This document shows positions 1-64,000 of a stretch of DNA of 64,000 bases, in pieces. The DNA comes from Microgenomates group bacterium. Its GTDB lineage: Bacteria; Patescibacteriota; Microgenomatia; UBA1400; MFAQ01. The stretch spans positions 11,264 through 75,263 of the forward strand of contig JBAQNH010000002.1 of NCBI GenBank assembly GCA_049303575.1. Reading direction: 5' to 3'. The notes beneath the pieces were generated by a model. The model was not told the DNA's origin. It saw only the letters and a program-made list of their open reading frames with translations, and did not search any database. Every line of letters begins with the position of its first letter. Position 1 is the first letter of the stretch. The position numbers were made by a program, and so were the translations under genes.

Positions 1-702
1 CCTGTGAATATGACCGCTCATATATCCGTCGGACCTACTCGACTCGGATGTGGCAAAAGCCGCGTTACGTAATCCGTAAACCGTGTCAAATCTACTTTTT
101 CCTGGTGGGTTGTGCCAAATTGTTTCCGAGTGCACATAGTTATTTGGGAATTTAATATTTAGTCTCCCTCCATTTTGTAAGATTGGTATTCCAAAACCCT
201 CTGCCATCATCATCCAGGTATTTATCGTTGTCGCATCTTCTGCCCAACCGTTGTGCCCCCAATAGCCGGAAACCATCCCTAAAATCTTTCCCTTTTCCGC
301 CAAAGGGCTCAAAATTTCTTCCCTAATAAAATCTATTTGTTTATGAAAATCAATTGGCGTCCTCGCCGTATTAGTGTTCATATATTTTTCCTTTAAACCC
401 TCAACTTCATCTCCCAAAAGAATCAGTCCCGCATTATCGTTATTTAACACAAAGTCTCGCAAATGGAGGACAGATTTATGGTCGGTAGCCAAGGACCCAA
501 TATGTAAATCGGCACCGCAAACCAACATCAGTGAATCATTGTTTTTTACCCCCACGGTTACCTCTTCCCTTCCCATGTAATTTCTCTCCACTTTTTGCAG
601 TCCCTCAATCGCTTCCAAAATCAACCTTCGGCTATTTTCAGATGATGTAAATTCTGGTTTCTGACTGATAACACTAAAGGTTCTATTGTCTCTTTCCACC
701 AT
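1..702 (-). CDS. Metallophosphoesterase-like protein, partial (N-terminal part; continues beyond window start)
   Basis: Own translation of minus strand from ATG at 700-702: MVERDNRTFSVISQKPEF...LVCGADLHIGS...LLGDEVEG...SGHIHR, no stop before position 1. GDxHG / GDxxD / GHxH-like spacing is typical of calcineurin-like phosphoesterases. Not in ORF track because no stop inside the window. Confidence 0.45.
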   Translation of the reverse strand, partial: MVERDNRTFSVISQKPEFTSSENSRRLILEAIEGLQKVERNYMGREEVTVGVKNNDSLMLVCGADLHIGSLATDHKSVLHLRDFVLNNDNAGLILLGDEVEGLKEKYMNTNTARTPIDFHKQIDFIREEILSPLAEKGKILGMVSGYWGHNGWAEDATTINTWMMMAEGFGIPILQNGGRLNIKFPNNYVHSETIWHNPPGKSRFDTVYGLRNAAFATSESSRSDGYMSGHIHR

Positions 703-802
703 TTATTTTTTACAGTAAATTATTTCTAATTATCCTCATCGTATCGTTCAAAATTAAAGAAAACAACGGGCAAATTTTGCGGAAAAAAAGACAAAAACAG
801 CC

Positions 803-1807
803 TCAAATATTCGCTGTATCAAGAAATTCTCTTACTATTTCCTCTACTTCATCAGCACTATTACTGACGACCAACTTTCGACGTAGTCCACCTGCCCCCT
901 CAAACCCGTGTGCATACCAAGTCAAATGTTTTCTCATAATCTCAAATTTATTCTCCGGCAGATTTTTTTCAAACTCTCTGGCGTGTTCCACCGCCACTCC
1001 AAGAACTTCCTTCAAACTAGGTTCATATCCGTTCTTTAGCAAAGCCCAAGGATTTCCAATTGCTTTTCTGCCCACAAGGACTCCATCGAAATTCCCCGTT
1101 AAATCTATTATTTTTTCATTCGTCAGCCGGATTTTATTCCCCGGCAGAATTTTTTCCACATCTCCATTCGCCAAAAACAACGCTCCACTCTCTTTGATTA
1201 TTTTTGAGGCTTCCTTTAGAACTTCCCAGTCCGCTTCTCCGGAGTAAAGTTGCTTAAAAGTTCTACCGTGCATGGCCACCACCGGAAGTTCTTCTCTGGC
1301 CAAAGCCTCCCACCACTCTTTGTCTGGGCTACTACTTCCGATTCTTGTCTTGATACTGACAGGGATTTCTTTTTCCGACTCGGCTACCCCCTTTCTTACC
1401 GCCTCAATCACTCTGTGTGTCAATCCTTTGTCTCTCATCAATCCGGCTCCACCTCCTCGTTTTTCCAAACCAGGAGAGGGGCAGCCCATGTTGATGTCAA
1501 CTCCGTCAAAACCCATCTTGGCAACTATCTTGGTCGCCTCATAAAATGAGTCAGGGTCACTTCCAAATAGCTGCGCCACCACCGGTCTTTCACTCTCATC
1601 AAATCTCAGCTCATTCCATATTTTGTGTTTCAACTCTCCCCGCTTTTCAATTCTCCACAAACCATCTGTACTTACAAACTCGGTATAAATTACGTCGGGT
1701 TGACCATATTTCTTGGCAATAAATCTCATCGGTGCGTCAGTTACTCCGTCCATTGGTGACAGACCTACGATCGGTAATGGTAATTTTTTCCAGAATCCTT
1801 TACTCAC
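803..1807 (-). CDS. dus: tRNA-dihydrouridine synthase (Dus family, FMN TIM-barrel)
   Basis: 334 aa; N-terminus IVGLSPMDGVTDAPMRF and overall pattern typical of DusA/B/C. Confidence 0.8.
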   Translation of the reverse strand: MSKGFWKKLPLPIVGLSPMDGVTDAPMRFIAKKYGQPDVIYTEFVSTDGLWRIEKRGELKHKIWNELRFDESERPVVAQLFGSDPDSFYEATKIVAKMGFDGVDINMGCPSPGLEKRGGGAGLMRDKGLTHRVIEAVRKGVAESEKEIPVSIKTRIGSSSPDKEWWEALAREELPVVAMHGRTFKQLYSGEADWEVLKEASKIIKESGALFLANGDVEKILPGNKIRLTNEKIIDLTGNFDGVLVGRKAIGNPWALLKNGYEPSLKEVLGVAVEHAREFEKNLPENKFEIMRKHLTWYAHGFEGAGGLRRKLVVSNSADEVEEIVREFLDTANI

Positions 1808-1986
1808 ACCTTATTTTCTCACACTCTCCCTCCCAGAACTTCAGCTGGATCAGTTTCAATTCCAAACTCGTCAAGTATCCTCTTTATCCGTGCCAACTCC
1901 TCCTCTTCTCTTGATGGACTCTCTATCTCCACCTCTCCATTGTCTATTTCTTCTTCCTCAGAAAATAATATTTCTTTCGTCATAAT

Positions 1987-2568
1987 TTATTTAACCTCAC
2001 TGGCCATTTCTAGCCTCTGTTGGTACTTCATCCTCCACCCGTCATCAGCAAAATATGCCTTTAATAAATCCATTTTTATTACCTGTTCGTTTACCAAGAC
2101 TCCCTTTTCGCACCCAATAGGGTTTCCTTCTGGAACACCCTCGTCCTGACTTCTAATCATCTTTATCAAATCACTTGCCATAAACTTTGGTGTATTCTCA
2201 CACCCCACCCATAACCAAACTAGATCACGTTCGCCGCCATCTTTACTCTTTCTGTCATACTCTAGCCAAATATTCCGTCCATCCAAAATGCTGTTTAGGT
2301 ATTGCTTTGCTAGCAAATCACTTTCGCCGCCCTTTTCTGTCATACTCACCCCCAACAAACCCACCATTTTTCCACCATCAAAAATCACCGTTTCTCCATC
2401 TATTACACGATTGACATGATAGGTTTTCTCAGACTGACGAATCACCAAAAAAAGCCCTGACAAAACAATAATAAAGACCACAAGTAACATCAAAAGAAAC
2501 TGTCTCGATTTCAATTTTTTGTTTTTTTCTTTCACCCTTGTTTTTCTCTCCACAACTCCATCATACAT
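1987..2568 (-). CDS. Thermonuclease (staphylococcal nuclease-like) with N-terminal TM anchor
   Basis: 193 aa; hydrophobic N-terminal helix followed by HVNRVIDGETVIF...GGE(R)D motifs characteristic of SNase fold. Confidence 0.6.
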   Translation of the reverse strand: MYDGVVERKTRVKEKNKKLKSRQFLLMLLVVFIIVLSGLFLVIRQSEKTYHVNRVIDGETVIFDGGKMVGLLGVSMTEKGGESDLLAKQYLNSILDGRNIWLEYDRKSKDGGERDLVWLWVGCENTPKFMASDLIKMIRSQDEGVPEGNPIGCEKGVLVNEQVIKMDLLKAYFADDGWRMKYQQRLEMASEVK

Positions 2569-2852
2569 TAGTCAAAAAGAGCCTTCATCACCACACTAAA
2601 AGGTACCTGTGCATTATTTTCGTCCACCAAAATAAACCCTGTCTGTCTCGGATTTAAACTCATCTCCACCTTTATCCCCTGCTCACGCATTCTGATATCC
2701 AGTTTTTCCAAAGTTTCAAGATAGTCATCCAACTCTCCCATTATTACTCCTGCTCCTCCCTCGGGTGTTTCAAAAACATCCACCCACCTCCAGTCTTCTA
2801 CTCCTCCTGAATTTCTTCTGAGGTAGTTTGTTCTTTCTCTTAGCTGTGCCAC
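2568..2852 (-). CDS. Hypothetical protein (94 aa)
   Basis: ORF abutting the downstream nuclease start (overlap 1 nt), same strand; no recognisable motif. Confidence 0.35.
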   Translation of the reverse strand: MAQLRERTNYLRRNSGGVEDWRWVDVFETPEGGAGVIMGELDDYLETLEKLDIRMREQGIKVEMSLNPRQTGFILVDENNAQVPFSVVMKALFD

Positions 2853-2898
2853 ACTCTCAATATACCAAAAATCCCACCATCGCGGCGGGACTTAATTG

Positions 2899-2972
2899 TG
2901 GGCGCTCATGGGGTCGAACCATGCACCTCGGTCTTATCAGGACCGCGCTCTAACCAGATGAGCTAAGCGCCC
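2899..2972 (-). tRNA. tRNA-Ile (anticodon GAU)
   Basis: Reverse complement folds as canonical cloverleaf GGGCGCU-UA-GCUC-AUCUGGUUA-GAGC-G-CGGUC-CUGAUAA-GACCG-AGGUG-CAUGG-UUCGACC-CCAUG-AGCGCCC-A; anticodon loop CUGAUAA. Confidence 0.9.
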
Positions 2973-3060
2973 TTAACAAGGACATATTTTACCATAAACA
3001 AACTTAAACAAGCACAAAAAGACTGGGTTTCCCCAGTCTTATAAACTTCTCCCATTCAAA

Positions 3061-3360
3061 CTAAATGCCGGAAAGCAAGGCCATCAAACCGACCATCAAT
3101 ATTACAAGTGCAAAAAGGGCCGTTGTATAACCCAACATCTTCACACAGCCCAACCAAAAAGGACCATCAGTAAACAGAAGGTTCAGACAAAATGGTAGCG
3201 CCAGGTAGGACACAGAGAACAAACCAATTGCCAACGGTAAATTGTTTACTTCCGTCCCCGTGGCAAACATACTTCCCAGACTTACAATAACAAGCGCTAG
3301 GATGACACAAACTGGTATTATCACGAACAACTTCAACCACTCAGGCATCGTTTCCTCCAA
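3061..3360 (-). CDS. Small hydrophobic membrane protein (99 aa, ~3 TM)
   Basis: ORF between 16S 3' end and tRNA-Ile on same strand; strongly hydrophobic segments (FVIIPVCVILALVIVSLG..., LFALVILMVGLMALLSGI). Confidence 0.4.
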   Translation of the reverse strand: MEETMPEWLKLFVIIPVCVILALVIVSLGSMFATGTEVNNLPLAIGLFSVSYLALPFCLNLLFTDGPFWLGCVKMLGYTTALFALVILMVGLMALLSGI

Positions 3361-3440
3361 TCAAAATTTCAAACTACAAACCAACCAATAGCAGCATTAT
3401 ACCATTAATATAGGCCTAAGTCAACCTTTTCCTAGCAAAA

Positions 3441-3470
3441 AACGCCACCAAAAACCCGCCTTACGCGGGT
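3441..3470 (-). terminator. Hairpin (CCCGC-loop-GCGGG) followed by U-run on minus strand; terminator or processing stem downstream of 16S
   Basis: plus-strand aaaaacgccaccaaaaaCCCGCcttacGCGGGt; reverse complement gives stem + UUUUU. Confidence 0.3.
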
Positions 3471-3650
3471 CTTCCGTGCTCAAAGTGAAGCAGACTATTT
3501 TATCAACTGAAAAGCGGCAAAGAGTCAAGGTTAGATTTGTTTAGACACTCTCCAACCAATAGTGTGGCGATATTATCATCGGACTCGTGAAGTCCTTAAC
3601 TCCTAGAAAGGAGGTGATCCATCCGCACCTTCCAGTACGGATACCTTGTT

Positions 3651-3890
3651 CATGTTAATCCAACGTATTTCTACGGGCATGGACTATATCTTCATCCTTT
3701 TTCTAATATAAAAAAGGAGCTCGCGTGTAGTCTCTACGGAGTCCCTTTCCCGATGTCTCGGAATTGGGTTCCCTCGGTATTACCATATATCCAGCACACT
3801 CAAAAGTATACCGAATAGTTAGGCTTCACCGATACAGCAAGATTTTTAATAGAAATTACTCTCTATAGTCGCAACGTGCAGTATGCACAA
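3651..3890 (-). other. Group I intron, ORF-less (240 nt), inserted between GUCGU and AACAAGG near the 16S 3' end (equivalent to E. coli ~1506 site)
   Basis: Exon sequence GGGGCUAAGUCGU | AACAAGGUAUCCGUAC is split. The insert contains group I core elements (..CCGUAGAGACUA.. R-like, ..GAUAUAGUCC.. S-like), 5' exon ends in U and intron ends in G. Homologous to the other three rRNA introns and to 61616-61800. Confidence 0.7.
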
Positions 3891-3919
3891 ACGACTTAGC
3901 CCCCATCGCCAGTCTTACC

Positions 3920-4534
3920 TTAGGAGGCCCGATCCTTGCGGTTGCGGGTACCTACTTCGGGCACTACTGACTTTGTTGACTTGACGGGCAGTGTTCCGGG
4001 ATAACTATGCAGATCACTCTGCAAACTTCCCTCTCGCCGAGCACGCGGATTTCCCGCACCCTGGCGAATGCCTGATCTTGATGAATATTTATTCATCCGC
4101 TCTCTGATAACTCTTAATTGTTTAATTCCCTCGTGAGTAAGGTGTTTTTTCTCTTTAAATATCTCGCCAGCTTGGCAAAATAGTTCAAAAGAATACTTCT
4201 TTTTACCCAATAAAGGATATTGGTGGAAAAAAGGAATTATTTTTTCAAATATATCCTTCATTCCACTAATTTTCAGTTTTGCGTGTGGAGCCCATCCATA
4301 TCTTTCGTAGTTCAGGTCATAGACCTTTCCACAATTAAGATAAATGGCGATTGCTTCCAAAATCTCCCTGTCATCTCCCCTCAGCTCTATTTCAAAATTA
4401 AGCCTTGGATCAAGTCCAGTTTTAGTAGTTTTATGTCTACTAATTGATATCGAAAAACAACCTTCTCCATCTACAAAACCTGCAATATAGTCACCAGATA
4501 ACTTCATAATCAGGTTCGGTCCTTCCTCCGCCAT
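3920..4534 (-). CDS. LAGLIDADG homing endonuclease (single-motif type) encoded in 16S intron; ORF reads through into the downstream exon
   Basis: 204 aa; motif DYIAGFVDGEGCF near N-terminus. The ORF extends about 70 nt past the predicted 3' splice site. Confidence 0.7.
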   Translation of the reverse strand: MAEEGPNLIMKLSGDYIAGFVDGEGCFSISISRHKTTKTGLDPRLNFEIELRGDDREILEAIAIYLNCGKVYDLNYERYGWAPHAKLKISGMKDIFEKIIPFFHQYPLLGKKKYSFELFCQAGEIFKEKKHLTHEGIKQLRVIRERMNKYSSRSGIRQGAGNPRARREGSLQSDLHSYPGTLPVKSTKSVVPEVGTRNRKDRAS

Positions 4535-4898
4535 AGCGGAGTACTACGACCTCTGCAGACTTCTAATTTCTAATCGATAGGCGGTCACCCACTCTATCTA
4601 CTTTCATTAAACACGAAGTTTAACCGAAAGTCAAAACTAGATCTCCCTTCGTACTAATAGTTTCATTTTGTTTTCATCATGAGCCCAAATATTTTGTGTA
4701 ACTTTGTTTGTAAGTGTCTTCTCCATCTGTACGTAGGATCGACATTACACAAAACCGACTCGACTTCATGCTGAAAACTGCTACTTTAACCCTTCAGCAT
4801 TATCGTCACCGATTAATGCTTGTTATTTCGCTTCGCAATACTTACATTGCCGGAGGATTTTCACCTCCTAGAAAAAACTAGCGGAAGGCGCATATTAT
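3994..4898 (-). other. Group I intron with LAGLIDADG ORF, inserted in the 16S 1390-1400 region (UUGUACA | ..ACACUGCCCGUC); boundaries +/- 3 nt
   Basis: Conserved 16S sequence GAAUACGUUCUCGUUUCUUGUACA at 4899-4925 (rc) and ACACUGCCCGUCAAG at ~3975-3993 (rc) are separated by ~905 nt. Confidence 0.65.
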
Positions 4899-5201
4899 TT
4901 GTACAAGAAACGAGAACGTATTCACCGCGGTGTTGCTGATCCGCGATTACTATCAACTCCCTTTCATGCAGGCGAATTGCAGCCTGCAATCCAAACTGAG
5001 GATGGGTTTATAAGGATTAGCTCCGGCTCGCGCCTTGGCATCCCGTTGTCCCACCCATTACGCCATGTGTGTAGCCCTAGATATAAGCGCCATGCTGATT
5101 TGACGTCATCCCCTCCTTCCTCCTTGGAAAAATCCAAGGCAGTCTGCTATGGATATTTAACATAGCACAGGGGTTGCGTTCGTTACGGCACTTAAGCCGA
5201 C

Positions 5202-6065
5202 GCCTCCAAAAATATTTGAAAATTACTTCAAACGTAGACTATACCTTCACCCTTCGCTTTCGCGTTAGGGGCCGACGTGTTATGGAAATAGATTACTCTA
5301 CCCATCTTCATCCTGTCTAAACAGGAATCTAGTCGTTACGGGGTCAAGACCTTTATATTTCATACATTCTGGCATATATTTGAAGATTAAATTGAAAAAT
5401 TGATTTACCGAATTACTTCTAATTCTTAGTCTCTTTTTCTTTTCGTTCAACAAACAGTCCAATTTGAACTTATTTTTCAATAAAGAAATAACTTCGTTCA
5501 AATCTTCCAGTCGATAACTTTCGGTCGCTATTGTCGGATATTTATGCTTTTCAAAATGACCATCATCCATATACCAAACTGCCAAAGAAAGAGGGGTAAA
5601 CCACTTCTTTAGTGTCTGAATAGGAATGGTCTTCACACCATCAGGATAAAATAACCGTCTGAATTCTCGAAAATACTGTCTCAAAAAAAATCTTTTACTT
5701 TCTGAAACTACTCCGTTTCGTCTATCAAGACGTAAAACGGAAGCAATTTTTGGATAAGCTAATCTCTTTAATAAGCCGTATTTCCAATTCAAATAGCCAC
5801 TTTGTTTGTTTGATTGTTCAAAACAAATCTTTCCTAATGGGTAAACATAAGCATCTCCCAAAATGGAACCAATTATTATCGACAATTCATCATGCGAAAG
5901 AGATAAATGAATATTCCTTCGTATTAGAATTTGCCGAATGTCAGTCTGACTTCCCTCGGTATTACCCATTTGAATCCATTTAACCCGAAGTTAAACCGAA
6001 TGTCAACAGGGCTTCACCGATATGAGTCGGATTTCTCATTCCCGATTACTCGAGAAGGTCGCGAT
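5202..6065 (-). other. Group I intron with LAGLIDADG ORF, inserted in the 16S ~1075 region (GUGUCGUGAGCU | UCGGCUUAAGUGCCG); boundaries +/- 3 nt
   Basis: 16S blocks CUGCAUGGUUGUCGUCAGUUCGUGUCGUGAG (rc of 6066-6100) and GGCUUAAGUGCCGUAACGAACGCAACCC (rc of ~5170-5200) are separated by ~860 nt. The intron start shares the ..UAUCGGUGAAG.. and ..ACCGAGGGAAG.. blocks with the other introns. Confidence 0.65.
5298..5969 (-). CDS. LAGLIDADG homing endonuclease (double-motif) in 16S intron
   Basis: 223 aa; motifs LSIIIGSILGDAYV and LAVWYMDDGH. ORF start lies inside the conserved intron block ..GGUAAUACCGAGGGAAG... Confidence 0.75.
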   Translation of the reverse strand: MGNTEGSQTDIRQILIRRNIHLSLSHDELSIIIGSILGDAYVYPLGKICFEQSNKQSGYLNWKYGLLKRLAYPKIASVLRLDRRNGVVSESKRFFLRQYFREFRRLFYPDGVKTIPIQTLKKWFTPLSLAVWYMDDGHFEKHKYPTIATESYRLEDLNEVISLLKNKFKLDCLLNEKKKRLRIRSNSVNQFFNLIFKYMPECMKYKGLDPVTTRFLFRQDEDG

Positions 6066-6355
6066 AGCTCACGACACGAACTGACGACAACCATGCAGCA
6101 GCTGTGTAACACCCTCGAAGGAGTCCCTGTTTCCAGGGATTTGCAGTTACATGTCAAATCTAGGTAAGGTTCAAGGTTTCGTATCCAATTAAACCACATG
6201 GCACGCTGATTGTGCGTTTCCCCGTCAATTCCTTTGAGTTTTAACCTTGCGGTCGTACTCCCCAGGCGGAACACTTAACGCGTTAGCTTACGCCACTCCC
6301 CTTGCGGGAAATAGCTAGTGTTCATAGTTTACGGCTAGGACTACAGGGGTCTCTA

Positions 6356-7236
6356 CATAACTGTTACTTCTTCCACAAAAGTGGAATACTAACCTCGATT
6401 TTCATCAAGGCGGCTAATCGTTTCTGATTAACTCTGTACATTACTGCACAGATCGGACTGTATCATGCTCCGATTTTCATCGGAGTCCGGCGTACAGTCT
6501 CTACGGGGTTTTTCTCTATATGGAATAAATTTATATTCAAACTCAGGCAAGATATACTCGCCCAACTTACTTTTTAATTCGTGCAAAGTTCTAAAGGGAA
6601 AATAAATAATATATTTTCCTTTGTTAATTCGCTTCGATGCCTGAATCCCGATGTTTTTCTTAATGGCTTTGATAAGTAAACTTACCTCTGCTTCAGAAAA
6701 ACTGTGAGTTTGGATTGATAAACCGGCATATTCTGCCGAGCCATCATCCATAATCCAGACAGCAAGTACCAAAGGATCAATTGCAGATGCTATCAATGAG
6801 ATAACAACTTTCTTGTGGTTTTTATAAAACAACTGATAATAATGGGTAAAAATAGGATGAGTTAAAGTCACAAACTCGGCAAAGTTGTAGTCTTTTATGC
6901 CGACTTTCTGAGAAAACTTTCTTATTTTCATTGAAATAATTGGTTCAAAAATACGCCATTTGTAATTTACCAAACTTAGCTGTTTAAGGCTATGTTTAAT
7001 ATGCAAACGACAATTCTTTCCCCGAAATCTCAAACCACCATCACCCAACATTGTTCCAATCAAAACGCTCCTTTGAGTTTTAGTTAAACAAAATTCATTC
7101 TTTTTATAGTTAAAAACTTCCCTCGGTGTTTTCCTCACTTATTCAGTATACCCGAAAGTAAACCGAAACCACAAGGACTTTCACCGATATAGCCGATTCT
7201 TTAATTACGCATTACTACGTAATGGGACTAGTCAAA
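6356..7236 (-). other. Group I intron with LAGLIDADG ORF, inserted at 16S ~788 (GGGAU | UAGAGACCCCUGUAGUCC)
   Basis: Exon ...ACGAAAGCUAGGGGAGCGAAAGGGAU ends in U; P1 can form between exon GGGAU and intron GUCCC. The intron ends ...GUUAUG (G) before UAGAGACCCC. The R-like (CCGUAGAGACUGUACG) and S-like (GAUACAGUCCGA) elements are present at 6440-6500. Confidence 0.75.
6428..7138 (-). CDS. LAGLIDADG homing endonuclease (double-motif) in 16S intron; GTG start
   Basis: 236 aa; motifs SVLIGTMLGDGGL and LAVWIMDDGSAEYAGL; start codon GTG embedded in the conserved ..ACACCGAGGGAAG.. intron block. Confidence 0.75.
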   Translation of the reverse strand: MRKTPREVFNYKKNEFCLTKTQRSVLIGTMLGDGGLRFRGKNCRLHIKHSLKQLSLVNYKWRIFEPIISMKIRKFSQKVGIKDYNFAEFVTLTHPIFTHYYQLFYKNHKKVVISLIASAIDPLVLAVWIMDDGSAEYAGLSIQTHSFSEAEVSLLIKAIKKNIGIQASKRINKGKYIIYFPFRTLHELKSKLGEYILPEFEYKFIPYREKPRRDCTPDSDENRSMIQSDLCSNVQS

Positions 7237-7989
7237 ATCCCTTTCGCTCCCCTAGCTTTCGTTCATCAGCGTCTGGAATGTCCTAGTTACCTGCCTTCGC
7301 TTTTGGTATTCTTCTTGATATCAACAGATTTCACTCTTCCACCAAGAATTCTAGTAACCCCGAACATCCACAAGTCTATCAGTTTAACGGACATCTCCGG
7401 GGTTGAGCCCCGGGCTTTAACCCGTTACTTAATAGACCGCCTACGATACTCTTTACGCCCAATAAATCCGGATAATGCTTGCACTCTACGTATTACCGAG
7501 GCTTCTGGCACGTAGTTAGCAAGTGCTTTCTAATAGGGTACCATCAAAATTTTTTCCCCTATCACAGTAGTTTACGACCCGAGGGCCTTCATCCTACACG
7601 CAGTGTCACTGCATCAGACTTTCGTCCATTGTGCAAAATTCCCAGTTGCTGCCACCCGTAGGTGTATGTTCCGTGTCTAAGTAACATTGTGGGGGACCAC
7701 GCTCTCACGTCCCCTAGCCGTCATAGCCTTGGTGAGCCATTACCTCACCAACTAGCTGATAGCAAACAGGCCCATCTATCGTCGGCCGGTTAAGGCCTTT
7801 CATCTTGCGATCTTATGCGGTATTATCTCGCCTTTCGGCGAGCTATTCCCCAACAAAAGGTAGGTTCCTGTCAATCCTCACCCGTCTGCCACTGATTTGG
7901 CCTTGCGGCCTCCTCCGTTCGACTTGCATGCTTAAGGTACACTGCCAGCATTCATCCTGAACCAGGATCAAATTCTCAATTAAAATTGA

Positions 7990-8020
7990 ATTTTAAACGT
8001 CACTCTCTGCCACTTTTCAA
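7990..8020 (-). promoter_or_regulatory. Putative sigma70-type promoter of the 16S gene (-35 TTGAAA, 18-nt spacer, -10 TAAAAT) ending ~10 nt upstream of the 16S 5' end
   Basis: Reverse complement of 7990-8020 reads TTGAAAagtggcagagagtgacgtTTAAAAT immediately upstream of AGAAUUUGAUCC. Confidence 0.4.
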
Positions 8021-8237
8021 ATGACAAAAAAATAGTATCAAATATGCACCCAGTGCATATTTGGCTGCTTCACTTGTTAAAGAGCTCCGCTATTGTAACA
8101 ATCATACCTACGTTTGGCAAGTACAAACAAGAACTTCCAAAAAGGAAATTTATCACCTTCGCGAACATGAATATTTTACCATAAACCCTCATAAAAGTGC
8201 TAACCAAAATCCCTACGGCCACCACAAAATAGCAAGT

Positions 8238-9341
8238 TTATTCAATCACTCCGCCCCCTAGACACTCCCCATCCTCACCATAAAACACGGCACTCTGTCC
8301 ACTCGCAATTCCACGAATAGATTTATCCAATATTACTAGTAATCCCTCCTCAGTCTCCATCCCTCGCGCTCCAATCAACTCTCCACCATGTCGGATTCTC
8401 ACGATTAGATGGTCGAGGTTCCATTTTGTTTCCGATATTTTGTTAATCTCACCTACTTGAAACTGATCTCCCCTTGCCTCGTTTTCCAAAGCCACCGTCA
8501 AAATATTTTTCTTGGCATCTTTGCTCACCACGTAAAATACTGGTGTTACTCCCTTCCCTGAAAATTTTCTCTGAGCCGAAGGAAGTATCTCCCAGCCGCC
8601 TCGTTGGCCAATGGTATAAAACCACACCCCGTCATGTTTTCCAATTTCTTCACCGTGAATATCCAACACTTTACCTGGATTTTCTTTTAATCTTCTGGCT
8701 AAAAATTCTCTCGCCTCCACGTTACCTACAAAACAAATTCCTTGTGAATCTTTCCGTTTGGCCACACTCAATTTAGCTTTCTCCGCCATCCCCCTCACCT
8801 CGTTTTTTGAGTACTCACCCAAAGGGAATAAGGTGTGTTTCAGTTCCTTCTGTGTCAGCTTCCACAAAAAATATGTCTGATCCTTATGTTTGTCCACGGG
8901 AATCATCAATTTAGAATCGGCAAGCTTTGCGTAATGTCCGGTAGCAATATAGTCAAAGCCATTCTCCACAGCCCAGTTCAAAAACATACCAAATTTAATT
9001 TCGCTATTACACATCACGTCCGGATTTGGTGTTCGTCCTACCTCGTACTCGTTATAAAAATACGTAATTACTTTTTGGTTGTACTCCTCCGAAAAATCCA
9101 AAACCGTAAAGGGAATCTCAAGCTCCAAAGCTGTTTTCAAGGCAAAAGTTCTGTCCTCATCCGCTCGACAGCCATTTTTTTTAATCCACTCCTCGCGGGT
9201 CAAGCCATCTTTCTCAATTTCACTCTTTGGCGGCCAGCAATACAAATGTACGGCTGTCACGTCATATCCCTGCTCCTTTAAAAGCAAAGCCGCTATGGCG
9301 CTATCCACCCCTCCTGATATTCCTACAGCCACTTTTTTCAC
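8238..9341 (-). CDS. mnmA: tRNA-specific 2-thiouridylase MnmA
   Basis: 367 aa; N-terminal PP-loop VAVGISGGVDSAIAALLL, conserved catalytic Cys residues and C-terminal barrel typical of MnmA. Confidence 0.85.
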   Translation of the reverse strand: MKKVAVGISGGVDSAIAALLLKEQGYDVTAVHLYCWPPKSEIEKDGLTREEWIKKNGCRADEDRTFALKTALELEIPFTVLDFSEEYNQKVITYFYNEYEVGRTPNPDVMCNSEIKFGMFLNWAVENGFDYIATGHYAKLADSKLMIPVDKHKDQTYFLWKLTQKELKHTLFPLGEYSKNEVRGMAEKAKLSVAKRKDSQGICFVGNVEAREFLARRLKENPGKVLDIHGEEIGKHDGVWFYTIGQRGGWEILPSAQRKFSGKGVTPVFYVVSKDAKKNILTVALENEARGDQFQVGEINKISETKWNLDHLIVRIRHGGELIGARGMETEEGLLVILDKSIRGIASGQSAVFYGEDGECLGGGVIE

Positions 9342-9356
9342 AAGGTAGATTTTACC

Positions 9357-9608
9357 CTAGTTATAGTGAACAGTCACATTTAATACCTCAATGACTTCAC
9401 CTCTTTTCTGAAAAATAAACAGGGCTCTGAATTTTCTATCAACCCTAAAGCTATAAATCCCCAATTTCTTAGGTTCCAAAAGCTCCACTCTCAAACTAGG
9501 ATGATAGATATTGTTTCCTAACAACTTGATTTGTTTCTCGTATTTTTTTACCAAACTATATTTCTTCAACTTCCTCGATACAGTCTCGTTTGAAGGAAGA
9601 ACCTCCAC
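9357..9608 (-). CDS. RelE/ParE-family type II toxin (putative)
   Basis: 83 aa; C-terminal ...YSFRVDRKFRALFIFQKRGEVIEVLNV... resembles the RelE/ParE/YoeB core (xRxxYxV..xxxIxILxIxHR-like). Start is 2 nt after the upstream RHH gene. Confidence 0.5.
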   Translation of the reverse strand: MEVLPSNETVSRKLKKYSLVKKYEKQIKLLGNNIYHPSLRVELLEPKKLGIYSFRVDRKFRALFIFQKRGEVIEVLNVTVHYN

Positions 9609-9609
9609 C

Positions 9610-9903
9610 TTACTTCACAAAATACTTACTCTCTTCCAAGCCCTCTTTCAAATCAGTCAAAAACTCGGGTGAGTATCTCTTCGTCTCTTTGAATTCACCA
9701 ACAATCTTTTTTGCCGATTTTTCACCGGGGACATCAAAGGGGAAAGCCACACTCTTTTTTAACAGAGCCTCATCTGAGAGAGTCACCCTCAGTAATGCAC
9801 GCACAAACTCGCTTCTATTTTCAAAGCCAAATACACCCGACAATCTATCGATTTCGGACAACTGACGATCGGTTAATGACAAACTCACTGTACTCATGGA
9901 CAA
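9610..9903 (-). CDS. Ribbon-helix-helix (CopG/ParD-like) antitoxin (putative)
   Basis: 97 aa; N-terminal VSLSLTDRQLSEIDRLSGVFGFENRSEFVRALLR typical RHH DNA-binding motif. Confidence 0.5.
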   Translation of the reverse strand: MSMSTVSLSLTDRQLSEIDRLSGVFGFENRSEFVRALLRVTLSDEALLKKSVAFPFDVPGEKSAKKIVGEFKETKRYSPEFLTDLKEGLEESKYFVK

Positions 9904-9959
9904 ATCTTAACACACTTTATTAAACTTTATCAATGTATATTAAACATTAACAATGTAAA

Positions 9960-11372
9960 TCACTTAACCAGCTTCAAATTGCTCTCACAAAGATAATATC
10001 CCGGTCTTTCTTTCAGACAGGCCTCAAACTCTTCTCTTGCCCTGTCGGTATCTCCACTCCACCAGTAATACATTCCCCAGTTATTCATTAGTTCGGGGTA
10101 ACTTGGATAGATTATCTCTGCCTTTTCTAAAATCTCTTTTCCTTTTCCAAAATCTTTTTTAATAAGATACATCGCCGCCGCATTACTTTGCGCCATTACA
10201 CTGTCTTTGGCATAAGCCGCATCATGAATAAACAAACGCTCTTGCGATAGCCAGTCAGAATTTCGCACTACAGTCCTTCCGGCAAACAACACTATTAATA
10301 CCACCAATATCCATTTATTCCACAATTTAAGATTCATAAGCATTATCACCATTCCCAAGCTTGACCAAAACCAAAGTCTTTCCCCAAAAATAGTTCCGAT
10401 GGAAAAAAGAAAGTTTCCTGTAATCGTGAGCGGGCCCCAAAACAAAATTTGACTCAATATCCACAACTTGTTGTTTCTCAATTTTGTAAACAAACTTCCA
10501 ATCGACAAAAGCATCAAAGAAGCCCCGCCCAACACCCTCCAATCAAACCAGTTAGAAATCAACTTTAATTGATTAAAGGAATAATCATAACTGAGATTGA
10601 GAGGAAATATTACCTTTCCGATACCAAACGGTACCAAAGCAAAAGCATTGGTTATTCTTTGACTAGTACTCACAAACTTCAGCGGGTTTTCCACTATTGT
10701 TGCGCTGTTTTCCATTCCTCCATCCCCCAAAACAATCATTCTCAAAATTAAATAGCTAATCGTCACCAACACATAAAATGAAATCACTCCTATTTTGACG
10801 TCCTTCTTTTCTTTACTTAAAAACAATAAATATATTAATACCGGCAAACCAACAATAGCAATTTCTTTCGAAAGCAAAGCCAACAAAAACATCAGTGCCG
10901 ACAGCTCCCATTTTTTTCTAAACTGCATTAGTATTGCCCACAAAACCAATCCCAAAGATAATATCTCCGCCCTCCCTACGATGTTATTTACCGCTTCGGT
11001 GTGTATCGGTAAAACCGTAAAAACAATCGCTCCCCAGAAAGCCGTTTTCTCCACGCTAATCTTTTTTAATACCTCAAACACCAACCAGCAAACTCCGGCA
11101 TAAAGCAAAATATTTATTAAGTGAAATCCCCAAGCCCTTTTTCCAGTCACCAAGGCATTGAGATAAAAACTAAAGCTGGTAACAGGTCGATATGCTCCAG
11201 AACTTTCCTCATCCATATAATAGTATGGTCTCGCAAACGTGGCTCCGAGGGCACCCACACTACCCATCTCCGGATCGCTTTCAATTACTTTTGTATCATC
11301 TTGAACAAATCCCCCAAAAATACTCACCCCATAAATCACCAAAGCCAAAATAAAAATCCTCCACCTTTTCAT
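9960..11372 (-). CDS. Polytopic membrane protein (GT-C / PMT-ArnT-like glycosyltransferase fold) with C-terminal TPR repeats
   Basis: 470 aa; about 10 predicted TM helices in the first 380 aa; C-terminal AYAKDSVMAQSNAAAMYLIKKDFGKGKEILEKAEIIYPSYPELMNNWGMYYWWSGDTDRAREEFEACL is TPR-like. Confidence 0.4.
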   Translation of the reverse strand: MKRWRIFILALVIYGVSIFGGFVQDDTKVIESDPEMGSVGALGATFARPYYYMDEESSGAYRPVTSFSFYLNALVTGKRAWGFHLINILLYAGVCWLVFEVLKKISVEKTAFWGAIVFTVLPIHTEAVNNIVGRAEILSLGLVLWAILMQFRKKWELSALMFLLALLSKEIAIVGLPVLIYLLFLSKEKKDVKIGVISFYVLVTISYLILRMIVLGDGGMENSATIVENPLKFVSTSQRITNAFALVPFGIGKVIFPLNLSYDYSFNQLKLISNWFDWRVLGGASLMLLSIGSLFTKLRNNKLWILSQILFWGPLTITGNFLFSIGTIFGERLWFWSSLGMVIMLMNLKLWNKWILVVLIVLFAGRTVVRNSDWLSQERLFIHDAAYAKDSVMAQSNAAAMYLIKKDFGKGKEILEKAEIIYPSYPELMNNWGMYYWWSGDTDRAREEFEACLKERPGYYLCESNLKLVK

Positions 11373-11604
11373 TCTTCAATTGTAATGCCCCTAACCCTTT
11401 TAGACTAAGCCTATTTTTTGACTATCTTTTTTACCCGAAAATCACTTTGTCCTTGTCGCCTGTCTTTTAATCCTCTCTCCTCCTTTTCTCCTTTTTCCTT
11501 TCTTATCTCATCATTCTTTGTCTCAAACTGGTTATGGAAACTCGGGCTATAAACGGTACTCTTTTGCCTCATACCATCATAGTAACAAAACTAACAATAT
11601 AAAA

Positions 11605-12012
11605 TCAAGAAAACACTATTCTTCTGACATTTTTTGTCGTAAACAAAGCTTCCTTAGCCTCAGCTCTGATCTTTTCCAGTTCTTTAGTTACCACCGGCGA
11701 CTTCGTCAATATTTTTTCCTCAATTTCTCCCTTATAAATACCCAAGTACCGGTTTGTTTCTTCCTCTCCCAATCTAATTGCTATATGGGTTGCCATTTTC
11801 TCGTTCAAAACCACGTCGCTACCTCTCTCACCACTCAACTGCCTTACACTTGCTCTTTCGGCATTGTCTATAATCATTTTTCTGTCTTCATCGCCCAGTT
11901 CGGTTGTTCCAATACCAAAGACCAGATCCAATCCCCTGCGATAAGCCTCCAGGTCGCTGCGCTTAAAAGCTCCTCGCTCTGCGTCTACCCTACTCTCAGT
12001 TGAGTTAAACAT
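11605..12012 (-). CDS. Hypothetical hydrophilic protein (135 aa), 22 nt downstream of the ATP-grasp genes on the same strand
   Basis: ORF with charged, low-hydrophobicity composition; no recognisable motif. Confidence 0.35.
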   Translation of the reverse strand: MFNSTESRVDAERGAFKRSDLEAYRRGLDLVFGIGTTELGDEDRKMIIDNAERASVRQLSGERGSDVVLNEKMATHIAIRLGEEETNRYLGIYKGEIEEKILTKSPVVTKELEKIRAEAKEALFTTKNVRRIVFS

Positions 12013-12034
12013 ACCTTATATTATCACCAACTTT

Positions 12035-12961
12035 TCAAGACACAATCTTTTTTGCGACATTGATTTCTCTGTGTGCTTTTTCAAACCACTTAAACTGTGC
12101 TGTTCTATTCACCTCAAAAATTCTCCACTGTTTTTCCGTTTCGTCCCAAGCCACATCTAGTCCGGCAAAATCCGCTTTCAAGACTTTGGTTGCTTTCAAA
12201 CAAATCTCTTTTAGATCTTCCATCTGTTCATCGGTAAACTTCGGCTTTATCTTTGCCGTTTCCTCCATCAACTCAGCTGTTTGGAACTTATTCTTTTGTC
12301 TGTGCTTCATCATTCCGAGAACCTCACCTCTCAAAATCAAGACCCTAAACCATCTTCTCACCTTTAAAACAGGTTGAATTAAAACATCTCCCTCACTATA
12401 TTTCTGTGACAGTCTCACTAATCTTTCCAGAGTCTCCGCCAGCTTAACGTTTTTTCCGTGACTGCCAAAACGAGCTTTCACCATCACCGGTACGAAAGGA
12501 GTTTTTCTCTTTTCCAAGACTTCCAAGTATCGCTTCCAACCACGCCACCCATTAAACGATGCAAAAGGAATCACTGGCAAACCAGCCTGGGCCAAAAGCA
12601 CTCCCTGTTCCAACTTGCCCATCAAGGGATAAAATTTAAAACTTTCACTGTTGATTACCTGAATCTTTTTTTCTTTACCGCCTTGAGTTCTCAGATTTTC
12701 TAAATACTCCAAGATCACCGACTTTACTCCAAGCATCGACTCTCCACCTCTTTTTGTTGCTGCTCTGGGTATTACCAAGTCATACTCTTCCAATTTTTTC
12801 CCAGTCATCAAGTCAATCACCGGCTTACCCAGAGGACTAACTCCGAGTCGCACATGTTCGTAGTTCACTCTATCCACGTCATGTCCTAAGGCACTAGCCT
12901 CCTCAGCCAGTCTCCTTGGTTCATACTCTCCTCGAAATCTGGTTAGTATTAGAACGTTCAT
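12035..12961 (-). CDS. RimK-like ATP-grasp amidoligase (alpha-L-glutamate ligase family), paralogue 2
   Basis: 308 aa; architecture and motifs parallel to E. coli RimK (N-terminal MNVLILTR.., central ATP-grasp, C-terminal ..WRIFEVNRTAQFKWFEKAHREIN..). Closely related to the adjacent 12964-13875 gene, whose C-terminal block is ..IIEVNEAPQFKVFEKRTKIN... Confidence 0.7.
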   Translation of the reverse strand: MNVLILTRFRGEYEPRRLAEEASALGHDVDRVNYEHVRLGVSPLGKPVIDLMTGKKLEEYDLVIPRAATKRGGESMLGVKSVILEYLENLRTQGGKEKKIQVINSESFKFYPLMGKLEQGVLLAQAGLPVIPFASFNGWRGWKRYLEVLEKRKTPFVPVMVKARFGSHGKNVKLAETLERLVRLSQKYSEGDVLIQPVLKVRRWFRVLILRGEVLGMMKHRQKNKFQTAELMEETAKIKPKFTDEQMEDLKEICLKATKVLKADFAGLDVAWDETEKQWRIFEVNRTAQFKWFEKAHREINVAKKIVS

Positions 12962-12963
12962 AT

Positions 12964-13875
12964 TTATTTTCCGAATTTATTAATACAGTACTCCAATATT
13001 TTTCTGGGAGCGTTGATCTTGGTTCTCTTTTCAAACACTTTAAACTGTGGTGCCTCATTAACCTCGATTATGTAAACTTCACCCGTCTTTTTGCTGATCA
13101 CCATATCGGTTCCGGCTACCTCGACACCAAGAGCTTTAGCCGCCACTTCTGCTGTTCTTACAACTGCCTCGGGAATTTCCTGCAAGCCAATCGAGCTCCC
13201 CTGACTCTTATTTAAAATTAATTTTTCTTCTTTAACTTGTCGCTTAAATCCGCCGATGCATTTATATCCCACAGTCATCACCCGATAATCTCCGTCATTT
13301 TCGATATATTCTTGTACCAAAAATCCCCTTATCATTGGAATTTTTTCACCCCTAATTTTTGCTTTTTCTTTTCGCTCTTCCAAAACCTCTTTTAATTTTG
13401 TTAGGTCTCCATACTCACGAATCCAGAAAGTTCCCATACCATGACGTCCTCCTTGTGAAAGTTTCACAATTAACGGAAAAGTAGCTTCTCTTAAAAAAAT
13501 CTCCAGATCACTCCAAGTTTCGATGTAGGCTGACTTGGGATACGCCACTCCCGCCTCCGCCAGTTGCCAGGACATCACACTTTTAAAACGGCGCAATGGA
13601 CCCTCTGTCATCAAGTACTCGTCAACGACGGGAACGTTGTGTTTCTTGGCATAAAGCTGCAACAACTTACTCCACTCCAGCTCAGAACCAACGGAGCGGA
13701 AAAACCAACCATCAAAATCTTTCATGTCGACTTCCCCAAAAAGAATCTTTCCGTCAACCATTCTCAACTGGCGGTACTTAATGAGAACTAACTCAATTTC
13801 CAAACTCCTCGCCTCCTCCAAAAATCTCTGCTCGCTCTCGTCAAAAGTAATTCTGTGTAAATATGCAATTCTCAT
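12964..13875 (-). CDS. RimK-like ATP-grasp amidoligase, paralogue 1
   Basis: 303 aa; MRIAYLHR.. N-terminus, ..LIVKLSQGGRHGMG.., ..VYIIEVNEAPQF.. typical ATP-grasp signatures; 3-nt gap to the next gene. Confidence 0.7.
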   Translation of the reverse strand: MRIAYLHRITFDESEQRFLEEARSLEIELVLIKYRQLRMVDGKILFGEVDMKDFDGWFFRSVGSELEWSKLLQLYAKKHNVPVVDEYLMTEGPLRRFKSVMSWQLAEAGVAYPKSAYIETWSDLEIFLREATFPLIVKLSQGGRHGMGTFWIREYGDLTKLKEVLEERKEKAKIRGEKIPMIRGFLVQEYIENDGDYRVMTVGYKCIGGFKRQVKEEKLILNKSQGSSIGLQEIPEAVVRTAEVAAKALGVEVAGTDMVISKKTGEVYIIEVNEAPQFKVFEKRTKINAPRKILEYCINKFGK

Positions 13876-13882
13876 GACTTAA

Positions 13883-15199
13883 TTAAACACTAGTTTTCTT
13901 TCTAATTCTTATTACCCCCGGATCCACCACAAACTCTTTAAGATCTCGTCTGCCAATGAGCAACTGCCGTCTCAACTCGGTTCTGTTAGTGACACTTGCT
14001 CTTGTTCTAATTACTCTACCCTTAAGTTTAAAGGTTATCGCCACAATTGTTCTTTCTTCAAATCCCAACGCATTTTTAACCTTTTTCATCCATAAAACAT
14101 TTTCCGGTGCCAAAAGTCCGAGTTCCAACGCTAAATTTTGGTCGATTGAAGTACTTCTGGCTCCGGTATCGATTTTACATGGCACATCAACCCATTTCTT
14201 TTTTCCGGTCTTTACCCTTACGGACTCAAAAATTCCTAAAACAGGTTTTTCTTCTCCTGCAAACAACACTCTGTTGGCAAACTTACTCGCAAAGAGAGAC
14301 TTCCCTATCTTTACTCCACTCTCTAGGTTATCTACTTCCAGTCCCTCGACTCTTTGTAGTCTTCGCCTTAGTCCGGTCATGTTAGCCAGTTGTATTGAAA
14401 GACCCGGTTGATCATTCAACTCCAGCACCACCGGTCCTTTATCACCATCAATGAGCATGTCTACCGACAAATATGGTAAGTGAGATATTTTCTGTGTTTT
14501 TACCGCCATTAGAAGAATCTTGTTCCAGTAAGGAATCGCAATTCCGTTGACTTTTTTGTTGGTATCGGGGAAATACTTCAGTGGGCTATTTTTGTAAACT
14601 CCATGGGTCGTAATTCCGGTAGCCAAATCAATACCTAGTCCAATAGCTCCCTGGTGTAGATTTGCTTTTCCGCCACTTTCTTCAGTCGGCAAACGTAGCA
14701 TCGCCATCACCGGAACCTTGTTAAAAACAATTACTCGAACATCAGGTGCACCACCAACCGCCAACTTCTTAAATTTAGGATGGATTGTAATCCTTTCTTC
14801 AATCATCGCTTTGTCAGGCAGATTATTGTGTGAGTACTTTCCCTCAACTATGTCCACGGTGTGGAGTACTAGATCCTCAACACTCACCTTTTTTCCGTCC
14901 ACTGTCCAAAACTTTCCTTCTTCTTTAGCCGGACGTTTGATTAACAAAATTCCTTGTCCTCCAAAACCCTGAACCGGTTTCACGGCAAATCCCTCGGTAA
15001 GTTTGCTCCAGTCAAAGTCTCTTACCTCGTGTGCATCCTTAAGAACACCCAGTAATCTTGGATGAGGCACGCGGGCACGTTTGAGCATTCTCTTCGTCAA
15101 GAGTTTGTCGTCAGCCCTTTTTCTTGCCGACTTTTTATTAAGTAACAAGTAATCGGCAGACCTGGCATTGAGTCCTAGTATGTCGCTCAGTCTCATCAT
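13883..15199 (-). CDS. Fusion protein: alpha-L-glutamate-ligase-related ATP-grasp domain (N-terminal) + retropepsin-like aspartic peptidase domain (C-terminal, D-T-G-A)
   Basis: 438 aa; the N-terminus ILGLNARSADYLLLNKKSARKRADDKLLTKRMLKRARVP matches my recollection of the RimK-related 'GMNRRN..Y...DDKL.TK' family. The C-terminus ..WVDVPCKIDTGARSTSIDQNLALELGL carries the D-T-G-A aspartyl-protease signature found in the COG4067 'Zn_protease' family that accompanies RimK-like ligases. Confidence 0.6.
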   Translation of the reverse strand: MMRLSDILGLNARSADYLLLNKKSARKRADDKLLTKRMLKRARVPHPRLLGVLKDAHEVRDFDWSKLTEGFAVKPVQGFGGQGILLIKRPAKEEGKFWTVDGKKVSVEDLVLHTVDIVEGKYSHNNLPDKAMIEERITIHPKFKKLAVGGAPDVRVIVFNKVPVMAMLRLPTEESGGKANLHQGAIGLGIDLATGITTHGVYKNSPLKYFPDTNKKVNGIAIPYWNKILLMAVKTQKISHLPYLSVDMLIDGDKGPVVLELNDQPGLSIQLANMTGLRRRLQRVEGLEVDNLESGVKIGKSLFASKFANRVLFAGEEKPVLGIFESVRVKTGKKKWVDVPCKIDTGARSTSIDQNLALELGLLAPENVLWMKKVKNALGFEERTIVAITFKLKGRVIRTRASVTNRTELRRQLLIGRRDLKEFVVDPGVIRIRKKTSV

Positions 15200-15209
15200 T
15201 ATTTATTAT

Positions 15210-16070
15210 TTATTTCGAAAGTAATTTTCTAAATCTCCATATCTCCAAGAGTCTCAATCCCTTGTATGTTCCAATCAGATAATCAAGCCCCAAAATTCCA
15301 ATTACCGAGATCTCAGGATGGAGCAATACCTGCGACTGGATCCAAGGAGCACTCATCAACTTGTAAGCAATCAAGGCCACAATCACCGTTTCTACCGTCA
15401 TCCACATCGAAGTAGAAATACTTCTGGTAATTTGTGCTTCAATGAATGTCTCTGCCAGCAATACGAAAAGCATAATCGGGAAAATACCCACACTCATCAG
15501 CCTTTCCAAACCAATCAAGGGAGACATCAAAAGCAGTAGTAGTACTGCCATGGAAACTACCCAAATCAAAATCGCTAGCTTAGGAAAATAAGGCACCTTC
15601 ACTTTTTTAATTAGCATTCTCCCCAGCGTCGCCACCCCAAGAATGAAAAACAGCAACACCACTCCTGCCAACCCACCAGTAGACAAAAATGCTACCGAGA
15701 GTAACGCCGGCGTGATCATGCCAAAACCGGAAACACCCACCACTTGTCGAGAAAAAGCTACTAAAGCGGCAACTAGTGGAAATAGAAATAAAAGTACCAG
15801 TGTGTTAGGTGACACTCCTTCAGACACTGCTTTTCGCATGGCAATCTTTAACACATTCTTACCCCACCATCCGGTTAATTTCTGCTCGTTCATCAGAGTG
15901 GTCAATCTGTCACCCTTCTCACTAGGAATAGTGAGATCTACCCCTCTTTCCACCACCACCTCTGCCGAAACGGAAGCCACGGGGACTTCATCCTCTAAAG
16001 GAGCCGCCCAAGACTTAACTGGGAAGAGGAAAAATAAAAATATTGCCAGCACCATCAATACTTTTTTCAT
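15210..16070 (-). CDS. Secreted/7TM membrane protein (7TM domain of the transglutaminase-7TM family, without the transglutaminase domain)
   Basis: 286 aa; signal peptide, ~60-aa periplasmic segment, then 7 hydrophobic helices; first gene of the four-gene minus-strand operon with the ATP-grasp genes (gaps 3-10 nt). Confidence 0.5.
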   Translation of the reverse strand: MKKVLMVLAIFLFFLFPVKSWAAPLEDEVPVASVSAEVVVERGVDLTIPSEKGDRLTTLMNEQKLTGWWGKNVLKIAMRKAVSEGVSPNTLVLLFLFPLVAALVAFSRQVVGVSGFGMITPALLSVAFLSTGGLAGVVLLFFILGVATLGRMLIKKVKVPYFPKLAILIWVVSMAVLLLLLMSPLIGLERLMSVGIFPIMLFVLLAETFIEAQITRSISTSMWMTVETVIVALIAYKLMSAPWIQSQVLLHPEISVIGILGLDYLIGTYKGLRLLEIWRFRKLLSK

Positions 16071-16115
16071 GTTATATATTTTACCTCACTTCGCCTTACG
16101 AAGCTAGCTGTCAAG

Positions 16116-16697
16116 TTGACTAATGACTATATTTTCTCTACTATGATAGTAGCTATGAATCTAGGCAAAATATCTCCCTTTCTTCTCATCGCTTTGGGCG
16201 TCTCTTTAGGTCTCTTTGGCTTCTTCCTCATTCTGGCTAATCCCTTTGGCTGGAAATTTAATCTTCCCTCCCTAATTCCCCAAACAACCACCACCACTCG
16301 TAATGGTGAAAAACTCCCCAAGGGTGTCGTCCAAGCCCCTACGCCCTATTTATTTCTTCCTCACGGTAAACAAACCTACAATGTCCGAGGTGGAGACGAC
16401 AAGATCTCGATAATCACTACCGTTATCTACGACCCCCTCGATCCCAAAAAAGACTCCACTCAGATAATTTCTGTCACTGCCAAAAGCAAAGAGCAAATCA
16501 ACTCGATTTCTCTCACTATGAACACCGATAACCAAACAAAGGTGTATCCCATGACTTTTAGCTCGGGAACAAAGTTAAACGGTCTCTGGACAGCTTCTTT
16601 TATTGCTTCCGATACCTACGAAAAAACATATGATGTCTCTTTTGAAATTATTACCGAGCTGGGCAACAAATCCATTCAGCCCATGCCGTTAAGATAA
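16116..16697 (+). CDS. Secreted/membrane-anchored hypothetical protein (193 aa)
   Basis: N-terminal hydrophobic anchor (ISPFLLIALGVSLGLFGFFLILA), Thr-run linker, then a beta-rich domain; immediately upstream of the tail-fibre-like gene. True start may be an internal Met. Confidence 0.45.
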   Translation: MTNDYIFSTMIVAMNLGKISPFLLIALGVSLGLFGFFLILANPFGWKFNLPSLIPQTTTTTRNGEKLPKGVVQAPTPYLFLPHGKQTYNVRGGDDKISIITTVIYDPLDPKKDSTQIISVTAKSKEQINSISLTMNTDNQTKVYPMTFSSGTKLNGLWTASFIASDTYEKTYDVSFEIITELGNKSIQPMPLR

Positions 16698-16705
16698 CAA
16701 AAAAT

Positions 16706-19042
16706 ATGAAAAAAATAGCCGCCCTTCTCTCACTTATCTTCTTCCTCTTCGTTACTAAGTCGTCCGCAGATGCCGCCATTGGATACTGTAATTTTTCTCC
16801 GGAAGGCGCTAATGGCCAGCCCTACGGTGATGTTACTATCAATTCAAACTGTGTTATCTACGAATCTGTCAACGGAACTTCGCTTGGTAATTTAACACTC
16901 CAAAACTCCATAATTACTCTACACTCAACTTTAGTTTTTTCTCCAGGAAAGCAGATTAGTATTGGTCAAAACTCCATCATCTACGTAAACACCGGCGGCA
17001 AAATCACCCAAAGTGGACTCTGTATCAAAGATGCCGATGGAGATGGCTACGCCGATGTTATCACCCTCAATGAAGATCCGGAATCAGGAGTTACTCTCAC
17101 TAATCCGATTACCCAAATCGGCAAAGTTGAAGCAAACGCAAATGGCAGTTGTCCTTCAGGTTATGTTCCAAGTGACATCAATGTCCAAAATCTCACCATG
17201 GTTGATGCCGATCCTCTTACACCCAGCGCTACCACCATTGCTACCGCTGACCGTGAGCTTCTTCGTCTCGGCTTTATGATAAATGGTGTCAAGGATGTTT
17301 TTGCTGGCACCGGAGATATCCAGGTTGTCAACAAAAACCTTCTTGTCTGTAATGGACTTAGCTGTCCAGCAGATAACTTTGCCAGCCTTACCCCAGCAAC
17401 TGGCAATGTCTACGTCGGCGGTAAAGTCGGTATTGGAACGACAAACCCTACAAGTGCGCTTAGTATCGCCGGCAATATTTATTCTGATGCTTATATCAGC
17501 AAAATTGTCCAGGAACGCGCTGGCTATTACACCACTTATTCTGAGTTGGTCACTAGTCCTGTAGGGCAAGGTGCCTCATGGTCCGTTAACTCCACTTACG
17601 ATCCAGGTGTAGGCAGTGGTGTGACAAACTCCACTTTTAAAGTTAATGCTGGTACTTACAATACTGGCGCCGGAATGATTCGCTTCGATGGTAATAGTAA
17701 GTACTGGGGCGCTTGGATGTCGGGAGCCTCTGGTGGGCAAGGTACTGCTGTAACCTTCACACAACTTGCAAATCTTAGTACCAATGGAAGTTGGTTAAGC
17801 TCGCGAGGAAGCAATTTAGATTTTTACCTTACTAGTGCTGGCAATGTTGGAATTGGTACCACTGCCCCAGGAGAAAAACTAGAGGTCGAAGGATTTATCA
17901 AGATACCAAATGCTACCAACTCTGATAACAATTCGCCCGGAATCGTCTATAACAGTGATGATGATTTTTATGACAGTACCCGGGCAGTTTATCTCAATTC
18001 ATACGGATATGGCTTTAAGGTAAATACCCAAAGCGGTAGTGTAGGCCCTTACATTTCTGGTTGGGGTGGTATAGATTTTTATGCTGGCAACGCGCAAAAA
18101 ATGATTTTAACCCAAACTGGTGAGGTTGGAATTGGAACCACTGCCCCGGGTGAAATACTAGAGGTCAACGGTAATATCAGAACCACACCGAATAGGTCTC
18201 TACCAAATTTTGTTCTTGACTCTATTACCACAGGTGATAACTGGACTGCCCAAGGTGCTTACATTTCAATTGGTGAGGGTGGCGCTTTAGGAAGCGCTGC
18301 CATGCACATGACGTATACCGGAGACGGATATGGTTACACTGGAACAGGTACCGTCACTGCTGGTGTCCCGGCAGGTGGATACTGGCGATATCAATATAAT
18401 GCACAAAATATATATACTCCCGGAGCAGTCACTGTTGGTTCTTTGACTAGTGGCGCAGGAACTTTTTCCAGTACCGTAACAACCACCGGACAAATGTGGA
18501 TAAATAATGCTTCCCCCACAATATACTTTAAAGATACTGATCATCGCGGAGCAATGCTTCACAACAATAGTAACCTCTTTTATGTTTTAAGAGGCTGTGA
18601 AGCCACACAATCTACTACGTGGTGTACTGTTGGTGGCGTCTGGCCATTCGTTATTAACCTGGAAACCAACGCCATTACTACCGGAGGATCGATAACTGCC
18701 ACATCTGATATTCGGTTAAAAACCAATATCAAACCTCTTCCGGAAAATACACTGGACAAAGTCAAGCAGCTTAGAGGTGTGTATTTTAACTGGAAAACCG
18801 AGGCTGATATGGGAAACGCCCGCCAAATTGGTGTCATTGCTCAGGAAGTGGAAAAGATCTTCCCAGAACTTGTTATAACAAGTCCCGATGGATATAAGGC
18901 TGTCGGTTATGATCGCCTTGGACCTATTCTCATCGAAGCCATCAAAGAACAGCAAGTCGAAATTGACTCTCTTAAGTCACAGATAACTGACTTAAAAAAT
19001 GAAGTCGATCAAATTAAACAACTTCTAAAAATGCCAAGATGA
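16706..19042 (+). CDS. Secreted tail-fibre/tail-spike-like surface protein with C-terminal intramolecular chaperone (peptidase S74-like) autoprocessing domain
   Basis: 778 aa; signal peptide MKKIAALLSLIFFLFVTKSSADA; three repeats of VGIGTT(N/A)P(G)E.LEV.G; C-terminus ...ATSDIRLKTNIKPL...LRGVYFNWK...IGVIAQEVEKIFPELV...GYDRLGPILIEAIKEQQ matches the S-D-x-R-L-K autocleavage motif and chaperone domain of phage endosialidase/tail-fibre proteins. Confidence 0.7.
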   Translation: MKKIAALLSLIFFLFVTKSSADAAIGYCNFSPEGANGQPYGDVTINSNCVIYESVNGTSLGNLTLQNSIITLHSTLVFSPGKQISIGQNSIIYVNTGGKITQSGLCIKDADGDGYADVITLNEDPESGVTLTNPITQIGKVEANANGSCPSGYVPSDINVQNLTMVDADPLTPSATTIATADRELLRLGFMINGVKDVFAGTGDIQVVNKNLLVCNGLSCPADNFASLTPATGNVYVGGKVGIGTTNPTSALSIAGNIYSDAYISKIVQERAGYYTTYSELVTSPVGQGASWSVNSTYDPGVGSGVTNSTFKVNAGTYNTGAGMIRFDGNSKYWGAWMSGASGGQGTAVTFTQLANLSTNGSWLSSRGSNLDFYLTSAGNVGIGTTAPGEKLEVEGFIKIPNATNSDNNSPGIVYNSDDDFYDSTRAVYLNSYGYGFKVNTQSGSVGPYISGWGGIDFYAGNAQKMILTQTGEVGIGTTAPGEILEVNGNIRTTPNRSLPNFVLDSITTGDNWTAQGAYISIGEGGALGSAAMHMTYTGDGYGYTGTGTVTAGVPAGGYWRYQYNAQNIYTPGAVTVGSLTSGAGTFSSTVTTTGQMWINNASPTIYFKDTDHRGAMLHNNSNLFYVLRGCEATQSTTWCTVGGVWPFVINLETNAITTGGSITATSDIRLKTNIKPLPENTLDKVKQLRGVYFNWKTEADMGNARQIGVIAQEVEKIFPELVITSPDGYKAVGYDRLGPILIEAIKEQQVEIDSLKSQITDLKNEVDQIKQLLKMPR

Positions 19043-19998
19043 TCGCTGTGCTCAAGAAGCTACACCCACCTACATATATCATCATTCTCTTGTTGAGTTT
19101 CTTCCTCTTGTTCTCTGCCAAAGATATTGTCTTTGCAGACACTGTCAGTTATCTTCCCATCACCATCTGGGGCACAACTCTTTACACCCTTCCTTTTTCA
19201 GCTTGCACAGGAGGTACCGGAGGTACCGTCAGCACTATCCCCTGGACAGGTACTTGTTGCGCAGAGGGTACTGGTGGAACAATTACCACCGTTGGTGGAT
19301 ACACAATTCACTCATTTTATAGCAGTGGTACTTTATCCATAACCACACCTAAAACAGCTCAAGTTCTCGTTATTGCTGGAGGTGGAGGAGGAGGCGCGGG
19401 TGGCATCGGTGGAGGAGGAGGCGCGGGTGGATATTTAACAAATGCTTCATACTCCCTCACCACACAAAGCTACACCGTTACCGTCGGAGGAGGAGGCGGT
19501 GCAGATCTAAACGGAGGCAACTCAGTATTTGGTACCATAACAGCTATAGGTGGTGGGGCTGGTGGTGCAAATAATGAAAGCGGAACAAGTGGAGGTTCTG
19601 GTGGGGGTTCCGGGAGAGGTACCAATTTCCAAATGTACGGAGGAAGTGGAACCGCTGGTCAAGGCTATGGTGGCGGTAATAGCGCGTATGCCGCAGGCGG
19701 AGGAGGTGGCGGCGCGGGTGGTGGTGGAACCGATGGTACCGGAGCAAACGGAAATTGGGGAGGAAATAGTGGAGTAGGTGTTGCCAATTCCATCAGCGGT
19801 GCATCCGTCTTTTATGCTGGTGGCGGTGCGGGTGCTGGTTCATTTACGGGAGGTTGTGGTGCTGTTTTATCAGGAGGCACTGCTTGTCAAACTAACGCGG
19901 CTGCTAATAAAGGCGCTGGTGGTGGTGGTATGTTCGGAACCGCAGCTGGTTTAGGCGGAAGTGGAGTGGTCATTGTCAAATATCCTGTCTGTCCTTAA
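19039..19998 (+). CDS. Secreted glycine-rich protein (poly-Gly/GGxGG repeats; phage-tail-fibre-associated glycine-rich domain type)
   Basis: 319 aa; start overlaps stop of the upstream gene by 4 nt (ATGA). Signal/TM segment, then >40% Gly with runs such as VLVIAGGGGGGAGGIGGGGGAGGY; the DNA contains near-perfect tandem repeats of ggaggaggaggcgcgggtgg. Confidence 0.6.
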   Translation: MIAVLKKLHPPTYIIILLLSFFLLFSAKDIVFADTVSYLPITIWGTTLYTLPFSACTGGTGGTVSTIPWTGTCCAEGTGGTITTVGGYTIHSFYSSGTLSITTPKTAQVLVIAGGGGGGAGGIGGGGGAGGYLTNASYSLTTQSYTVTVGGGGGADLNGGNSVFGTITAIGGGAGGANNESGTSGGSGGGSGRGTNFQMYGGSGTAGQGYGGGNSAYAAGGGGGGAGGGGTDGTGANGNWGGNSGVGVANSISGASVFYAGGGAGAGSFTGGCGAVLSGGTACQTNAAANKGAGGGGMFGTAAGLGGSGVVIVKYPVCP

Positions 19999-20030
19999 CA
20001 AGCAAGGTTAAATAATAATAAAAAAATAAT

Positions 20031-20852
20031 ATGGAAAATCGCAAAAAATTTGATCTTACCGGTGCCTTCATCGTTATTTTAGTTCTCTCGGTCGTTGCCC
20101 TACTAGTCTTTCTTGGCAACTTCGCCGTCAAAAATAATCTCCTTTCTCTACCCCAAATAAACTTATTTAGTAAAAATACCAAGGCCCTCAATCCAAACGC
20201 CTACTATTTCTCCTCCCCCATCTTCAATCTATATTCTGCCAAAATTACCCAAAAAACAAAAGACTCCCTCTCTGTCGATGTTGTTCCGGTAACTCCACCA
20301 GTAGGTTATGAAAATAATATCTCTAATTTCAAAATCAACGTCACCGATACCACAGAAATCACCAAACCAAAACTCTTTATTCCTTATGTCTTCAAAACAG
20401 TCAGTGACACTTCATCATCACCAGACGACAAACTCAGCTTTAATGATCTCTCCGTCGGGGAATTTATCGATATCATCCTTACTGAGGACCTTCGTACTGC
20501 CAATATCAACAATCTGGTCGCCAAAACCATCTCCCGAATTTCCGACTCCAATCTGCTCACCGGTGAGATCAAAGAAGTTAACCCTGGATCGATTATGGTA
20601 GTCGGTATCGTTCGTCCAATCAGTTTCAATCCCATACCAGCAAACGTTGCCATCATTTCTCCAACAGAGAAAAACTATACTATTAGCATTTCCGACAACA
20701 CGGAGATTGTCACAACTAACCAAACTGGTCCTCAAAGACTGAGTTCTGGAGACCTCAAAACTGGCACCTTTGTCACCGTTTACGCCGACGCTCCAATCAC
20801 AAATGACACCCTCTCTGCCGCCCTTATCTCCCTCTACAGTTTGGGTATATAG
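20031..20852 (+). CDS. Hypothetical secreted protein with N-terminal TM anchor (273 aa)
   Basis: ORF with hydrophobic N-terminal segment (FIVILVLSVVALLVFLGNF) and Ser/Thr/Asn-rich beta-type sequence; last gene of the plus-strand island. Confidence 0.45.
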   Translation: MENRKKFDLTGAFIVILVLSVVALLVFLGNFAVKNNLLSLPQINLFSKNTKALNPNAYYFSSPIFNLYSAKITQKTKDSLSVDVVPVTPPVGYENNISNFKINVTDTTEITKPKLFIPYVFKTVSDTSSSPDDKLSFNDLSVGEFIDIILTEDLRTANINNLVAKTISRISDSNLLTGEIKEVNPGSIMVVGIVRPISFNPIPANVAIISPTEKNYTISISDNTEIVTTNQTGPQRLSSGDLKTGTFVTVYADAPITNDTLSAALISLYSLGI

Positions 20853-20865
20853 ATACCGATCACTT

Positions 20866-20895
20866 AAAGGAGCGCTTTCGCGCCCCTTTAGTTTC
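20866..20895 (+). terminator. Rho-independent terminator-like hairpin + T-run after the plus-strand island
   Basis: aaaGGAGCGCtttcGCGCCCCtttagtttcat; GC stem followed by T-rich tract. Confidence 0.4.
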
Positions 20896-20917
20896 ATATC
20901 TTAATAGCTAGCGTTTA

Positions 20918-21649
20918 CTACTGTGCCATCACTACGAATATCTTGTCATGCATCTCCCAAAACTTACCTTGTTCTCCGGCACACAAAGCGGCTTCAGCAG
21001 CTTTCTGAGCGTTAGGGTGGAAAGACAATGGGAAACTTCGGTACTCCAGACTGATATTTTCTCCATACTTGGTCAAAAGAGCTTCGATGGTAGGAAAGGC
21101 ACGATTACAGTAAGGACACTCAAAGTCGGTGTACTCCATGATTTTAATCTTGGCATTTTTACCGCCTTTTACATAACCGGTTCCGTATGTAATCTTTTCT
21201 CTCTTTAGCACCTCACCGGAAGATATCTTGGCTTTGTCTCCGGTACCATTCTTCAACTCGGCATCAATCACCGTCTCAAAATCAGACTGCGGCAACGAAC
21301 CAACTATTAATATTCCATTGATAAAAAATGATGGTGTTCCACTAACCCCTCTATTCTGACCCTCCGTGGACTCTTCTTTTACTTTGTTTGCAAAAGTACC
21401 ATCATCCAAACACTTATTAAAGTCCCCCGTATTCACACCCAGTCCCTTCGCTATTGTCTTCAGAGCCGATACCGAGATCTTCGACTCGGCTGTCGGAGCC
21501 GCCACGCTTGGGTTTGTATTTTCGGCCGCACCACTTCCTCCCCCTTTATATTGATCAACTTGTGCAGACAGTCTACCTACAAAGAAAGTCGCCACTAACA
21601 ACAAAAGCACCAAAAAAGGTGCGTATAGAGATTTTGTATTTTTAAACAT
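20918..21649 (-). CDS. Secreted DsbA-like thiol:disulfide oxidoreductase (thioredoxin fold, CPYC), apparently circularly permuted
   Basis: 243 aa; signal peptide and Gly/Ala linker. Residues ~65-140 (LGVNTGDFNKCLDDGTFANKVKEE...GVSGTPSFFINGILIVGSLP) look like the C-terminal half of a DsbA domain. Residues ~150-243 (KIKIMEYTDFECPYCNRAFP...FWEMHDKIFVVMAQ-stop) look like the N-terminal CxxC half. Confidence 0.55.
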   Translation of the reverse strand: MFKNTKSLYAPFLVLLLLVATFFVGRLSAQVDQYKGGGSGAAENTNPSVAAPTAESKISVSALKTIAKGLGVNTGDFNKCLDDGTFANKVKEESTEGQNRGVSGTPSFFINGILIVGSLPQSDFETVIDAELKNGTGDKAKISSGEVLKREKITYGTGYVKGGKNAKIKIMEYTDFECPYCNRAFPTIEALLTKYGENISLEYRSFPLSFHPNAQKAAEAALCAGEQGKFWEMHDKIFVVMAQ

Positions 21650-21711
21650 AAATCATGTTATCACAAACCCCGCCCTTCAAATCACTATATATATTAAGCC
21701 TACAGTCAGGA

Positions 21712-22101
21712 TTAATACTTCTTCCAGATTCTCTGTAATTTCATATCAAAACTTGCCAATTTTTCAGAACCGCTATTTTTTGCATATACCAGGTTGTAAG
21801 CATCCTCAAGATCATAATTAGTTTTCTTCATCAAGAAAACGGCATCCATCAATATTTTCTGGCTTTCCCATTTAATAAAACTCATAGCCAATACATCTCG
21901 CAATACCCGAGTCAAACCTTCTTTCTCTTTTCCATAAAAACTTTTCATTAACCAATAAATCTCAAAAAGTACTACCGTCGAACTTATCAGATCCTCCAGA
22001 CCTTCCGCTCCTCTTAAAAACAATTTTTTTATTTCTTCGACCTGAGCCTCATTATCATTTTCAATGATTCTCACAAAATAATTGGTGTCGACAAACTTCA
22101 T
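21712..22101 (-). CDS. vapC: PIN-domain toxin (VapC family)
   Basis: 129 aa; MKFVDTNYF (first Asp), ..FEIYW.. (Glu), ..DLEDAYNLVYA.., ..SFD.. conserved acidic positions; start overlaps antitoxin stop by 4 nt. Confidence 0.6.
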   Translation of the reverse strand: MKFVDTNYFVRIIENDNEAQVEEIKKLFLRGAEGLEDLISSTVVLFEIYWLMKSFYGKEKEGLTRVLRDVLAMSFIKWESQKILMDAVFLMKKTNYDLEDAYNLVYAKNSGSEKLASFDMKLQRIWKKY

Positions 22102-22352
22102 CTCTTTTTCTTACTAAAATACTCCATTTTTGCCTTCTCGATCATTTCATCAACATCCATATCCTTGTATCTCTCGGGTCTTTTCACACTTCCCATTAGT
22201 CTATACATTGCTGATAGTGCTGATTTCATTATCAGTTCATCGCCTCGCTTGGTAATCGTTAGTTTCTGTCCTTTCTTCAACCCAAGATCGGAAAACAATG
22301 AAGCGGGTAGGGTTATTTGTCTTTTGCTGGTAATCGTCGCCGTATATGTCAT
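22098..22352 (-). CDS. AbrB/MazE (SpoVT-AbrB fold) antitoxin, partner of the PIN toxin
   Basis: 84 aa; TSKRQITLPASLFSDLGLKKGQKLTI swapped-hairpin motif. Confidence 0.55.
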   Translation of the reverse strand: MTYTATITSKRQITLPASLFSDLGLKKGQKLTITKRGDELIMKSALSAMYRLMGSVKRPERYKDMDVDEMIEKAKMEYFSKKKR

Positions 22353-22457
22353 AGTAAGATTAATATACGATAGTAAGGCAATCTTGTCAACTCCTTACTT
22401 TAATCTGCGAGGACAATCCTCACCAATTGAACCTCACTGAGACATTACCATCGTCCC

Positions 22458-24776
22458 TCAAGCTGTGCACACAAAGTTTATCGTCTTTCCCTTCACATAA
22501 ATTACCTTGATCACTTTTCCCTCGGCTAAATATTTCTGTACTTTTTCCTGCTCCTCAGCTGCTTTCCTTACTTCTTCCTCACTTGCCTCGGGAGACACTT
22601 CTACTGTCCCTCTCAGTTTCCCATTTATCTGTACTGAAAGAGTGACTGTTTCACTCACCAAATACTTTTCCTCAAACTTCGGCCACTCCGAAACATGCAC
22701 ACTAAACTCCTCACCCAAACTACTCCACATTTCTTCGGTCGCAAAAGGAGCAAATGGTGCCAAAACCTTGATCATCATTGCCAGCTCTGCTTTAGCAATC
22801 TCCGTCTTGTTTTTTGTCAAGTCATTAACTGCCTCCATCATCTTGGCTATTGCCGTGTTGTATTTAAACTCGGCAATATCCTCACCCACTCCTTTAACTA
22901 AGCGGTGTATTGTCCTCATCCCCTCGATACTGGTTACCGCGTACTCACCTATATTTTCTTCAACCAGTCCCTGGAATCTCTCCAAGAATCGTTTTACACC
23001 CACAAGTGATCTCTCATTCCAAGCCATTGTCGCGTCAAACGGTCCCATAAACATCATGTAGGTTCGCAGCACATCAGTTCCGTAAACATCGGCCACGTTG
23101 TCGGGAATGATTACGTTACCTACACTTTTGCTCATGCGGTTGCCATCAGCACCCAAAATCACTCCGTGTGACATTCTTTTTATATACGGCTCTGGATACT
23201 CTTCGGGCACAGCACCTAAGTCCCAAAGAAACTGGTAAATAAATCTTGAATAAAGTAAGTGCAAAGTATTATGTTCGTCCCCACCCATATAAACATCCAC
23301 CGGCAACCAGTACTTCATCTTTTCCATATCCGCTAGCACTTCCTCATTTTTCGGATCGCAGTATCGTAAGAAATACCAATCGCTTCCAGCCCAGTTCGGC
23401 ATCGTATCGGTTTCTCTTTTGGCGGATCCTCCGCACTTAGGACACTCTATCTCTACCCACTCGGTGATGCCGGCCAAAGGTGACTCTCCTGTATCTGTCG
23501 GCTGGTATTTTTCCACTTCGGGCAATCTCACCGGCAGTTGCTCCTCGGGTACCGCCACCCATCCATCATTCTCGCAGTAGATCATCGGAATTGGTTCACC
23601 CCAGTAATGTTGACGACTAAAGATCCAGTCTCTTAAGTGATAATTTACGGACTCCTCGCCTACTCCTTTTTCCACAATTAAATCAATCATCTTCATGTCC
23701 GGTACATAATCATGGTTAATCGGCAATGAGTATTTATTAGCAAATGCCTCATCTCGTTCATCATGGCTAGGTACGGCCATAATTGCTCCCGTCCCATATG
23801 ACACCAATACATAATCGGCAATCCACACGGGAACTTCTTTCCCCGTTACCGGATTAATCGCGTAAAGTCCGGAAAACACTCCCGTCTTTTCTTTAGCCAG
23901 TTCGGTTCTCTCCATTTCACTTTTTTTCTTCGCCTCGTTCACGTATTTTTTGACTTCTTCATTCACGAGCAACCCTCCCACCAGTCTGTGCTCCGGTGCC
24001 ATCACCATAAAAGTGACTCCCTCAAGAGTATCGGGTCTGGTTGTAAACACTTCTAGTTTTTCCTCGCTGTCTTTGATATCAAAGCGGATTTTTGCCCCCA
24101 CTTTTTTGTCTATCCAGTTGATCTGAGCTGCCTTCACTTTATCAATGAAGTTAGTCTCTTTTAATCCCTCCAGTAATCTCTCTGCGTATGCGGTAATCTT
24201 CACCACCCACTGTGAAATTGTTCTTCTCTCGGTCTCCGTTCCACATCTCTCACATTTTCCGTCTATTACTTCTTCGTTGGCCAAACCAATTTTATCTTTC
24301 GGGCACCAATTGATAGCCATCTCTTCTTTGTGTGCTAATCCTTTTTCAAAAAGTTTCGTAAAAATCCATTGTGTCCATTTGTAATACTCAGGGTCGGTCG
24401 TGTCCACCTCCCGATCCCAATCAAAAGAAAATCCCAACCTCTTCATCTGTTCTTTGTACTTCTCGGTATTTTCTTTCGTTATGCTTTGGGGTTTTACTCC
24501 CATCTTTATCGCGTAGTTTTCTGTTGGCAAACCAAACGCGTCCCAGCCCATGGGGAACATTACGTTAAATCCGTTCATTCTCATATATCGGGCATAAATG
24601 TCCGACCCGGTCATCGAAAATGCGTGTCCAACATGTAGTCCAGACCCGGAAGGATAGGGAAACTCCTGTAGTACATATTTCTTTGGTTTACTCTCAAAAT
24701 CCTGCGCTTTAAATCCGGCAAAATCCGCAAACTTATTTCCCCACTTTTTTTCTACTTCTTTAAAATCATAAGCCAT
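22458..24776 (-). CDS. leuS: Leucyl-tRNA synthetase (class Ia), compact form
   Basis: 772 aa; HVGHAFSMTGSDIYARYMRMNGFNVMFPMGWDAFGLP (HIGH region), RMSKSVGN (KMSKS), editing CP1 and anticodon-binding regions in order. Confidence 0.9.
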   Translation of the reverse strand: MAYDFKEVEKKWGNKFADFAGFKAQDFESKPKKYVLQEFPYPSGSGLHVGHAFSMTGSDIYARYMRMNGFNVMFPMGWDAFGLPTENYAIKMGVKPQSITKENTEKYKEQMKRLGFSFDWDREVDTTDPEYYKWTQWIFTKLFEKGLAHKEEMAINWCPKDKIGLANEEVIDGKCERCGTETERRTISQWVVKITAYAERLLEGLKETNFIDKVKAAQINWIDKKVGAKIRFDIKDSEEKLEVFTTRPDTLEGVTFMVMAPEHRLVGGLLVNEEVKKYVNEAKKKSEMERTELAKEKTGVFSGLYAINPVTGKEVPVWIADYVLVSYGTGAIMAVPSHDERDEAFANKYSLPINHDYVPDMKMIDLIVEKGVGEESVNYHLRDWIFSRQHYWGEPIPMIYCENDGWVAVPEEQLPVRLPEVEKYQPTDTGESPLAGITEWVEIECPKCGGSAKRETDTMPNWAGSDWYFLRYCDPKNEEVLADMEKMKYWLPVDVYMGGDEHNTLHLLYSRFIYQFLWDLGAVPEEYPEPYIKRMSHGVILGADGNRMSKSVGNVIIPDNVADVYGTDVLRTYMMFMGPFDATMAWNERSLVGVKRFLERFQGLVEENIGEYAVTSIEGMRTIHRLVKGVGEDIAEFKYNTAIAKMMEAVNDLTKNKTEIAKAELAMMIKVLAPFAPFATEEMWSSLGEEFSVHVSEWPKFEEKYLVSETVTLSVQINGKLRGTVEVSPEASEEEVRKAAEEQEKVQKYLAEGKVIKVIYVKGKTINFVCTA

Positions 24777-24827
24777 ACCAGAATTATATCAATCAAATCC
24801 TCTTCTAATCGTCCACTCTTTTGAAAA

Positions 24828-25874
24828 CTAATCAAACTCTCCTATCCGAATTATCTCATCTTCCAGCTCAATCCCCACGCTTTCCCTAGCCCTCTTTACA
24901 ATTTCATCTCTTACGGCCAAAAAATCCTTGGCCGTTGCCCCACCTCTGTTTACGATAAAGTTATGATGTTCTTTAGCAATCGCTGCTCCCCCAACCTTGA
25001 ATCCTGACATATTTAAAATATTCTCGACAATGTATCCCACCGAAGTAGTTGGATATCCCAAAATAGTTCTCTCTTCTTCACTAATGTTTTTAAAAACACA
25101 TCCCGCCGAGTTCATTGGCTGTGTCGCTTTAAGTTTCTTCCACTCGTCCGCCGTTCTTCGCGCTCTTTCTACGTCTCCCGCCTTTAAAACTAAGGTTACC
25201 TCCAAAATTATTTCCCCGGACTCGTGAAATCTGGAAGAATCGTAACCAAGCTTCAAGTTTTTACCCGCAACCGTCTTGATTCCTCCATGATTATCCAAAA
25301 TCACCACTTTTTTGACTATCTCGGCAAAAGTATGTGTTCCTCCATGAACATTGTTGTGCACCGCTCCTCCAATCGTTCCGGGTATCCTGCTGTACCACTG
25401 TAACCCTGTCACTCCTTGATCAAAAAGCTGCACCATCGCCACCTGCAAATTCACTCCACTGTCCAAAACAACCTCTACGTCCGGTTTATTTCTTTCATCA
25501 TAATTAATATCCGTAAAGTCACCCTTCGGTAAGCCTTTTTTGGACCTCATCCACCTTGCGCCTACCACTCCACGCAAAAGTGCGTGTATTTTCCCCTCTT
25601 TATGAATTGTTATCTTTTTACTCCTGTTCTTTATTGTTAGTCCCCTCACTCCTTCATCTCCCACCAGAATATTACTCCCCCCACCAATCACCGTTACCGG
25701 AACCTGAAACGACCGTGCCAAACGGACCGCTTTGACTAAATCTCCCGAAGACTCCGTGATATAAAACAAATCCGCTTTTCCACCAATACCTAAAGTTGTG
25801 TGTGCCGACAAGGGCTCATCCCTCCTCACCCTCTCCGGCTCCAAACATTTGGTTAAGCTTTCTATATTACTCAA
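24828..25874 (-). CDS. murB: UDP-N-acetylenolpyruvoylglucosamine reductase MurB
   Basis: 348 aa; FAD-binding ..LGIGGKADLFYI.., ..VTVIGGGSNILV.., C-terminal MurB substrate domain motifs. Confidence 0.85.
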   Translation of the reverse strand: MSNIESLTKCLEPERVRRDEPLSAHTTLGIGGKADLFYITESSGDLVKAVRLARSFQVPVTVIGGGSNILVGDEGVRGLTIKNRSKKITIHKEGKIHALLRGVVGARWMRSKKGLPKGDFTDINYDERNKPDVEVVLDSGVNLQVAMVQLFDQGVTGLQWYSRIPGTIGGAVHNNVHGGTHTFAEIVKKVVILDNHGGIKTVAGKNLKLGYDSSRFHESGEIILEVTLVLKAGDVERARRTADEWKKLKATQPMNSAGCVFKNISEEERTILGYPTTSVGYIVENILNMSGFKVGGAAIAKEHHNFIVNRGGATAKDFLAVRDEIVKRARESVGIELEDEIIRIGEFD

Positions 25875-25991
25875 ACATTACCAATATACTACATTTCAAG
25901 GCCTCTCTTTATAAGAATATTTGTCTATAGTAAGATTCCGTACTATAATCACGCCAAGCAACTTAAAATTCAGGTTTCCAAAGGAGAAAAA

Positions 25992-26462
25992 ATGCGCGCC
26001 TTTCTTAAAGTCCTCATAACCTCGCTTGTCTGTCTGGCAATTATCTTTTTGGGATATTCCATCACCACCGAATTTACCAAGAATATCTCCGCCACCAGCT
26101 TTGTTTTCAACCTACCTGCTCATCCCAACATCACCATCTCCGCCGCCTCCGACACTCCACTAGATATCGCCGCTAATGGCCCTTTTTGTCTCTTCAAGAA
26201 TGAAAAAAGCAAAATAGATGTCATTTGTTCCACTCCCGACCCCAGACCGGGTACCCCTAATGCTGTCAGACTAACCACTACTCTCAAGACCGGAAAATGG
26301 TTGGTGTTTGCACCCGGCCGTAGCACCAACCTGTATCTGGAAAGCGACCTCCCGCTCGTTTACAACAAGAACGATTTTCTCAGCGCCATCGGCATCGACG
26401 CCGTTCTTTTGTTCATAATCTTCATCATCGTCTTGATGGTCGCAGAAACCAACAAAAAATAA
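25992..26462 (+). CDS. Hypothetical membrane/secreted protein (156 aa; N- and C-terminal hydrophobic segments)
   Basis: ORF with RBS-like aaaggagaaaaaATG immediately upstream and a strong terminator downstream. Confidence 0.45.
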   Translation: MRAFLKVLITSLVCLAIIFLGYSITTEFTKNISATSFVFNLPAHPNITISAASDTPLDIAANGPFCLFKNEKSKIDVICSTPDPRPGTPNAVRLTTTLKTGKWLVFAPGRSTNLYLESDLPLVYNKNDFLSAIGIDAVLLFIIFIIVLMVAETNKK

Positions 26463-26473
26463 TTAAAACATCA

Positions 26474-26498
26474 CGCCACCATCCGGTGGCGTTTTTTT
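26474..26498 (+). terminator. Bidirectional rho-independent terminator between convergent genes
   Basis: CGCCACCatccGGTGGCGttttttt; perfect 7-bp GC-rich stem plus T7 run. Confidence 0.7.
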
Positions 26499-28320
26499 AT
26501 ATCACCTCACAGTTTGGAAATCTTATCTTCATCTCTTCTTCGATCTTCTTCTTCCCCTGGTAATCCACCGCCAGAAGCATACGAATAATAAACCGTTCGT
26601 TCTTACCCACCTTTTCCACCTTGCTTCGTACATCTCCGCCATTCCGGCTGATAACTCCGGCTACTTGTTCCGAAACTCCAATTGAGTTTGGTCCTTCAAT
26701 TAGTACTGTCGTAAACATACCTCTTCCCACTTTCATCTCGTCAAGTTTTCGAGACACTAAAGACAAATCCAATCCATAAGCCACTTTATAATATAGATCG
26801 TCAATTCCGTGCCAACATCCCAAATCCACCAATAGTTTATCCACAACATCCTCGTCCAAGTCTTCAATATTTAAAATTCCCCTCTCCCGAAGTACTCCAT
26901 CAACTAGCATCCTTTCCCCCCTAGCCACTTCTACATCATGTTCGGCAATTTTTAGCTGGCTATCAATCAGACTGGCAGTCTCCCTATTACAAAACTTCAT
27001 CCACTCAACATTTGGTTTTGTTTGATGCTGATCGGTGATAATCTCTACCACCGAAGCATTTGGTACCACCGCCTCCAAACTTTCCACCTTGCCGTCAATT
27101 TTAATGGCCACTGCTCTAAGTCCAAGCAAGGGATTCAATCGAAAAGCCACGTCAATTCCTGTTGCCGAAAGCTCCATTATTGCCAACTCCTTTTTAGGGG
27201 TGAAAATTAGCTTTCTTTTATATTTATCCGGGTCGGCCCGCAGTTCTTTGGAGGATAAGCTGGCTACCCCCCAGTTATTAAACTGTTCTCTTTCAAGTGT
27301 CGTAAAGGCCACCTCAATGTTCCCTTCATTAAGTTTGTAGGTATCGTGTAAAGCGCTATACCCGTTAATAGCTGGGGTAGCTAGATAATCATCGCTCCTG
27401 GACTGTTGTAGTAACTTGGAAAACCGTGTACGGACTACTCCCATGGCTCGATAGCACTCTCCGACGTCACCCCCATTCTTGATAATCACCCGAAAACTGA
27501 CCACATCCGTAATATCCGCAAACTCTTTTGGTCGACTGTCTGATCTCATGGCTGACTTTTTTTGTTTTTCCGAAAGTTCCCAGTACCCACCGACCTGATG
27601 TTCCACCAAGGCCTCTATTCCTCCGCTTTTAAGCGCGGTTCGAATATCCTCCTCCGTCTTTCGGATAAAATTTTCATTCAATCTCGGATCACTATCAATT
27701 CTTCTTTTGACATCGTTACATCTCTCCGAATCAACATAAGAGAAGGCGATGTCCGCCAAAGCATTTTTAACCTGCCACAATCCCAAAGACTCGGCCAAAG
27801 GTACATAAACACCCAAGGTCTCCTTTGCTTTTTCCAGTTTCTTATCTTCTCCAAAATCCTTCATCGTCGTCATGTTATGCAACCTATCCGCCAGCTTTAT
27901 CATCGCTACACCAGGATCAACCAACGTCTCCGTGGTTATCTTTCTCAAAGTCTCAAAGTCACTCTCTGTTCCGGTTGAAGATACAAACTTACTTACTCCA
28001 TCTACAAGGTGCCCGACTCTCTCTCCAAATACACCCGTAATTTGTTCCAGAGAAATCAAATCAGGATGATCTTCCCAGGTATCGTGTAACAAACCAGCCA
28101 CAATCATATCTTCATCCGCCTCCCATTGTTTCAAAATCATTGCTACCGCTACACAGTGATTCACATACGGCTCTCCCGTAATTTTTCTGACATCACATTT
28201 ATGAATCTCCGCCGCCAAATCAAGTGCAGCCTTCTCTTTTATTGACAAATTTACGCCAAATTTTTCTTTATCGACTTCCAAAAATATAACAGGCCTTAGG
28301 TTTTCTCCTCTTTCTATCAT
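26497..28320 (-). CDS. RelA/SpoT homologue (RSH): HD hydrolase + (p)ppGpp synthetase + TGS domains
   Basis: 607 aa; ..HCVAVAMIL.., LLHDTWEDHPD (HD domain), ..RFSKLLQQSRSDDYLATPAINGYSALHDTYKL.. (synthetase), C-terminal TGS-like segment. Confidence 0.8.
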   Translation of the reverse strand: MIERGENLRPVIFLEVDKEKFGVNLSIKEKAALDLAAEIHKCDVRKITGEPYVNHCVAVAMILKQWEADEDMIVAGLLHDTWEDHPDLISLEQITGVFGERVGHLVDGVSKFVSSTGTESDFETLRKITTETLVDPGVAMIKLADRLHNMTTMKDFGEDKKLEKAKETLGVYVPLAESLGLWQVKNALADIAFSYVDSERCNDVKRRIDSDPRLNENFIRKTEEDIRTALKSGGIEALVEHQVGGYWELSEKQKKSAMRSDSRPKEFADITDVVSFRVIIKNGGDVGECYRAMGVVRTRFSKLLQQSRSDDYLATPAINGYSALHDTYKLNEGNIEVAFTTLEREQFNNWGVASLSSKELRADPDKYKRKLIFTPKKELAIMELSATGIDVAFRLNPLLGLRAVAIKIDGKVESLEAVVPNASVVEIITDQHQTKPNVEWMKFCNRETASLIDSQLKIAEHDVEVARGERMLVDGVLRERGILNIEDLDEDVVDKLLVDLGCWHGIDDLYYKVAYGLDLSLVSRKLDEMKVGRGMFTTVLIEGPNSIGVSEQVAGVISRNGGDVRSKVEKVGKNERFIIRMLLAVDYQGKKKIEEEMKIRFPNCEVI

Positions 28321-28354
28321 CTTAACGACCTATTTTATCACTCTGTCGAGCCTA

Positions 28355-28368
28355 AGGAGCTGTATAAT
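28355..28368 (+). promoter_or_regulatory. Putative -10 element (TGtataat, extended -10-like) ~10 nt upstream of the aspS/asnS ATG; would give a near-leaderless mRNA
   Basis: gagctgTATAATaaattcatcATG at 28357-28380. Confidence 0.3.
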
Positions 28369-28377
28369 AAATTCATC

Positions 28378-29691
28378 ATGGAAAGAACATACATTAAGGA
28401 CATCAAAAAACACACCGGGAAAAAGATCTTGCTCTCCGGTTTCGTGCAAACTTTAAGAAAACAAGGAGGTATTGCCTTTTTAATTCTTCGTGACGTCACT
28501 GGTACTGTCCAGACCGTCATCATCAAATCCAATACCGACGCTTTCGCCACCATCCAAGACCTCTCTCTCGAGTCGGTCGTCACCATAGTTGGTGAATCCA
28601 AAGAAAATCCTCAAGCCCCCAACGGCATTGAGGTTTTAGTCGAAACCATTGAAGTTCTTTCCAAAGCCGAGCCCGAACTTCCCATCCCTGTAGACGAAAA
28701 AGGAGAAAGTGAAACTAATCTTGACACTCGTCTTGACTGGCGTTATTTAGATCTTCGCAAAGAAAGAAACGCTCTTATTTTCAAAGTCTGGACTCTCATG
28801 GACCAAGTCTTCACCGACACCATGACCGACAAAGGCTTCATTCAAATTCACTCTCCTAAACTTATGAATACGGCAAGCGAATCCGGCGCCGAAGTTTTTG
28901 AGGTTAACTACTTCGAACGTAAAGCCTATCTTTCTCAATCCCCCCAGTTCTACAAACAGATGGCCATGGCTTCAGGTTTCGAAAAAGTTTTCGAGATTGG
29001 TCCGGTTTTCCGCGCCGACCCCTCTTTCACCTCTCGTCACGCTACTGAGTTTACCGGTTATGACTTAGAAGTATCCTTTATCAAAGATCACCACGAGGTT
29101 ATGGACATCGAAGAATCTATCATTGTTGCCATTACCTCCAAGGTTAACGCGGTTTATGGCAAAGAAATCAAAGCCGTTTTTAACCGCGAAATCCCCGTCC
29201 CTACTTCTCCTTTCCCCAGAATCACTTTTGCCAAAGTCAAGGAAATTCTCAAAGAAAAAGGTATCAAAAGTGAAAAACCTGCCGATCTCACCGGAGATGA
29301 AGAAAAAGGTATCAGTCAGTATGTACTAGAAAAATACGGTCACGAATTTGTTTTCATCACCGATTATCCCATCGAAGGCCGTCCTTTCTATCACATGCGC
29401 TACGCCGACAAACCAGACACCACCATGAGTTTCGATCTTCTCTGGAATGGACTAGAGGTCACTACCGGTGCACAACGTGAACACAGATACGACATCCTCA
29501 AGGCCCAAGCTACCGAAAAAGGTTTGACTGATGCCACGATTGGTGACTACCTCAACTTCTTCCGCTATGGTTGTCCTCCTCATGGTGGTTTAGGTGCCGG
29601 CCCTAGTCGTTTTATCATGAAGATGCTCGGCGTCGACAACATTCGCGAAGCGACCTATCTTTATCGTGGAGTTAAAAGACTCACTCCTTAA
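28378..29691 (+). CDS. aspS: Class IIb aminoacyl-tRNA synthetase: aspartyl-tRNA synthetase of the short archaeal/eukaryal type (or AsnRS)
   Basis: 437 aa; N-terminal OB anticodon-binding domain, motif 2 ..FRADPSFTSRHATEFTGYDLEVSF.., motif 3 ..GGLGAGPSRFIMKMLGVDNIREA..; length fits type-2 AspRS. AsnRS cannot be excluded from sequence inspection alone. Confidence 0.7.
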   Translation: MERTYIKDIKKHTGKKILLSGFVQTLRKQGGIAFLILRDVTGTVQTVIIKSNTDAFATIQDLSLESVVTIVGESKENPQAPNGIEVLVETIEVLSKAEPELPIPVDEKGESETNLDTRLDWRYLDLRKERNALIFKVWTLMDQVFTDTMTDKGFIQIHSPKLMNTASESGAEVFEVNYFERKAYLSQSPQFYKQMAMASGFEKVFEIGPVFRADPSFTSRHATEFTGYDLEVSFIKDHHEVMDIEESIIVAITSKVNAVYGKEIKAVFNREIPVPTSPFPRITFAKVKEILKEKGIKSEKPADLTGDEEKGISQYVLEKYGHEFVFITDYPIEGRPFYHMRYADKPDTTMSFDLLWNGLEVTTGAQREHRYDILKAQATEKGLTDATIGDYLNFFRYGCPPHGGLGAGPSRFIMKMLGVDNIREATYLYRGVKRLTP

Positions 29692-31066
29692 AATGGAAAA
29701 ACAAACCAAAGACGCCACCCTGGAAAAAATCATTTCCCTTGCCAAACGTCGTGGCTTTATCTTCCCCGGCTCCGAGATCTATGGTGGTCTGGCCAACACC
29801 TACGACTTCGGTCCTTTAGGTACCGAGTTAAAACGAAATTTAATCAATCTTTGGTGGAATACTTTTGTTTCTTCCCGCTCCGATATGTTTGGTTTGGACA
29901 CCTCCGTCCTTATGAGTCCCAAAGTCTGGGACGCTTCAGGTCACACTGAAAACTTTACCAATGTCATGATCGACTGTCTCACTTGCCACTACCGCACTCG
30001 TGCCGATCACCTCATCGAAGAAGCTGTTAGGGATATTGAAAATGTGGAGGGAAAACCTTTAAAGGAACTTGACGAAATCATCAAAGAAAAAGAGATCAAA
30101 TGTCCCAAATGTGGTAACAAAACCTGGACTAAAGCGAGAAACTTCAATCAGCTTTTTGAAACCCAAATTGGTATCATCACCGAAGGCAAAAACACCGCCT
30201 ACCTTCGAGGAGAGTTGGCCCAAGGAATGTTTGTCGACTTCAAACAGGTCTTAGACTCCATTCATCCCAAACTTCCTTTTGGCCTAGCCCAGTCCGGGAA
30301 AGCCTTCCGCAACGAAATCACCATGGGCAAATTTACTTTCCGCACTCTCGAGTTTGATCTGGCCGAGTTTGAATACTTTGTAAAACCCGACGAATGGGAA
30401 AAACATTTTGAGTACTGGAAAAAAGAGATGTATGAGTTTGCCCTCTCTCTTGGTATTCCCGCCGAGAAACTTCGTTGGAGAGCTCACACCAAAGAAGAGC
30501 TTAGTCACTACAGTTCCCGCACCGAAGATCTTGAGTACGAATTCCCCTGGGGTTTTAAGGAAATGTTTGGTCTGGCTTATCGCACTGACTTCGACCTCAA
30601 AAACCATATCGAAAAATCAGGTGTCGATCTCCGTTACACCGACCCCTACACTCAGGAAAAATTCATTCCTCATGTCGTCGAACCAACCTTTGGACTTTCC
30701 CGACTTCTCACCATCATTCTCATGAACTCCTACTTCGAAGATATCGAAAAGCAAAGAGTGGTTATGAAGTTCCCTTCTGTTTTAGCTCCTTACAAAGTTG
30801 CCGTCTTCCCCCTGGTTGGCAACAAAGAAGAATTAAGTAAAAAGGCCAAAGAAATCTTCACTTTACTAAAAGCCAAAATGAGTGCTGTTCTGGACGAACG
30901 AGGTAATATCGGCAAACGTTATTTTACTCAAGATGAAATTGGCACTCCCTACTGTATTACCGTTGACTATGACACCCTTGAAGATGACACCGTAACCGTC
31001 AGAGAAAGAGACACGGCACAGCAAAAACGGATCAAAATAAACGAGCTGTTAACTGTTTTAAAATAA
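29666..31066 (+). CDS. glyQS: Glycyl-tRNA synthetase (alpha2 dimeric type)
   Basis: 466 aa; ..RRGFIFPGSEIYGGLANTYDFGPLGTELKRNLINLWW.. and the rest typical of GlyRS class II. Annotated start overlaps aspS by 26 nt; an in-frame ATG at 29693 would avoid overlap. Confidence 0.85.
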   Translation: MELKDSLLKMEKQTKDATLEKIISLAKRRGFIFPGSEIYGGLANTYDFGPLGTELKRNLINLWWNTFVSSRSDMFGLDTSVLMSPKVWDASGHTENFTNVMIDCLTCHYRTRADHLIEEAVRDIENVEGKPLKELDEIIKEKEIKCPKCGNKTWTKARNFNQLFETQIGIITEGKNTAYLRGELAQGMFVDFKQVLDSIHPKLPFGLAQSGKAFRNEITMGKFTFRTLEFDLAEFEYFVKPDEWEKHFEYWKKEMYEFALSLGIPAEKLRWRAHTKEELSHYSSRTEDLEYEFPWGFKEMFGLAYRTDFDLKNHIEKSGVDLRYTDPYTQEKFIPHVVEPTFGLSRLLTIILMNSYFEDIEKQRVVMKFPSVLAPYKVAVFPLVGNKEELSKKAKEIFTLLKAKMSAVLDERGNIGKRYFTQDEIGTPYCITVDYDTLEDDTVTVRERDTAQQKRIKINELLTVLK

Positions 31067-31067
31067 C

Positions 31068-31697
31068 TTAATAAGGTTTTTGTTTTCCACTCGCGTTTTC
31101 GCATCTATTCTTTGGATTATTACACTCATTCTTACATACCGAGTCTGTATAATATGCCTTTGGACAGAGACTAAGTTCTGTGTCCTGATATAGTTCACAA
31201 GATCCTTCCCTACCGCCACCTGGAGCGCAAACAAACGAACACCTCACTAAATCAATATTGGCGCTGGAAACACCATAGTTATAAAAACAGTCCGGTCCGC
31301 AACCCCCCAAACAGCCCACATCACTAATGGATATATCATTTAGATTTGATAGCATCGTATATATCCGAAATGACTGTAAGTCTCCTCTCCTTATTTGATA
31401 AAAATAAGGTTCTTTTGTAACCGGATCACAAGGTGTCGAACCTAAAATACTTTGCGATTTGTACATCAACGGTTGACCACAACCGGGAAGTTCTTCTGGG
31501 TACTGTTCGGCAAAACTGTAATAGACATCCATATTTACCTTAATGCTGTGGAGATCGGCTTTTCGACGAGCATCATAAGCTTTGTTTACAAGTGGTGGAA
31601 TAAAAATTGACGAAAAGGCCGCCAGAATCGACAAGATAGCAATGACTATTAATATTTCAAGTAGAGTTATACCTCTCATCTTTAAAAACTTAGTCAT
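31068..31697 (-). CDS. Type IV pilin / pseudopilin with class III signal peptide and Cys-rich C-terminal domain
   Basis: 209 aa; KMRGITLLEILIVIAILSILAAF (G|I-T-L-L-E prepilin cleavage/methylation motif); 12+ Cys in the C-terminal 120 aa. Confidence 0.7.
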   Translation of the reverse strand: MTKFLKMRGITLLEILIVIAILSILAAFSSIFIPPLVNKAYDARRKADLHSIKVNMDVYYSFAEQYPEELPGCGQPLMYKSQSILGSTPCDPVTKEPYFYQIRRGDLQSFRIYTMLSNLNDISISDVGCLGGCGPDCFYNYGVSSANIDLVRCSFVCAPGGGREGSCELYQDTELSLCPKAYYTDSVCKNECNNPKNRCENASGKQKPY

Positions 31698-31743
31698 CCA
31701 AATAAATTATAGTCTAAATATCACTACCCCTCATCTTTTAGCT

Positions 31744-33048
31744 CTAAACTATCTCGGCAACCGCCTTAATCTCCAAAAGTTCCTGTTTTCCCGTCGACAT
31801 ATTTTTTAGACTTACTTTCTTCTTGGCCACTTCATCTTCCCCAATAATAGCTACATAAGGCACCCCTATTTTATTCGCATACACTAGTTTCTTTTTGAAT
31901 TTATCATCTTCGGTATAAAGTTCTGTCGGCACTCCCAACTCTCTCAGTTTTCCGGCCACTTCCAAAGCAAAAGGCATGTTCACTTCCATGGGTACCACCA
32001 AAACTTTTGCCGTTGTTGCCCTTGCCGCCTTTATTACTCCCATATCGAGTAATTGCGAGAACAACCTGGTAAGACCAATCGATACTCCTACACCGGGAAA
32101 ACTTTGATTGCTAAAGCTCTCGGCCAAATTGTCATACCGCCCTCCTCCGCAAACACTTCCTTTAACCCTCTCGTCCAGAAGTTTTGTTTCGTAAACCGTT
32201 CCGGTGTAATATGACAGCCCTCTGGCGATAGCCAAATCAATTTTAAGATTATTCTCGCTCACTCCAAACTTTATCGCTTTTTCTACCACTTCTGCTAATT
32301 CTGCTATTCCAATTTTAAATAACTCACTCTTAATCTCCATCTTGTTCAATGTTTCCAAAATCTTTGCATTACTTCCCGAAATTTTTACAAACTCCAAAAT
32401 CTTCTCTGCCTCACCAATCTTAATTTCCAAATCAATCAACATTTGTTTCGCCGTTTCCTCTCCCACTTTTTCTAGTTTATCTATCACTCTTAGCACCTCA
32501 TCTTTTTTTTCTCCAACTCCATACTCCTCCATTAAGCCATTCAATATCTTTCGGTTGCTTATCTTGATTACAAAATCCCCTAGTTGCAACTTCTCAAACA
32601 CCCGACTGATTACCGCCGGAATCTCAGCATCATTTACCAAACTCAAACTTCCACTACCCACAATATCAATATCGGCTTGATAAAACTCACGGAAACGACC
32701 TTTTTGTGGCCGCTCGCCACGATAAGCCTTACCAATCTGGTATCTGCGAAAGGGGAATGTCAAACTATTGTTGTACATCGCTACATAACGTGCCAAGGGC
32801 ACCGTTAAATCAAAACGCAAACCGAGATCATCGTCTCCTTTGGAAAATCGGTATACCTCTTTTTTGGTATCTTCACCAATCTGTGCGAAAAGTACCTCTG
32901 CATTTTCCACCAAAGGAGTATCCAAGGGTGCATATCCAAACTCTTCAAATGTCTCGGATATCGTCTCTATCATTTTATTAAACAGAATTTGCTCTGCCGG
33001 AAGCAGCTCCATAAATCCTGCTTGAATTCTTGGTGTAACTTTAGCCAT
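31744..33048 (-). CDS. hisS: Histidyl-tRNA synthetase
   Basis: 434 aa; class II motifs, ..RFDLTVPLARYVAM.., ..YQIGKAYRGERPQKGRFREFYQADIDIVG.., C-terminal anticodon-binding domain. Confidence 0.85.
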   Translation of the reverse strand: MAKVTPRIQAGFMELLPAEQILFNKMIETISETFEEFGYAPLDTPLVENAEVLFAQIGEDTKKEVYRFSKGDDDLGLRFDLTVPLARYVAMYNNSLTFPFRRYQIGKAYRGERPQKGRFREFYQADIDIVGSGSLSLVNDAEIPAVISRVFEKLQLGDFVIKISNRKILNGLMEEYGVGEKKDEVLRVIDKLEKVGEETAKQMLIDLEIKIGEAEKILEFVKISGSNAKILETLNKMEIKSELFKIGIAELAEVVEKAIKFGVSENNLKIDLAIARGLSYYTGTVYETKLLDERVKGSVCGGGRYDNLAESFSNQSFPGVGVSIGLTRLFSQLLDMGVIKAARATTAKVLVVPMEVNMPFALEVAGKLRELGVPTELYTEDDKFKKKLVYANKIGVPYVAIIGEDEVAKKKVSLKNMSTGKQELLEIKAVAEIV

Positions 33049-33051
33049 ACC

Positions 33052-34257
33052 CTATCTTACAATCTTTAAGTACTTACGTTTACCCACTCTTACCACTCCC
33101 TTACCCACTGGTAGCTCCACTGACTTCTTTTCTACCCTCACACCATCTAAGTAAACCCCACCCTGTTCAACAAGTCTCTTAGCCTCACCGTTACTCGTCG
33201 CCATTGAAAGTTCCACCATCATTCTAATTAAATCCTCAACTGTAACTGTTTCTTTGTCCCATCTCACTTCTGGAGCATTTTCATCCACCTTTTTCTCCAC
33301 CACCGTTTTTTGGAAAAATTCTTCCGCGGCCTCTACTTCCCCCTTTCCGCATAGTTCCTTAACAATTGTTCGCGCTAACTCCTTCTTGATGTTCATTGGA
33401 TTTTCGCCGCTTTCCAGTCTCTTTTTGGCCTCATCAATTACCTCTTGATCAACATTTGTTCCCATTGTGTAGTAAGTGATAATCAAATCGTCACTTATAG
33501 ACATAACCTTTCCAAACATCTCTTCCGGACTATCCTCAAGATAAATACCATTACCCCAGGTTTTACTCATTTTTCTTCCATCGGTACCGGGCAAAAATCC
33601 GTTAGTTACAATACAAGACTCTTTTTCCTTCAGGTCTTTTATCAAAGTTCTTCCCGCTTGCATGTTAAAAATTTGATCGGTCCCCCCTATCTGAATATCC
33701 GTATCCATTATCATACTGTCATACCCCTGCATAATTGGGTAAAGTATCTCCGGTAAACTCACACTTTTCCCCTCAACCAATCTTTTTTTAATTAATTCCC
33801 GACTTATAAAGTCATTTAGAGAAAAGTGTCTTGTCAGTTTTAATACTCCGGCAAAATCAAGTTTGGAAAGCCACTCACTATTAAAATGTATTTCAATCTT
33901 TGAAAAATCCAACAGTTTTTTTGCTTGTCTTCTGTATGTTTTGAAGTTTTCTTCCACCTGTTCACGAGTTAATGCCGGTCTCTCCGATTCTTTATCTGAG
34001 GTATCACCCACTGTTGCGGTAAAGTCTCCAATAACAAACGTCGCACGGTGGCCAAGTTCAGCTAGAATCTGCAGTTTCCTTATCGGAAAAGCGTTACCCA
34101 AATGAATCTTTGTCGACGTTGGGTCAATACCCAGATACACATTAAGAACCTTCCCTGAGTTTAGAAGTTTCTCCACCTCTGCTCTATTGGGAACAATATT
34201 CTCAACGCCTCGTGTCAAGAAACTTTCGATTAACTCTTTCTTTCTCGCTTCTTCCAT
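33052..34257 (-). CDS. tyrS: Tyrosyl-tRNA synthetase (with C-terminal S4 domain)
   Basis: 401 aa; class I HLGN (HIGH variant) ..YLGIDPTSTKIHLGNAF.., ..IGDFTATVGDTSDKESERP.., KMSKT, C-terminal S4-like ..GGVYLDGVRVEKK... Confidence 0.85.
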   Translation of the reverse strand: MEEARKKELIESFLTRGVENIVPNRAEVEKLLNSGKVLNVYLGIDPTSTKIHLGNAFPIRKLQILAELGHRATFVIGDFTATVGDTSDKESERPALTREQVEENFKTYRRQAKKLLDFSKIEIHFNSEWLSKLDFAGVLKLTRHFSLNDFISRELIKKRLVEGKSVSLPEILYPIMQGYDSMIMDTDIQIGGTDQIFNMQAGRTLIKDLKEKESCIVTNGFLPGTDGRKMSKTWGNGIYLEDSPEEMFGKVMSISDDLIITYYTMGTNVDQEVIDEAKKRLESGENPMNIKKELARTIVKELCGKGEVEAAEEFFQKTVVEKKVDENAPEVRWDKETVTVEDLIRMMVELSMATSNGEAKRLVEQGGVYLDGVRVEKKSVELPVGKGVVRVGKRKYLKIVR

Positions 34258-34351
34258 GTATATATTCTACCTCAATACTTGGGTAGCTTTTCACTAGCCG
34301 AAGTAATTTTAATATATTTCTCAGGATCAAACTCGATTCCAAAAATTTCTT

Positions 34352-34738
34352 TTATCTTGTATAGAGTTTTATCTTCCCAATTTTTGCAAAATCTTTAATA
34401 TTCAAGGTTGCTAGTTCGGCTCTCTTAGTTAACATTACGCATGAAGCGACCATCGCATCAGATAGCGATACCCCAAAATTTCGACGTATTTCACCAGCCA
34501 TTTTTGCCTCATTCTCATCTAGTTCTCTTATAGTAGCTACCTCCAACATTCTCTTCAAATATTTTTCCTTCTTTGGATCACTTACAGATTTCCCAGACCA
34601 CAACTCAGCAACTACCACAACGGGGACTATCAGTTCAATTTCATTTTTTTCCTTCTCTTCAATTAAATTCATCCACAAACCCTTACTCGTTCTCAAAAAT
34701 TCGATTATGACCGATGAATCTACAATAATCTTTTTCAT
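34352..34738 (-). CDS. vapC: PIN-domain toxin (VapC family)
   Basis: 128 aa; MKKIIVDSSVIIEFL (Asp6), ..VVAELW.., ..SLSDAMVAS.., ..NIKDF.. acidic quartet. Confidence 0.6.
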   Translation of the reverse strand: MKKIIVDSSVIIEFLRTSKGLWMNLIEEKEKNEIELIVPVVVVAELWSGKSVSDPKKEKYLKRMLEVATIRELDENEAKMAGEIRRNFGVSLSDAMVASCVMLTKRAELATLNIKDFAKIGKIKLYTR

Positions 34739-34998
34739 TACCAGTTTTTGATATTCTTATCCATACTCATTTTGGCCTTCTGCATATCTGAAAAATCACG
34801 ATCGTCGAACATTCCCTTCATCTTTTTTAGGTCATTTCTATATTTCGTGTAGTCAAATGGTTCTTCAGTTGTCATTGGACTAATTTTCACTTTAACCCTA
34901 TTACCTTTTTCTATGACAACTTCTTTCTCCTCAAAATACACCTCATCCAAAATGGAAAAGAAATTTTTTCTGGCTTCCGTAGCCTTGATTAATTGCAT
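34738..34998 (-). CDS. Phd/YefM-family antitoxin, partner of the PIN toxin
   Basis: 86 aa; MQLIKATEARKNFFSILDEVYFEEKEVVIEKGNR typical Phd/YefM N-terminus; stop overlaps vapC start by 1 nt. Confidence 0.55.
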   Translation of the reverse strand: MQLIKATEARKNFFSILDEVYFEEKEVVIEKGNRVKVKISPMTTEEPFDYTKYRNDLKKMKGMFDDRDFSDMQKAKMSMDKNIKNW

Positions 34999-35038
34999 AT
35001 ATGTACATTATGTACACAATGTACATATTTGTCAAGTA

Positions 35039-36952
35039 TCACATTTCTCTCACTATCTCCGTAACCGTCTTCCCCTCCTTTAAGCCCCTTTCAAGGGCGG
35101 GCCATAGTTTGTTGACGATCACCATCTTTGGCTTTTTTACCTTCGTTTTATCCAAAACTCCTAGCTCCAGTAGTTGCCTCACAGAATACAAATCAAAACC
35201 ATTCACGTATAGTACTTCCTCCACCCCCTCTTTTTTCAATCTCTCGGTCACTCTACTCTGCTCCAAATACTTCAATTGATCAGAGGTAGTAATCTTTCCG
35301 GAATCATCATCAAGGGGAGTATGTTCTCTAAAAAGTCTCATTGCCCTATCATAGGCATAATTAAATATTTGCTCGAAAGTTTCCCTATCTTCAAACATTT
35401 TTTCTCTGCCCACCCCTAATCTTTTTGCCCTCATCTCCGCAATCAAACCCAAGCAATCTCTAAATGTCCCGCCGTTTTTCTTCAGTTCTAAGCTTCGAAA
35501 ATATATACTCTCTGGCCTTTTTTCCTTCCCCGTCATCCATTTCCATGTTATGTCCTCTACATTTTTTGCTCCGGCTTCTTCCAATATTGAATCCCGTCCA
35601 CCTGCCGAGTATTTTTTCATGATGTTTAGTTTTAAATTCAATGCTTCCGTATTTTCGTGACTCAGGGCATGTCCTTCTATCTCATGAGAAATCACTGACA
35701 AAAACTCCATTATTCCACGATCGGAATCATTTGGAATAAAGACTTTTTTCGAATTTGAATTAACACTCATTGTTCCAACACTGGATTTTCTTTTTATAAC
35801 TTTCCAATCTTTTTCATATCCATATTCCTTCAATATCCAGTTTGCTACAAGCATTTGCTCATCACTGTTTATTCTATATTCCTCGCTTTCCCCTTCCTTG
35901 TCGCTCTCAATCTCAATCACCGTTTTCCTCATCCAATCGGTCATGATGTTTCTGTTTCCTGACTCGTCAAAACTTTCGTCAACACCGTAAATAAACTTGT
36001 CAACTCCCTCGGCCTGCCTGTTGTTTGTTTTGAAGATCTCCTTTCCTTCTGCCCCCGCCGCATTCCACAATAGTAAGTCATCGGCAATCTGCCAGTTAGT
36101 ATATTTTCGATAAATATCTAAGACAATCACTTTCGCTCTATCAATCTTTTCTTCGCTTTCACCCAATCTCAATTCTTCATTCTTTATTTTTTGTTTAAAC
36201 TCCTTTAGTTTTTCCAGTCTTACTTTGTTTTTATCGGGAGCAACCAGTCTGCAAATTGCCCTTTGATTTTCCACCTTGGCTACATCACCTAGACTTTTTC
36301 GATACTGTTCTTTTACCGTTTCTCTTGCCCATAATGAACTATAGTCATGAATGTTTCTCCTCCATCGGTAAGGAATCGCCTTCAAATCCAGTTCTGAAAA
36401 AATATCAATCACTTCCTCCGCAGAAACCCTCGACTCAACTTTAGCCACCGATCTTTTAATTTCTACCTCTTCCCCGGTTTTTTCTCTAACTACCTCTGCA
36501 AACCTCTTAAAATGTACTCCCTCTTCATCTTCCCTCTTTTCTCGACCGAATATATCTTGAAACACCGCCTCGTAAACATCCGCCAGTAAATCTTTATCCT
36601 CCGCATCTAAACCACACCTCGCCATTTCCTGTTTTGTCCAGTCCCTCAGTTCCCTCCCCCCTTTATAGATCACTTCCACGATCCTCTGTCCCTCATCGTT
36701 CATCAATGCTCCTACATATACTTCGTGAGTGTCTTTATCAATTTGTTTTATTTCCTTTAGCTCGTCAAATAAACCTGATTCAAAATCCAACAAAACTTTT
36801 TTCTCTTCTTCCGAAAGATCAAGTCTTTTTTCAACTTTAAATACCCCTTCTTTTTCCACAAACACCGACGGCCTCAATGGGTAAGGGAAAGTTGGTCCAC
36901 TTTCAAATTGATATGGCATTTTAATTAAATGGTTGGAGTTTTTTCCTCCCAT
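35039..36952 (-). CDS. Large hypothetical cytoplasmic protein with a single HExxH (HEIEGH) zinc-metallopeptidase-like motif
   Basis: 637 aa, highly charged (Glu/Lys-rich), no TM; ..FLSVISHEIEGHALSHEN.. at residue ~430. Confidence 0.4.
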   Translation of the reverse strand: MGGKNSNHLIKMPYQFESGPTFPYPLRPSVFVEKEGVFKVEKRLDLSEEEKKVLLDFESGLFDELKEIKQIDKDTHEVYVGALMNDEGQRIVEVIYKGGRELRDWTKQEMARCGLDAEDKDLLADVYEAVFQDIFGREKREDEEGVHFKRFAEVVREKTGEEVEIKRSVAKVESRVSAEEVIDIFSELDLKAIPYRWRRNIHDYSSLWARETVKEQYRKSLGDVAKVENQRAICRLVAPDKNKVRLEKLKEFKQKIKNEELRLGESEEKIDRAKVIVLDIYRKYTNWQIADDLLLWNAAGAEGKEIFKTNNRQAEGVDKFIYGVDESFDESGNRNIMTDWMRKTVIEIESDKEGESEEYRINSDEQMLVANWILKEYGYEKDWKVIKRKSSVGTMSVNSNSKKVFIPNDSDRGIMEFLSVISHEIEGHALSHENTEALNLKLNIMKKYSAGGRDSILEEAGAKNVEDITWKWMTGKEKRPESIYFRSLELKKNGGTFRDCLGLIAEMRAKRLGVGREKMFEDRETFEQIFNYAYDRAMRLFREHTPLDDDSGKITTSDQLKYLEQSRVTERLKKEGVEEVLYVNGFDLYSVRQLLELGVLDKTKVKKPKMVIVNKLWPALERGLKEGKTVTEIVREM

Positions 36953-37014
36953 TCCACATCTTCATTCTACTCTACAACTTTATATCTCAGACATTACAAA
37001 GCTAGACAATTAAT

Positions 37015-37284
37015 TTAGCCATTTTGGTATTCTTCGGCTATTGCCTTTTGCATTGCCCCCTTTTCCATTTTCATAACTTCCTCCGGAGTTTTGTTTTTGA
37101 TAGCATACTTATTCAAAGAGCCTCCAAGAGACGGTATGTCCCCAACAAGCTCAACCAGCCAACCAATTTCTACTACTCTGATTACAACCTTGGTGGGTTT
37201 CTTTATTTTATGCAATTTCAGCATCCTAGACGGAATACTAATCTGCCCCTGGCTAGTCAAACTAATCAACTGTGTCATAAGCAT
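37015..37284 (-). CDS. Small AbrB/MazE-like (swapped-hairpin) DNA-binding protein, no adjacent toxin
   Basis: 89 aa; ..TSQGQISIPSRMLKLHKIKKPTKVVI.. resembles SpoVT/AbrB domain. Confidence 0.35.
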   Translation of the reverse strand: MLMTQLISLTSQGQISIPSRMLKLHKIKKPTKVVIRVVEIGWLVELVGDIPSLGGSLNKYAIKNKTPEEVMKMEKGAMQKAIAEEYQNG

Positions 37285-37316
37285 TAATATAATGTATTTA
37301 CATAGTCAAGTTTCCA

Positions 37317-39083
37317 TTACAAAGATTTTTCTTCGATTTCCCTTATTACCCTATCTGCAAATTTATCAACCGTCATCGTCCCCAGATCATTCTGGCCTCG
37401 TTGACGAACAGAGACTTCTTTTGTTTCTGCTTCCTTTTCACCAATAATCAACATGTATGGCACTTTTGTCGACTCTGCATTGCGGATTTTCTTTCCGAGT
37501 GAATCAGCATCTCGGTTGAGCTCTACTCGAACTCCCTTTTCCAGGAGTTTCTTTAACACCTTCTCAGAGTACTCCATTGTCTTTTCGGAAATAGGCAATA
37601 TGCTCACCTGTACCGGAGACAACCAAATCGGGAATGCTCCTCCGAAATGTTCCAAAAGGATCATCATCATTCGCTCTGCCGAGCCGATTATGGCTCGGTG
37701 AAGCATTATTGGATGTTTTTGTGTTCCATCTTGGTCGGTATAAACCAGATTAAATCTCTCCGGCATCACATAATCAATTTGTACCGTTGAAAGCTGCCAC
37801 TCACGCCCAAGAGCATCGGTCGCTATGAGATCCATCTTTGGCGCATAGAAGGCCGCTTCTCCTGGTCCTTGAAAATACTCTATGTCATTTCTCTCCATAA
37901 TCACTTCCGCCCATTTCTCCACCTTATCCCAAACTTTTGGATCCCCCAAATACTTTTCCGGATGTTGAGGATCTCTGGTCGATAATCTGTATTTATACTT
38001 GAAACCAAAGGTTGCCATGATTTTTTTTGTCATCTGTAGTGCCATATCAATCTCTGCATCTACCTGATCTTCTCTACAGAAGATATGACAGTCATCTTGA
38101 GAAAAACCTCTTGTTCGAGCCAGTCCAGAAAGTTCTCCTGGTTTTTCATCACGATAAAGCATCGCAAAGTCTGTTAGACGAAGAGGCAAATCTCGATAGC
38201 TTCTCGCCTGCGCCGCAAAAATTTGTGTATGTTGTGGACAGTTCATTGGTTTGAGAAACATTTCCTCTTCTGAAAAGTTAGAAACCACTCTAAACATCGA
38301 GTCTTTGTACTTATCATAATGTCCCGATGTTTTAAATAGTTCTGCCTTTGCAATCTGTGGTGTCCACACTTGGGTATATCCCTCTTTGTACTGCATCTCT
38401 TCCACATAATCGTTTAACATTCTTCTTATAAACGATCCTTTAGCTGAGTAAAGTGGTAATCCACTTCCCACCAAGTCGGAGAAAGAAAATAAATCTAACT
38501 CTTTCCCGAGTTTCCGATGGTCGCGTTTTTTAGCTTCTTCCAAAAGTGTCACATATTTATCAAGTTCCTCTTGCGTTTCAAAAGCAGTGCCATAAATTCT
38601 CGTTAGCATTTTATTTTTTTCATCACCATGCCAATAAGCGCCAGCGATCGATAAAAGCTTAAACGCTTTCACTTCAATAGTTCTCGCCACATGAGGTCCA
38701 GCACAAACATCCACAAACGAACCGCCCTTACCAGGATCCCCCGTCCAGTAAACGGAAATTTCCTCCTTTTCGCTCTCCGCCTTATCAATCCATTCTTGTT
38801 TATAGGGATTATCCGCAAACATCTCCCGAGCTTTCTTTGCCGTCACAATCATTTTTTCAAAAGGTAAGTTACTCTGGACTATCTTTCTCATCTCCTTTTC
38901 TATTTTAGGAAAGTCTGTTTCGGCAATTTTAATACCGTTGGTTGTATCAAAGTCAAAATAAAATCCCGTCTCAATTGCTGGCCCCATGGCTTTAATAATC
39001 TGACCAGGCCAGATTCTCTCCATTGCCTGAGTTAGTATGTGTTCGGCACTGTGTCTCAGTGCATGCAGTTTTTGATCTTCCAT
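37317..39083 (-). CDS. thrS: Threonyl-tRNA synthetase (short form lacking N-terminal TGS/editing extension)
   Basis: 588 aa; ..LRHSAEHILTQAMERIWPG.. (second additional domain), class II core ..FRDLPLRLTDFAMLYRDE.., ..HRAIIGSAERMMMILLEHFGG.., C-terminal anticodon-binding domain. Confidence 0.85.
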   Translation of the reverse strand: MEDQKLHALRHSAEHILTQAMERIWPGQIIKAMGPAIETGFYFDFDTTNGIKIAETDFPKIEKEMRKIVQSNLPFEKMIVTAKKAREMFADNPYKQEWIDKAESEKEEISVYWTGDPGKGGSFVDVCAGPHVARTIEVKAFKLLSIAGAYWHGDEKNKMLTRIYGTAFETQEELDKYVTLLEEAKKRDHRKLGKELDLFSFSDLVGSGLPLYSAKGSFIRRMLNDYVEEMQYKEGYTQVWTPQIAKAELFKTSGHYDKYKDSMFRVVSNFSEEEMFLKPMNCPQHTQIFAAQARSYRDLPLRLTDFAMLYRDEKPGELSGLARTRGFSQDDCHIFCREDQVDAEIDMALQMTKKIMATFGFKYKYRLSTRDPQHPEKYLGDPKVWDKVEKWAEVIMERNDIEYFQGPGEAAFYAPKMDLIATDALGREWQLSTVQIDYVMPERFNLVYTDQDGTQKHPIMLHRAIIGSAERMMMILLEHFGGAFPIWLSPVQVSILPISEKTMEYSEKVLKKLLEKGVRVELNRDADSLGKKIRNAESTKVPYMLIIGEKEAETKEVSVRQRGQNDLGTMTVDKFADRVIREIEEKSL

Positions 39084-39269
39084 TTTTATAAATAGTTTGT
39101 TAACAAAAAAACTACCCTTCTTGCAAGAACCCTTTCGGGTGGTTCCATCTTGCTTGCTAGGTAGCCTCTTAATTCTAAGCGTTAGTGCTTACTCCTTGCT
39201 TTTCCCCGGTTGGTAATCGGATCACCAAAGCAATTCACTTATACCTAAAGTATATCACTCACGATGACT

Positions 39270-40163
39270 CTATTTATTACCGATTTCTTTTGAGTATAAA
39301 TCGGTTAAACCAGATAGAGCATTTTCAAAATTCGCACCCAAGTCCTTCAGTGTAGTTGCATCAACTTCTGCTCCATTATTTCCGGCCAATATGTAACCGT
39401 TTCCAATTCTTGGTTCACTTTCCTCTGTATCCCAATTCATAAAACAATTTTCAAAAAGACTTTCATTTACATAATGGACCTTAAACAAACTTTTGTAGAT
39501 TTTATTAATATCAACAATATTTTTTATCAAATGAGTTTCATTTTCTCCATGATACTTTACGTAACGATTGGGATCGGGAATTAATCCGAAAAGGTTTTTT
39601 ATAGACAATGATGCTCCATATGATGAATCTAGTTTAATTTTTGCAAAAGAAATTAAATCAGATCCACGCAAATCAAATAGTTTTTTTGGAATATACGAAT
39701 ATAAATCTTTTTCTAAGACAGGATTATATGTTTCCTCAACAATATTTTGTATCTTTGAAAAATCAGTTTCTTTTCCATTCCAAAGTTCATCCGTAATACA
39801 CAAATATTCAGCCCCATATTGTTTTAGTACCTCACCAATCCCTGTATAATCCAAGAACCATTTGTCCATCTTTCTAAAGAACTCGTGATGAACTTTCCCG
39901 GTTTCAAAAGTTGCTTCTCTGGAAGAAAAATAATCTTCTTTTGTCTCAAGTTTTTTATCTGTTCTCCAAAAAGTATAGCTTTCGATAAAGATTACTTTCT
40001 TTTTTATTGTTTGTAGTAAAAGCTCAATTGTTTTCGCATCAGTGAAGCCTCCTTTAAAAGCTGACACCCAATTAGGCTTAACTAACACGATATCACCCTG
40101 GATATTTAATCCACCAATCGCTTTTTCTATGTTATCTTTTGATAGAATTTCAAGATTGTCCAT
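39270..40163 (-). CDS. Hypothetical protein (297 aa), possibly DUF362-like
   Basis: ORF; N-terminal ..GDIVLVKPNWV.. resembles the KPN motif of DUF362 proteins; low certainty. Confidence 0.3.
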   Translation of the reverse strand: MDNLEILSKDNIEKAIGGLNIQGDIVLVKPNWVSAFKGGFTDAKTIELLLQTIKKKVIFIESYTFWRTDKKLETKEDYFSSREATFETGKVHHEFFRKMDKWFLDYTGIGEVLKQYGAEYLCITDELWNGKETDFSKIQNIVEETYNPVLEKDLYSYIPKKLFDLRGSDLISFAKIKLDSSYGASLSIKNLFGLIPDPNRYVKYHGENETHLIKNIVDINKIYKSLFKVHYVNESLFENCFMNWDTEESEPRIGNGYILAGNNGAEVDATTLKDLGANFENALSGLTDLYSKEIGNK

Positions 40164-40164
40164 T

Positions 40165-41658
40165 TTAGATTTCTTTTTTAATCCTTAGAGGAGGAAATAG
40201 CGTTCCCTCTCTAGCAGACACATCTTCCATAAACCAAAATACTCTCTCAGACATGCCAAATCCCGACGTTGGTGGCATACCATAGGAAAGCATTTCCACA
40301 AAATCCGTATCCATCATTTGTGACTCTTCATCCCCTTTTTCTCTTGCCTTTTCCTGTTCCTCAAATCTCTCTTTTTGATCAACTGGGTCATTAAGCTCTG
40401 AATATCCATTTCCCAGTTCCGAACCGGCAATAATGATATGAAATCTTTCTGTAATCTCCGGATTCTCCGCTTTACTCTTGGCCAGGGGTGACATGAACTT
40501 TGGTTCATTGATTAGGAAGGCTGGTCCGGCAATTGTTTTGCGGACTATTTTCCAACAATTATCAATCAATCGCGCCCTATTTATTTCTCCTGTCAGTTTC
40601 ACTCCGGCTTTTTTAATGGCTTCAATCATTTCCGCGTCCGTCGAGCCAACAATATCAACTCCAATTTTTTCCTTGATTACTTTTAGATAGTCAACTTCTT
40701 CCCAATCATCAGCCAAGTCATACTCCATACCACGGCTTACAAACTTTGTCTTTCCGTAGACTTCTTTAGCCAAATGTCGGTACAGTTCCCGAGTTAGTTG
40801 CATGTTATCTCGATAATCGGCATATGCCCAATACCATTCCAAAGAGTAATACTCCGGTAAATGTTCATCATCCATCCCTTCGTTGCGGAAGTTCGGTGCC
40901 AGTGTATAAATTTTTTCAAATCCGGCTCCAATCAGTCTCTTTTGATAAAGCTCGGTTGAAATGCGTAAATAGAAATCTTGATCAATGGCATTCATGTGGG
41001 TTACAAACGGTCGAGCATCGGCACCCCCGGTAACCGCTTCCAACACTGGTGTTTCCACTTCCATGAATCCCTTCGACGCCATAAATTTTCTGCACTCACT
41101 CCAGAACTTTGCTTTTCTCTCAAATCGCAGAATTTTTTCAGGGCTCATCAAAAGATCCAAATATCTCTTGCGAAAAGCTTCATCCGGATCAACAATTCCC
41201 GCCCATTTCTCAGGCAAGGGGAGTCTTGCTTTAGTCAATATCTTAATCTCGGAAACCTGAATTGACACTTCTCCGGTTCTGGTTTTCACCACTTCTCCGG
41301 TTGTCTGAATGATATCGCCAATATCCAACAAATCCAATTCTTCAAACCCCAGTGTTTGTTTGGCTTTATCAGCCTTGGCCACTGAGTCACTTCGAATAAA
41401 CAGTTGGATCTTACCGGACTGGTCTTGAATTTGACCAAAAATTAATTTGCCGTGTTCCCTCCAAGCCATAATTCTGCCAGCTAATGTCAGTGTCTTTCCC
41501 TCATACTTTTCAAAATTATCTACCACCTCTTTGTTGGATTTTTCTTTGACTGAGAGAGCAGGATACAAATCAATCCCCATCTTTTTCAGGGTCTCGATCT
41601 TCTTTTCTCGTTCTCTCAAAATTTCCTCAAGTCTGCTTGCCATAGTCCAATTATACAA
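40165..41658 (-). CDS. lysS: Lysyl-tRNA synthetase (class II)
   Basis: 497 aa; OB-fold N-domain, ..FRNEGMDDEHLPEYYSLEWYWAYADY.. motif 2, ..GMPPTSGFGMSERV.. motif 3. Confidence 0.85.
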   Translation of the reverse strand: MYNWTMASRLEEILREREKKIETLKKMGIDLYPALSVKEKSNKEVVDNFEKYEGKTLTLAGRIMAWREHGKLIFGQIQDQSGKIQLFIRSDSVAKADKAKQTLGFEELDLLDIGDIIQTTGEVVKTRTGEVSIQVSEIKILTKARLPLPEKWAGIVDPDEAFRKRYLDLLMSPEKILRFERKAKFWSECRKFMASKGFMEVETPVLEAVTGGADARPFVTHMNAIDQDFYLRISTELYQKRLIGAGFEKIYTLAPNFRNEGMDDEHLPEYYSLEWYWAYADYRDNMQLTRELYRHLAKEVYGKTKFVSRGMEYDLADDWEEVDYLKVIKEKIGVDIVGSTDAEMIEAIKKAGVKLTGEINRARLIDNCWKIVRKTIAGPAFLINEPKFMSPLAKSKAENPEITERFHIIIAGSELGNGYSELNDPVDQKERFEEQEKAREKGDEESQMMDTDFVEMLSYGMPPTSGFGMSERVFWFMEDVSAREGTLFPPLRIKKEI

Positions 41659-41666
41659 GGCTCACC

Positions 41667-43349
41667 CTACATCTTCTCCACTGTCTCTATTCCAATTATT
41701 TCCAAGCCTTTTTTAATTACTTCACCAGCCAACAATGTCAAAGACAAACGCAAGCTTTGATTTTCCACTCCGATTACTTTGTTTCTCTCATAAAATCCAT
41801 TAAACTTTTGTGCCGTCTCAAACAAATAAGCGCAAAGTTGTTGTGGTGCAAAGTTCTTCGCCGCCGACTCCACTATTTCTCCCTCCGCAAATCTAAGCAG
41901 CAACCATCTAGCCAAACTTCTCTCATCGTCATTGGCAAACTCTTTATTATCAGCAATCACTTTATCTATTTTTTCTCCAGACTTATTCAATATTCCTCTC
42001 GTCCTCACGTAGACATACTGCAGATATGGTGCGCTGTTACCTTCCATTGATAGAGCCTCATCCCATTTAAAGACATAGTCCATCCCCGGCGATCTTTTTA
42101 ACTCGTTATACTTCACTGCTCCCACCGACATCACGGTTTCACCTTCTGCTTTTTCTTCTGCTTTCGCAAGTAAATCTTCAAGTTTAATTGTGTTTCCTTT
42201 TCGGGTACTCATCTTACCTTCGGGCAAACTCAATAGTCCGTGTGCTACATGAACAAACTGCACATTTTTGGTTTCCTCAGGCCAAAGTTTAGTCGCCGTC
42301 ACAAATACTTGCTTCAAATGCAATCTTTGTTCCCCACCCACTTCATAAACAAATACTTCAGACTTCAAGATAGGATCGCTCAATCTTTTCTTAATTGTTG
42401 CTAGGTCACGGGTGAAATAAGTCGTTGACCCATCACTCTTCACTAACATTGCGGGGGGCATTTGTTCTTTTCCCCTCTCATCCAAAAATTCCACAATTAA
42501 TGCTCCTTCTTCACCAACTGAGGCAATCTTTTTATTTTTTGCCTCTTCAATTATCTCCGGCATCAATTTTTCATACCCGGACTCTCCCAAAACATGTTCA
42601 AAACTTACGTCCAATTTTTTGTAAATCTCGTTGAACTCCTTCATTGAAATATCCACCGACTTTTGCCAAATGTTTCTGGCTGACTCATCTCCTTTTTCCA
42701 GTCGGAGAAATGCTTCTTTTGCTTTGATTCTTAGCTCCGGATTTTCTTCCATCCGCTTATTAAAATCTACATAAATCTCTTCCAGTTTATTGATATCCGC
42801 ACTATTCCAATCAAAATTCTTATCTTCTTCAATTGCCGCAATTATCATCCCAAACTGAGTTCCCCAGTCACCTAAATGATTATCATTTATCACCTCTGCT
42901 CCACTATGTTTATACAAGTTAAAAATTGCCTGGCCGATTATGGTTGATCTTAAGTTTCCTACTGAAAATCTTTTAGCAATATTGGGCGATGAGTACTCTA
43001 CCAAGACTTTCTTTCCTTTCATAAAATCGCTGTCTCCCAGTTTTTCTTTCGCCGTCAAAGCTTCATCTATTTTTTTGATAAGCACTTCATCTCTAATCCA
43101 AAAATTTATAAACCCTGGTCCGGCTGGTTCAATCTTTTCAACCATCTCCCTTAACCTTTTATTTCCTTCCAATTTCCCCACCAAATCAACCGCCAATTCT
43201 TTTGGATTCCTTCCTAATTCTTTGGCTAATACCATTGCGATGTTAGTCGAAAAATCACCCATCTTTTCATCGGCCGGATGTTCCACGGCAAACTCTTTGC
43301 CCAAAGCAAACTCGGCAACTGCTTCTCTGATTATTTCGATTATTTTCAC
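41667..43349 (-). CDS. argS: Arginyl-tRNA synthetase
   Basis: 560 aa; N-terminal Arg_tRNA_synt_N-like ..IIREAVAEFALGKEFAVEHPADEKMGDFSTNIAMVLAK.., ..VEYSSPNIAKRFSVGNLRS.. (HIGH-equivalent), C-terminal DALR anticodon-binding domain. Confidence 0.85.
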   Translation of the reverse strand: MKIIEIIREAVAEFALGKEFAVEHPADEKMGDFSTNIAMVLAKELGRNPKELAVDLVGKLEGNKRLREMVEKIEPAGPGFINFWIRDEVLIKKIDEALTAKEKLGDSDFMKGKKVLVEYSSPNIAKRFSVGNLRSTIIGQAIFNLYKHSGAEVINDNHLGDWGTQFGMIIAAIEEDKNFDWNSADINKLEEIYVDFNKRMEENPELRIKAKEAFLRLEKGDESARNIWQKSVDISMKEFNEIYKKLDVSFEHVLGESGYEKLMPEIIEEAKNKKIASVGEEGALIVEFLDERGKEQMPPAMLVKSDGSTTYFTRDLATIKKRLSDPILKSEVFVYEVGGEQRLHLKQVFVTATKLWPEETKNVQFVHVAHGLLSLPEGKMSTRKGNTIKLEDLLAKAEEKAEGETVMSVGAVKYNELKRSPGMDYVFKWDEALSMEGNSAPYLQYVYVRTRGILNKSGEKIDKVIADNKEFANDDERSLARWLLLRFAEGEIVESAAKNFAPQQLCAYLFETAQKFNGFYERNKVIGVENQSLRLSLTLLAGEVIKKGLEIIGIETVEKM

Positions 43350-43356
43350 TTAAACC

Positions 43357-44337
43357 TTACTTTTTATCTGCTAAATATTTTTCCACGTCTAGTGCTGCCT
43401 GACATCCCATCCCGGCTGCCGTAACCGCTTGTCTATACCGGTAATCCACTACGTCTCCACAACCAAAAACTCCTTCAACAGAAGTCATTGTTGGGTAACC
43501 GTCAAGCCACATGTCTTTTTCACTCACCCTCCATTTTGTCGAAGACATCAAGGCCGTCATTGTGGTTTGTAAATAACCTTTCTCATTAAGCTCAAGTTTT
43601 TCCTCAAACAATTTTGTTGCTGGGACGTGACCAATAGCCACGAACAAACCATCGAGTTGGTGTTCAGTTATCTCCCCAGTCTTTACATTTTTCACTTTAA
43701 TTGAGGAAAGTTTTGGCTCTCCGGCTACTTCTATTACCTCACTATTCCATAACACTTTTACTTTGGGGTTAGAGAGAACTCTTTCCTGCATTATTTTACT
43801 GGCTCTAAATTCTTCTCTTCGGTGAACCACTGTTACTTCATCGGCAAACTTAACCAACGCTAAAGTGTCTTCCATTGCGGCGTCACCCCCACCAACTACA
43901 AATGTCTTTTTATTTTTAAAGAAAGCGGCATCACAAACAGCACAAGTACTTACACCCCTGCCCATATATTTTTCCTCACCGATTCCAATCATTTTTGAAG
44001 ATGCTCCCGTTGATACCACTACCGCTCTTGCTTCGTACATAGTCTCACCCACCCAGACCTTTTTAATTTTTCCCGCCAAATCCACTTTAGTTACCTCAGA
44101 ATACACTACTTCCGCCCCAAATCTTTTTGCCTGAGTTTCCATCTCCATCATCAAATCTGGTCCCATTATTCCTTTGGAAAATCCCGGAAAGTTTTCAACC
44201 TCTGTTGTAAAAATTAGTTGACCTCCCGGTTGTGCTCCCGCCAGAACCAAAACCGACAAGGTATCCCTACCCAAATAGATTGCACTCGTATAACCACTTG
44301 GTCCTCCGCCGATGACAATTACATCGTATTTTGTCAT
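43357..44337 (-). CDS. trxB: Thioredoxin reductase
   Basis: 326 aa; YDVIVIGGGPSGYTSAIY (FAD), redox-active CAVCDAAF, NADPH site ..FVVGGGDAAMEDTLAL... Confidence 0.85.
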   Translation of the reverse strand: MTKYDVIVIGGGPSGYTSAIYLGRDTLSVLVLAGAQPGGQLIFTTEVENFPGFSKGIMGPDLMMEMETQAKRFGAEVVYSEVTKVDLAGKIKKVWVGETMYEARAVVVSTGASSKMIGIGEEKYMGRGVSTCAVCDAAFFKNKKTFVVGGGDAAMEDTLALVKFADEVTVVHRREEFRASKIMQERVLSNPKVKVLWNSEVIEVAGEPKLSSIKVKNVKTGEITEHQLDGLFVAIGHVPATKLFEEKLELNEKGYLQTTMTALMSSTKWRVSEKDMWLDGYPTMTSVEGVFGCGDVVDYRYRQAVTAAGMGCQAALDVEKYLADKK

Positions 44338-44341
44338 ACTT

Positions 44342-44665
44342 TTACTTTATGGCTTGTTTAACCATTGTCTCGTAGACTTCTTTTCCGCCAAAACCCACCT
44401 GACGGGCGATTTCTTTTCCACCATCAAAAAGAACTACTGTCGGGATGCTCATTACCCCGTACTTACCGGCCACATTGGAGTTGGCATCCACATCTACTTT
44501 TCCTACAATCATCTTCCCTTCATAAACTTTTGCCAATTCCTCAATTACTGGAGCCACCATTCTGCATGGTCCGCACCAGTCTGCAAAAAAGTCGACCAAT
44601 ACCGGCTTTTCGGCCTTCAAAACCATCTCGTCAAAATTTGCGTCTGTAAAATGAATTAGTTCCAT
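44342..44665 (-). CDS. trxA: Thioredoxin
   Basis: 107 aa; WCGPC active site, typical length. Confidence 0.9.
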   Translation of the reverse strand: MELIHFTDANFDEMVLKAEKPVLVDFFADWCGPCRMVAPVIEELAKVYEGKMIVGKVDVDANSNVAGKYGVMSIPTVVLFDGGKEIARQVGFGGKEVYETMVKQAIK

Positions 44666-44693
44666 ATTTTTTTATTTATTTTATTAATAATTT

Positions 44694-44954
44694 TTAAAGA
44701 AACCTCTTTAATAATTTAGTATATTCTTCTTTTGAACAACTGGAAACTGCATCGGCTAAAAGAGCTTTGGCGACACTTTTAAGTGAGCTCATCGAAGCCA
44801 CTACCTGAGTCACTACCGCCTCGCAATCCTTATCATCACTCACCATTCTTTCAATTCCCCCCACCTGGCCCTGAATCCTTTTAAGCATCACTTGCAGTTT
44901 CTTTTTTTCTTCTATTGACATATACCCCCCATGGTATAGGAAAACATCACCCAA
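44694..44954 (-). CDS. CsoR/RcnR/FrmR-family metal- or formaldehyde-sensing transcriptional repressor
   Basis: 86 aa; ..LKRIQGQVGGIERMVSDDKDCEAVVTQVVASMSSL..AVSSC.. matches the family's helical bundle with conserved Cys/His ligands. Confidence 0.6.
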   Translation of the reverse strand: MGDVFLYHGGYMSIEEKKKLQVMLKRIQGQVGGIERMVSDDKDCEAVVTQVVASMSSLKSVAKALLADAVSSCSKEEYTKLLKRFL

Positions 44955-44969
44955 GTCAAATCGAGTTTC

Positions 44970-45542
44970 TTATAAGGAAAAGGCAAGCAGAAGATAAATC
45001 ACACCCACGACCATTACAAATCCAAACTTCTCTTCCGGCTCCAAGGTCCTCTTTATCTGCCAAAACCAGAGATCCAGCCTCTCCTTATCTTTCACAAAAT
45101 CATAAACCAAATCAAAGACCAAATGTGTTCCAATCCCCAGCATAAATCCCCTCGCAAAAAGATTCAGTACACTGGTTGCCGTAAAAAAGGCCAGTACGAT
45201 CCACACCACCACAAACATCGCGCTTCTCATCACCAGTTCTTTTTGATCATAACGCTCGGCCAACAAAAGTCTCAATCCCTCAACAAAATTGCTTTGTCCA
45301 AACAACTCTCTGACTCGCAAATTCAAGGTCTCATTTGGCTTTGACAAAACACTGTAAACAAACCGGTCCAAAAATACGAACAAAAATCCAATCATCGCTC
45401 CTAAAAGCCACCACATTAGATTAATGTCAAATATAAATGTTTTATTTAAAACACTCCACAAAACCAACACGCCGAGCACCCCAAACAAACTTACCTGATG
45501 AAGCCACAATTTTCCTTTAAACATCCTAAGATAATCATACAC
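44970..45542 (-). CDS. Hypothetical integral membrane protein (190 aa, ~5 TM)
   Basis: ORF with multiple hydrophobic helices; no motif. Confidence 0.4.
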   Translation of the reverse strand: MYDYLRMFKGKLWLHQVSLFGVLGVLVLWSVLNKTFIFDINLMWWLLGAMIGFLFVFLDRFVYSVLSKPNETLNLRVRELFGQSNFVEGLRLLLAERYDQKELVMRSAMFVVVWIVLAFFTATSVLNLFARGFMLGIGTHLVFDLVYDFVKDKERLDLWFWQIKRTLEPEEKFGFVMVVGVIYLLLAFSL

Positions 45543-45550
45543 AATTCATT

Positions 45551-46804
45551 CTAGTCCTTCCATTCGGACATCTCGGCTTGCGGCAATCTCAGTTTTCGTG
45601 GCGTCGAAAACAACAATACGATAGCCACCACAACAGTCAACACTCCCATCGCTACAAAAGTCATCCTCTCTCCCACTCTACTGGAGATAAAACCGGCCGT
45701 TATCGGACCAATGATGTATGCCAAACTTGTCGTTGAACTGGATAAACCAACCATGTGTTTTCTCTCTGTCCCCATTCTCGCCAAGATATCGGAGTAAACC
45801 GCATCTACCATCGGCCAGGCAACCGACAAGGTTACTCCGGTTAAAAATGATAACAAAAGCATTGACCACAAACCATCCCTCAATCCCAATAATGTCAGAA
45901 ACACTCCTGCAAAAAGTAAAAATATCTCGGCGATTTTTTTCTTCCCCTTATAAACTCCCCATTTTGCCAAAATTACTCCCATGAATATCGGTGGCAACAT
46001 ATAGGCCGGTAAAAACAATCCCCCCAGCAAACCATCTCTGGCCATAATGTCGGACAGCACCGCTCCTGTCGTCCAGTAAGTCGCATCAATGAGCCCCATT
46101 GTTAAACTGATAAGCAGAACCGGCCAAACATGAACAAATAATACTTTCCAATAACCCAACTCCTCTCTAATATCAAACTTCTCCATTGGTTCAATTTCTT
46201 GCTCGTGCACCCTTTCCTTCTTACTGGTCAGGACCCAAATAACGTAACCCAGACAAACTACCGCCGCAGCTACCACCACCGTAGTCATATTTCCCCGACT
46301 AATAGCCAACCAGCTTCCCACAATCGGACCAATAAAATATGCCAAACTTTTAAAAACACTTAAAACTCCCCACACCCCGGATCTAGACTCCGCCGGTACG
46401 TTATCGGACACAAACTGTGCCGACCCAAACCAAAGAAGTTCATAATAAACTCCCCATACCGCCATTGCCAAAAGAAACAACACTAACCAAGGCCAAGTCG
46501 TCGTCCAAATTAATATTCCGGAAAAAATTAAGTTCGCCGCAATGGCCAACAAAATTAGTCTCCTTGCTTTAAATTTTCGCAGCAATTGAGGAAAGATTAA
46601 ATCGGTTACAAAACCTACAACCGAAGAAAACGAAAACACCAATCCCATAAACAAAGAGCCGCCCAAAGCCACCTGCAAGAACGAAGGCACCCAATCACTC
46701 AAAATAGCGTCCCCCAAGTACACAAAAAATAAAATCACCGACACTGTTAGCACCCTTGCCCACATGGAATCACGGAACAAACCAAATCCATATTTCTTTA
46801 TCAT
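45551..46804 (-). CDS. Major facilitator superfamily transporter (12 TM)
   Basis: 417 aa; two 6-TM halves, MFS-type loop motifs (..GDAILSDWVPSF.., ..RKFKARRLILLAIA..). Confidence 0.65.
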   Translation of the reverse strand: MIKKYGFGLFRDSMWARVLTVSVILFFVYLGDAILSDWVPSFLQVALGGSLFMGLVFSFSSVVGFVTDLIFPQLLRKFKARRLILLAIAANLIFSGILIWTTTWPWLVLFLLAMAVWGVYYELLWFGSAQFVSDNVPAESRSGVWGVLSVFKSLAYFIGPIVGSWLAISRGNMTTVVVAAAVVCLGYVIWVLTSKKERVHEQEIEPMEKFDIREELGYWKVLFVHVWPVLLISLTMGLIDATYWTTGAVLSDIMARDGLLGGLFLPAYMLPPIFMGVILAKWGVYKGKKKIAEIFLLFAGVFLTLLGLRDGLWSMLLLSFLTGVTLSVAWPMVDAVYSDILARMGTERKHMVGLSSSTTSLAYIIGPITAGFISSRVGERMTFVAMGVLTVVVAIVLLFSTPRKLRLPQAEMSEWKD

Positions 46805-46827
46805 TCACTTCCATCTTACCAAAGAGA

Positions 46828-47124
46828 CTACTTCTCCTCAGACTTATTTTCTTCTCTTAACTGTTTCAATTTCCACATAAACAGTCGACCTTTGCTCGTT
46901 GGATGATTCGCCCCTAATACAAACAATCTTGCTTGTTCAATTATTGGCCTGGGGGTATTTTTTGCCAACCTCATATAGATCGCCGTATGGGCAGTATCGT
47001 CAAGCTCCACCGCCAGTCGATACGCATAATCCTGAAACTCTCGGCTTATCCTCCGCTGTTTTGTTTCTTCCAAATCATACTTGTCGAGAATCGAAATCAT
47101 TGGTTTAAAGCCTATCTTGTCCAT
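46828..47124 (-). CDS. Hypothetical protein (98 aa)
   Basis: ORF upstream of pth on same strand; no motif. Confidence 0.3.
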   Translation of the reverse strand: MDKIGFKPMISILDKYDLEETKQRRISREFQDYAYRLAVELDDTAHTAIYMRLAKNTPRPIIEQARLFVLGANHPTSKGRLFMWKLKQLREENKSEEK

Positions 47125-47127
47125 TTC

Positions 47128-47661
47128 TTACAATTTGATATTCATTACTAGAGTTTCCTCTAGTTCTTTAATTGCCTCATCCATTACCTTGTCAAGTTCT
47201 TTTAGTTCTTCCTTACTCATCTTCGACAAAACATAATCGGCACCGGTTCCATAGCTTACTCCTGGTTGTCGGTTATCAACACCAATTCTCACTCTCAAAA
47301 AATCTTTTCTTCCTAAATACTGCTCCACTGACTTCAACCCGTTGTGTACTTTTGGACCCACTTCTTTCTGAACTTTGTACTCCCCAAAAGCGATATCCAG
47401 ATCATCATGGGCCACAATTACATTGTCGATCGACAGTTTATAAAAATCCATTATTTTTCGGACTGCTCTTCCTGAGTCGTTCATAAAGGTAAATGGTTTC
47501 GCCAAAATTAGTTCTCCCCTTTTCAACACCTCGGCCTCTTGTTTACGGTCTACTTCAAATTTATCCTTACCGGCCAACTTATCGATCAACAAAAATCCGG
47601 CGTTGTGTCGCGTTTTTTCGTAATTTTCACCAGGATTTCCTAGTCCAACAATTAAATACAT
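47128..47661 (-). CDS. pth: Peptidyl-tRNA hydrolase
   Basis: 177 aa; MYLIVGLGNPGENYEKTRHNAGF signature. Confidence 0.9.
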   Translation of the reverse strand: MYLIVGLGNPGENYEKTRHNAGFLLIDKLAGKDKFEVDRKQEAEVLKRGELILAKPFTFMNDSGRAVRKIMDFYKLSIDNVIVAHDDLDIAFGEYKVQKEVGPKVHNGLKSVEQYLGRKDFLRVRIGVDNRQPGVSYGTGADYVLSKMSKEELKELDKVMDEAIKELEETLVMNIKL

Positions 47662-47680
47662 ACTATAATTCTATCAGTCT

Positions 47681-48544
47681 ATGAATAAAGAACCATTTTT
47701 TTCCATTGTTATTCCTTGCCTAAATGAAGAAAAGTCCCTACCTCTTCTTCTCCAAGATTTAGTCAACCAAACTCTCCAAGACTTTGAGGTCATTGTCGTC
47801 GATGGAAACTCCAAAGACAAAACTGTCGAAAATGCCAACAAATTCAAAAAACTGCTTCCTTCTCTTTCCATTCTCCATAGCAAAATTAGAAATGTCTCCG
47901 TCCAAAGAAATATGGGTGGTGAAGCGGGCAAGGGCACCTATCTTCTCTTCAACGACGCCGACAATCGGCTTCCAAAACACTTCCTTGAGGGCGTTAAATA
48001 CCACATAGGTGTCAAACCAACCGACATGTTCACTACTTGGTGCTTACCTGACTCCAACCGGAGATCAGACAAGGCGATTGCCACCAATCTCAATCTTCTT
48101 ACGGAAACCGGTTTGCTTCTTGGCACTCCTGGGGCCCTTGGTGCCATGATCGGTTGCCGCCGCAAAATCTTTGGCAAAATTGGCGGTTTTAATCCGGAAG
48201 TCGCCTTCGCCGAAGACTCCGAGTTTATTAGACACGGATACCGCAAGGGTTACACCTTCTCCATTATTCGCGAGCCTCGTTATGTCTACTCTCTCAGGCG
48301 TTTTCGTAAAATAGGTACTCTCAAGCTTCTCCAAAAATACGCCGTTCTCAATCTAAAAATCATGACCAACCAAGAAGTCGATCAGAAGAAAGAATACCCC
48401 ATGGGTGGTGAGTATCTTGAAAAAGACGATAAAACAACGGCTTACTTCAAAAACCTTCAGTCGGTCTTCATTAAAAAGAATCCCAAAAAAAGTATTTTAG
48501 AAAAAATCAGAGCTCTTCTTAGTCTCGAAGAAAGCGACCTCTAA
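47681..48544 (+). CDS. Family 2 glycosyltransferase (GT-A fold)
   Basis: 287 aa; FSIVIPCLNEEKSLP..., DFEVIVVDGNSKDKT, ..LLFNDADNRL.. (DxD). Confidence 0.75.
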   Translation: MNKEPFFSIVIPCLNEEKSLPLLLQDLVNQTLQDFEVIVVDGNSKDKTVENANKFKKLLPSLSILHSKIRNVSVQRNMGGEAGKGTYLLFNDADNRLPKHFLEGVKYHIGVKPTDMFTTWCLPDSNRRSDKAIATNLNLLTETGLLLGTPGALGAMIGCRRKIFGKIGGFNPEVAFAEDSEFIRHGYRKGYTFSIIREPRYVYSLRRFRKIGTLKLLQKYAVLNLKIMTNQEVDQKKEYPMGGEYLEKDDKTTAYFKNLQSVFIKKNPKKSILEKIRALLSLEESDL

Positions 48545-48547
48545 AAA

Positions 48548-49483
48548 CTAGGCAAGGATAAGTTGCAATCCGATAAACATCAGGTAGACTCCAATCAAGA
48601 CTACTCCCTCCCATCTTTCCAGTTTATGTTTTGACTTGGTAAAAAGCCAAAACAATCCCAAGATAAATACCAAAAACATCCCTGACAATCCTCTCTGCAC
48701 CGATTCTTTGATAATAATCGGGGTAATGAGAGCCGCGATTCCCAAGATCACAGTCGAGTTCATCACCACGCTTCCCAGCAGATTTGGCAAAGCCAGACTG
48801 GCTTTATGTTTCTTACCCGAAAAGGAGAGTAGTAGCAACTCTGGCAAGGTCGTTCCAAAGGCAACCAGCAACAACCCCATCCAAAACCAGCTCACCCCCC
48901 AAACAGCCGCAATCGTAACGACAATCTGCACCAGCTGCCAAGAAGAAACTGCCATGATCACAAGACCAAGAATCAACATTATTGGTAGTCCCCAATTCTC
49001 AAAACCGGAAAGCTTTTTTCTTGATTGTTTAATCGTCACTTTTTCATTTGATAAGAAAAACACATAGACAAAATAGAGTGCCACCAACACTCCACCCTCA
49101 AGTTTAGAAATTGTCCCATCAAGTAGCATCAAAAACGGCATTAAAGCCAGGAGTATCGTTACCCACAAATCTTTTTTCAAGTACTCTCCAACTATCGGAA
49201 TGGCCACCGTAATCACCGCCAACCCTCCGATAATCAAGCTCAAATTAGCCATATTCGCGCCCACTACGGTTCCCAAAGCTATCTGTGGTTTTCCGTCCAG
49301 AGCCGCCGCGATACCTACAAACAACTCCGGTAGAGCCAACGAAAAACCAATCAATATCGCCGTAACTTTATTCTTTTTTATTGGAAGTCTAAAAACATAC
49401 CTTTCAAATATATCGACCACCACTCCGGAAGATAAAACAATCAAAACCAACAACATCAATCCTACAAGAATATTCAACACCAT
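48548..49483 (-). CDS. Ca2+/cation antiporter (CaCA family, YrbG-like Na+/Ca2+ exchanger)
   Basis: 311 aa; two internal repeats each with alpha-repeat motif (..GFSLALPELFVGIAAAL.., ..GTTLPELLLLSF..). Confidence 0.7.
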   Translation of the reverse strand: MVLNILVGLMLLVLIVLSSGVVVDIFERYVFRLPIKKNKVTAILIGFSLALPELFVGIAAALDGKPQIALGTVVGANMANLSLIIGGLAVITVAIPIVGEYLKKDLWVTILLALMPFLMLLDGTISKLEGGVLVALYFVYVFFLSNEKVTIKQSRKKLSGFENWGLPIMLILGLVIMAVSSWQLVQIVVTIAAVWGVSWFWMGLLLVAFGTTLPELLLLSFSGKKHKASLALPNLLGSVVMNSTVILGIAALITPIIIKESVQRGLSGMFLVFILGLFWLFTKSKHKLERWEGVVLIGVYLMFIGLQLILA

Positions 49484-49498
49484 AAATCATTTTAGCAT

Positions 49499-50140
49499 CT
49501 ATCCCTTTTTCTTCTTCCCATTCTTCACCGCTGTCAAAATGATTGGTACCACCGAAATCAAAACAATGATGATGACAACATAATGGAAATTTTCCTTTAC
49601 AAAAGGAATATTACCAAACCAAAATCCTCCTAAAAGAAACAGGCTAACCCAGGACAGGCCGCCAATGATGTTGTAGGAAATAAACCTGCCGTAATGCATC
49701 TCGGAAATTCCAGCTACAAAAGGAGCAAAGGTCCGAACAATTGGCACAAAACGAGCAAGAATTATCGCCTTGCCGCCATGTTTGGCGTAAAAAGCTTCAG
49801 CCTCTTCCAAATACTCTTTCTTAAAAAATTTACTTCCTTTTTCAAACACCCCTCTCCCTAGTTTATGTCCAATCCAGTAATTAACCGTGTCCCCCAAGAT
49901 TGCCGCGGCCGCCATCAAGATCCAAAGAAAAGCAATTTCAAACGATCCCATGGCCGCCAATGCCCCAGCCGCAAACAAAAGTGAATCTCCTGGTAAAAAT
50001 GGTGTCACCACTAAACCGGTCTCCATAAAAATCACCCCGAACAGCATGATGTAGGTCAAAGTTCCGTACTTGGCAATTATCAGCACCAAGTTTTTATCAA
50101 TGTGTAAAAAGAGATCGATGATGTATTTAATAAATTCCAT
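49499..50140 (-). CDS. DedA/SNARE-associated (TVP38) family membrane protein
   Basis: 213 aa; ..RFVPIVRTFAPFVAGISEMHYGRFISYNIIGGLSWV.. family signature. Confidence 0.7.
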   Translation of the reverse strand: MEFIKYIIDLFLHIDKNLVLIIAKYGTLTYIMLFGVIFMETGLVVTPFLPGDSLLFAAGALAAMGSFEIAFLWILMAAAAILGDTVNYWIGHKLGRGVFEKGSKFFKKEYLEEAEAFYAKHGGKAIILARFVPIVRTFAPFVAGISEMHYGRFISYNIIGGLSWVSLFLLGGFWFGNIPFVKENFHYVVIIIVLISVVPIILTAVKNGKKKKG

Positions 50141-50154
50141 TTCTAAATCATACC

Positions 50155-51870
50155 TTACAACTTAGAAAGTTTTGCAATCTCTTCTACTTCTTTCCACGTA
50201 GTCGCCTGGTCTGCTCCTCTATCTTCTCGGAATCTGACCAGCCTCGGAAAGCGAAGAGCAATACCCGCCGCGTGCACATTACTTTTGGTTATTTCGTCAG
50301 CCGCTACTTCTACCACCACTTTCGGCTCCACCCACACATCAGCCAAAAGTGTTCCTTCTACCTGAAAGTTTGTCGGTTTTTCTTTAAGTTCGTGTTCCTC
50401 CAAATTTGTCTTAAGATTCCTAAACTCTTCATCTGTCAAGCCGGTGCCAATCTTAGCTAAGCTCACCCAAGACTCTCCCTTTTTCAGACCAACCAAAAAT
50501 GCTCCAATTCCAAATCCGACTCTTTTACCTCTACCGAAATAATATCCCAAAACCACCAGATCCAAAGTATCGGACAGCTTTCCCGAGTTTCCTTCCACTT
50601 CTTTTATCTTTACCCAGTTCCATCCCTGTCTTCCGGGAAGATATTTTCCATTCCACATCTTAATTACAGCTCCTTCAAAACCCTCACTTAAATATTTTTC
50701 ATGCTGTCTCTTTACTTCTTCCGAATCACTGGTTCTTACAAACTCATCAACCACTATTACTTCATTAGGAATTATCGACTTGGCCAAAATTTCTCTTCTT
50801 TCAAAATATGGTTTGTTAAGCAAATCCACTCCATCTTTGCTCAAAATATCAAAAAGGAAAAATCTCATCGGTACACTCTCTGCTGCCCCGGCAATGTTGT
50901 GTTTTCTCTTTCTGGTCATAGTTACCTGAAAAGGCAAAACTTTTCCTGTTTTCCTTTCATATCCTGCCGCTTCACAATCCAAAATTACGCTATCTCCTTT
51001 AATCCACTTTCCTATTTCTAAAATCTCAGGAAACATCCAACTATTTTCCTCTAAGTTTCTTGTGTAAGTTTTTACTTCATTCTTTAATCTATTAAAGTGG
51101 ATTTGCAAACGTGTTCCGTCATATTTTCTCTCGACTGCCACATCATGCATTTTTTCAACAATCTCTCCATACTCATTCAACCTCTGGCATAAAACGGGAA
51201 CTACAGGAACTCCAACCTTCACCTTAATATCTTTAAGTCCTGCCATTCCCTTCTCTTTCACTACCGTTGTTATCAGGCCGGGATCTGGATAAATTTGAAA
51301 CACCGAATCTAGTTCTTTTCGCAAGGTTTTATTTCCACTCTGCATCTGTGAAAGAGCGTCAAAAATAGTTTTTGCCGAAAATCCAAGTCGTAGTTTTCCA
51401 ACCACCATTCTAGAAACATACTTTCTTTCTGTTGCACTTATTTCCAATAGAATTTCGGATAATTTATTTACTTTTCTTTCTTGACTTCCGAAACCACCAT
51501 CTTCCGCAATCAACAAAAGATAATCATAAATTTCGGTTAAGCTATGACTCTTTCTTTTCTCCCTCTCAAAAGGCATCTCTTCCAACAGTAAACCCAAATC
51601 ACCTTTTTGTTTGTACTCTTTGGTTACTTCTTCGATTGATTTTCCTGTTCCTTGTGCAATCGCTCTAATCACCATCTTCACCGCCATACCAAACTCCCTA
51701 TTCGCAAAATCCGGACCGAGCTGACCAAGAACCAAATAAATTCCTTTACTTGTTTCTGTTGGTTCCAGCTTTCCAATAAGTTCCGCCAGTACATCCGTGA
51801 TTAGGAGTCGTGACGAAATCTTTTCCAATTTCTGAAGATACTTAGCAAATTCAATAAACTGCATACTCAC
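50155..51870 (-). CDS. ATP-dependent DNA ligase (archaeal/eukaryal Lig-type with DNA-binding, adenylation and OB domains)
   Basis: 571 aa; adenylation motif I ..AVERKYDGTRLQIHF.. (KxDGxR), motifs III-V and C-terminal OB-fold recognisable. Confidence 0.75.
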   Translation of the reverse strand: MSMQFIEFAKYLQKLEKISSRLLITDVLAELIGKLEPTETSKGIYLVLGQLGPDFANREFGMAVKMVIRAIAQGTGKSIEEVTKEYKQKGDLGLLLEEMPFEREKRKSHSLTEIYDYLLLIAEDGGFGSQERKVNKLSEILLEISATERKYVSRMVVGKLRLGFSAKTIFDALSQMQSGNKTLRKELDSVFQIYPDPGLITTVVKEKGMAGLKDIKVKVGVPVVPVLCQRLNEYGEIVEKMHDVAVERKYDGTRLQIHFNRLKNEVKTYTRNLEENSWMFPEILEIGKWIKGDSVILDCEAAGYERKTGKVLPFQVTMTRKRKHNIAGAAESVPMRFFLFDILSKDGVDLLNKPYFERREILAKSIIPNEVIVVDEFVRTSDSEEVKRQHEKYLSEGFEGAVIKMWNGKYLPGRQGWNWVKIKEVEGNSGKLSDTLDLVVLGYYFGRGKRVGFGIGAFLVGLKKGESWVSLAKIGTGLTDEEFRNLKTNLEEHELKEKPTNFQVEGTLLADVWVEPKVVVEVAADEITKSNVHAAGIALRFPRLVRFREDRGADQATTWKEVEEIAKLSKL

Positions 51871-51879
51871 ATTGTAACT

Positions 51880-52980
51880 CTACTTAAATCCCTTTACCTT
51901 ACCTAATATATACACCGCCCCTTTAGTCTTACCCTTCTTTCTCAAAAGCTTTTTCAAAATTAGGTCTTTCAAGTCCCGCAAAATCGTATCATCAGAAACC
52001 ATCGGTAGAATTCCCCTAATTTCCTTAATTGTCATCTCCCCTTGAATCGTCATTTCTTCCATAATGGTTATTTGTCTCTCGGAAAGAGAAATTACTTTTC
52101 CTACCTCAGACTTAAATATTGGTCTATCTCCTACCAGGTTCATAATCTTTACCCTGGTTTTTTCAGCCGCATCAGAAAGCATCTTCGTCAAAAACTCCAA
52201 CCATCCAGTCAAGTCGTCACTCTCCACAGTAATTGAAAAAATCTCGGTTATTCTCGGTCTATTTTTCAGTAAATCTTCCTCTGGTGCCCACAACTCTTTC
52301 ATTCCATAACCCTCGCTTGCCATCACCAGTCCCAAAAAGAACATTGCTGATGTTAAATTATCTTCTTCAAACGGGCGAATTCTCATTATTTCAAACATCA
52401 TCACTCCCGCTTTAATTACTGGGTGAATTTCCACCTTTGAAGCACCTTTAAACCAAGAGTATAAATCTTCCATTTGGTACTTCACCTCTACCGAAGGTGG
52501 TGACTTCACTTCCGGATACTCCGAGCTTGTCTTTACCCGATACCCCCCAAGCACAGCAGAGTTTACAATTCGCTCTCCCAAAAGAGAATTCAGAGAAGTT
52601 AAGTCTTTCTCCCCAAAAATTTCCTGCTTAAATTTACTTGTAAGATATGCCGTCTGGCTTACCAAACGACTGGCATTCAGCCAGTTGATTGCCTTTTGGA
52701 CATCTTTCTCTTTGGCAACCACTCCTACTCTCAAGGCAACTTGAGCAGGTTTATCATCTCTTCCCGGATCATCTTTAATTATTTTTGCCACATCATTCGC
52801 ATCAAGCGAAAACCCCAAGTAGTGTAAAACACTGTATGCTCTTCTGGAAAGACACTCCAGTTTTAGTTTCACTTCCCAGTCAGCTTGCAGTGGCGCCAAC
52901 TCAGCCACCAAGGCCGCCTTTTCAAGCTCAATTAAGCTACTTAATATCTTGTTGGTAATTACGTAATGAGGACTAAACAC
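51880..52980 (-). CDS. Fic-fold protein with degenerate active-site motif and C-terminal winged-helix domain
   Basis: 366 aa; ..AGVMMFEIMRIRPFEEDNLTSAMFFLGLVM.. aligns to the Fic HPFx(D/E)GNGRxxR helix, but His, Gly, Gly and Arg are replaced. The C-terminal ..EIRGILPMVSDDTILRDLKDLILKKLLRKKG.. is wHTH-like. Confidence 0.4.
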   Translation of the reverse strand: MFSPHYVITNKILSSLIELEKAALVAELAPLQADWEVKLKLECLSRRAYSVLHYLGFSLDANDVAKIIKDDPGRDDKPAQVALRVGVVAKEKDVQKAINWLNASRLVSQTAYLTSKFKQEIFGEKDLTSLNSLLGERIVNSAVLGGYRVKTSSEYPEVKSPPSVEVKYQMEDLYSWFKGASKVEIHPVIKAGVMMFEIMRIRPFEEDNLTSAMFFLGLVMASEGYGMKELWAPEEDLLKNRPRITEIFSITVESDDLTGWLEFLTKMLSDAAEKTRVKIMNLVGDRPIFKSEVGKVISLSERQITIMEEMTIQGEMTIKEIRGILPMVSDDTILRDLKDLILKKLLRKKGKTKGAVYILGKVKGFK

Positions 52981-53009
52981 ACCATTATTATTGCATCATT
53001 TGCGGTAAA

Positions 53010-53933
53010 TCACAACTTACTCACCAACCAACCGTAGTACTCTGTCACCTCTTCCACCAAATCATCGGAATTAAACATAAAGCCTTTTCTTGTTGCCAAT
53101 TTTTCCGCCGCTCCCTTTACGAGAAATGAGGCCGCACAAACCGAAAACAACGGTTCATTCTTGGCCATCAGCCCTACCGTTAATCCGGCGATTACATCTC
53201 CCACACCACCCTTCACCAATCCTTTGTTACCCCCTTCTATCGACCATATTTCTTTCCCATCGCTAGCAACTGACACATCATCTTTAGTCAATATCACGAG
53301 CCCATACCTCTTTGCCAAATTAAAGACTTGCATACATCGGTCCTTAAACTCAGTTTTGAGTTTCTCTCCAAACAACATCTCAAACTCTTTTTCATTTGGT
53401 GTTACCACGGCTCCTTTTGGAATATCATCAATCTTAACAACCTGCAAAGTTCCCCCATCAACCACCCACTTCTTCTCAGGAAATTTGTTAAACAGTTCCA
53501 AACTCATTTTTCTTGTTTCGCCTCCTTCCTCATCACACACAAAACCCTGTTCTCCAACATGACTTCTCATTAGTCCGGGACCAATTAAGATTGCATCAGA
53601 CTTGGCAGCATACGCTGCAACGTCAGTCCTATCCACCCACACAAAACTTGAGAGAAAAGCTTTAATTTTTTCGACTATATTCTTATCTTCAATTGGGCTC
53701 GAAAAATAAGTCATACTCACCATCCTGGACGCCGCCCTCAAAGCTAATATTGGGGCTCCATGAAACAGTTTGCTCCCTCCAATTATGGTTATCTGACCGG
53801 CTGAGTATTTATCGCCAATGTTTTTAAAAGTCTCCGTCTCAATAAAATTTTGTTTCTCAAATTTCTTTACTTCCACAACTTTAGTATACAAGTGATAAAC
53901 TTCAGATATGAAAAGCATAAAGGAAAAACCCAA
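53010..53933 (-). CDS. nnrD: ADP-dependent NAD(P)H-hydrate dehydratase (Nnr/YjeF C-terminal domain family)
   Basis: 307 aa; ..GQITIIGGSKLFHGAPILA.., ..GGVGDVIAGLTVGLMAK.. typical YjeF-C carbohydrate-kinase-like fold. Confidence 0.7.
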   Translation of the reverse strand: MGFSFMLFISEVYHLYTKVVEVKKFEKQNFIETETFKNIGDKYSAGQITIIGGSKLFHGAPILALRAASRMVSMTYFSSPIEDKNIVEKIKAFLSSFVWVDRTDVAAYAAKSDAILIGPGLMRSHVGEQGFVCDEEGGETRKMSLELFNKFPEKKWVVDGGTLQVVKIDDIPKGAVVTPNEKEFEMLFGEKLKTEFKDRCMQVFNLAKRYGLVILTKDDVSVASDGKEIWSIEGGNKGLVKGGVGDVIAGLTVGLMAKNEPLFSVCAASFLVKGAAEKLATRKGFMFNSDDLVEEVTEYYGWLVSKL

Positions 53934-54177
53934 AAGTAGACTTTCTCAAGAAGTTGCCATCCAGACACTAACCCTTCTCTCCTCTGCTCTTGGCCTCGTC
54001 GCCGCCCTCGCCTGGAACGAAGCCATCACCGAATACATCACCATTTATATTAAACCTTATCTCGCCAAAGGCTCGGGGGTTATTTCTCTTTTCGTCTACG
54101 CTGTTCTCATCACTGTCATCACCGTCATTGTTGCCATGCAAATGGCCAAACTCAAAAAAAGGCTGGGGGTTACTTAA
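53908..54177 (+). CDS. Small two-TM membrane protein (89 aa)
   Basis: ORF between convergent/divergent minus-strand genes; two clear hydrophobic helices; ends overlap neighbours by <30 nt. Confidence 0.35.
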   Translation: MKSIKEKPKSRLSQEVAIQTLTLLSSALGLVAALAWNEAITEYITIYIKPYLAKGSGVISLFVYAVLITVITVIVAMQMAKLKKRLGVT

Positions 54178-55222
54178 GTTTTATTATTTCCGCCTTCTTA
54201 AACATCAGCAAATCCTCTTCATCTGCTGTTGTCACAATTACCTGTCTGCCGGACATCACTCGTAACACTTCTTGTTTGTGTTCTTCATCCAACTCCGAAA
54301 AAATATCATCCAAAAGTAACGTTGCTTTTTTCTTCCCCATTTCTTCCAAATAATATATCTCGCCCATCTTCAAAGCCAAAACTGCCATTCTTTGTTCTCC
54401 CCTTGATCCATAAATAGACAAATCTCTTGTTCCTTCTTTAATTATTAGATCATCTTTGTGTGGCCCGACCAAAGTGTAGCCCACTGCCACTTCAGCATCA
54501 GCATACTGTGCCATTCGGGACTCACTTATTACGCTCAGATCATAAACAATTTTAAGTTTTCTAAACAACTCACTCTTCTCAAACAAACCATTAATATAGT
54601 CCGTCAACTCTCGGCGTTTATCTTGAATTACTTGTCCGTGTTTGATCAAAAGTCCGTCCCAGAAAGCCAAAGAATATCTGCTCGCCGTTCCGTCTCTTAC
54701 TGCATCAAGAATTCTATTTCTTCTACGTAAGGCTTGTTCATAAGTACTCAAACTATGCTCATACACTTTATCTACTTGAATCATTAATCTATCCAAAAAT
54801 TTTCGCCTTACATCAGGCGCCCCGCTAATAAGATCCACATCTTCCGGTCGAAACAATACCAAAGGTAAATACCCCAGGATATCTTTTCTCCTTCTTGAAA
54901 CACCATCCACTAGATACTTTCTTTTGTTAACGATTTTACCCATTACCGTTCCTCCATTAACCATTACTTCCAGATTTATAACGTCCTTTTTTGAAAGTGG
55001 TACCTCTCCGGAAACTCTTCCCAGCTCCTGTTCAAATCGCACCATCTCTTCCGTTCTCTTGGCTCTAAAGCTCTCCCCCACACCCAGTAAATAAATGGCT
55101 TCCAATAAATTAGTTTTTCCTCTCGCGTTTTCTCCCGCTATAACGGTCACTCCATCGGAAAAATCAAAAGACTTGCTTTCGTAATTTCTAAAGTCAGACA
55201 ATGTTATGCTTCTGATTCCCAC
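54170..55222 (-). CDS. recF: DNA replication and repair protein RecF
   Basis: 350 aa; ..FRNYESKSFDFSDGVTVIAGENARGKTNLLEAIYLLG.. Walker A, C-terminal signature and Walker B (..LLLDDIFSELD..). Confidence 0.85.
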   Translation of the reverse strand: MGIRSITLSDFRNYESKSFDFSDGVTVIAGENARGKTNLLEAIYLLGVGESFRAKRTEEMVRFEQELGRVSGEVPLSKKDVINLEVMVNGGTVMGKIVNKRKYLVDGVSRRRKDILGYLPLVLFRPEDVDLISGAPDVRRKFLDRLMIQVDKVYEHSLSTYEQALRRRNRILDAVRDGTASRYSLAFWDGLLIKHGQVIQDKRRELTDYINGLFEKSELFRKLKIVYDLSVISESRMAQYADAEVAVGYTLVGPHKDDLIIKEGTRDLSIYGSRGEQRMAVLALKMGEIYYLEEMGKKKATLLLDDIFSELDEEHKQEVLRVMSGRQVIVTTADEEDLLMFKKAEIIKLK

Positions 55223-55241
55223 GTCTCGATTTTACACTGTA

Positions 55242-56090
55242 TTATTTTTGACACCTTGGACAATAAAAAGTTCCTCTTCCCCCAATCTTCATTTTTTGAA
55301 TCATTCCCTTACACCTGCTGCAGGGCTGGCCATCTCTTTTATAAACCAAAAAGTGATCTTGATAAGTTCCCCCCATACCCTTGGTATCCACATAGTTTGC
55401 CGCACTGGCACCACCGTATTTAATTCCTCTGTTAATTACTTCTCTTATTGCCATCAACAAGTTCTTTGTTTCCAATGAACTCAAGCTATCTGCCTTACGG
55501 TTCGGCATTATTTTAGCCAAGTAAAGAGCATCGTTGGCGTAAATATTTCCCAATCCTCCAATTTTTTCCTGATCCATTAACACCAACTTCACCGCTCTCT
55601 TTGATTTTTTAAGAACCTCGGTCAAGTACTCCAAGGAAAACTCTTTCTCGGTTACATCCGGCGATGTCTTTCTCATTTCCTTCTCATATTTTTCTTTGTT
55701 CACCATTCTCATCCAACCAAACACTCTCAAATCATTGAAAAACAATTTACTTCCACCAACAAAGTTCAGTACCACTCTGGTGTGTTTACTGGGAAGATCA
55801 TTTACCCAGTCAGCCGTTGGGTGCCCTCCAACCACCCTCTCTTTCCCATCCAAAAATACCAATTGTCCCGTCATCTTTAAATGAACAGTCAATATTTCTT
55901 CTCTGTTCTTAAAATAGATCTCTATCAATTTTGATTTTCTGTCAACCCTTGAAACTTCCCAACCAACAAGTTTTTTAGGGTCTCCCCCAAAGCTTTTTTC
56001 TCTCAGCACTTCCACTTTTTTGATTTTCTTTCCGACCAATACCTCATTCAATTGACGACGAATTGTTTCGACCTCTGGTAACTCAGGCAT
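55242..56090 (-). CDS. mutM: Formamidopyrimidine-DNA glycosylase (Fpg/MutM)
   Basis: 282 aa; N-terminal MPELPEVE (catalytic Pro2/Glu3), H2TH, C-terminal zinc finger CSRC...CPRC. Confidence 0.85.
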   Translation of the reverse strand: MPELPEVETIRRQLNEVLVGKKIKKVEVLREKSFGGDPKKLVGWEVSRVDRKSKLIEIYFKNREEILTVHLKMTGQLVFLDGKERVVGGHPTADWVNDLPSKHTRVVLNFVGGSKLFFNDLRVFGWMRMVNKEKYEKEMRKTSPDVTEKEFSLEYLTEVLKKSKRAVKLVLMDQEKIGGLGNIYANDALYLAKIMPNRKADSLSSLETKNLLMAIREVINRGIKYGGASAANYVDTKGMGGTYQDHFLVYKRDGQPCSRCKGMIQKMKIGGRGTFYCPRCQK

Positions 56091-57216
56091 TTACTTTAGC
56101 AATTTCTTTTCTGACATTCTCCTCAAATTTTTCTTTAGAAAACAACCTTGCTCTATTAATCAGTTTTTCTCTGCTCCACTTTACTTTATTAAAGTGTTTC
56201 ATCGCTGTTTCCAAAGTCTTCACATCGGTTCCCTCAACAAAAACTCCGGTTTCTCCGTCTACAACAGTTTCTTTAAATCCTCCTCCGCGGTAAGCAATTA
56301 CCGGTGTTCCGGCAGCCATCGATTCAACCGGTGTCATTCCAAAATCTTCTTCCTTGGCTAAGGCAATAAATCCTTTCGCTCCGGCATATAGTTTGTGTAA
56401 ACTTTCATCATTAACGGCACCTAGAAGTTCTACACCCTTTATCTTTTTCAATTGATTTTCGACTTGAGAAAAACCAACTGCCTCTCCCACTATCTTCAAA
56501 GAAAAGCTCAAATGTTCGGCTGCTTTAGCCGCCTCAACAATTCCTTTGGCTCCAACCAATCTGGATACAATCAAAAAATAATCTTCCTTTTTTACATTTT
56601 TACTCGCTTCAATTATTTTTTCCACCTCTACTGGAGGATATACAACTACTGACTTTTGTCGGTAATATTTCCACACTCTTTGCTGAACATTTTTCGAATT
56701 TACAAGCCACTTATCCACCCTCTCAGATGACCATAAATCAAAAATTCTCAAATAGTGGTTTACTATGGTCGCATATATTCTCACAATCCAAAACTTCATT
56801 AGATTAATGCTCATTTCATATCCATATAAAAATCTCGGTGGAGTATGACAATAAGCCACCACCTTAGTTTTTTGACCTACCTTAAATCCTCTGGCAAAAA
56901 ATGACGAACAGGACGTAATCACCAAGTCATAACCGGATAAATCCAAAGACTTCCAAACCAAAGGAGCTAAAAATCTAAGTGGGCTATAAAGGTTCCATTT
57001 TCGAATCAACCACCCATACTTGCTCTCAATAATTTTTCTGTCTGAAAATTTCCGATCACAACTTGAGTTCTTAACTCTGAATGCTGTATATATCGGTGCC
57101 TCCGGATACATATCCGCCAAAACTCGCAGCACTCTTTCTGCTCCCCCAAATTCCTTAATATAGTCATGTACTAGAGCAATTTTCATAAAAATATTTCCTC
57201 CGTTTTTTTCTCCCAA
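56083..57216 (-). CDS. Family 4 glycosyltransferase (GT-B fold, group 1)
   Basis: 377 aa; C-terminal ..EEDFGMTPVESMAAGTPVIAYRGGGFKETV.. (E-x7-E motif region). Confidence 0.7.
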   Translation of the reverse strand: MGEKNGGNIFMKIALVHDYIKEFGGAERVLRVLADMYPEAPIYTAFRVKNSSCDRKFSDRKIIESKYGWLIRKWNLYSPLRFLAPLVWKSLDLSGYDLVITSCSSFFARGFKVGQKTKVVAYCHTPPRFLYGYEMSINLMKFWIVRIYATIVNHYLRIFDLWSSERVDKWLVNSKNVQQRVWKYYRQKSVVVYPPVEVEKIIEASKNVKKEDYFLIVSRLVGAKGIVEAAKAAEHLSFSLKIVGEAVGFSQVENQLKKIKGVELLGAVNDESLHKLYAGAKGFIALAKEEDFGMTPVESMAAGTPVIAYRGGGFKETVVDGETGVFVEGTDVKTLETAMKHFNKVKWSREKLINRARLFSKEKFEENVRKEIAKVNA

Positions 57217-58103
57217 GAATCTTTTGGTAAACGTAAAAGTAAACTATTAAAATTTAGTTCCTTAAAAAGATTTGTGGCTTTATTCTTATCGTAATTTGAC
57301 AGCAAACAATCTTCCCAATTTATTTTCAAAGGAGCTTCTTTATTTATCTCCGCTAGTTTATAGCTCTGCTCTGCCATTTTCTTTCCATCAGTCAACATTT
57401 CCCTAACTCTTTTGCTGATCTTTTCACTTTCAATATTTTTATATACCCCTTCCAGACTACCAAAATCCTGTATTAACTTTGTTGCCGTTACTTTTCCAAT
57501 TCCCTTTACTCCGGGAATATTATCCGATGAATCACCCATCAAACTTTTTAGATCAACAATATATTTTGGTTTAAATCCATACATCTCCACTGTTCTGTCC
57601 TCGTCAAATACCACTGCTTGTGAAGCTTTATTCTGTAAAGGCAAATACACCACAATCTGCTTCTCTTTGATTAATTGAAGTGCATCCCTATCAGCCGTCA
57701 CGATTACTACTTGAGTATCCTTTTCTTTTTTTTCATCAGTCGCCAATCTTGCTAAAGTTCCGATAATGTCATCACCTTCATATCCTTCAATCCCAAACTG
57801 AGGAATATTTAAAACCGAAACCACTTCTTTAGTTCTCTCAATCTGAGTTGCTAAGTCTTCATCCATTGGTCCACGATTAGCTTTGTACTCTACATACTCT
57901 ATTTTCCGAAAGGTCGGTCCTTTTACATCCCAAGCCACGGCCACGTGAGTCGGCCCCAACTTCTCCAGTATCGTAAGTAGCATTGCGGAAAACCCATACA
58001 CGGCATTGATTAGTTCTCCTTTGGATGTGGTCAACGTAAGAGGAAAGGCGTGATATGCCCGATGTAAAAGCGAGTTACCATCAATTAATATCAATTTCCT
58101 CAT
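57183..58103 (-). CDS. Standalone 5'-3' exonuclease / flap endonuclease (Pol I N-terminal domain homologue)
   Basis: 306 aa; ..LILIDGNSLLHRAYHAF.., ..EGYEGDDIIGTLA.., H3TH ..IPGVKGIGKVTATKLI..; no polymerase domain follows. Confidence 0.8.
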   Translation of the reverse strand: MRKLILIDGNSLLHRAYHAFPLTLTTSKGELINAVYGFSAMLLTILEKLGPTHVAVAWDVKGPTFRKIEYVEYKANRGPMDEDLATQIERTKEVVSVLNIPQFGIEGYEGDDIIGTLARLATDEKKEKDTQVVIVTADRDALQLIKEKQIVVYLPLQNKASQAVVFDEDRTVEMYGFKPKYIVDLKSLMGDSSDNIPGVKGIGKVTATKLIQDFGSLEGVYKNIESEKISKRVREMLTDGKKMAEQSYKLAEINKEAPLKINWEDCLLSNYDKNKATNLFKELNFNSLLLRLPKDSWEKKTEEIFL

Positions 58104-59965
58104 TTTTTTATCGCGAAGACAGCCTTTGGTTTACCCACAAGTTTTTCAAACTCTTCTTGCTCCAAGGTCTCGATCTTCATTAGTCTGGCTACAATCTTAT
58201 CCAAAATCCTCTTGTTGCCCGTTAGGATCCTTTCTGCGGTCTTCAAACCCTCATCTACCAGTTTCTTGATCTCTGTATCTACTTTTGCTTGAGTAGCCTC
58301 TGACAATCTAACGGACTCTCCGTAAGAATATCCCCAGTTGTTTACCTCGGTCATCTGACCCATGGCCACCGGACCCAGATCACTCATTCCAAAGTCCACT
58401 ACCATTCTTCGAGCCAGCATTGTCGCTCTTTCGATATCACTGGCGGCTCCGGCTGTTAGTTCGTTGAAAATAAGTTGTTCGGCCGCTCTCCCTCCCAAGG
58501 ACATGGCAATCTCGTCTTTAAGTTCAGTTCTGGTTTGTTGATATTTGTCTGTCTTTGGTCTACTCATCGTAAATCCCAGAGCCATACCGCGAGACACAAT
58601 CGAAAGACGATGAATTGGATCCGTTCCGGGCAATAGATGCCCAACCAATGCATGCCCAGCTTCGTGATACGCCGTCATTTTTCGCTCCAATTCAGACTGC
58701 AATCTTTTTCGTTCAGGTCCCATCTTAACTTTCATTGCGGCTTCTTCAATATCTACCATCCAGATTTCTTTTCTGTCATCTCTGGCCGCCAGTATGGCTG
58801 CTTCATTGAGCATATTTTCTAGATCCGCTCCTGAGAAACCTACCGTTCTTTCTGCTACCTTGTCCCAATTCAGTTTCTTCGCAAATGGTTTTCCTTTTTT
58901 ATGGATCTCAATAATCGACTTTCTTCCGGCAATGTCTGGCAAATCCAAGTTCACTCTTCGGTCAAATCTACCTGGACGAACAAGGGCGGGATCAAGCACA
59001 TCTGGTCTGTTTGTCGCCGCAATTACAATTACGTTGTCGGTTTGGGTAAAACCATCCATCTCCACTAAAATTTGATTCAGAGTTTGTTCGCGTTCGTCAT
59101 GACCACCCATACCACCGCCAACACCACGAGTTCTGCCAATGGCATCTACTTCATCAATGAAAATGATTGCTGGAGCCGCTTTTTTAGCCGTATCAAACAA
59201 ATCACGTACGCGGCTTGCGCCTACTCCCACAAGCATCTCCATAAACTCTGACCCTGCCATTGAGAAAAAGGGTACTCCGGCTTCTCCGGCAACCGCTCTG
59301 GCCATTAAGGTCTTTCCCACTCCCGAAGGTCCGGTCAAAAGAACACCCTTTGGTGTTCTGGCACCTAGATCTCGATATTTTTTAGGATTTTTCAAAAAAT
59401 CAACCACTTCTTCCAACTCTTTTTTAGCCTCATCTACGCCGGCAACATCCTTAAACTTTATATTTTGCTTACCCTTGGAAAACAATTTTGCTTTGCTTTT
59501 TCCTATACCAAACATGTCGCCTCCTCCACCCTGTCTACGCATTAAGAAAAACATCAGCAATCCAAATCCCAAAATGGGAACAACCAAAGAAATAACACTC
59601 CAAAAAGCTTTACTAAAATCTTGGGAGGTCACGGTTACCTTTATCTTGCTCTCGTCCACTCCGGCTTTTTGTAACTGATCCATAAAGCTCGAACCCTCTT
59701 CTTTCCTCGAAACTCCAATTACTTGTTTCCCTGAAGCATCCGTCGGGTAAATTAAAACCAATTCTTCCCCTCTAATTTCTACCGACTCCACTTTCTCTTG
59801 TTTAATCTCGGCAATCGCCGAAGATAAAGGCATATCAACCATAACTCCCGTCGAACCCAAAAGGAACTTTATAATGTAAGGGACAAAAAGAAATAAAATT
59901 AAGAACCAGATTAATAGTCTCCGCAAATTTATATTTAGTTTGAACTCAACTTTTTTTGTTTCCAT
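58100..59965 (-). CDS. ftsH: ATP-dependent zinc metalloprotease FtsH
   Basis: 621 aa; two N-terminal TM helices, AAA+ ..[23 protein letters not shown].., SRH, ..[10 protein letters not shown].. zinc site. Confidence 0.9.
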
Positions 59966-59977
59966 ATTTATTCGTCC

Positions 59978-60313
59978 CTATCTTATCACCGTTCCAGGCA
60001 CAACGTCGTCACTCAAGAACATTAGTTTTGGCCCATCTTCTCCATCGGACATTATTACCATCCCCTGGCTTTCTTCATCTCCCATTTTTTTTGGTTCCAT
60101 ATTCACAATCACAGGCAGAGTTTTACCCACCAGTTCCTCAGGCGTATACCATTTTCTGATTCCGCTAAAAAGCACTCTTTTCCCCAACTCCTCACCAAAA
60201 TCAATCTCATAACGAATTAGTTTTTCACTCCAACCGGGAGCACTTGCGTCCACAACCTTTCCTGCTCTAATGTCCAATTTTTCGAAATCTTCGTATTTAA
60301 TCAAGTCTTTCAT
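59978..60313 (-). CDS. tRNA-binding protein (CsaA/Trbp111/EMAP-like OB-fold domain)
   Basis: 111 aa; ..FEKLDIRAGKVVDASAP..SEKLIRYEIDFGEELGKRVLFSGI.. typical Myf-domain sequence. Confidence 0.7.
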   Translation of the reverse strand: MKDLIKYEDFEKLDIRAGKVVDASAPGWSEKLIRYEIDFGEELGKRVLFSGIRKWYTPEELVGKTLPVIVNMEPKKMGDEESQGMVIMSDGEDGPKLMFLSDDVVPGTVIR

Positions 60314-60316
60314 CGA

Positions 60317-61315
<999 letters not shown>

Positions 61316-61335
61316 TTAAGTTCTTACTACTAAAG

Positions 61336-61409
61336 TAGCTGGGGAGAGATTCGAACTCTCGGTCTCTTCTTTATGAATGAAGTGCTTTTACCAACTAAGC
61401 TACCCAGCC
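61336..61409 (-). tRNA. tRNA-Met (anticodon CAU), uninterrupted
   Basis: Reverse complement: GGCUGGG-UA-GCUU-AGUUGGUAA-AAGC-A-CUUCA-UUCAUAA-AGAAG-AGACC-GAGAG-UUCGAAU-CUCUC-CCCAGCU-A; G1.U72 wobble. Confidence 0.85.
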
Positions 61410-61538
61410 AGACTGCTATATTTTACCATCCTTTAGCCTCACAACATTCTAATCCTGAGATTAAACCTAGCATCAAGTAATTTAAATTTGTACTTCTTTT
61501 TACTCTAATACAATTCATTCACCCATATATTACCCGAA

Positions 61539-61567
61539 TTGTCAAACGTGCCCATTCGTGCTAGAAT
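61539..61567 (+). promoter_or_regulatory. Strong sigma70-like promoter (-35 TTGTCA, 17-nt spacer, -10 TAGAAT) driving a plus-strand non-coding transcript
   Basis: TTGTCAaacgtgcccattcgtgcTAGAAT; predicted start ~61574, 12 nt before the putative 5' exon. Confidence 0.55.
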
Positions 61568-61585
61568 ACGCTTGTTCGTTGATTT

Positions 61586-61841
61586 GCGGGTGGAAGGTGA
61601 GTATCTTGCGAGGCTCAAATGGGCCGTTCAATGAGTAATTGTTGAATAGAACTTGGCTATATCGGTGAAATCCTAGTAAGGGACAACGCCGAGGGAAGTC
61701 TCCGTCTATGACGGATGACCCCGTAGAGACTAAACGCCGAGCTCCTAGTTTACTAGGATGATGACATAGTCCGACACTCTGAGTAATTAGAGAAACTGTG
61801 CATAATCTCGCTTAACTGGGGAGCGTGACCCCAGACCCGCA
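61586..61841 (+). ncRNA. Putative intron-split tRNA-like gene (anticodon CAU after splicing): 5' exon 61586-61615, group I intron 61616-61800, 3' exon 61801-61841
   Basis: Exons fold as acceptor GCGGGUG/GACCCGC (6 of 7 bp) + discriminator A. The anticodon stem CGAGG/UCUCG closes the loop CU|CAUAA, which is reconstituted across the splice junction. T-stem is UGGGG/CCCCA. D-loop and T-loop are non-canonical (no G18G19, no T54-psi55-C56). 5' exon ends in U and intron ends in G; P1 is possible between exon GGCU and intron GGCC. Confidence 0.4.
61616..61800 (+). other. ORF-less group I intron (185 nt), fifth member of the 16S intron family, in plus orientation outside the rRNA gene
   Basis: Colinear with the reverse complement of the rRNA introns: GGCUAUAUCGGUGAAAUCC..., ...CGCCGAGGGAAG..., ...CCCCGUAGAGACUAAACGCCGAG... 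(R-like), ...GAUGACAUAGUCCGA... (S-like). Closest to the 3651-3890 ORF-less intron, with an about 40-nt deletion. Confidence 0.65.
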
Positions 61842-61844
61842 ACA

Positions 61845-62222
61845 CTATTTTAGAAGTGCCCACCACTTCTCCCAGTTTTCTACCTGTTTTTCTTCTTCTG
61901 TCGCCTCCTTTATAGTCAACTGGTCCCCTTTTGGTAGTACCGCCACCACTTCTCCAACTTTTTGCATATTTAGTTGTTCTCTGATTATTTTTTCCTTGTA
62001 TTCCTCGGTCATTACCAAACCAAGCTTATCCTTTAGCATTTGGTTCTTTGCTTCTTCCTCGACCAAACGAGTCTTAGCCTCATCTATTCGAACGTAACCC
62101 TTTCTTAACTGCCAAAGGTCTTTTGCCAAAGAAAAAATAAGTATCCAGGCAATAACTAAAATTATGCCTTTGATCCAGCCCTTTTTGTTTGTTTCCTTGT
62201 TTCCCCTGTTTAAAGCTTGCAT
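61845..62222 (-). CDS. FtsB/DivIC-like septum-formation initiator (single TM + coiled coil)
   Basis: 125 aa; N-terminal TM (IKGIILVIAWILIFSLA) followed by heptad-repeat region; family assignment by architecture only. Confidence 0.4.
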   Translation of the reverse strand: MQALNRGNKETNKKGWIKGIILVIAWILIFSLAKDLWQLRKGYVRIDEAKTRLVEEEAKNQMLKDKLGLVMTEEYKEKIIREQLNMQKVGEVVAVLPKGDQLTIKEATEEEKQVENWEKWWALLK

Positions 62223-62274
62223 TTTTAGAACCTAGAGTGTTATAATAAGTGCCATAAATAACTCAGTACCAATT

Positions 62275-63150
62275 ATGGAACAAATCGACCAAAACATCAA
62301 ACAAGCAATCGCTACTTTCAAAAGCCATCTGGCTTCTCAAGGTAGAGCTTCTGCTACCATTTTAGCTTACTCAAAGGATATTGAGCAGCTTGCTAATTTT
62401 GTTGCCAAATCTAACAAGAACAACCTCTCCGAGGTTACCAAGGAAGATATTGATGCCTTTAAAGACAGTCTTTCAGCCACAAACTACACCACCAAATCAA
62501 TCTCTCGTAAGATCAACTCTATTAAATCCTTCTTTTCATACATCGTCGCTAATGGTGCTATCTCCGAAAACCCAGCCACCAACGTTACTCATCCTAAATA
62601 TGACATCAAACCTCCTCGCATCTTAAACAAGATCGAGTATCGCGCTCTTCGAGATGCTTGTAGAGAAGACTCCAGAATGGCTGCCATTGTCGAGCTTTTG
62701 CTTCAGACCGGAATGCGTATTTCTGAGCTGGCCAACCTCAAAATTGCCGACCTGGACTTTACTGGTAATCAAATCACCATCCGTGCTTACGAGTCTCACC
62801 CTGAACGTATTATTCCTCTTAACCAACCTGTTAAAGAGTCCCTTACTCGCTACATGGAAACTCGTCCAAAAAGCGGTAACACTTTCGTCTTCATCACCAA
62901 GACAGGTAATGCTTTCTTGATTAGAAACATCCGTTCTAATCTCGATCGATATTTTCACCTCGCCGGTATTGAAAACGCCAAAGTCAACGACCTAAGACAC
63001 ACCTTTATCGCCCAGCAACTCACTTCTGGTAGTCCCTTGGTCTACATTAGTAAGTTAGTTGGACACAAAAGATTGTCCACCACTGAAAAGTATCTTGAAT
63101 TTATTTCCGAGAAGCCTGCAAAGGATAAACCAAAACTAATAGACCTTTAA
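62275..63150 (+). CDS. Tyrosine site-specific recombinase (XerC/XerD-like)
   Basis: 291 aa; N-terminal SAM-like core-binding domain, catalytic ..RISELANLKIADLDF.. (Arg), ..HTFIAQQL.. (His-x-x-Arg region), ..GHKRLSTTEKYL (Tyr) signature. Confidence 0.8.
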   Translation: MEQIDQNIKQAIATFKSHLASQGRASATILAYSKDIEQLANFVAKSNKNNLSEVTKEDIDAFKDSLSATNYTTKSISRKINSIKSFFSYIVANGAISENPATNVTHPKYDIKPPRILNKIEYRALRDACREDSRMAAIVELLLQTGMRISELANLKIADLDFTGNQITIRAYESHPERIIPLNQPVKESLTRYMETRPKSGNTFVFITKTGNAFLIRNIRSNLDRYFHLAGIENAKVNDLRHTFIAQQLTSGSPLVYISKLVGHKRLSTTEKYLEFISEKPAKDKPKLIDL

Positions 63151-63173
63151 AAAGTCTCTTTAGTTAATTAAAG

Positions 63174-63201
63174 AAGCTAGTCTTTATTGACTAGCTTTTT
63201 T
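63174..63201 (+). terminator. Bidirectional rho-independent terminator
   Basis: AAGCTAGTCtttattGACTAGCTTtttt; perfect 9-bp stem, 6-nt loop, T-run. Confidence 0.65.
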
Positions 63202-63542
63202 AATGCCTCCAGTGTCGTTTGGGACAAAAATCCGAGTACTTCCCCCATCTTCTCCATCGACCCAATCGCTAAAGCCAACCATCCAGAAGTTGATTTTCTG
63301 GTATCCTCCACAATTAAAAAGGCATTTCGTACTCCGGATACTTCCAGCTGTTCTCCTGTTACTTCATCTTCAACGTATATCGTCACTGGATTACCACTTT
63401 TTCCCAAGTTCATATTACCGGTAATTACCATCTCCTGTGACCACGGCGAGTTTGAAGGCATATCATTTAACTCTTCGTCAGGATTCGCTAGTCTGAGAAT
63501 CTTATCGTTCTTTACTTTTATTTTTTTGGATTTTACTTTCAT
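63177..63542 (-). CDS. Hypothetical protein (~121 aa from the internal Met; the longest ORF start would overlap the tRNA)
   Basis: ORF 63177-63575 in track; first ATG overlaps tRNA 63546-63619 by 30 nt, so the downstream in-frame ATG (MKVKSKK.., 63542) is preferred. Confidence 0.35.
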   Translation of the reverse strand: MKVKSKKIKVKNDKILRLANPDEELNDMPSNSPWSQEMVITGNMNLGKSGNPVTIYVEDEVTGEQLEVSGVRNAFLIVEDTRKSTSGWLALAIGSMEKMGEVLGFLSQTTLEALKKLVNKD

Positions 63543-63545
63543 TAG

Positions 63546-63619
63546 TGGGCCGACCAGGATTCGAACCTGGGACATCGAAGGTATAAGCTTCGCGCTCTAA
63601 CCAGCTGAGCTATCGGCCC
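63546..63619 (-). tRNA. tRNA-Ile with UAU anticodon (reads AUA)
   Basis: Reverse complement: GGGCCGA-UA-GCUC-AGCUGGUUA-GAGC-G-CGAAG-CUUAUAC-CUUCG-AUGUC-CCAGG-UUCGAAU-CCUGG-UCGGCCC-A; U33, anticodon U34-A35-U36, A37. Body closely resembles the tRNA-Ile(GAU) at 2899-2972. Confidence 0.75.
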
Positions 63620-63645
63620 AATCATGAATATTTTACCACTCAAGG

Positions 63646-64000
63646 CTAAAGTTTACTTCTATTCTCTATTTCCTCATCCACCTCACTGACATCCCTGCCG
63701 TACTTCAATCTGGATAATTCCTTAATCATTCTGGACACTTCGGGACTTCCTTGAGCTTTTTCTGCCTTAATATCTCTTTCTACATTCATCGAGAAAGAAG
63801 GAACTGGAGTTTCGTTGACAATTGTTTTAGTGTAGATCACCCGAGCAGGAACATTAGTTAAATCCGTTTCATTAAAAGTTGGCTCAAACTCTTTGGCCAA
63901 AATTGCCGCATCCTGCATACCCACACGGTAAGACATCAGCGTACCTACATTTCCAAAGATAGCGTCGCGGACTTGTTCATCCAGCTGGCTTACAAACTGA
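63646..64000 (-). CDS. Hypothetical protein, partial (reading frame stays open to the window edge upstream of the annotated Met)
   Basis: ORF 63646-63936 in track; own translation of 63937-64000 (rc) continues in frame with no stop: ..QFVSQLDEQVRDAIFGNVGTLMSYRVGMQDAAILAKEF... Confidence 0.4.
   Translation of the reverse strand, partial: QFVSQLDEQVRDAIFGNVGTLMSYRVGMQDAAILAKEFEPTFNETDLTNVPARVIYTKTIVNETPVPSFSMNVERDIKAEKAQGSPEVSRMIKELSRLKYGRDVSEVDEEIENRSKL

Follow-up and report, generated by a model that had tools for sequence, protein, structure and literature searches.

Layout of the 16S rRNA gene

A 16S rRNA gene of five exons and four introns occupies positions 3606–7983 on the minus strand of the window (the whole 64-kb stretch of DNA analysed), as delimited by RF00177 matches, by reading of the junctions and by alignment with E. 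coli rrsH. The gene spans 4378 nt versus 1487 nt once spliced, a factor of 2.9. The minus strand matched Rfam SSU_rRNA_bacteria piecewise, at 7983-7172 (643.6 bits), 6333-6269 and 6263-4900, the last with an internal gap of 865 nt. In the 5′ to 3′ direction of the 16S, the inserts measured 881, 864, 906 and 240 nt by the junctions read from the sequence and lie after E. coli positions 788, 1078, 1395/1396 and 1498, respectively. A previous sequence-only reading had described a minus-strand 16S gene about tripled in length, with inserts of about 881, 860, 905 and 240 nt, and these values were borne out.

Exon 1 (7237–7983, E. coli ~1–788) ends in ...GGGAU, exon 2 (6071–6355, E. coli 789–1078) in ...GUGUCGU and exon 3 (4901–5206, E. 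coli 1079–1395) in ...CUUGUAC. All three were placed by Rfam, the junctions and the rrsH alignment, and the 3′ boundary of exon 3 was fixed by the EBS1 pairing described below. Exons 4 and 5 were placed by the junctions and the rrsH alignment; on the same minus strand they cover 3891–3994 (E. coli 1396–1498, ACACUGCCCGUCA...AAGUCGU, with U at position 1400) and 3606–3650 (E. coli 1499–1542, AACAAGGUA...GGAUCACCUCCUUUC), respectively. No second 16S rRNA gene was detected by the Rfam scan within the 64-kb window. By the usual primer coordinates, the target sequences of 785F/806R, 1391R and 1492R are each interrupted by inserts, and the 515F and 27F sites carry two mismatches apiece, in agreement with the earlier expectation that standard primers would miss this organism.

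The nearest 16S relatives were two loci, L001 (labelled ‘uncultured Pseudomonadales’) and L002 (Candidatus Collierbacteria), the latter agreeing with the previous assignment of the intron-split gene to the CPR. L001 is 99–100% identical to the window in the 16S exons and ~90% in the flanks; it is missing intron 2, carries a different intron without an ORF at 788, and has intron 3 in common with the window at 94% identity. L002 was assembled independently in another study and has the four-insert layout colinearly at 88% identity over 4.3 kb. The 1498 intron of both loci contains roughly 480–500 extra nt in the P8 loop, most likely an endonuclease gene. A metagenomic source and an intron G+C of 0.36–0.41, below the 0.50 of the exons, might suggest that intron-bearing fragments of different organisms were joined during assembly. 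Since L002 carries an equivalent layout, the window gene is not a chimera; the intron 3 in common with L001 and the joined exons, which restore a complete 16S fitting the Rfam model, also speak against such an artefact, and its probability is negligible. The gene is very probably the intron-split 16S of a CPR relative of Candidatus Collierbacteria, bearing four mobile introns of self-splicing type, three of group I and one of group II. Splitting of the 16S by introns in CPR (Patescibacteria) is real here and already well documented for the group.

Group I introns 1, 2 and 4

The evidence supports introns 1, 2 and 4 as related group I introns of one family. They have in common a covarying P3/P4/P6/P7 core, and each has U.G at its 5′ splice site and G as its last nucleotide, while ACCGAGGGAAG, CCGUAGAGACU and AUAGUCC occur at matching places in all three, exactly or with 1–2 mismatches. 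Their 5′ halves are 73–74% identical (intron 1 vs intron 2, 73%). In a cross-family alignment of 14 introns, including all three of the window, 98.1% of the P3/P4/P6/P7 cells were paired and compensatory changes were found at 7 of 19 pairs; P3 was 100% paired, with covariation in four of its five pairs. This core pairing was reached by 0 of 500 shuffles, and slid controls gave 33–41%.

Intron 1 (881 nt, 6356–7236, minus strand, after U788) was identified by a weak RF00028 match (23.8 bits, E = 0.0055, below the gathering score of 50), the shared motifs and its core pairs, all of which were formed in the cross-family alignment. Its IGS GUCCC lies at 7228-7224, P3 at 7196-7192/6491-6487, P4 at 7188-7182/7128-7122, P6 at 7122-7112/6513-6505, P7 at 6499-6493/6462-6456, P8 at 6485-6468 and the terminal G at 6356. 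Covariation of its own was thin because only one close homologue was present among the fetched loci.

Intron 2 (864 nt, 5207–6070, minus strand, after U1078) was identified by homologue covariation and motifs, its RF00028 score being only 15.4 bits, below threshold. It contains the IGS GCGAC (6062-6058), P3 (6030-6026/5276-5272), P4 (6021-6015/5961-5955), P6 (5955-5948/5345-5340), P7 (5334-5330/5241-5237), the hairpins P7.1 (5326-5311) and P7.2 (5305-5282), P8 (5271-5249) and the terminal G (5207). RNAalifold analysis of seven homologues recovered P2, P3, P4, P5, P5a, P6, P7.1, P7.2 and P8, and 21 of the 52 pairs showed compensatory changes; two homologues of 297 nt (L004) and 330 nt (L006) are naturally without an ORF.

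Intron 4 (240 nt, 3651–3890, minus strand, after U1498), which has no ORF, exceeded the RF00028 gathering score with 57.4 bits. Its elements are the IGS GCGACU (3872-3867), P2 (3866-3849), P3 (3841-3837/3724-3720), P4 (3833-3827/3779-3773), P6 (3773-3738), P7 (3732-3728/3686-3682), P8 (3718-3695), P9 (3675-3664) and the terminal G (3651). The group I placement by covariance model envisaged earlier for all inserts was thus obtained above the gathering score for intron 4, sub-threshold for introns 1 and 2, and not for insert 3.

The P6 loops of introns 1 and 2 each hold an ORF for a double-motif, I-SceI-like LAGLIDADG protein on the minus strand. ORF1 (6428–7138, 236 aa, GTG start) matched Pfam LAGLIDADG_2 (1.6e-37), PDB 6x1j (2e-16) and I-SceI (4e-11), and is 91% identical to the L002 copy. 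ORF2 (5298–5969, 223 aa) matched LAGLIDADG_2 (7.2e-33) and I-SceI (8e-18), and its homologues at the same insertion site are 44–91% identical. Together with the single-motif LAGLIDADG_1 ORF of insert 3, the three intact ORFs are of the types reported before. Their starts had been put inside a conserved block, which had to be corrected: ORF1 and ORF2 begin 8–11 nt before the CCGAGGGAAG block and continue across it, and unlike these, ORF3 starts in a group II domain III/IV context.

The group II intron at position 1396

Intron 3 (906 nt, after C1395 (= A1396), 3995–4900 or 3994–4899, minus strand) is a compact IIC-like group II intron whose domain IV holds a LAGLIDADG gene in place of a reverse transcriptase. 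RF01998 (group-II-D1D4-1) matched its domains II-III at 4519–4599 with 51.8 bits (E = 1.6e-7; gathering score 35), and each of the 10 homologous loci scanned had a match above threshold at the equivalent place. The 5′ end (4887–4900) consists of a 7-nt linker, AAAUAAU (4900-4894), followed by AUGCGCC (4893-4887), which by sequence comparison corresponds to the GUGYG motif at the start of group II introns; across the family, NGCGCC follows an A/U-rich linker of 0–10 nt. The EBS1 loop GUACA (4728–4732) pairs with the final five nt of the exon, UGUAC, and the pairing covaries among relatives (UGCAC/GUGCA, UACAC/GUGUA, UG(U/C)ACAC/GUGUGCA), EBS1 changing in step with a polymorphism of the exon and also with a displacement of the splice site by 2 nt.

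Domain V (4034–4067, UCGCC-A-GGGU-GCGG(GAAAU)CCGC-GU-GCUC-GGCGA) contains a CGC triad; its 3′ strand shows the usual bulge of 2 nt, and its 5′ strand an additional bulged A. Over 42 distinct homologues, all 546 cells of its 13 pairs were paired (100%) and eight pairs showed compensatory changes, which was equalled by 0 of 500 shuffles. Domain VI (3998–4031) is a hairpin with a GUGA loop, and covariation of its helices among relatives is visible by eye. [quoted passage not shown] The domain IV stem is formed by CCUGAU (4514-4509) and AUCAGG (4076-4071).

ORF3 (3920–4534 as called, 204 aa, minus strand) matched Pfam LAGLIDADG_1 (1.4e-25). It aligned to both halves of I-OnuI-family enzymes, with whole-chain E-values of 1e-44 to 1e-50, and its sequence indicates a homodimer-type, single-motif endonuclease. 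Many of the 224 homologues at E ≤ 1e-10 begin at the equivalent of M10; the true start is likely ATG 4507, just within the domain IV stem. The final ~50 codons, which span domains V and VI and extend into exon 4, are probably outside the enzyme proper.

According to the sequence-only reading, all four inserts were related group I introns with common core elements, a U at the end of the 5′ exon and a G at the end of the intron. Each of these statements stands for inserts 1, 2 and 4; as general background, the usual home of LAGLIDADG genes is the group I intron, and insert 3 holds the loose look-alikes GGUGAAA and GAGGGAAG. However, ACCGAGGGAAG, CCGUAGAGACU and AUAGUCC were not found in the 906-nt insert even when mismatches were allowed, RF00028 gave no match, and blastn showed no similarity to intron 1 or 4. 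The insert is preceded by C/A, not U, its last nt is A, not G, and it has covarying group II D1-D4, domain V, domain VI and EBS1 features. A group I identity of insert 3 is refuted by these findings, and the reading with four group I introns is highly improbable; one group II intron taken for group I was its sole substantive error.

Several features of the intron deviate from the group II consensus: it begins 7 nt before AUGCG and not at GUGYG, it ends in GA and not AY, its domain V has the additional bulged A, and in its clade (5 of 42 sequences) the middle pair of the catalytic triad is G-C versus the usual G.U. RF00029 (domains V-VI) matched neither in the window nor in 10 relatives, and in fungal LAGLIDADG group II introns such 5′ linkers accompany branching loss (PMC4424553; PMC13190283). 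These departures could reflect weak or protein-dependent catalysis. Decay of the ribozyme, so that it needs the LAGLIDADG protein as maturase or a host factor, or splices by hydrolysis only and releases a linear intron, is conceivable but rather unlikely: in dozens of lineages, compensatory changes have preserved domain V, domain VI, the bulged A and EBS1. Because a single 16S gene was detected in the 64-kb window and the 16S of CPR genomes is usually single-copy (PMC11270868), intron 3 must be removed efficiently, which also speaks against decay. A further point against it is a report, cited in PMC11270868, of the experimental characterisation of 16S introns of groups I and II in giant sulfur bacteria.

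Proposed splicing, mobility and related systems

Excision of some or all inserts by host RNases such as RNase III, leaving a fragmented, unligated but functional 16S, is known for intervening sequences of bacterial 23S rRNA, and the same is suspected of certain short insertions in CPR (PMC11270868). Here, this is very unlikely, as the insertion points (788, 1078, 1396, 1498) are in single-stranded or functional sequences of universal conservation, away from variable helix tips, the ribozyme cores of the inserts are kept under purifying selection with compensatory changes, the guide sequences (IGS, EBS1) match the exon ends, and the flanks have no long stem of the RNase III-site type. Splicing and ligation of the 16S exons in the source organism are favoured on these sequence grounds.

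The four introns have very probably invaded four stretches of the 16S that are universally conserved. In the mechanism we propose, a 4.4-kb precursor would be transcribed first. In each group I intron the P3-P9 core would fold and the guide sequence pair with the exon end, with U.G at the splice site; removal would proceed by guanosine-initiated transesterification and finish at the terminal G. In intron 3, pairing of EBS1 (GUACA) with IBS1 (UGUAC) would position the 5′ exon for cleavage 7 nt upstream of the AUGCG start motif, with the bulged A4002 or water as attacker, and ligation would follow at ...GGA|ACAC. Joining of the exons would give a normal 1487-nt 16S rRNA. The three endonucleases are predicted to cleave 16S alleles without introns, each at the site where its own intron inserts, and the introns would therefore be copied in via repair; such homing would explain both the placement in the most conserved sequences and the differing intron content among close relatives.

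Relatives of the insert 3 endonuclease were found at 488 loci in a species-level genome collection, labelled mostly Patescibacteria/CPR. The best 80 of the 488 matching loci were fetched for site comparison. About two-thirds of them keep both 16S flanks, and in these the insert with the LAGLIDADG_1 gene follows spliced position ~1338–1342 (E. coli ~1396); the rest were contig-truncated or had an unaligned 3′ exon. Published CPR 16S insertions are absent from transcripts, being removed, and those of group II-like type occur at ~1400 only, 39 of 53 encoding LAGLIDADG proteins (PMC11270868). The published counterparts of insert 3 are the CPR site “16IS9” (Tsurumaki 2024) and the bacterial “rns-1396” IIC-LHE family (Liu 2026; Salman 2012). 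This family has a 5′ linker, as intron 3 does with its 7 nt, and lacks EBS2 (PMC13190283).

Layout of the interrupted 16S rRNA gene

The Rfam bacterial SSU model matched the 16S rRNA gene on the minus strand of the window in pieces (7983-7172, 6333-6269, and 6263-4900 with a single 865-nt gap), and past model position 1387 it placed nothing in this gene. When the minus strand was read directly and aligned to E. coli rrsH, from which the E. coli position numbers of the inserts were taken, five exons and four inserts were obtained, the latter named I1 to I4 in 5' to 3' order. I1 (7236..6356, minus strand, 881 nt) lies after E. coli U788; the exon before it ends in GGGAU, the insert ends in G and the next exon starts with UAGAGACC. 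I2 (6070..5207, minus strand, 864 nt) lies after U1078 between GUCGU and GAGGCG and also ends in G. I3 (4900..3995, minus strand, 906 nt) was placed after C1395, between UUGUAC and ACACUG, and ends in GGA; because of the repeated A at this junction, insertion after A1396 is just as readable. I4 (3890..3651, minus strand, 240 nt) follows U1498 between AAGUCGU and AACAAGG and ends in G.

The sequence-only reading had described a multi-intron 16S gene of a CPR bacterium, tripled in length by inserts of about 240, 905, 860 and 881 nt, and this was borne out by both the SSU pieces and the rrsH alignment: the inserts are read here as 240, 906, 864 and 881 nt, and the gene measures 4378 nt with them and 1487 nt without them. 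The G+C content was 36-41% in the introns and 50% in the exons. L002, a Candidatus Collierbacteria locus from an independent assembly, was colinear with the window across all four inserts at 88% identity, therefore the layout is not an assembly artefact. The locus is a real multi-intron CPR 16S gene. Intervening sequences of the RNase III type, which are short, sit at the tip of a variable helix, have a long processing stem formed by their flanks and lack a ribozyme core, were considered for the inserts and judged unlikely, the inserts lying in universally conserved sequence and their cores covarying.

The surroundings of the inserts were also recorded. The predicted mature 16S has U at position 1400 (window 3990) in the decoding region, where C1400 is near-universal, and U1400 was also found in many related loci. 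The 515F site of exon 1 reads GUGCCAGAAGCCUCGGUAA, and the 27F site has two mismatches. In the region downstream of the 16S gene (window 2898-3605) lies tRNA-Ile(GAU), and between the two genes there is a 99-aa hydrophobic ORF (3360..3061) within a stretch of ~390 nt that is missing from L001, a near relative locus. A 23S rRNA gene was found nowhere in the 64-kb window.

Group I introns I1, I2 and I4

From their sequence and predicted pairing, I1, I2 and I4 are group I introns. In each of them a P1 guide pairs with the 5' exon (GGGAU with GUCCC in I1, GUCGU with GCGAC in I2, AGUCGU with GCGACU in I4), placing the last exon U opposite a G at the 5' splice site, and the 3' end is a terminal G (...UUAUG at 6356, ...UUUUG at 5207 and ...ACAUG at 3651, respectively). 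The blocks ACCGAGGGAA, CCGUA(G/A)(A/C)GACU and AUAGUC(C/U) are common to the three at equivalent positions, and their 5' halves are 73-74% identical. Thus the earlier description of four related group I introns, with exons ending in U and introns ending in G, stands for I1, I2 and I4 with their common covarying core and fails for I3, a group II intron that ends in GGA after an exon ending in C.

The check with the Rfam group I model (RF00028, gathering score 50) gave a mixed result. I4 scored 57.4 bits, I1 and I2 fell below the threshold (23.8 and 15.4 bits), and I3 gave no match. Both I1 and I2 hold ORFs of ~600-700 nt in P6, and I2 also has P7.1 and P7.2; the ORF-less homologues at the 1078 site in two other 16S loci, L004 and L006, missed the threshold as well. 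Since RF00028 gave only 15.4 bits on I2 alone, its assignment relied on the ORF-less homologues and on covariation. These homologues (297 nt in L004, 330 nt in L006) occupy the same site and align with both ends of I2, therefore the ORF of ~600 nt has been inserted into the P6 loop. An unguided RNAalifold prediction on seven homologues of the I2 family recovered P2, P3, P4, P5, P5a, P6, P7.1, P7.2 and P8, with compensatory change in 21 of the 52 predicted pairs. Strict splice-site regular expressions found few introns at 788 and 1078 and were replaced by blastn mapping of the spliced 16S together with intron halves.

For a comparison across families, the window introns I1, I2 and I4 with their relatives, a group I intron at 61.6 kb of the window and the 788-site intron of L001 were aligned (n = 14), and the pairs of P3, P4, P6 and the P7 pseudoknot were scored; P2 and P8 were left unscored because the MAFFT alignment shifts them by one column from one intron type to another. 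Over the 19 core pairs, 98.1% of 266 cells were paired and seven pairs showed compensatory changes. This level of pairing was reached by none of 500 shuffles, and sliding the partner strand reduced it to 33-41%. P3 was paired throughout (100%), with covariation in four of its five pairs, while P7 is uninformative for covariation because it never varies in this alignment.

The guides of I2 (6062-6058) and I4 (3872-3868) are identical (GCGAC), as GUCGU closes the 5' exon in either case. This common guide, together with the 73-76% identity of the two 5' halves, would fit a transfer between the 1078 and 1498 sites by reverse splicing.

The group I intron at 61.6 kb (61616-61800, plus strand; RF00028 69.5 bits) belongs to the same family as those of the 16S gene. 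It sits in the anticodon loop, between CU and CAUAA, of a small gene (61540-61860) that is preceded by a promoter-like TTGTCA-17-TAGAAT and followed by a terminator-like hairpin. After splicing, the RNA of 75 nt folds as a cloverleaf with stems of 6, 5, 6 and 6 bp and the anticodon CAU, lacking the usual D-loop GG and T-loop sequence, and ARAGORN found no tRNA in the spliced gene.

ORF1 (7138..6428, in I1) and ORF2 (5969..5298, in I2) encode two-motif proteins of the Pfam family LAGLIDADG_2, with I-SceI among the few solved relatives. Their motifs are LIGTMLGDGG and WIMDDGS in ORF1, and IIGSILGDAY and WYMDDGH in ORF2. With ORF3 in I3, a LAGLIDADG_1 gene, they make up the three intact LAGLIDADG ORFs, two double-motif and one single-motif, already noticed from the sequence; I4 has no ORF. 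In this enzyme class the motif helix closes with an acidic catalytic residue, and proteins with one motif act as homodimers and those with two as monomers; the motifs of all three ORFs fit this description.

Group II intron I3

On sequence and predicted structure, I3 is a group II intron that had been misclassified as group I. The group I reading was rejected, as the insert is without the core motifs, an RF00028 match, a preceding U or a terminal G; similarity of I3 to I1 or I4 was not found. Directly upstream of ORF3, domains II-III (4599-4519) scored 51.8 bits (threshold 35) with the Rfam model of group II D1-D4-1 (RF01998), and a match at the same place was obtained in all ten homologous loci scanned. 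The model of domains V-VI (RF00029) gave no match at E<=1 in I3 or in the ten homologous loci.

A hairpin of 34 nt at 4067-4034, which has a CGC triad and, in its 3' strand, a two-nucleotide bulge, was recognized as domain V. Among 42 distinct homologues all 546 pair cells were standard pairs (100%), compensatory change was seen in 8 of the 13 pairs, and the G and C of the triad were invariant. Its deviations are an extra bulged A at 4062, a pentaloop, and G-C in place of G.U in the triad, the last seen in the clade of the window (5 of the 42 sequences). Domain VI follows as a hairpin (4031-3998) whose helices covary among relatives. A4002, a bulged A that is the eighth nucleotide counting from the 3' end of I3, is the candidate branch point; RNAfold predicted a bulged A at this distance from the end in roughly 30 of 70 distinct relatives. 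The window's own helix beside A4002 is weak (two A-U and two G.U pairs) and is open in the MFE fold. Release of I3 would proceed by branching or by hydrolysis.

The 5' splice site was set after C4901 by the pairing of exon and intron. The loop GUACA in domain I (EBS1, 4732-4728) complements UGUAC, the five nucleotides that close the exon; it reads GUGCA in relatives whose 16S has UGCAC, and GUGUA or GUGUGCA where the intron lies two nucleotides further 3'. EBS1 thus covaries with the exon, which is the behaviour of an EBS1-IBS1 pairing. Between this site and AUGCGCC, the counterpart of GUGYG, there is a seven-nucleotide linker, AAAUAAU, whose length varies from 0 to 10 nt in I3 relatives. The boundary consensus (5' GUGYG, 3' AY) is accordingly not matched by I3, which starts AAAUAAU-AUGCG and ends GGA. 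A splice site displaced upstream of GUGYG is a described variant, the "5' terminal linker" (PMC13190283, PMC4424553), and the 3' GA end is non-canonical. The CGC triad and the ribozyme of ~470 nt fit class IIC. RF01998 was dropped as a marker of IIC, the Oceanobacillus IIC structure 4FAW being filed under D1D4-3 and not D1D4-1.

ORF3 (4534..3920) lies within domain IV, between domain III as located by RF01998 and domain V, and is flanked by the stem halves CCUGAU and AUCAGG. As called, its tail continues across domains V and VI as far as the following exon, and its true start, judged from most homologues, is likely M10 at 4507. The protein has one LAGLIDADG_1 domain with the motif YIAGFVDGEG and matched both halves of the I-OnuI family enzymes of fungal mitochondria (1e-44 to 1e-50).

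Two further observations concern neighbouring structures. The 16S gene of L004 has two tandem group II-like introns (3090-4017 and 4025-~4517) with a micro-exon of 7 nt, ACACUGC, between them. No ORF is present in the second, which is of a different subtype (start ...CGCGCCUGGCAG); its domain V is canonical and has no extra bulged A. A 30-nt hairpin with a cUUCGg loop occurs in I3 (4632-4600) and in the P5 extension of I2 (6006-5977) with 87% identity, and variants are present in I1 (~7170-7140) and, in L001 and L002, in the 1498 intron. Stable hairpins may have converged here by chance, or the introns may share a module or a site for protein binding.

Intron turnover in relatives and comparison with known systems

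A scan of a species-level genome collection with the ORF3 family gave 488 loci encoding ORF3 relatives. Among the best 80 of these, about two-thirds kept both 16S flanks, and in them the insert holding the gene follows the position equivalent to E. coli ~1396; the rest are cut off by a contig end or have a 3' exon that was left unaligned. I3-type inserts in relatives lie at 1395-1397.

L001 (contig CAZWYN010000019.1, 1-3049), whose label "uncultured Pseudomonadales" is clearly wrong for a CPR 16S, as in several other records, is a congener and the nearest comparison: its 16S exons are 99-100% identical to those of the window and its flanks ~90%. Its intron set differs. It has no 1078 intron, an I3 counterpart at 94%, and at the 788 site a different, ORF-less group I intron of 271 nt (RF00028 88.9 bits). 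Its 1498 intron, at 716 nt, is ~480 nt longer than I4, the extra sequence lying in the P8 loop, and the one of L002 has roughly 500 nt extra. The additional sequence in both is probably an endonuclease gene, and I4 is the empty version of this intron. Such differences in intron presence among near-identical 16S alleles offer indirect support, from sequence comparison, for endonuclease cutting at intron-less sites, and the introns would spread by homing through double-strand break repair. The architecture of the gene, the covarying cores, the guide-exon complementarity, the intact endonuclease motifs and the turnover among near relatives are direct observations of this analysis; all four introns would be removed by self-splicing from a 4.4-kb precursor.

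Near relatives with different intron sets form a small natural experiment in which introns are gained, ORFs are lost and sites are possibly switched. With three of the four introns inside the targets of primers 785F/806R, 1391R and 1492R, and with a length three times that expected, the gene illustrates cleanly why CPR bacteria escape amplicon surveys. A LAGLIDADG ORF in an rRNA insert is no automatic sign of a group I intron. As RF00029 misses the I3 family and RF00028 misses the introns of L004 and L006, automated annotation under-calls CPR rRNA introns. If I3-type ribozymes are active, they would provide a natural bacterial series on 5' splice-site choice uncoupled from GUGYG.

The group I introns resemble those of bacterial rRNA and tRNA genes (Thiomargarita 16S; cyanobacterial, Thermotoga and Coxiella 23S) in their small size, conserved rRNA sites, U.G at the 5' splice site, terminal G and LAGLIDADG endonuclease gene in the P6 or P8 loop, and also in having ORF-containing and ORF-less versions at the same site. 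The 1078 site is probably shared with Thiomargarita; insertion at 788 and at 1498 may be peculiar to CPR.

Group II introns of fungal mitochondrial rRNA genes that carry LAGLIDADG ORFs and 5'-terminal insertions (Toor & Zimmerly 2002; Li, Costa et al. 2011; Mullineux et al. 2010) served as a comparison set for I3. They share with it an endonuclease in place of a reverse transcriptase, location in an rRNA gene and splicing upstream of GUGYG. However, they are IIB1 with mostly double-motif enzymes and the branch A is often missing, whereas I3 has a IIC-like backbone, a single-motif enzyme and a retained bulged A.

Closer to I3 is the bacterial family rns-1396 (Liu et al. 2026, GBE, PMC13190283), whose members all have a 5' terminal linker; it is described with a IIC backbone, no EBS2, and a domain IV that holds a single-motif endonuclease. 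That survey, following the Thiomargarita work of Salman et al. 2012, gives the family as found exclusively in Thiotrichaceae. The subclass of the Thiomargarita intron is disputed (IIB1 in Zimmerly & Semper 2015, PMC4424553; IIC in PMC13190283), and LAGLIDADG group II introns with splicing upstream of GUGYG were described in the former. I3 agrees with rns-1396 in its 1395/1396 site, single-motif LAGLIDADG gene in domain IV, 5' linker, IBS1/EBS1 pairing, compactness and CGC triad, and differs in its CPR host, the extra bulged A of domain V and the G-C for G.U of its clade. A tentative proposal, to which we give somewhat less than even weight, is that the 1395/1396 intron is part of a very large, CPR-wide, endonuclease-carrying IIC-like group II lineage missed by the 2026 survey (PMC13190283). 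Such a lineage may join features not described together: a 5' linker that puts cleavage 0-10 nt before the start motif, a branch-point A that is kept, an EBS1 co-evolving both with an exon polymorphism and with a splice site that has drifted by 2 nt, and an extra bulged A in domain V, where in the clade of the window G-C also stands for the catalytic G.U wobble.

Insertions in CPR 16S genes are well documented. They were found in 48% of such genes, group I-like at several sites and group II-like only at ~1400, named "16IS9" (Tsurumaki et al. 2024, J Bacteriol, PMC11270868). LAGLIDADG proteins were present in 39 of 53 group II-like 16IS9 insertions, predominantly LAGLIDADG_1, and a reverse transcriptase in none; I-ShaI, a CPR enzyme from a 23S intron, was shown to be active (PMC11270868). 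Insertions in CPR 16S are missing from transcripts according to Brown et al. 2015, in the citation of that work by PMC11270868. The window resembles that set in its several inserts in conserved regions and in the LAGLIDADG_2 proteins of its group I inserts, and I3 resembles 16IS9 in the ~1400 site, single LAGLIDADG_1 protein, absence of a reverse transcriptase and CPR host. Nothing essential differs from PMC11270868, and the window is one more example; current understanding is unchanged because both the phenomenon and the type of a group II intron with a homing endonuclease at 1396 are already published. In conclusion, I3, set beside the Thiomargarita intron by published description, has every checked feature of rns-1396 and 16IS9, and beyond the Rfam-based call of PMC11270868 we showed for this family that domain V covaries and that EBS1 covaries with the exon, and we located the branch A of domain VI, the linker at the 5' end and the precise splice sites.

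Follow-up and report, generated by a model that had tools for sequence, protein, structure and literature searches.

Self-cleaving S74 chaperone domains and the fibers that carry them have been described in several systems. In T5 pb1, the mature fiber ends at Thr1263 and Ser1264 is catalytic, and the binding site is unmasked only once the chaperone has been cleaved off (PMC4690869). Cleavage of MyRF was located at P586|S587 by mass spectrometry, S587 being equivalent to endoNF S911 (PMC8326128). The MAT fibers of Bdellovibrio are surface-exposed and bind prey glycans (Caulton et al.). In the Pam3 fiber gp24, a TNF-like plus glycine-rich module has been assigned to receptor recognition. Here, we describe an island of four plus-strand genes, W1 to W4, in a 64-kb window (the whole stretch of DNA analyzed). 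We give a probability of roughly 60% to the reading that it is a chromosomal locus passed on vertically in a Collierbacteria-like Microgenomates (CPR) clade, and that it builds a cell-surface, phage-fiber-type trimeric adhesin. Its central product, W2, reads as a MAT-like S74 surface fiber.

Organization of the island and predicted export of its products

According to the ORF list of the window, the island spans 16155–20852 between two minus-strand genes, a 7TM_transglut gene (15210–16070) and a DsbA-like gene (20918–21649); all four ORFs were found where the initial annotation had placed them. The exception in detail is the start of W1, whose ORF ends at 16697 and offers candidate starts at 16116, 16143 and 16155. 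The TTG at 16116, used by the mechanical ORF list, had been taken as the start; since seven homologs align from the ATG at 16155, W1 probably starts there and runs from 16155 to 16697 (180 aa). That TTG lies within the first hexamer of a promoter-like site, TTGACT-17 nt-TACTAT (16116–16144, plus strand), just upstream of W1. Because the site is a consensus match only, and four such sites were found in the region versus 8.7 expected from shuffles, it hints only weakly at a promoter. W2 (16706–19042) encodes a 778-aa fiber precursor. In it, a signal peptide is followed by a conserved N-domain and then by a beta-helical shaft and tip of mosaic make-up, and an S74 chaperone domain closes the protein. 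W2 is followed by W3 (19039–19998), encoding a putative secreted partner of 319 aa, and W4 (20031–20852), encoding 273 aa.

Signal peptides or N-terminal anchors had been proposed for all four proteins, and the lengths of the hydrophobic cores agree with this, assigning W2 and W3 to the first type and W1 and W4 to the second. W2 begins with a KK n-region and a hydrophobic core of 14 residues that leads into ADA|A, which predicts a Sec signal peptide of aa 1–23 (MKKIAALLSLIFFLFVTKSSADA|A; 16706–16774) with A-D-A at −3 to −1, conserved in homologs. In W3, a 16-residue core precedes VFA|D, and the predicted signal peptide covers aa 1 to ~33. Both cores have the length of cleavable Sec signal peptides; the hydrophobic runs of 20 residues in W1 and 21 in W4 have the length predicted for membrane anchors. 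A sequence scan found no second hydrophobic segment in any of W1–W4.

Behind its predicted anchor (~aa 6–28), W1 continues with the invariant LANPFGWK and a linker rich in Thr, which lead to a conserved ectodomain of ~120 aa. It has no Pfam domain and no sequence relative among solved structures. Across all related loci it is 51–90% identical, and its gene always lies directly upstream of the fiber gene. With 49 clusters among 5.8 billion proteins, the W1 family is as narrow as that of the W2 N-domain (29 representatives), and at least nine W1 matches sit on contigs equal in size to that of a fiber match. W1 is thus a candidate cell-surface anchor or dock for the fiber, for which adjacency in itself says little because the neighboring housekeeping genes are all syntenic too. 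W4, with an N-terminal membrane anchor and a beta-rich ectodomain, appears by sequence comparison to be a divergent yet recurrent last gene of the island: it is 86% identical in locus L002 and has 25–33% matches in L005, L009, L008 and L003. Searches of PHROG, NCBIfam and PADLOC gave no match for it, no Pfam family scored above its cut-off, and sequence comparison with solved structures turned up no relative.

The W2 fiber precursor

The C-terminal S74 chaperone domain proposed in the initial annotation was confirmed by a Pfam search, in which PF13884 (Peptidase_S74) matched aa 667–723 with an E value of 4.9e-21 and 75.2 bits against a cut-off of 22. From Pfam and phmmer, this putative intramolecular chaperone and self-cleaving protease covers aa 667–778 (18704–19039) and ends in a heptad-rich helix (~aa 735–778, 18908–19039). 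The SDIRLK motif (SDxxxK) supplies the Ser-Lys dyad, Ser667 (18704–18706) and Lys672 (18719–18721) being the catalytic residues predicted by homology. Cleavage had been placed between Ser and Asp, one residue too far downstream: homology to the cleavage positions of T5 pb1 and MyRF leads us to expect the scissile bond at T666|S667 (ITAT|SDIRLK). Among solved structures, phmmer matched W2 to S16 gp37 (6F45, 1.4e-5), MyRF (7DC3) and the phi29 appendage (3GUD), and the best solved-structure sequence matches were S16 gp37, MyRF, Bdellovibrio Bd2133 and phi29 gp12. A PHROG search returned 31 families at E≤0.1, tail and tail-fiber families making up most of the 25 listed. These matches support a relationship of W2 to phage tail fibers.

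The conserved N-domain (aa 24–240, 16775–17425) contains six Cys, a beta-rich core (~aa 41–161) and a Ca-binding-like motif, DADGDGYAD (aa 109–117, 17030–17056). An exhaustive HMMER search at E≤1e-10 retrieved only 29 cluster representatives among 1.84 billion, in which the domain always stands right after the signal peptide. Its identity of 45–91% across all loci is congruent with the W1 identities; tip identities are not. The AlphaFold2 model has a pLDDT of 61.9 (70–90 in the beta-rich core, <50 beyond), and at this moderate confidence it gave no significant fold match in the PDB; nor was a close relative found in viral contigs (IMG/VR). We propose that the N-domain forms the cell-proximal attachment end of the fiber.

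Three direct repeats had been reported in W2. They are real, with slightly different coordinates and with one copy weaker than the others. Copies 2 (AGNVGIGTTAPGEKLEVEGFI; 17838–17900), the reference copy, and 3 (TGEVGIGTTAPGEILEVNGNI; 18117–18179) are DNA repeats 81% identical over 63 nt. Copy 1 (GKVGIGTTNPTSALSIAGN; aa 239–257, 17420–17476), at the junction of N-domain and shaft, is weak as a DNA repeat (17420–17442, 74–78% over 23 nt) and encodes GKVGIGTTNPTSALSIAG, not the PGE.LEV form. Since the VGIGTT motif is conserved in 27 homologs, the repeats are not a chance match. In alignment, the copies match the repeats of Bd2133 and the GRVGINTDRPDEALVVHGN segment of MyRF, copy 2 aligning to the motif regions of both; this element is the MAT capping loop (Caulton et al.). 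By alignment, the motifs thus appear to correspond to the beta-helix capping-loop region of S74/MAT fibers and to mark the boundaries of cassette exchange, and are not incidental.

Cassette exchange in the fiber

W2 is a cassette mosaic in which the N-domain, like W1, is conserved and shaft and tip modules are swapped. In an identity map of 20-aa windows, modules A, B, C and D plus S74 assort independently, and VGIGTT motifs coincide with three of the four breakpoints. Shaft module A (~aa 258–378, 17477–17837) is kept at 85–100% in homologs P0002, P0003, P0004 and P0008 and replaced in P0005, P0006, P0007 and P0011. Shaft module B (~aa 400–470, 17901–18116) occurs only in this genome among close relatives, being 5–45% identical to every close homolog; in tblastn, its region has partial 31–36% matches to Thermus and Synechococcus phage tail fibers. 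The distal modules C and D (~aa 492–666, 18180–18703) form the end of the mature fiber and would become its free tip after the predicted chaperone release. Module C (~481–580) is kept in P0002, P0003 and P0005, and D (~600–666) in P0002 to P0007 and, at 65–80%, in P0009 and P0010; aa 577–666 are 37–52% identical to cyanophage and Aeromonas phage tail fibers (tblastn).

Recombination at the motifs is seen in both protein and DNA. Protein identity to P0011 of locus L003 stops directly after GKVGIGTTNP, and motif copy 1 forms the left-hand boundary of the replaced cassettes: compared with L016, nucleotides are 90–100% identical up to 17439, 13–57% over 17440–18459, and then 75–100%. Motif copy 2 holds the nucleotide breakpoint at 17840 relative to L002 and L015, and in L002 identity drops in one segment only, 17840–18079, the region of module B. 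From the tip through the S74 domain and the Cys-rich partner to the genes downstream, L013 agrees with L003, although the W1 and N-domain of L013 are distant.

This pattern bears on whether the fiber serves a purpose other than host recognition: it might fasten the cell to minerals or to a biofilm matrix, make CPR cells aggregate with one another, or belong to a structure associated with the envelope or S-layer. Proteins that end in S74 and bear the name "tail fiber domain-containing" also occur in free-living bacteria such as Hymenobacter and Minicystis, where no host is involved, and the sequence points to no particular ligand. However, fast cassette replacement, a constant cell-proximal end and swappable partners of the phage receptor-binding type argue, indirectly, against generic adhesion, and such a pattern is described for Bdellovibrio MAT fibers recognizing variable biological surfaces. 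Phage fibers likewise recognize variable biological surfaces by such swapping. We therefore consider another purpose unlikely. When close relatives are compared, variation is greatest in the internal cassettes, A to C, and not in the extreme tip D; for specificity mediated by the tip, a different distribution would be the simplest expectation.

W3 as a candidate partner, and its alternatives in relatives

The stop codon of W2 and the start of W3 share 4 nt (ATGA), an arrangement found in the window, L002, L003, L007, L008, L015 and L016; in L013, the partner gene starts one base past the fiber stop. Behind the signal peptide, W3 has a Cys-containing linker with TLYTLPF (aa 47–53). Its AlphaFold2 model (pLDDT 84.9; >90 for aa 75–319) shows a TNF-like beta-sandwich plus a glycine-rich lattice domain (aa 75–319, 19261–19995), a predicted fold also reflected in Pfam (Gly_rich_2, PF21722, E 1.9e-12), PHROG (phrog_2295, E 1.1e-40) and Foldseek matches to the Pam3 fiber gp24 (7YPX, E 7.7e-5) and a Bxb1 tail-tip chain (1.2e-4). 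Against BFVD, the model had 168 viral matches, with a best TM of 0.69. S16 gp38 was not among the structural matches (Foldseek PDB), and there was no GP38 Pfam match.

Partner type tracks the tip, not perfectly. A W3-type partner follows the fiber in L002, L015 and L016, and other relatives have a Cys-rich partner instead or none. Among close relatives, the Gly-rich partner is kept wherever the D plus S74 end of the W2 type is kept, and it is deleted in L017, whose end is replaced. Two loci do not fit: L008, whose end is 55–85% identical to that of W2, yet whose partner is Cys-rich, and L009, where nothing is coupled to the S74 fiber.

W3 and the Cys-rich proteins could instead be fiber-assembly chaperones, like phage Tfa and T4 gp38, absent from the final structure. 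A translationally coupled gene directly downstream is where phage Tfa chaperones sit, and W3 weakly matches phrog_863, "tail fiber assembly" (E 3.1e-5). Nevertheless, W2 already has its own intramolecular chaperone, an S74 fiber in L009 has no coupled partner, and the confident fold of W3 is that of the module to which receptor recognition is attributed in Pam3 gp24. Moreover, in other proteins, one from Levybacteria included, Gly_rich_2 is joined to the N-terminus of a type IV pilin, to a lectin-like domain (Laminin_G_3) or to PKD, which suggests display. An assembly role for the partners thus seems quite improbable.

Genomic setting

The CPR origin of the cell, proposed from sequence at the outset, is borne out by a Microgenomates protein record; the genome is Collierbacteria-like, and the closest named one is Candidatus Collierbacteria GW2011_GWA2_42_17. 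An episymbiotic lifestyle of this lineage is assumed from CPR biology. Across 12 independent related loci, the chromosomal position of the island does not change. In the longer loci (the window, L002/L011, L003/4, L005, L007, L008, L009 and L013), the insertion site between 7TM_transglut and DsbA/LeuRS/MurB is identical; the shorter contigs (L012 and L014–L017) show W1 directly upstream of the fiber. The island of L009 is interrupted by two inserted genes, one AbiEii and one AAA_14/DUF4143.

The initial annotation had seen no phage structural genes beside the island and argued against an intact prophage, and both statements held for the flanking proteins scanned. A prophage remnant, or a virion tail-fiber module of a phage infecting this bacterium, would explain why the W2 and W3 modules are abundant in phages (tail-fiber PHROGs, tail-fiber tblastn matches and the viral structural matches of W3) and why a fiber gene precedes a small partner, the order typical of phage fiber-chaperone and fiber-adhesin pairs. 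However, the 30 flanking proteins scanned across the window had cellular Pfam families or no match, and no phage family, whether capsid, terminase, portal, tail tube or integrase, was among them. All four proteins have Sec-type N-termini, which virion fibers are not known to need. The N-domain, the expected baseplate contact, has no close viral relative (IMG/VR) and belongs to a clade-restricted family, and the chromosomal site is the same even where W1 and the N-domain have diverged to ~45–60% identity, which argues that the island is not a prophage; this explanation is largely refuted. Less credible still is that the fiber belongs to a tailocin or to an extracellular contractile injection system, both of which use tail-fiber-like genes (PMC12923769), or that it is an anti-phage decoy or defense component, as the insertion in L009 might suggest: the scanned proteins of the window include no sheath, tube or baseplate family, W1–W4 have no PADLOC match, and the AbiEii insertion occurs in L009 only.

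Discussion

For the surface adhesin that we favor, the following course can be proposed. W2 would be exported by Sec and its signal peptide removed after Ala23. The S74 domain (aa 667–778) would then trimerize through its terminal helix and template folding of the beta-helical shaft, with the three VGIGTT...P...L.V.G motifs as capping-loop or register elements; domain and motif homology point to this role, which itself is known from the endoNF, T5 and MyRF literature. Once a correct trimer has formed, the Ser667/Lys672 dyad may cut Thr666|Ser667, freeing the 112-aa chaperone and exposing the distal tip. The mature fiber (aa 24–666) would be held on the cell by the N-domain, the likeliest dock, judging from co-conservation, being W1, possibly with W4. 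W3, translationally coupled to W2 and presumably secreted, carries a module of the kind that phages use for receptor recognition and, we infer, acts with the fiber. It may dock on the tip once this is unmasked, in the way gp38 docks on gp37, or work as an adhesin of its own. Recombination at the repeated motifs would drive the evolution of specificity: it exchanges the cassettes of shaft and tip, along with the partner gene, and leaves the cell-proximal end unchanged. The likely target would be the surface of whichever bacterium this cell, with its reduced genome, depends on.

The precedent of the Bdellovibrio MAT fibers, together with the pattern of tip diversification, makes the island a good candidate for host recognition and attachment. 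The likeness extends to the ends of the fibers: an S74 domain terminates 23 of the 27 fibers with this N-domain and is lacking in four, a split that parallels the one between S74 and non-S74 proteins among the Bdellovibrio MATs.

Organization and surroundings of the island

As initially proposed, the island consists of four consecutive plus-strand genes, which the mechanical ORF list places at 16116–16697 (W1, a membrane-anchored protein), 16706–19042 (W2, the 778-aa fibre), 19039–19998 (W3, the secreted partner) and 20031–20852 (W4, a second membrane-anchored protein). All four N-termini read as signal peptides or anchors, those of W2 and W3 being of the signal-peptide type and those of W1 and W4 of the anchor type. 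The hydrophobic core of W2 comprises 14 residues followed by ADA/A and that of W3 16 residues followed by VFA/D; judged from sequence, both fit cleavable Sec signal peptides, and the cores of 20–21 residues in W1 and W4 fit N-terminal membrane anchors. The alignment of W1 with six orthologues begins at the ATG at 16155. The TTG at 16116 falls in a promoter-like site (TTGACT-17-TACTAT, a consensus match only), as part of its first hexamer.

In a Pfam scan, the island is bordered on the minus strand by a 7TM_transglut gene (15210–16070) and a DsbA-like thioredoxin gene (20918–21649). The initial annotation had argued against an intact prophage, and this view holds: none of the 30 flanking proteins scanned across 64 kb matched a phage family, so no capsid or terminase gene adjoins the island. 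The flanking proteins are aminoacyl-tRNA synthetases, MurB, RelA/SpoT, MnmA, DNA ligase, FtsH, RecF and similar. None of the four island proteins matched NCBIfam, searches with PADLOC were likewise negative for them, and neither single-sequence nor family-profile queries with W1 and W4 detected a relative by sequence in solved structures.

Two further indications were considered and dropped. The slightly raised GC content of the island (0.44–0.47) was discarded as a sign of foreign origin, because many glycine codons account for it. Also set aside was the idea that the island is functionally tied to the 7TM_transglut/ATP-grasp operon running divergently from it, or to the neighbouring DsbA gene; the whole neighbourhood is collinear, and adjacency is therefore no evidence of such a link.

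Chromosomal fixation in one CPR clade

The exact W2 sequence is annotated in NCBI as 'MAG: tail fiber domain-containing protein [Microgenomates group bacterium]', and the bare domain call is therefore ordinary. The nearest named genome is Candidatus Collierbacteria GW2011_GWA2_42_17. Related loci were gathered through contigs encoding homologues and through a genome-collection scan with W1, giving 12 independent loci (listed as the window, L002/L011, L003/L004, L005/L006, L007, L008, L009 and L012–L017). In all 12, the fibre gene encodes the same N-terminal domain and is directly preceded by a W1 orthologue, and on the longer contigs the island sits between the RimK-RimK-ATPgrasp_ST-7TM_transglut operon and DsbA/LeuRS/MurB/RelA. 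An exhaustive HMMER search of 1.84 billion representatives found the W2 N-domain (aa 24–240) in 29 proteins at E≤1e-10, directly after a signal peptide in each. The W1 family, for which no Pfam domain was matched, is equally narrow (49 clusters among 5.8 billion proteins), and at least nine W1 matches lie on contigs equal in size to the contig of a fibre match. Pairwise identity tables show that the identities of W1 and of the N-domain fall together, from 91% to 45%. The scan of IMG/VR viral contigs, in which a single-sequence query reaches close relatives only, returned no close relative of the N-domain.

Membership of a phage module is thus opposed by the lack of any phage family among the 30 flanking proteins scanned, by chromosomal synteny and by an N-domain that has no close viral relative in IMG/VR and follows a Sec signal peptide. 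The locus is cellular and has been inherited vertically; it did not arrive by recent insertion. Three related records (L010, L012 and L013) are titled 'uncultured Pseudomonadales bacterium'; these titles look like taxonomic mislabels, since the contigs agree with Collierbacteria-like genomes in their W1 and fibre genes as well as in the order of the flanking genes.

The AlphaFold2 model of the N-domain places a beta-rich core of some 120 aa immediately behind the signal peptide. Nothing significant was found when this model was compared with the PDB using Foldseek (best E 0.23, weak beta-solenoid look-alikes), and the proteins that match the core alone are LRR, TSP1 and LamG proteins, which give no functional clue. 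Within the conserved N-domain, the segment DADGDGYAD (aa 109–117; 17030–17056) resembles thrombospondin type 3 calcium-binding repeats, and many short, repeated, weak HMMER matches stem from it. W2 has cysteines at aa 28, 49, 106, 149, 215, 220, 631 and 640, the first four of which (C28, C49, C106 and C149) are invariant in the fibre N-domain; W3 has cysteines at aa 56, 73, 74, 273, 283 and 318, and the partner proteins are Cys-containing or Cys-rich. The DsbA-like thioredoxin is secreted, has two thioredoxin-fold matches and is convergent to the island in all longer loci, with two copies in L008. A role in forming disulfides of the exported island proteins is possible.

S74 domain and expected self-cleavage

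The C-terminal S74 domain of W2 recognized in the initial annotation is borne out by a match of PF13884 to residues 667–723 of 778 (E 4.9e-21, 75.2 bits against a cut-off of 22), and W2 also matches many PHROG tail and tail-fibre families. A phmmer search of solved structures with the S74 region identified S16 gp37 (6F45, E 1.4e-5), MyRF (7DC3) and the phi29 appendage (3GUD). The Ser-Lys dyad is S667-D-I-R-L-K672, whose SDxxxK pattern aligns with SDRRIK in S16 gp37 and with the equivalent stretch of MyRF; the S74 variant of L003/L013 retains the serine and lysine as SSREYK/SSKYYK. Residues 735–778 (ILIEAIKEQQVEIDSLKSQITDLKNEVDQIKQLLK), the candidate trimerising helix behind the protease core, appear heptad-like and align to the C-terminal helix of gp37. 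An S74 end is present in 23 of the 27 fibres with the same N-domain and absent from the other four.

The cleavage site, first placed between Ser and Asp, has to be moved one residue upstream. In T5 pb1, the mature fibre comprises residues 970–1263, the catalytic residues are Ser1264 and Lys1269, and Thr1263 precedes the serine; uncleaved pb1 does not compete for the receptor (PMC4690869). In MyRF, mass spectrometry locates the cut at P586/S587, with S587 equivalent to S911 of endoNF (PMC8326128). Since T5 pb1 and MyRF are both cut just before the catalytic serine and W2 reads ITAT/SDIRLK, cleavage is expected, by homology, at T666/S667. The products would be a mature fibre of aa 24–666 and a released chaperone of 112 aa. 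On the pattern of established S74 biology, the domain would template trimerisation, the T666/S667 bond would be cut and the tip would be unmasked.

Repeated motifs and cassette mosaicism

Of the three direct DNA repeats initially described in the fibre gene, two stand, at 17838–17900 and 18117–18179 (81% identical over 63 nt), and the third (17420–17442) is weaker. The corresponding VGIGTT motif copies of the protein begin at nt 17426, 17846 and 18125 (aa 241, 381 and 474). The region aa 364–517, with its motif copies, aligns to the repeats of Bdellovibrio Bd2133 (8OND; phmmer whole-sequence E 0.0018), and in the search of solved-structure sequences one copy aligns to GRVGINTDRPDEALVVHGN of MyRF. 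In Caulton et al. 2024 (PMC10769870), the same element is the beta-helix capping-loop motif of the mosaic adhesive trimer (MAT) fibres of Bdellovibrio, has the form V-G-G/N-pi-x-x-P-x-x-x-L and recurs in MyRF. W2 carries three copies of this repeated motif of the MAT superfamily.

A map of identity to close homologues in 20-residue windows divides the fibre beyond the N-domain into four modules. Module A (about aa 258–378) is kept in the homologous fibres P0002, P0003, P0004 and P0008 and replaced in P0005, P0006, P0007 and P0011. Module B (about 400–470) is kept in this genome only, being replaced in all other close homologues, and module C (about 481–580) is kept in P0002, P0003 and P0005 and replaced in P0004, P0006, P0007 and P0008. 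Module D together with the S74 domain (about 600–778) is kept in P0002–P0007, is 65–95% identical in P0009 and P0010, and is replaced in P0008, P0011, P0013 and P0014. Nucleotide comparison of the window with L016, its closest relative, gives 90–100% identity through W1 and the N-domain to 17439, 13–57% (essentially unalignable) over 17440–18459, and 75–100% again thereafter; relative to L002, 17840–18079 alone is replaced. Three of the four breakpoints coincide with motif copies. The repeats are the seams of a cassette mosaic, and cassettes are exchanged at the motifs. The W2 family therefore shows the MAT arrangement of a constant proximal end and mosaic distal ends with S74 or non-S74 termini, the distal 170 residues being unrelated between most loci.

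In tblastn searches, short modules of the W2 shaft and tip are 31–52% identical to several phage tail fibres. These matches were considered as a clue to the host and rejected, as the modules are short and the phage hosts (Thermus, Synechococcus and Aeromonas) are unrelated, so that no host inference is possible.

Two members of the family depart from this layout. P0019 (L005:9001–12132, 1043 aa) is a non-S74 fibre with the same N-domain, repeated YYDxNNTxYYVDP-like units and a C-terminal coiled coil; no Pfam family matched it, and its end may be a different kind of chaperone or tip domain. The fibre-locus protein at L012:10533–12269 has 578 aa, 28 cysteines and an InlB B-repeat (Flg_new_2) extension before the N-domain, with one motif copy only and no S74 domain. 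It is followed, up to position 20530, by a run of at least eight plus-strand genes, several of which encode Cys-rich proteins. L012 looks like a differently elaborated version of the fibre locus.

The candidate secreted partner W3 and its alternatives

The start codon of W3 overlaps the stop codon of W2 (ATGA). W3 matches the Pfam family Gly_rich_2 (PF21722; E 1.9e-12, 48.1 bits against a cut-off of 24.3) and phrog_2295 (E 1.1e-40). Its AlphaFold2 model, based on 40 homologues, has a pLDDT of 84.9 overall and above 90 for aa 75–319, which are predicted to form a beta-sandwich and a glycine-rich lattice. A Foldseek search of the PDB with this model retrieved the Pam3 fibre gp24 (7YPX/7YFW; E 7.7e-5, probability 1.0, TM only 0.36/0.44) and also a Bxb1 tail-tip chain; matches with the TNF-like plus glycine-rich ectodomains of ALK/LTK were not significant (E >0.2). 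Comparison with viral models gave 168 matches at E≤1e-3 (best TM 0.69, rmsd 2.3 Å, 41% identity), all of them 'glycine-rich domain-containing proteins' from tailed phages, prasinoviruses and a haloarchaeal virus. By both profile and fold match, W3 contains the Gly_rich_2, or TNF-like plus glycine-rich, module. The tblastn search of annotated phages with W3 yielded no match, probably owing to the low-complexity filter.

For Pam3, receptor recognition has been ascribed to the TNF-like/glycine-rich module, which has been likened to the S16 gp38 adhesin (PMC9608196). W3 is not a detectable gp38 homologue: it has no GP38 Pfam match, and gp38 is not among its Foldseek PDB matches. The gene downstream of the fibre gene thus does not provide the gp38 homologue, with the fold of 6F45 chain D, that defines a gp37–gp38 pair. 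Gly_rich_2 also occurs in other proteins, where its fusion partners are Laminin_G_3, PKD domains and, in a Levybacteria protein, type IV pilin N-termini.

The type of partner tracks the fibre largely, not perfectly. A Gly-rich partner follows the fibre gene in the window, L002/L011, L015 and L016, all of which keep the W-type D+S74 end despite differing A–C cassettes. In L017, where this end is replaced, a 1.33-kb deletion leaves seven partner codons fused into W4. L013 has in common with L003 the tip and S74 domain (69%), a Cys-rich partner (47%) and the downstream genes, with W1 and the N-domain being distant. Small Cys-rich partners also occur in L007 and L008; the latter was missed by the gene finder and overlaps the fibre stop codon. 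L008 argues against strict coupling, since its D+S74 end is 55–85% identical to that of W2 but its partner is of the other type. No coupled partner is present in L009, which has an S74 fibre, or in L005, which has a non-S74 fibre.

A short T(L/V)YT(L)PF-like motif is common to different partner proteins. It occurs once or twice before the Cys pair in W3 (TLYTLPF at aa 47–53, 19177–19197) and in two or three copies at the C-terminus of the small Cys-rich partners at L007:6968–7366 and L008:11139–11498. The motif may serve these partners alike for docking, or the resemblance may be fortuitous, the sequences being short.

Proposed role

Outside a few cultured Saccharibacteria, in which type IV pili have been implicated, little is known of how CPR/Patescibacteria locate their hosts and stay attached to them. 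The locus described here is a concrete, testable host-recognition candidate for one Microgenomates clade. Phage receptor-binding parts make up the candidate fibre, whose anchor end stays constant and whose distal cassettes and partners are exchanged between close relatives.

A bolder reading, to which we give roughly one chance in four, is that a clade of Collierbacteria-like CPR bacteria carries a single 'host-range locus' that resembles a phage receptor-binding apparatus placed on a cell. A Sec-exported, self-cleaving trimeric fibre would be anchored by W1 and, after release of the chaperone, tipped by a coupled, interchangeable adhesin of the TNF-like/glycine-rich or Cys-rich type; recombination at the motifs would swap shaft, tip and partner cassettes between strains and thereby change the host bacterium to which the cell can attach. 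For the anchoring of W2, co-conservation makes W1 or W4 candidates, and it likewise hints at a physical or functional partnership of W2 and W3. Host recognition by the fibre would be in keeping with CPR biology and with the MAT precedent.

If the host-range-locus reading is true, CPR–host pairing could be predicted from the cassette and partner type seen in metagenomes, and a correlation of tip and partner types with host identity would make CPR–host pairs predictable in this way. The fibre concept, so far confined to Bdellovibrio-like predators in the form of MAT fibres, would be extended to an unrelated group with reduced genomes.

Other features of the window and of related loci

The 16S rRNA gene (2899–7983, minus) is split by large insertions. 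Rfam recognizes SSU rRNA pieces at 7172–7983 and 4900–6263, a group I intron at 3661–3899 and a group II D1-D4 element at 4519–4599, and three LAGLIDADG endonuclease ORFs lie in the split region (3920–4534, 5298–5969 and 6428–7138). The split gene is followed by tRNA-Ile(GAT) at 2898–2972. One study describes rRNA insertions of this kind as typical of CPR bacteria (PMC11270868). A second group I intron match (61606–61793, plus, 69.5 bits) lies near tRNA-Met (61335–61409, minus) and outside any rRNA match, and a tRNA-Ile with a TAT anticodon is located at 63545–63619 (minus).

The operon divergent from the island (12035–16070, minus) encodes, besides the 7TM_transglut protein, two RimK-like ATP-grasp proteins and a fusion of ATPgrasp_ST with a Zn_protease/RimB-like domain, and adjoins the island in all longer related loci. 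In L009, an AbiEii toxin gene and its upstream partner (1098–2370) separate the 7TM gene from W1, and the W4-like gene is followed by a gene for an AAA_14/DUF4143 ATPase (6424–7632), which suggests that the island locus is also a hotspot for the insertion of mobile or defence genes. Between DsbA and LeuRS of the window lies a toxin–antitoxin pair (21712–22352, minus) made up of a PIN-domain toxin of 129 aa and, upstream of it, a partner of 84 aa. The orthologue of this partner in L002–L004 has a weak MazE_antitoxin match; the pair is kept in L002 and L003/L004 and absent from L005, L007 and L008.

Comparison with known systems

Among the closest known systems are the MAT fibres of Bdellovibrio bacteriovorus, in particular the S74 subgroup (e.g., Bd3182) and Bd2133 (8OND). 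MATs are defined as surface fibres of a predator in which a signal peptide precedes a conserved, beta-rich N-terminal domain (about 130 aa), a trimeric shaft and S74 or other tips, and S74 self-cleavage and prey-glycan binding have been demonstrated in Bdellovibrio (PMC10769870). W2 is similarly encoded by a cell and not by a phage, and begins with a signal peptide and a conserved beta-rich domain. Its shaft has repeated V-G-..-P-x-x-x-L capping-loop motifs, whose copies align to Bd2133; an SDxxxK S74 end predominates, with alternatives in a minority (S74 in 23 of 27 fibres here and 13 of 21 in Bdellovibrio); and the cell-proximal end is constant where the distal ends are mosaic. In each feature that could be compared, W2 agrees with MATs, and it may work like an S74-type MAT fibre, the two N-domains being likened by beta-rich character and position only, not by homology. 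One difference is that one locus occupies one site per contig here, as opposed to 21 paralogues in Bdellovibrio, so that diversity lies between strains and not within a genome. Others, as far as the available text on MATs goes, are the strict linkage of the fibre gene to W1, a small conserved membrane protein, and the presence of a secreted partner that is translationally coupled. W2 also has its own clade-restricted N-domain, is shorter (778 aa versus about 1,000 aa) and belongs to a CPR bacterium instead of a Gram-negative predator. Our literature search brought up no work that links Patescibacteria to S74 or MAT fibres.

The pair of W2 and W3 recalls gp37 and gp38 of T2/S16, in which a gene for an S74-terminated fibre is also followed by one for a small glycine-rich protein. 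Among solved structures, the W2 S74 domain has its best sequence match in S16 gp37, from the gp37–gp38 complex 6F45, and the predicted glycine-rich lattice domain of W3 is of the class that the Pam3 authors compare with gp38 (PMC9608196). Unlike gp38, however, W3 has its own signal peptide and is not a detectable homologue, and the likeness is one of architecture, not membership. Compared with Pam3 gp24, W3 is cell-encoded, and the long N-terminal trimerising helix gives way to a signal peptide and a short linker that contains Cys.

With the S74 (CIMCD) spikes and fibres of phages (K1F endoNF, T5 pb1, S16 gp37 and the phi29/GA-1 appendages), W2 has in common a C-terminal S74 domain, a serine and lysine five residues apart and a putative terminal helix, and the Thr-Ser pair at its expected scissile bond corresponds to T1263/S1264 of T5 pb1 (PMC4690869). 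It differs in that a Sec signal peptide and a clade-specific N-domain replace the baseplate- or tail-attachment domain, and in that its gene lies outside any phage genomic context, chromosomally fixed and syntenic across a bacterial clade.

The ICA domain and beta-helical stalk of MyRF (7DC3) provide a non-viral protein with the same S74 chaperone, preceded, as in W2, by a G-x-V-G-I-x-T-x-x-P-x-x-x-L-x-V-x-G motif, and its cleavage maps N-terminal to the catalytic serine (PMC8326128). MyRF is a eukaryotic ER-membrane transcription factor whose cleavage frees a DNA-binding trimer, whereas the cut in W2 would unmask the tip of a fibre.

Follow-up and report, generated by a model that had tools for sequence, protein, structure and literature searches.

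A group I intron splits the anticodon loop of a divergent tRNA(CAU) gene, probably that of an initiator, in a Microgenomates bacterium

Group I introns at position 33/34 of tRNA-Met(CAU) genes have been described in two Microgenomatia genomes, GCA_001029755.1 and GCA_013426185.1, which appear in the accessible part of Table S3 of Nakagawa et al. 2026 (PMC13011429), an intron list drawn from complete genomes only. Position 33/34 is also the classical site of the tRNA-fMet intron, 'fMet.2Ug' (Williams 2020; PMC13011429). In cyanobacteria and others this intron is inserted between the second and third nucleotides of the loop, has a U at -1 and a G at omega, is small and usually lacks an ORF (Williams 2020; PMC13011429). 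These classical tRNA-fMet introns belong to subgroup IC3, whereas none of the tRNA introns of Patescibacteria has been placed in an IC subgroup (Nakagawa et al., PMC13011429). The intron studied here shares the site, the U at -1, the omega G, the small size and the lack of an ORF with the tRNA-fMet intron. The intron of the Azoarcus pre-tRNA-Ile(CAU) is very compact (~205 nt), has GNRA loops on P2 and P9, lacks P5abc and is located after the anticodon, at site 36/37. Our intron is likewise a compact ribozyme in a CAU tRNA, with GNRA loops on P2 and P9 and without P5abc, a resemblance by features only, but it is inserted at 33/34 and measures 185 nt.

The split gene was found in a 64,000-nt stretch of a Microgenomates group bacterium genome (contig JBAQNH010000002.1), hereafter called the window. 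Its parts are given below, together with those of a neighboring tRNA gene. All internal elements of the intron were read from the sequence.

61335..61409 (-), canonical tRNA-Met(CAU) of the elongator type, starting GGCUGGGUAGCUUAGUUGGU..., called by ARAGORN and by RF00005 (68.9 bits), oriented divergently from the split gene
61539..61567 (+), sigma-70-type promoter: -35 box TTGTCA (61539-61544), 17-nt spacer, extended -10 TGcTAGAAT (61559-61567)
61562-61567 (+), -10 box TAGAAT, preceded by TG
61568..61584 (+), predicted 5' leader, which RNase P would cleave off
61585..61615 (+), exon 1 (31 nt), starting with U1 and the acceptor 5' strand (61585-61591), then G8 and G9
61594-61607 (+), D arm of exon 1, AAGGU-GAGU-AUCUU
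61608-61613 (+), anticodon-stem 5' strand of exon 1, GCGAGG, then loop bases C32 and U33
61616..61800 (+), group I intron, 185 nt, without ORF
61621-61625, internal guide GGGCC of the intron
61627-61646, intron P2, with a GUAA loop
61652-61657 with 61736-61741, intron P3
61662-61667 with 61687-61692, intron P4
61671-61683, intron P5
61693-61722, intron P6 and P6a
61726-61731 with 61768-61772, intron P7, with A 61727 bulged
61743-61758, intron P8
61777-61792, intron P9, with a GUAA loop
61800, omega G of the intron
61801..61842 (+), exon 2 (42 nt), starting with the anticodon C34 A35 U36 and with A37 and A38 (61801-61805)
after 61805 (+), middle of exon 2: anticodon-stem 3' strand UCUCGC, then variable region UUAA
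61816-61834 (+), T arm of exon 2, CUGGGG-AGCGUGA-CCCCAG
61835-61841 (+), acceptor 3' strand of exon 2, ACCCGCA, followed by discriminator A73 at 61842

The two published Microgenomatia introns are 75% and 67% identical to that of the split gene, and both are among the seven homologous introns that we aligned. They occupy the same insertion site, GGCU|CAUAA, and have P1-P9 in common with it. Since homologous 33/34 introns were published in 2026, the intron itself is not new. Both hosts also have the same U1...A72 A73 acceptor end as the split gene. The host in GCA_001029755.1 has the same anticodon arm, CGAGGCUCAUAAUCUCG, and that in GCA_013426185.1 keeps the loop and differs in three stem pairs. 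However, the published hosts are predicted to be canonical tRNAs: they measure 70 nt, their D loops contain GG, their T loops read UUCRAYY and their T stems have 5 bp. The tRNA of the split gene has 73 nt, the D loop GAGU, the T loop AGCGUGA and a T stem of 6 bp. We read it as an initiator-type tRNA in a remodelled form of 73 nt, in which the T stem has grown to 6 bp and the D loop is tiny. No 73-nt form occurs among the accessible entries of Table S3 (PMC13011429). The initial annotation of this DNA had suggested that a group I intron in a structurally reduced tRNA of the CPR would be new. As far as the accessible part of that study goes, CPR tRNA introns are already published, but the reduced architecture looks unreported, and the remodelled tRNA appears to be undescribed so far.

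The promoter proposed for this gene, TTGTCA-17-TAGAAT, was found where it had been placed. It matches the consensus at 10 of 12 positions, with a TG ahead of the -10, and a promoter scan identified it as the sole promoter-like site in 61300-62000. In the upstream alignment, the TGnTAnAAT box recurs with the same spacing in nearly all orthologues, and a TGTTCG motif in the leader (61573-61578) is conserved across orthologues as well. Transcription would presumably start from this promoter, with the leader then being processed by RNase P.

The exons and the 185-nt intron were also recovered at the positions first given. Rfam model RF00028 matched 61606-61793 over model positions 1-253 with 69.5 bits (E=1.4e-15), above its gathering score of 50. 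Across the seven homologous introns, RNAalifold recovered P1, P2, P3, P4, P5, P6, P8 and P9, and 21 of the 50 pairs showed compensatory changes, located in P2, P3, P4, P5, P6, P8 and P9. Being a pseudoknot, P7 was identified only by eye, and P10 was likewise assigned by reading the sequence. In P1 (GGCU|C with GGGCC), U61615 forms a wobble pair with G61622, and this pair is invariant in all seven introns. [quoted passage not shown]

Intronless orthologues (L001-L003, L007, L025) consist of exon 1 joined exactly to exon 2. Indeed, at the corresponding place in their genomes, close relatives carry a continuous stretch of 71 nt that equals the two joined exons as originally delimited (61586-61615 and 61801-61841), each of which has one match only within the window. 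Because the intronless orthologues equal the ligated exons, the place of the splice junction GGCU|CAUAA is confirmed by comparison, in agreement with the proposal that the CAU loop CU|CAUAA is complete only after intron removal.

Folded to its minimum free energy, the spliced sequence forms a cloverleaf. We assign to the tRNA a D stem of 5 bp, a D loop of 4 nt (GAGU), an anticodon stem of 6 bp and a variable region of 4 nt after position 44. Its helices correspond to those first drawn, although in part with other boundaries. The 7-bp acceptor stem stands, but the 6/7 register with a G-G mismatch does not, and a one-base shift gives 7/7 pairs. Since T61585 (U1) is invariant in 38/38 genes, without having been demanded by the genome search pattern, and pairs with A61841, the acceptor stem has all seven pairs (U1:A72) and A61842 is the discriminator. 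The T stem UGGGG/CCCCA is correct as far as it goes and extends to 6 bp (CUGGGG/CCCCAG, loop AGCGUGA), and the anticodon stem CGAGG/UCUCG gains G26:C44 in addition to its canonical 5 bp. Canonical G18, T54 and psi55 are indeed replaced, as had been noticed, but G19 and C56, which had also been thought absent, are both present. C74 corresponds to 61843, and the CCA end is only partly encoded at the locus.

Among 30 distinct 73-nt sequences from Collierbacteria and relatives, the 24 pairs of the cloverleaf were kept in 720/720 cells. Nine of the 24 pairs change on both sides, spread over all four helices, and the covariation score was 0.287, whereas shuffles reached 0.137 and slid registers 0.045-0.092. 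The comparison of homologous loci, which had been named as a possible refutation, finds the flanks of the intron conserved as a four-arm tRNA across relatives. The acceptor stem and C74 are invariant across orthologues, and the anticodon loop CUCAUAA, G2:C71, C3:G70 and A73 are invariant in the family, the acceptor end of which reads UGCGGGK...MCCCGCA-A. In the anticodon stem, the split tRNA has A29:U41, G30:C40 and G31-U39, and other variants have G29:C41, G30:C40 and G31-U39.

We then considered the elbow in the 74 sequences with assignable loops, out of 76 distinct parsed U1-type tRNAs. Positions 18 and 55 were A:G in 43, G:U in 29 and G:C in 2 of them, and A18:U55 or G18:G55 was never found in these 74 tRNAs, while positions 19 and 56 were G:C in 73/74. 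The 18:55 switch occurs inside each of the 70-nt, 72-nt and 73-nt scaffolds. This is in good agreement with the earlier remark that the odd elements of the D and T loops normally co-vary, as positions 18 and 55 switch together, being either G:U or A:G. A literature search for an A18:G55 contact in tRNA gave nothing relevant.

In E. coli tRNAfMet, the acceptor end is CGCGGGG...CCCCGCA-A and the anticodon loop is CUCAUAA. The split-gene tRNA is similar to it in GCGGGG...CCCCGC-A-A, G2:C71, C3:G70, A73 and CUCAUAA. It differs in having a weak U1:A72 pair instead of the C1-A72 mismatch of initiators and, instead of their three consecutive G:C pairs in the anticodon stem, only one or two G:C pairs and the G31-U39 wobble beside the loop. 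It further lacks G18, T54 and psi55 and has a T stem of 6 bp. Other tRNAs with unusual proportions are tRNASec, with an acceptor and T stack of 13 bp, and tRNAPyl, with a 6-bp anticodon stem and without G18 or the T-psi-C motif. The split-gene tRNA resembles both in having a D loop of 4 nt and a lengthened D stem, tRNASec in its 13-bp stack (if U1:A72 pairs) and tRNAPyl in its 6-bp anticodon stem and the absence of G18 and T-psi-C. However, its anticodon is CAU, it has neither a long variable arm nor a link to SelB or PylRS, and its stack is divided 7/6 and not 8/5 or 9/4. The likeness is one of shape only and not of membership. An identity as tmRNA, tRNASec or tRNAPyl was rejected on three grounds, namely the CAU anticodon, the lack of an extended variable arm and the canonical tRNA(CAU) orthologues described below.

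Among the searches originally recommended, the one with RF00028 succeeded (see above), whereas RF00005 gave no match on intronless orthologues at E<=5, nor at E<=10 in a 131-nt search. Furthermore, no Rfam family of any kind matched the intronless orthologues, indicating that the RNA is not some other known small RNA. ARAGORN did not find the gene at default settings and called the spliced sequence tRNA-Met(cat) only with a lowered threshold (-ps) or in mitochondrial mode (-mt). Similarly, ~43 of 45 73-nt forms in metagenomic loci went undetected by default ARAGORN. Nearly all 73-nt forms escape both Rfam and ARAGORN at default settings, and in annotations the genomes of the lineage will look short of one of the two CAU tRNAs. 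Three complete Microgenomatia genomes are listed with a single CAU tRNA and without a reported Met intron (PMC13011429, Table S2). One of them, GCF_009936135.1, is presumably that of Ca. Chazhemtobacterium aquaticus, an organism reported as the sister of Collierbacteria.

The genomic slot has the order XerC, DivIC, U1-type gene, second tRNA-Met, TrpRS, tRNA-binding protein and FtsH. The elongator-type tRNA-Met(CAU) is a constant companion of the split gene across Microgenomatia, and in most loci a second CAU tRNA lies within ~1 kb of the U1-type gene. ARAGORN also found a tRNA-Ile(UAU), for AUA codons, nearby. In metagenomic loci of other Microgenomatia, this slot is occupied by a canonical tRNA(CAU) of 70 nt, detected by ARAGORN, which agrees with the 73-nt form in its acceptor stem with the U1:A72/A73 end, in its anticodon arm and in the sequence of its T stem. 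The split gene is the positional orthologue of this canonical tRNA(CAU). A second U1-type gene was found in none of ~80 Collierbacteria-type loci. The loci were gathered via close homologues of the TrpRS of the window, which itself has no exact match on record. Among TrpRS representatives at 50% clustering, the nearest are at most 58% identical to it, and the neighborhood of the best one, P0121, is from Paceibacteria or Wolfebacteria, outside Microgenomatia.

Taken together, we consider it quite probable that this is a working gene of a structurally divergent tRNA(CAU), which in this tiny bacterium of the Collierbacteria type most likely serves as the initiator. The intron position, 33/34, being the classical one in tRNA-fMet, also favors the initiator. 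The tRNA could be functional and yet serve as an elongator tRNA-Met or a lysidine-modified tRNA-Ile2, which seems unlikely to us. The absence of the three anticodon-stem G:C pairs and of the C1-A72 mismatch would fit such a role, as would U11:A24 in the canonical 70-nt form, an elongator-type arrangement, but the acceptor end matches that of bacterial initiators. Moreover, most loci have, next to this gene, another tRNA-Met, which is of the elongator type and has a standard D arm, and the tRNA-Ile(UAU) nearby makes a tRNA-Ile2 unnecessary. In the accessible part of their study, Nakagawa et al. label the canonical homologues 'Met' and not 'fMet' (PMC13011429), in favor of the elongator, but in most of the complete Microgenomatia genomes ARAGORN detects exactly two CAU tRNAs (PMC13011429, Table S2), and one of these must initiate.

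It is very improbable, in our view, that the gene encodes a conserved tRNA-like RNA acting outside translation, as a decoy, primer or regulator, with the real initiator encoded elsewhere. Such an RNA would explain why tRNA models give no match, and the loss of T54 and psi55 together with the 6-bp T stem could disturb factors that measure the acceptor/T helix. On the other hand, the positional orthology to a canonical tRNA(CAU), the invariance of the anticodon loop, A73, the acceptor stem and C74, the covariation of the elbow contacts as in a true L-shaped tRNA and the lack of a second U1-type gene in the ~80 loci all argue for a role in translation. Even less credit is due to the alternative raised in the initial annotation, a decaying pseudo-tRNA that served as a landing site for the intron, or its variant, a dead intron in an inactive gene copy. 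The non-canonical D and T loops and the type B introns of two relatives (L019, L031), which have an A instead of a G before exon 2, would be in line with decay. It is contradicted by conservation, covariation and positional orthology: the exons match the intronless orthologues exactly, none of the 24 cloverleaf pairs is lost in the 30 variants, among which compensatory changes occur, the promoter is conserved, the intron helices covary, and the split copy itself has the U(-1)-G pair, the omega G and P10.

In the pathway that we propose, the gene's own extended -10 promoter would give rise to a precursor of ~270 nt, in which the 185-nt intron between U33 and C34 would fold into P1-P9. An external guanosine would attack after U61615, held as a U-G wobble in P1, and omega G 61800 would then occupy the same site, with P10 (CAU with AUG) positioning exon 2. 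Ligation of the exons would restore the loop CUCAUAA, and RNase P, 3' trimming and CCA addition would yield a body of 73 nt plus CCA. The product would have an acceptor stem of 7 bp, in which U1:A72 is a weak pair, and an elbow held by G19:C56 and by an A18:G55 contact replacing G18:psi55. The intron would presumably self-splice in vivo. The tRNA would presumably be charged with methionine, formylated and used as an initiator, and the split gene may well be the only initiator gene of the genome.

We give slightly more credence than doubt to a broader proposal, according to which one non-canonical initiator tRNA would start all protein synthesis in Collierbacteria and their nearest relatives. 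It would be built with a 7/6 acceptor/T helix, a 4-nt D loop and A18:G55 in place of G18:psi55, without T54/psi55, and would be missed by every standard detector, so that genomes are annotated as initiator-less. In some species, including the present one, the sole gene would first need repair by a ribozyme. The family forms a natural series from canonical to remodelled tRNAs, in which A18:G55 has replaced the G18:psi55 elbow contact on three or more occasions and the T stem has become longer. With this series, the real demands that RNase P, the CCA-adding enzyme, MetRS, the formyltransferase and the ribosome make on an initiator could be tested.

Finally, the gene is interrupted at the identical site in 5 of the 27 GTDB species that carry it, and the presence of the intron among species is sporadic. 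Introns at this site fall into two sequence types, and the A before exon 2 in type B means that not every intron copy looks splice-competent. What these data add to an intron class already described is a family-wide presence/absence pattern of one intron at one site. An origin of the tRNA intron as a copy of the rRNA introns of the window was rejected, as the common core blocks comprise only 26 nt at 92% and 14 nt at 100%, and with only such short blocks in common, the two are related only as group I introns. By eye, the GNRA loops on P2 and P9 and the absence of P5abc give the tRNA intron an IC3-like look.

The initial annotation had placed two exons and a promoter at this locus. Both exons were located as described, and a promoter scan of positions 61300 to 62000 recovered the promoter as the single such site. 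ARAGORN called only three canonical tRNAs over the window, two of them close to the split gene:

61539-61567, plus strand: promoter-like site TTGTCA-17 nt-TAGAAT, with TG two bases 5' of the -10 box
61586-61615, plus strand: exon 1 as initially read, unique in the window
61801-61841, plus strand: exon 2 as initially read, unique in the window
61335-61409, minus strand, opposite to the split gene: companion tRNA-Met(CAU) (ARAGORN)
63545-63619, minus strand: tRNA-Ile(UAU) (ARAGORN)

The genes at the locus run XerC-like recombinase, DivIC-like protein, split tRNA, tRNA-Met, TrpRS, tRNA-binding protein, and FtsH, an order shared around the split-gene slot by every relative fetched. Within an otherwise variable leader, most orthologues keep a TGTTCG motif (61573-61578, plus strand), which lies 3' of the -10 box and ahead of the first base of the tRNA. 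The TrpRS at the slot (60317-61315, minus strand) has counterparts in the metagenomic loci (L038-L157) that are 30-45%, about 68%, or >75% identical to it; its next relatives include Ca. Collierbacteria, and at the 50% clustering level it is nearest to Paceibacteria-like sequences. This strong divergence and the Paceibacteria-like affinity suggest that the TrpRS gene has been replaced in place at a conserved slot.

Relatives with a 78-97% identical TrpRS carry an uninterrupted, intronless sequence in the divIC/tRNA-Met gap, which in the homologous loci L001-L003 and L007 equals exon 1 plus exon 2 letter for letter. The ligated exons that had been proposed are thus matched exactly, and this comparison confirms the predicted junction. 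An exon-1 pattern scan of one genome per GTDB species found the gene in 27 species, the informatively named ones being Ca. Collierbacteria. It is uninterrupted in 22 of the 27 and interrupted in five at one identical point, 3' of GGCU, either by an intron of the window type (L029, L030, and L037; 185-186 nt, 93-98% identical) or by a second type that is about 75% identical (L019, 196 nt; L031, 202 nt). The second-type introns end in CUGUAUA directly 5' of exon 2 (CAUAA), so that their omega base is A, not G. Even so, the differences between the two copies in P5, P6, and P8 are compensatory, which would fit continued constraint.

As the initial annotation had proposed, we searched with the Rfam group I intron model (RF00028), which matched 61606-61793 at 69.5 bits (gathering score, 50; E=1.4e-15). 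The following elements, all on the plus strand, were read from the sequence by eye:

P1: GGCU/C (slash, splice site) with GGGCC (61621-61625), U61615-G61622 wobble
P2: 61627-61646, GUAA loop
P3: 61652-61657 with 61736-61741
P4: 61662-61667 with 61687-61692
P5: 61671-61683
P6/P6a: 61693-61722
P7: 61726-61731 with 61768-61772, bulged A at 61727
P8: 61743-61758
P9: 61777-61792, GUAA loop
Omega G: 61800
P10: exon-2 CAU with AUG (61619-61621), 3 bp

When seven homologous introns were folded jointly with RNAalifold, P1 to P6, P8, and P9 were recovered but not the P7 pseudoknot, and two-sided changes preserve pairing at 21 of the 50 pairs. The splice-site rules that had been invoked (U at -1, a 3' G, and P1) are borne out by the U61615-G61622 wobble, invariant in these seven introns, and the omega G at 61800. 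The 185-nt intron contains no ORF. It had been described as colinear with the rRNA group I introns; it is indeed group I, but it has only short core blocks in common with those of the window's 16S rRNA gene.

Williams (bioRxiv 10.1101/2020.01.27.920355) distinguishes four classical classes of bacterial tRNA intron. One of them, fMet.2Ug, interrupts tRNA-fMet 3' of the second base of the anticodon loop and has a -1 U and an omega G. Nakagawa et al. (mSystems 2026, PMC13011429) surveyed 95 complete Patescibacteria genomes, and their Table S3 lists group I introns at position 33/34 of tRNA-Met(CAU) in two genes from Microgenomatia. Both introns align with the window intron over their full length (75% and 67% identity), and the exons of both genes have the same U1...A72 A73 acceptor end and CUCAUAA loop; those of GCA_001029755.1 share the whole anticodon arm as well. 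CPR tRNA(CAU) genes interrupted by a group I intron are thus already on record, whereas the initial annotation had expected a CPR example with a structurally reduced tRNA to be new; the window intron is a further member of a published class. Because PMC13011429 assigns none of the Patescibacteria tRNA introns to subgroup IC, we left the subgroup unassigned despite the Azoarcus-like look of the intron.

The spliced host folds into a cloverleaf as its minimum-free-energy structure. Scored on 30 distinct 73-nt versions, a 24-pair cloverleaf has standard pairs in 720 of 720 cells. Nine pairs, distributed across all four helices, change on both sides, and the covariation score is 0.287 (shuffles, 0.137; slid registers, 0.092 or less); an 18-sequence set gave the same result. 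The tRNA-like cloverleaf first perceived is thus well founded. Two of the tRNA finders that had been recommended, ARAGORN at default settings and RF00005, did not recognize it: ARAGORN called the spliced sequence only after its threshold was relaxed or its mitochondrial mode was chosen, and the intronless orthologues had no RF00005 match at E<=5, nor at E<=10 when 131 nt were searched. The other Rfam families gave no match to them either.

The base 5' of the G first taken as the start is T in every gene, even though the genome search pattern did not require it, and it pairs with an invariant A 3' of ...CCCGC. This places the acceptor stem at U1-G7 with A66-A72, followed by discriminator A73 and C74; the 7 bp initially proposed stand, in a register moved by one base. 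The T stem, read as UGGGG/CCCCA, exists but is 6 bp long, and its pairs 47:65 and 52:60 both change with pairing retained. The arms of the split tRNA are as follows:

Acceptor stem: 7 bp, then two unpaired G
D arm: 5-bp stem, 4-nt loop (or, equally, the canonical 4-bp stem, 6-nt loop)
Anticodon stem: 5 bp topped by G26:C44
Variable region: four bases
T arm: 6-bp stem, 7-nt loop

A metagenome pattern scan fixing only TGCGGG and the anticodon arm found at least 120 loci. The matches listed comprise 69 distinct sequences, which fall into four groups:

Canonical: 70 nt, D loop ACGGYU, T loop UUCRAYY
A18 variant: 70 nt, D loop ANAGUY, T loop YGCRAYU
Intermediate: 72 nt, D loop UUAGGUA with T loop UUCGAUU, or UUUAGAA with UGCGAGU
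Split gene's own form: 73 nt, D loop RAGU, T loop RGCGKRR

Of 76 distinct U1-type tRNAs (the orthologue family) that were parsed, 74 had assignable loops. In these 74, positions 18:55 are A:G (43), G:U (29), or G:C (2), never A:U or G:G, and the switch is found inside each scaffold; G19:C56 is present in 73. The odd D and T loops had been noted as elements that normally covary, and positions 18 and 55 do switch together; the T loop had also been said to lack C56, which is corrected here. Co-switching of this kind, together with G19:C56, marks a tertiary contact that is conserved; the elbow of an L-shaped tRNA is thus kept, in altered form. One 73-nt sequence (L074, 680-752) combines the D loop AGGU with the T loop AUCGAAA, in which A54 and A60 are present, as they are in the window's AGCGUGA. 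The letters AUCGAAA also make up the T loop in the cytoplasmic initiator tRNAs of eukaryotes.

The canonical and A18 70-nt forms occupy the same neighborhood as the 73-nt form in the metagenomic loci, with XerC and DivIC on one side and a second CAU tRNA, TrpRS, tRNA-binding protein, and FtsH on the other. There, ARAGORN detected the 70-nt forms and missed nearly all 73-nt forms. The initial annotation had offered a degenerate pseudo-tRNA, serving as a landing site for the intron, as an alternative. We reject it in view of the conserved, covarying cloverleaf, the kept elbow contacts, and the positional orthology to tRNA(CAU). Judged by these comparisons, the host RNA is a genuine tRNA of unusual build. 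The observation first made is confirmed, and its interpretation as an intron-split tRNA is supported.

If functional, the split gene probably encodes the initiator tRNA. This reading draws on the acceptor end GCGGGG...CCCCGC-A-A, which we take to be like that of the E. coli initiator, on the invariant G2:C71, C3:G70, and A73, on the CUCAUAA loop, and on the classical fMet intron site. The companion has a standard D arm and starts with GGC.GGGUAGCUCAG, which we take to be the elongator tRNA-Met pattern (compared with E. coli metT). Against the initiator reading count a weak U1:A72 pair in place of a mismatch, an anticodon stem with only one or two G:C pairs plus G-U next to the loop, and the label "Met" for homologous genes in PMC13011429. 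Table S2 of that survey gives two "Met" and two "Ile" tRNAs, as counted by ARAGORN, in most complete Microgenomatia genomes, numbers in keeping with an initiator, an elongator, and a UAU tRNA that reads AUA codons.

No second U1-type gene was found in any fetched Collierbacteria-type locus. One genome, GCF_009936135.1, is presumably that of Ca. Chazhemtobacterium aquaticus. This organism is described as sister to Collierbacteria, in the order UBA1400 (PMC7143001), and the genome is one of three complete Microgenomatia genomes with only one ARAGORN CAU tRNA and no reported Met intron (PMC13011429, Table S2). That the split-gene type might be the only initiator in its genome is suggestive only.

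Across Microgenomatia, including L001, L004, L005, L008, L010, and several metagenomic loci, the tRNA-Ile(UAU) is kept at a distance of about 1.3-2 kb from the split gene. Such a tRNA is rare in bacteria. Its conservation, in agreement with the ARAGORN counts of two Ile and two Met, suggests that AUA is read without a lysidine-modified tRNA-Ile2.

Transcription would start a few bases 3' of the -10 box. The precursor would fold, and the intron would excise itself by two guanosine-dependent transesterifications. RNase P would then trim the ligated RNA at U1, and the 3' end would be completed to CCA; the window gene encodes C74 only, and some orthologues encode CCA. MetRS would recognize CAU and A73. 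With U1:A72 paired, the 6-bp T stem would bring the acceptor/T stack to 13 bp, as in tRNASec; speculatively, this might help keep the split tRNA from EF-Tu. Within the literature that could be searched, the structural variant represented by the host tRNA has no earlier description. It matters for genome annotation and makes an attractive subject for work on how tRNA structure relates to function, but it is no new kind of system.

The Microgenomates group is part of the CPR/Patescibacteria. The window's 16S rRNA gene (about 3000-7983, minus strand) is broken by several insertions:

3920-4534, 5298-5969, and 6428-7138, in the 16S gene (minus strand): LAGLIDADG endonuclease ORFs
3661-3899 and, weakly, 6434-6622: RF00028 matches
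4519-4599, minus strand: group II intron D1-D4 match (RF01998), 51.8 bits (gathering score, 35)

A BLAST hint points to a further group I-like core near 7116-7213. Because no group II introns are reported in complete Patescibacteria genomes (PMC13011429), the RF01998 match may deserve attention; it lies in the 3' part of the 16S gene, directly next to a LAGLIDADG_1 ORF.
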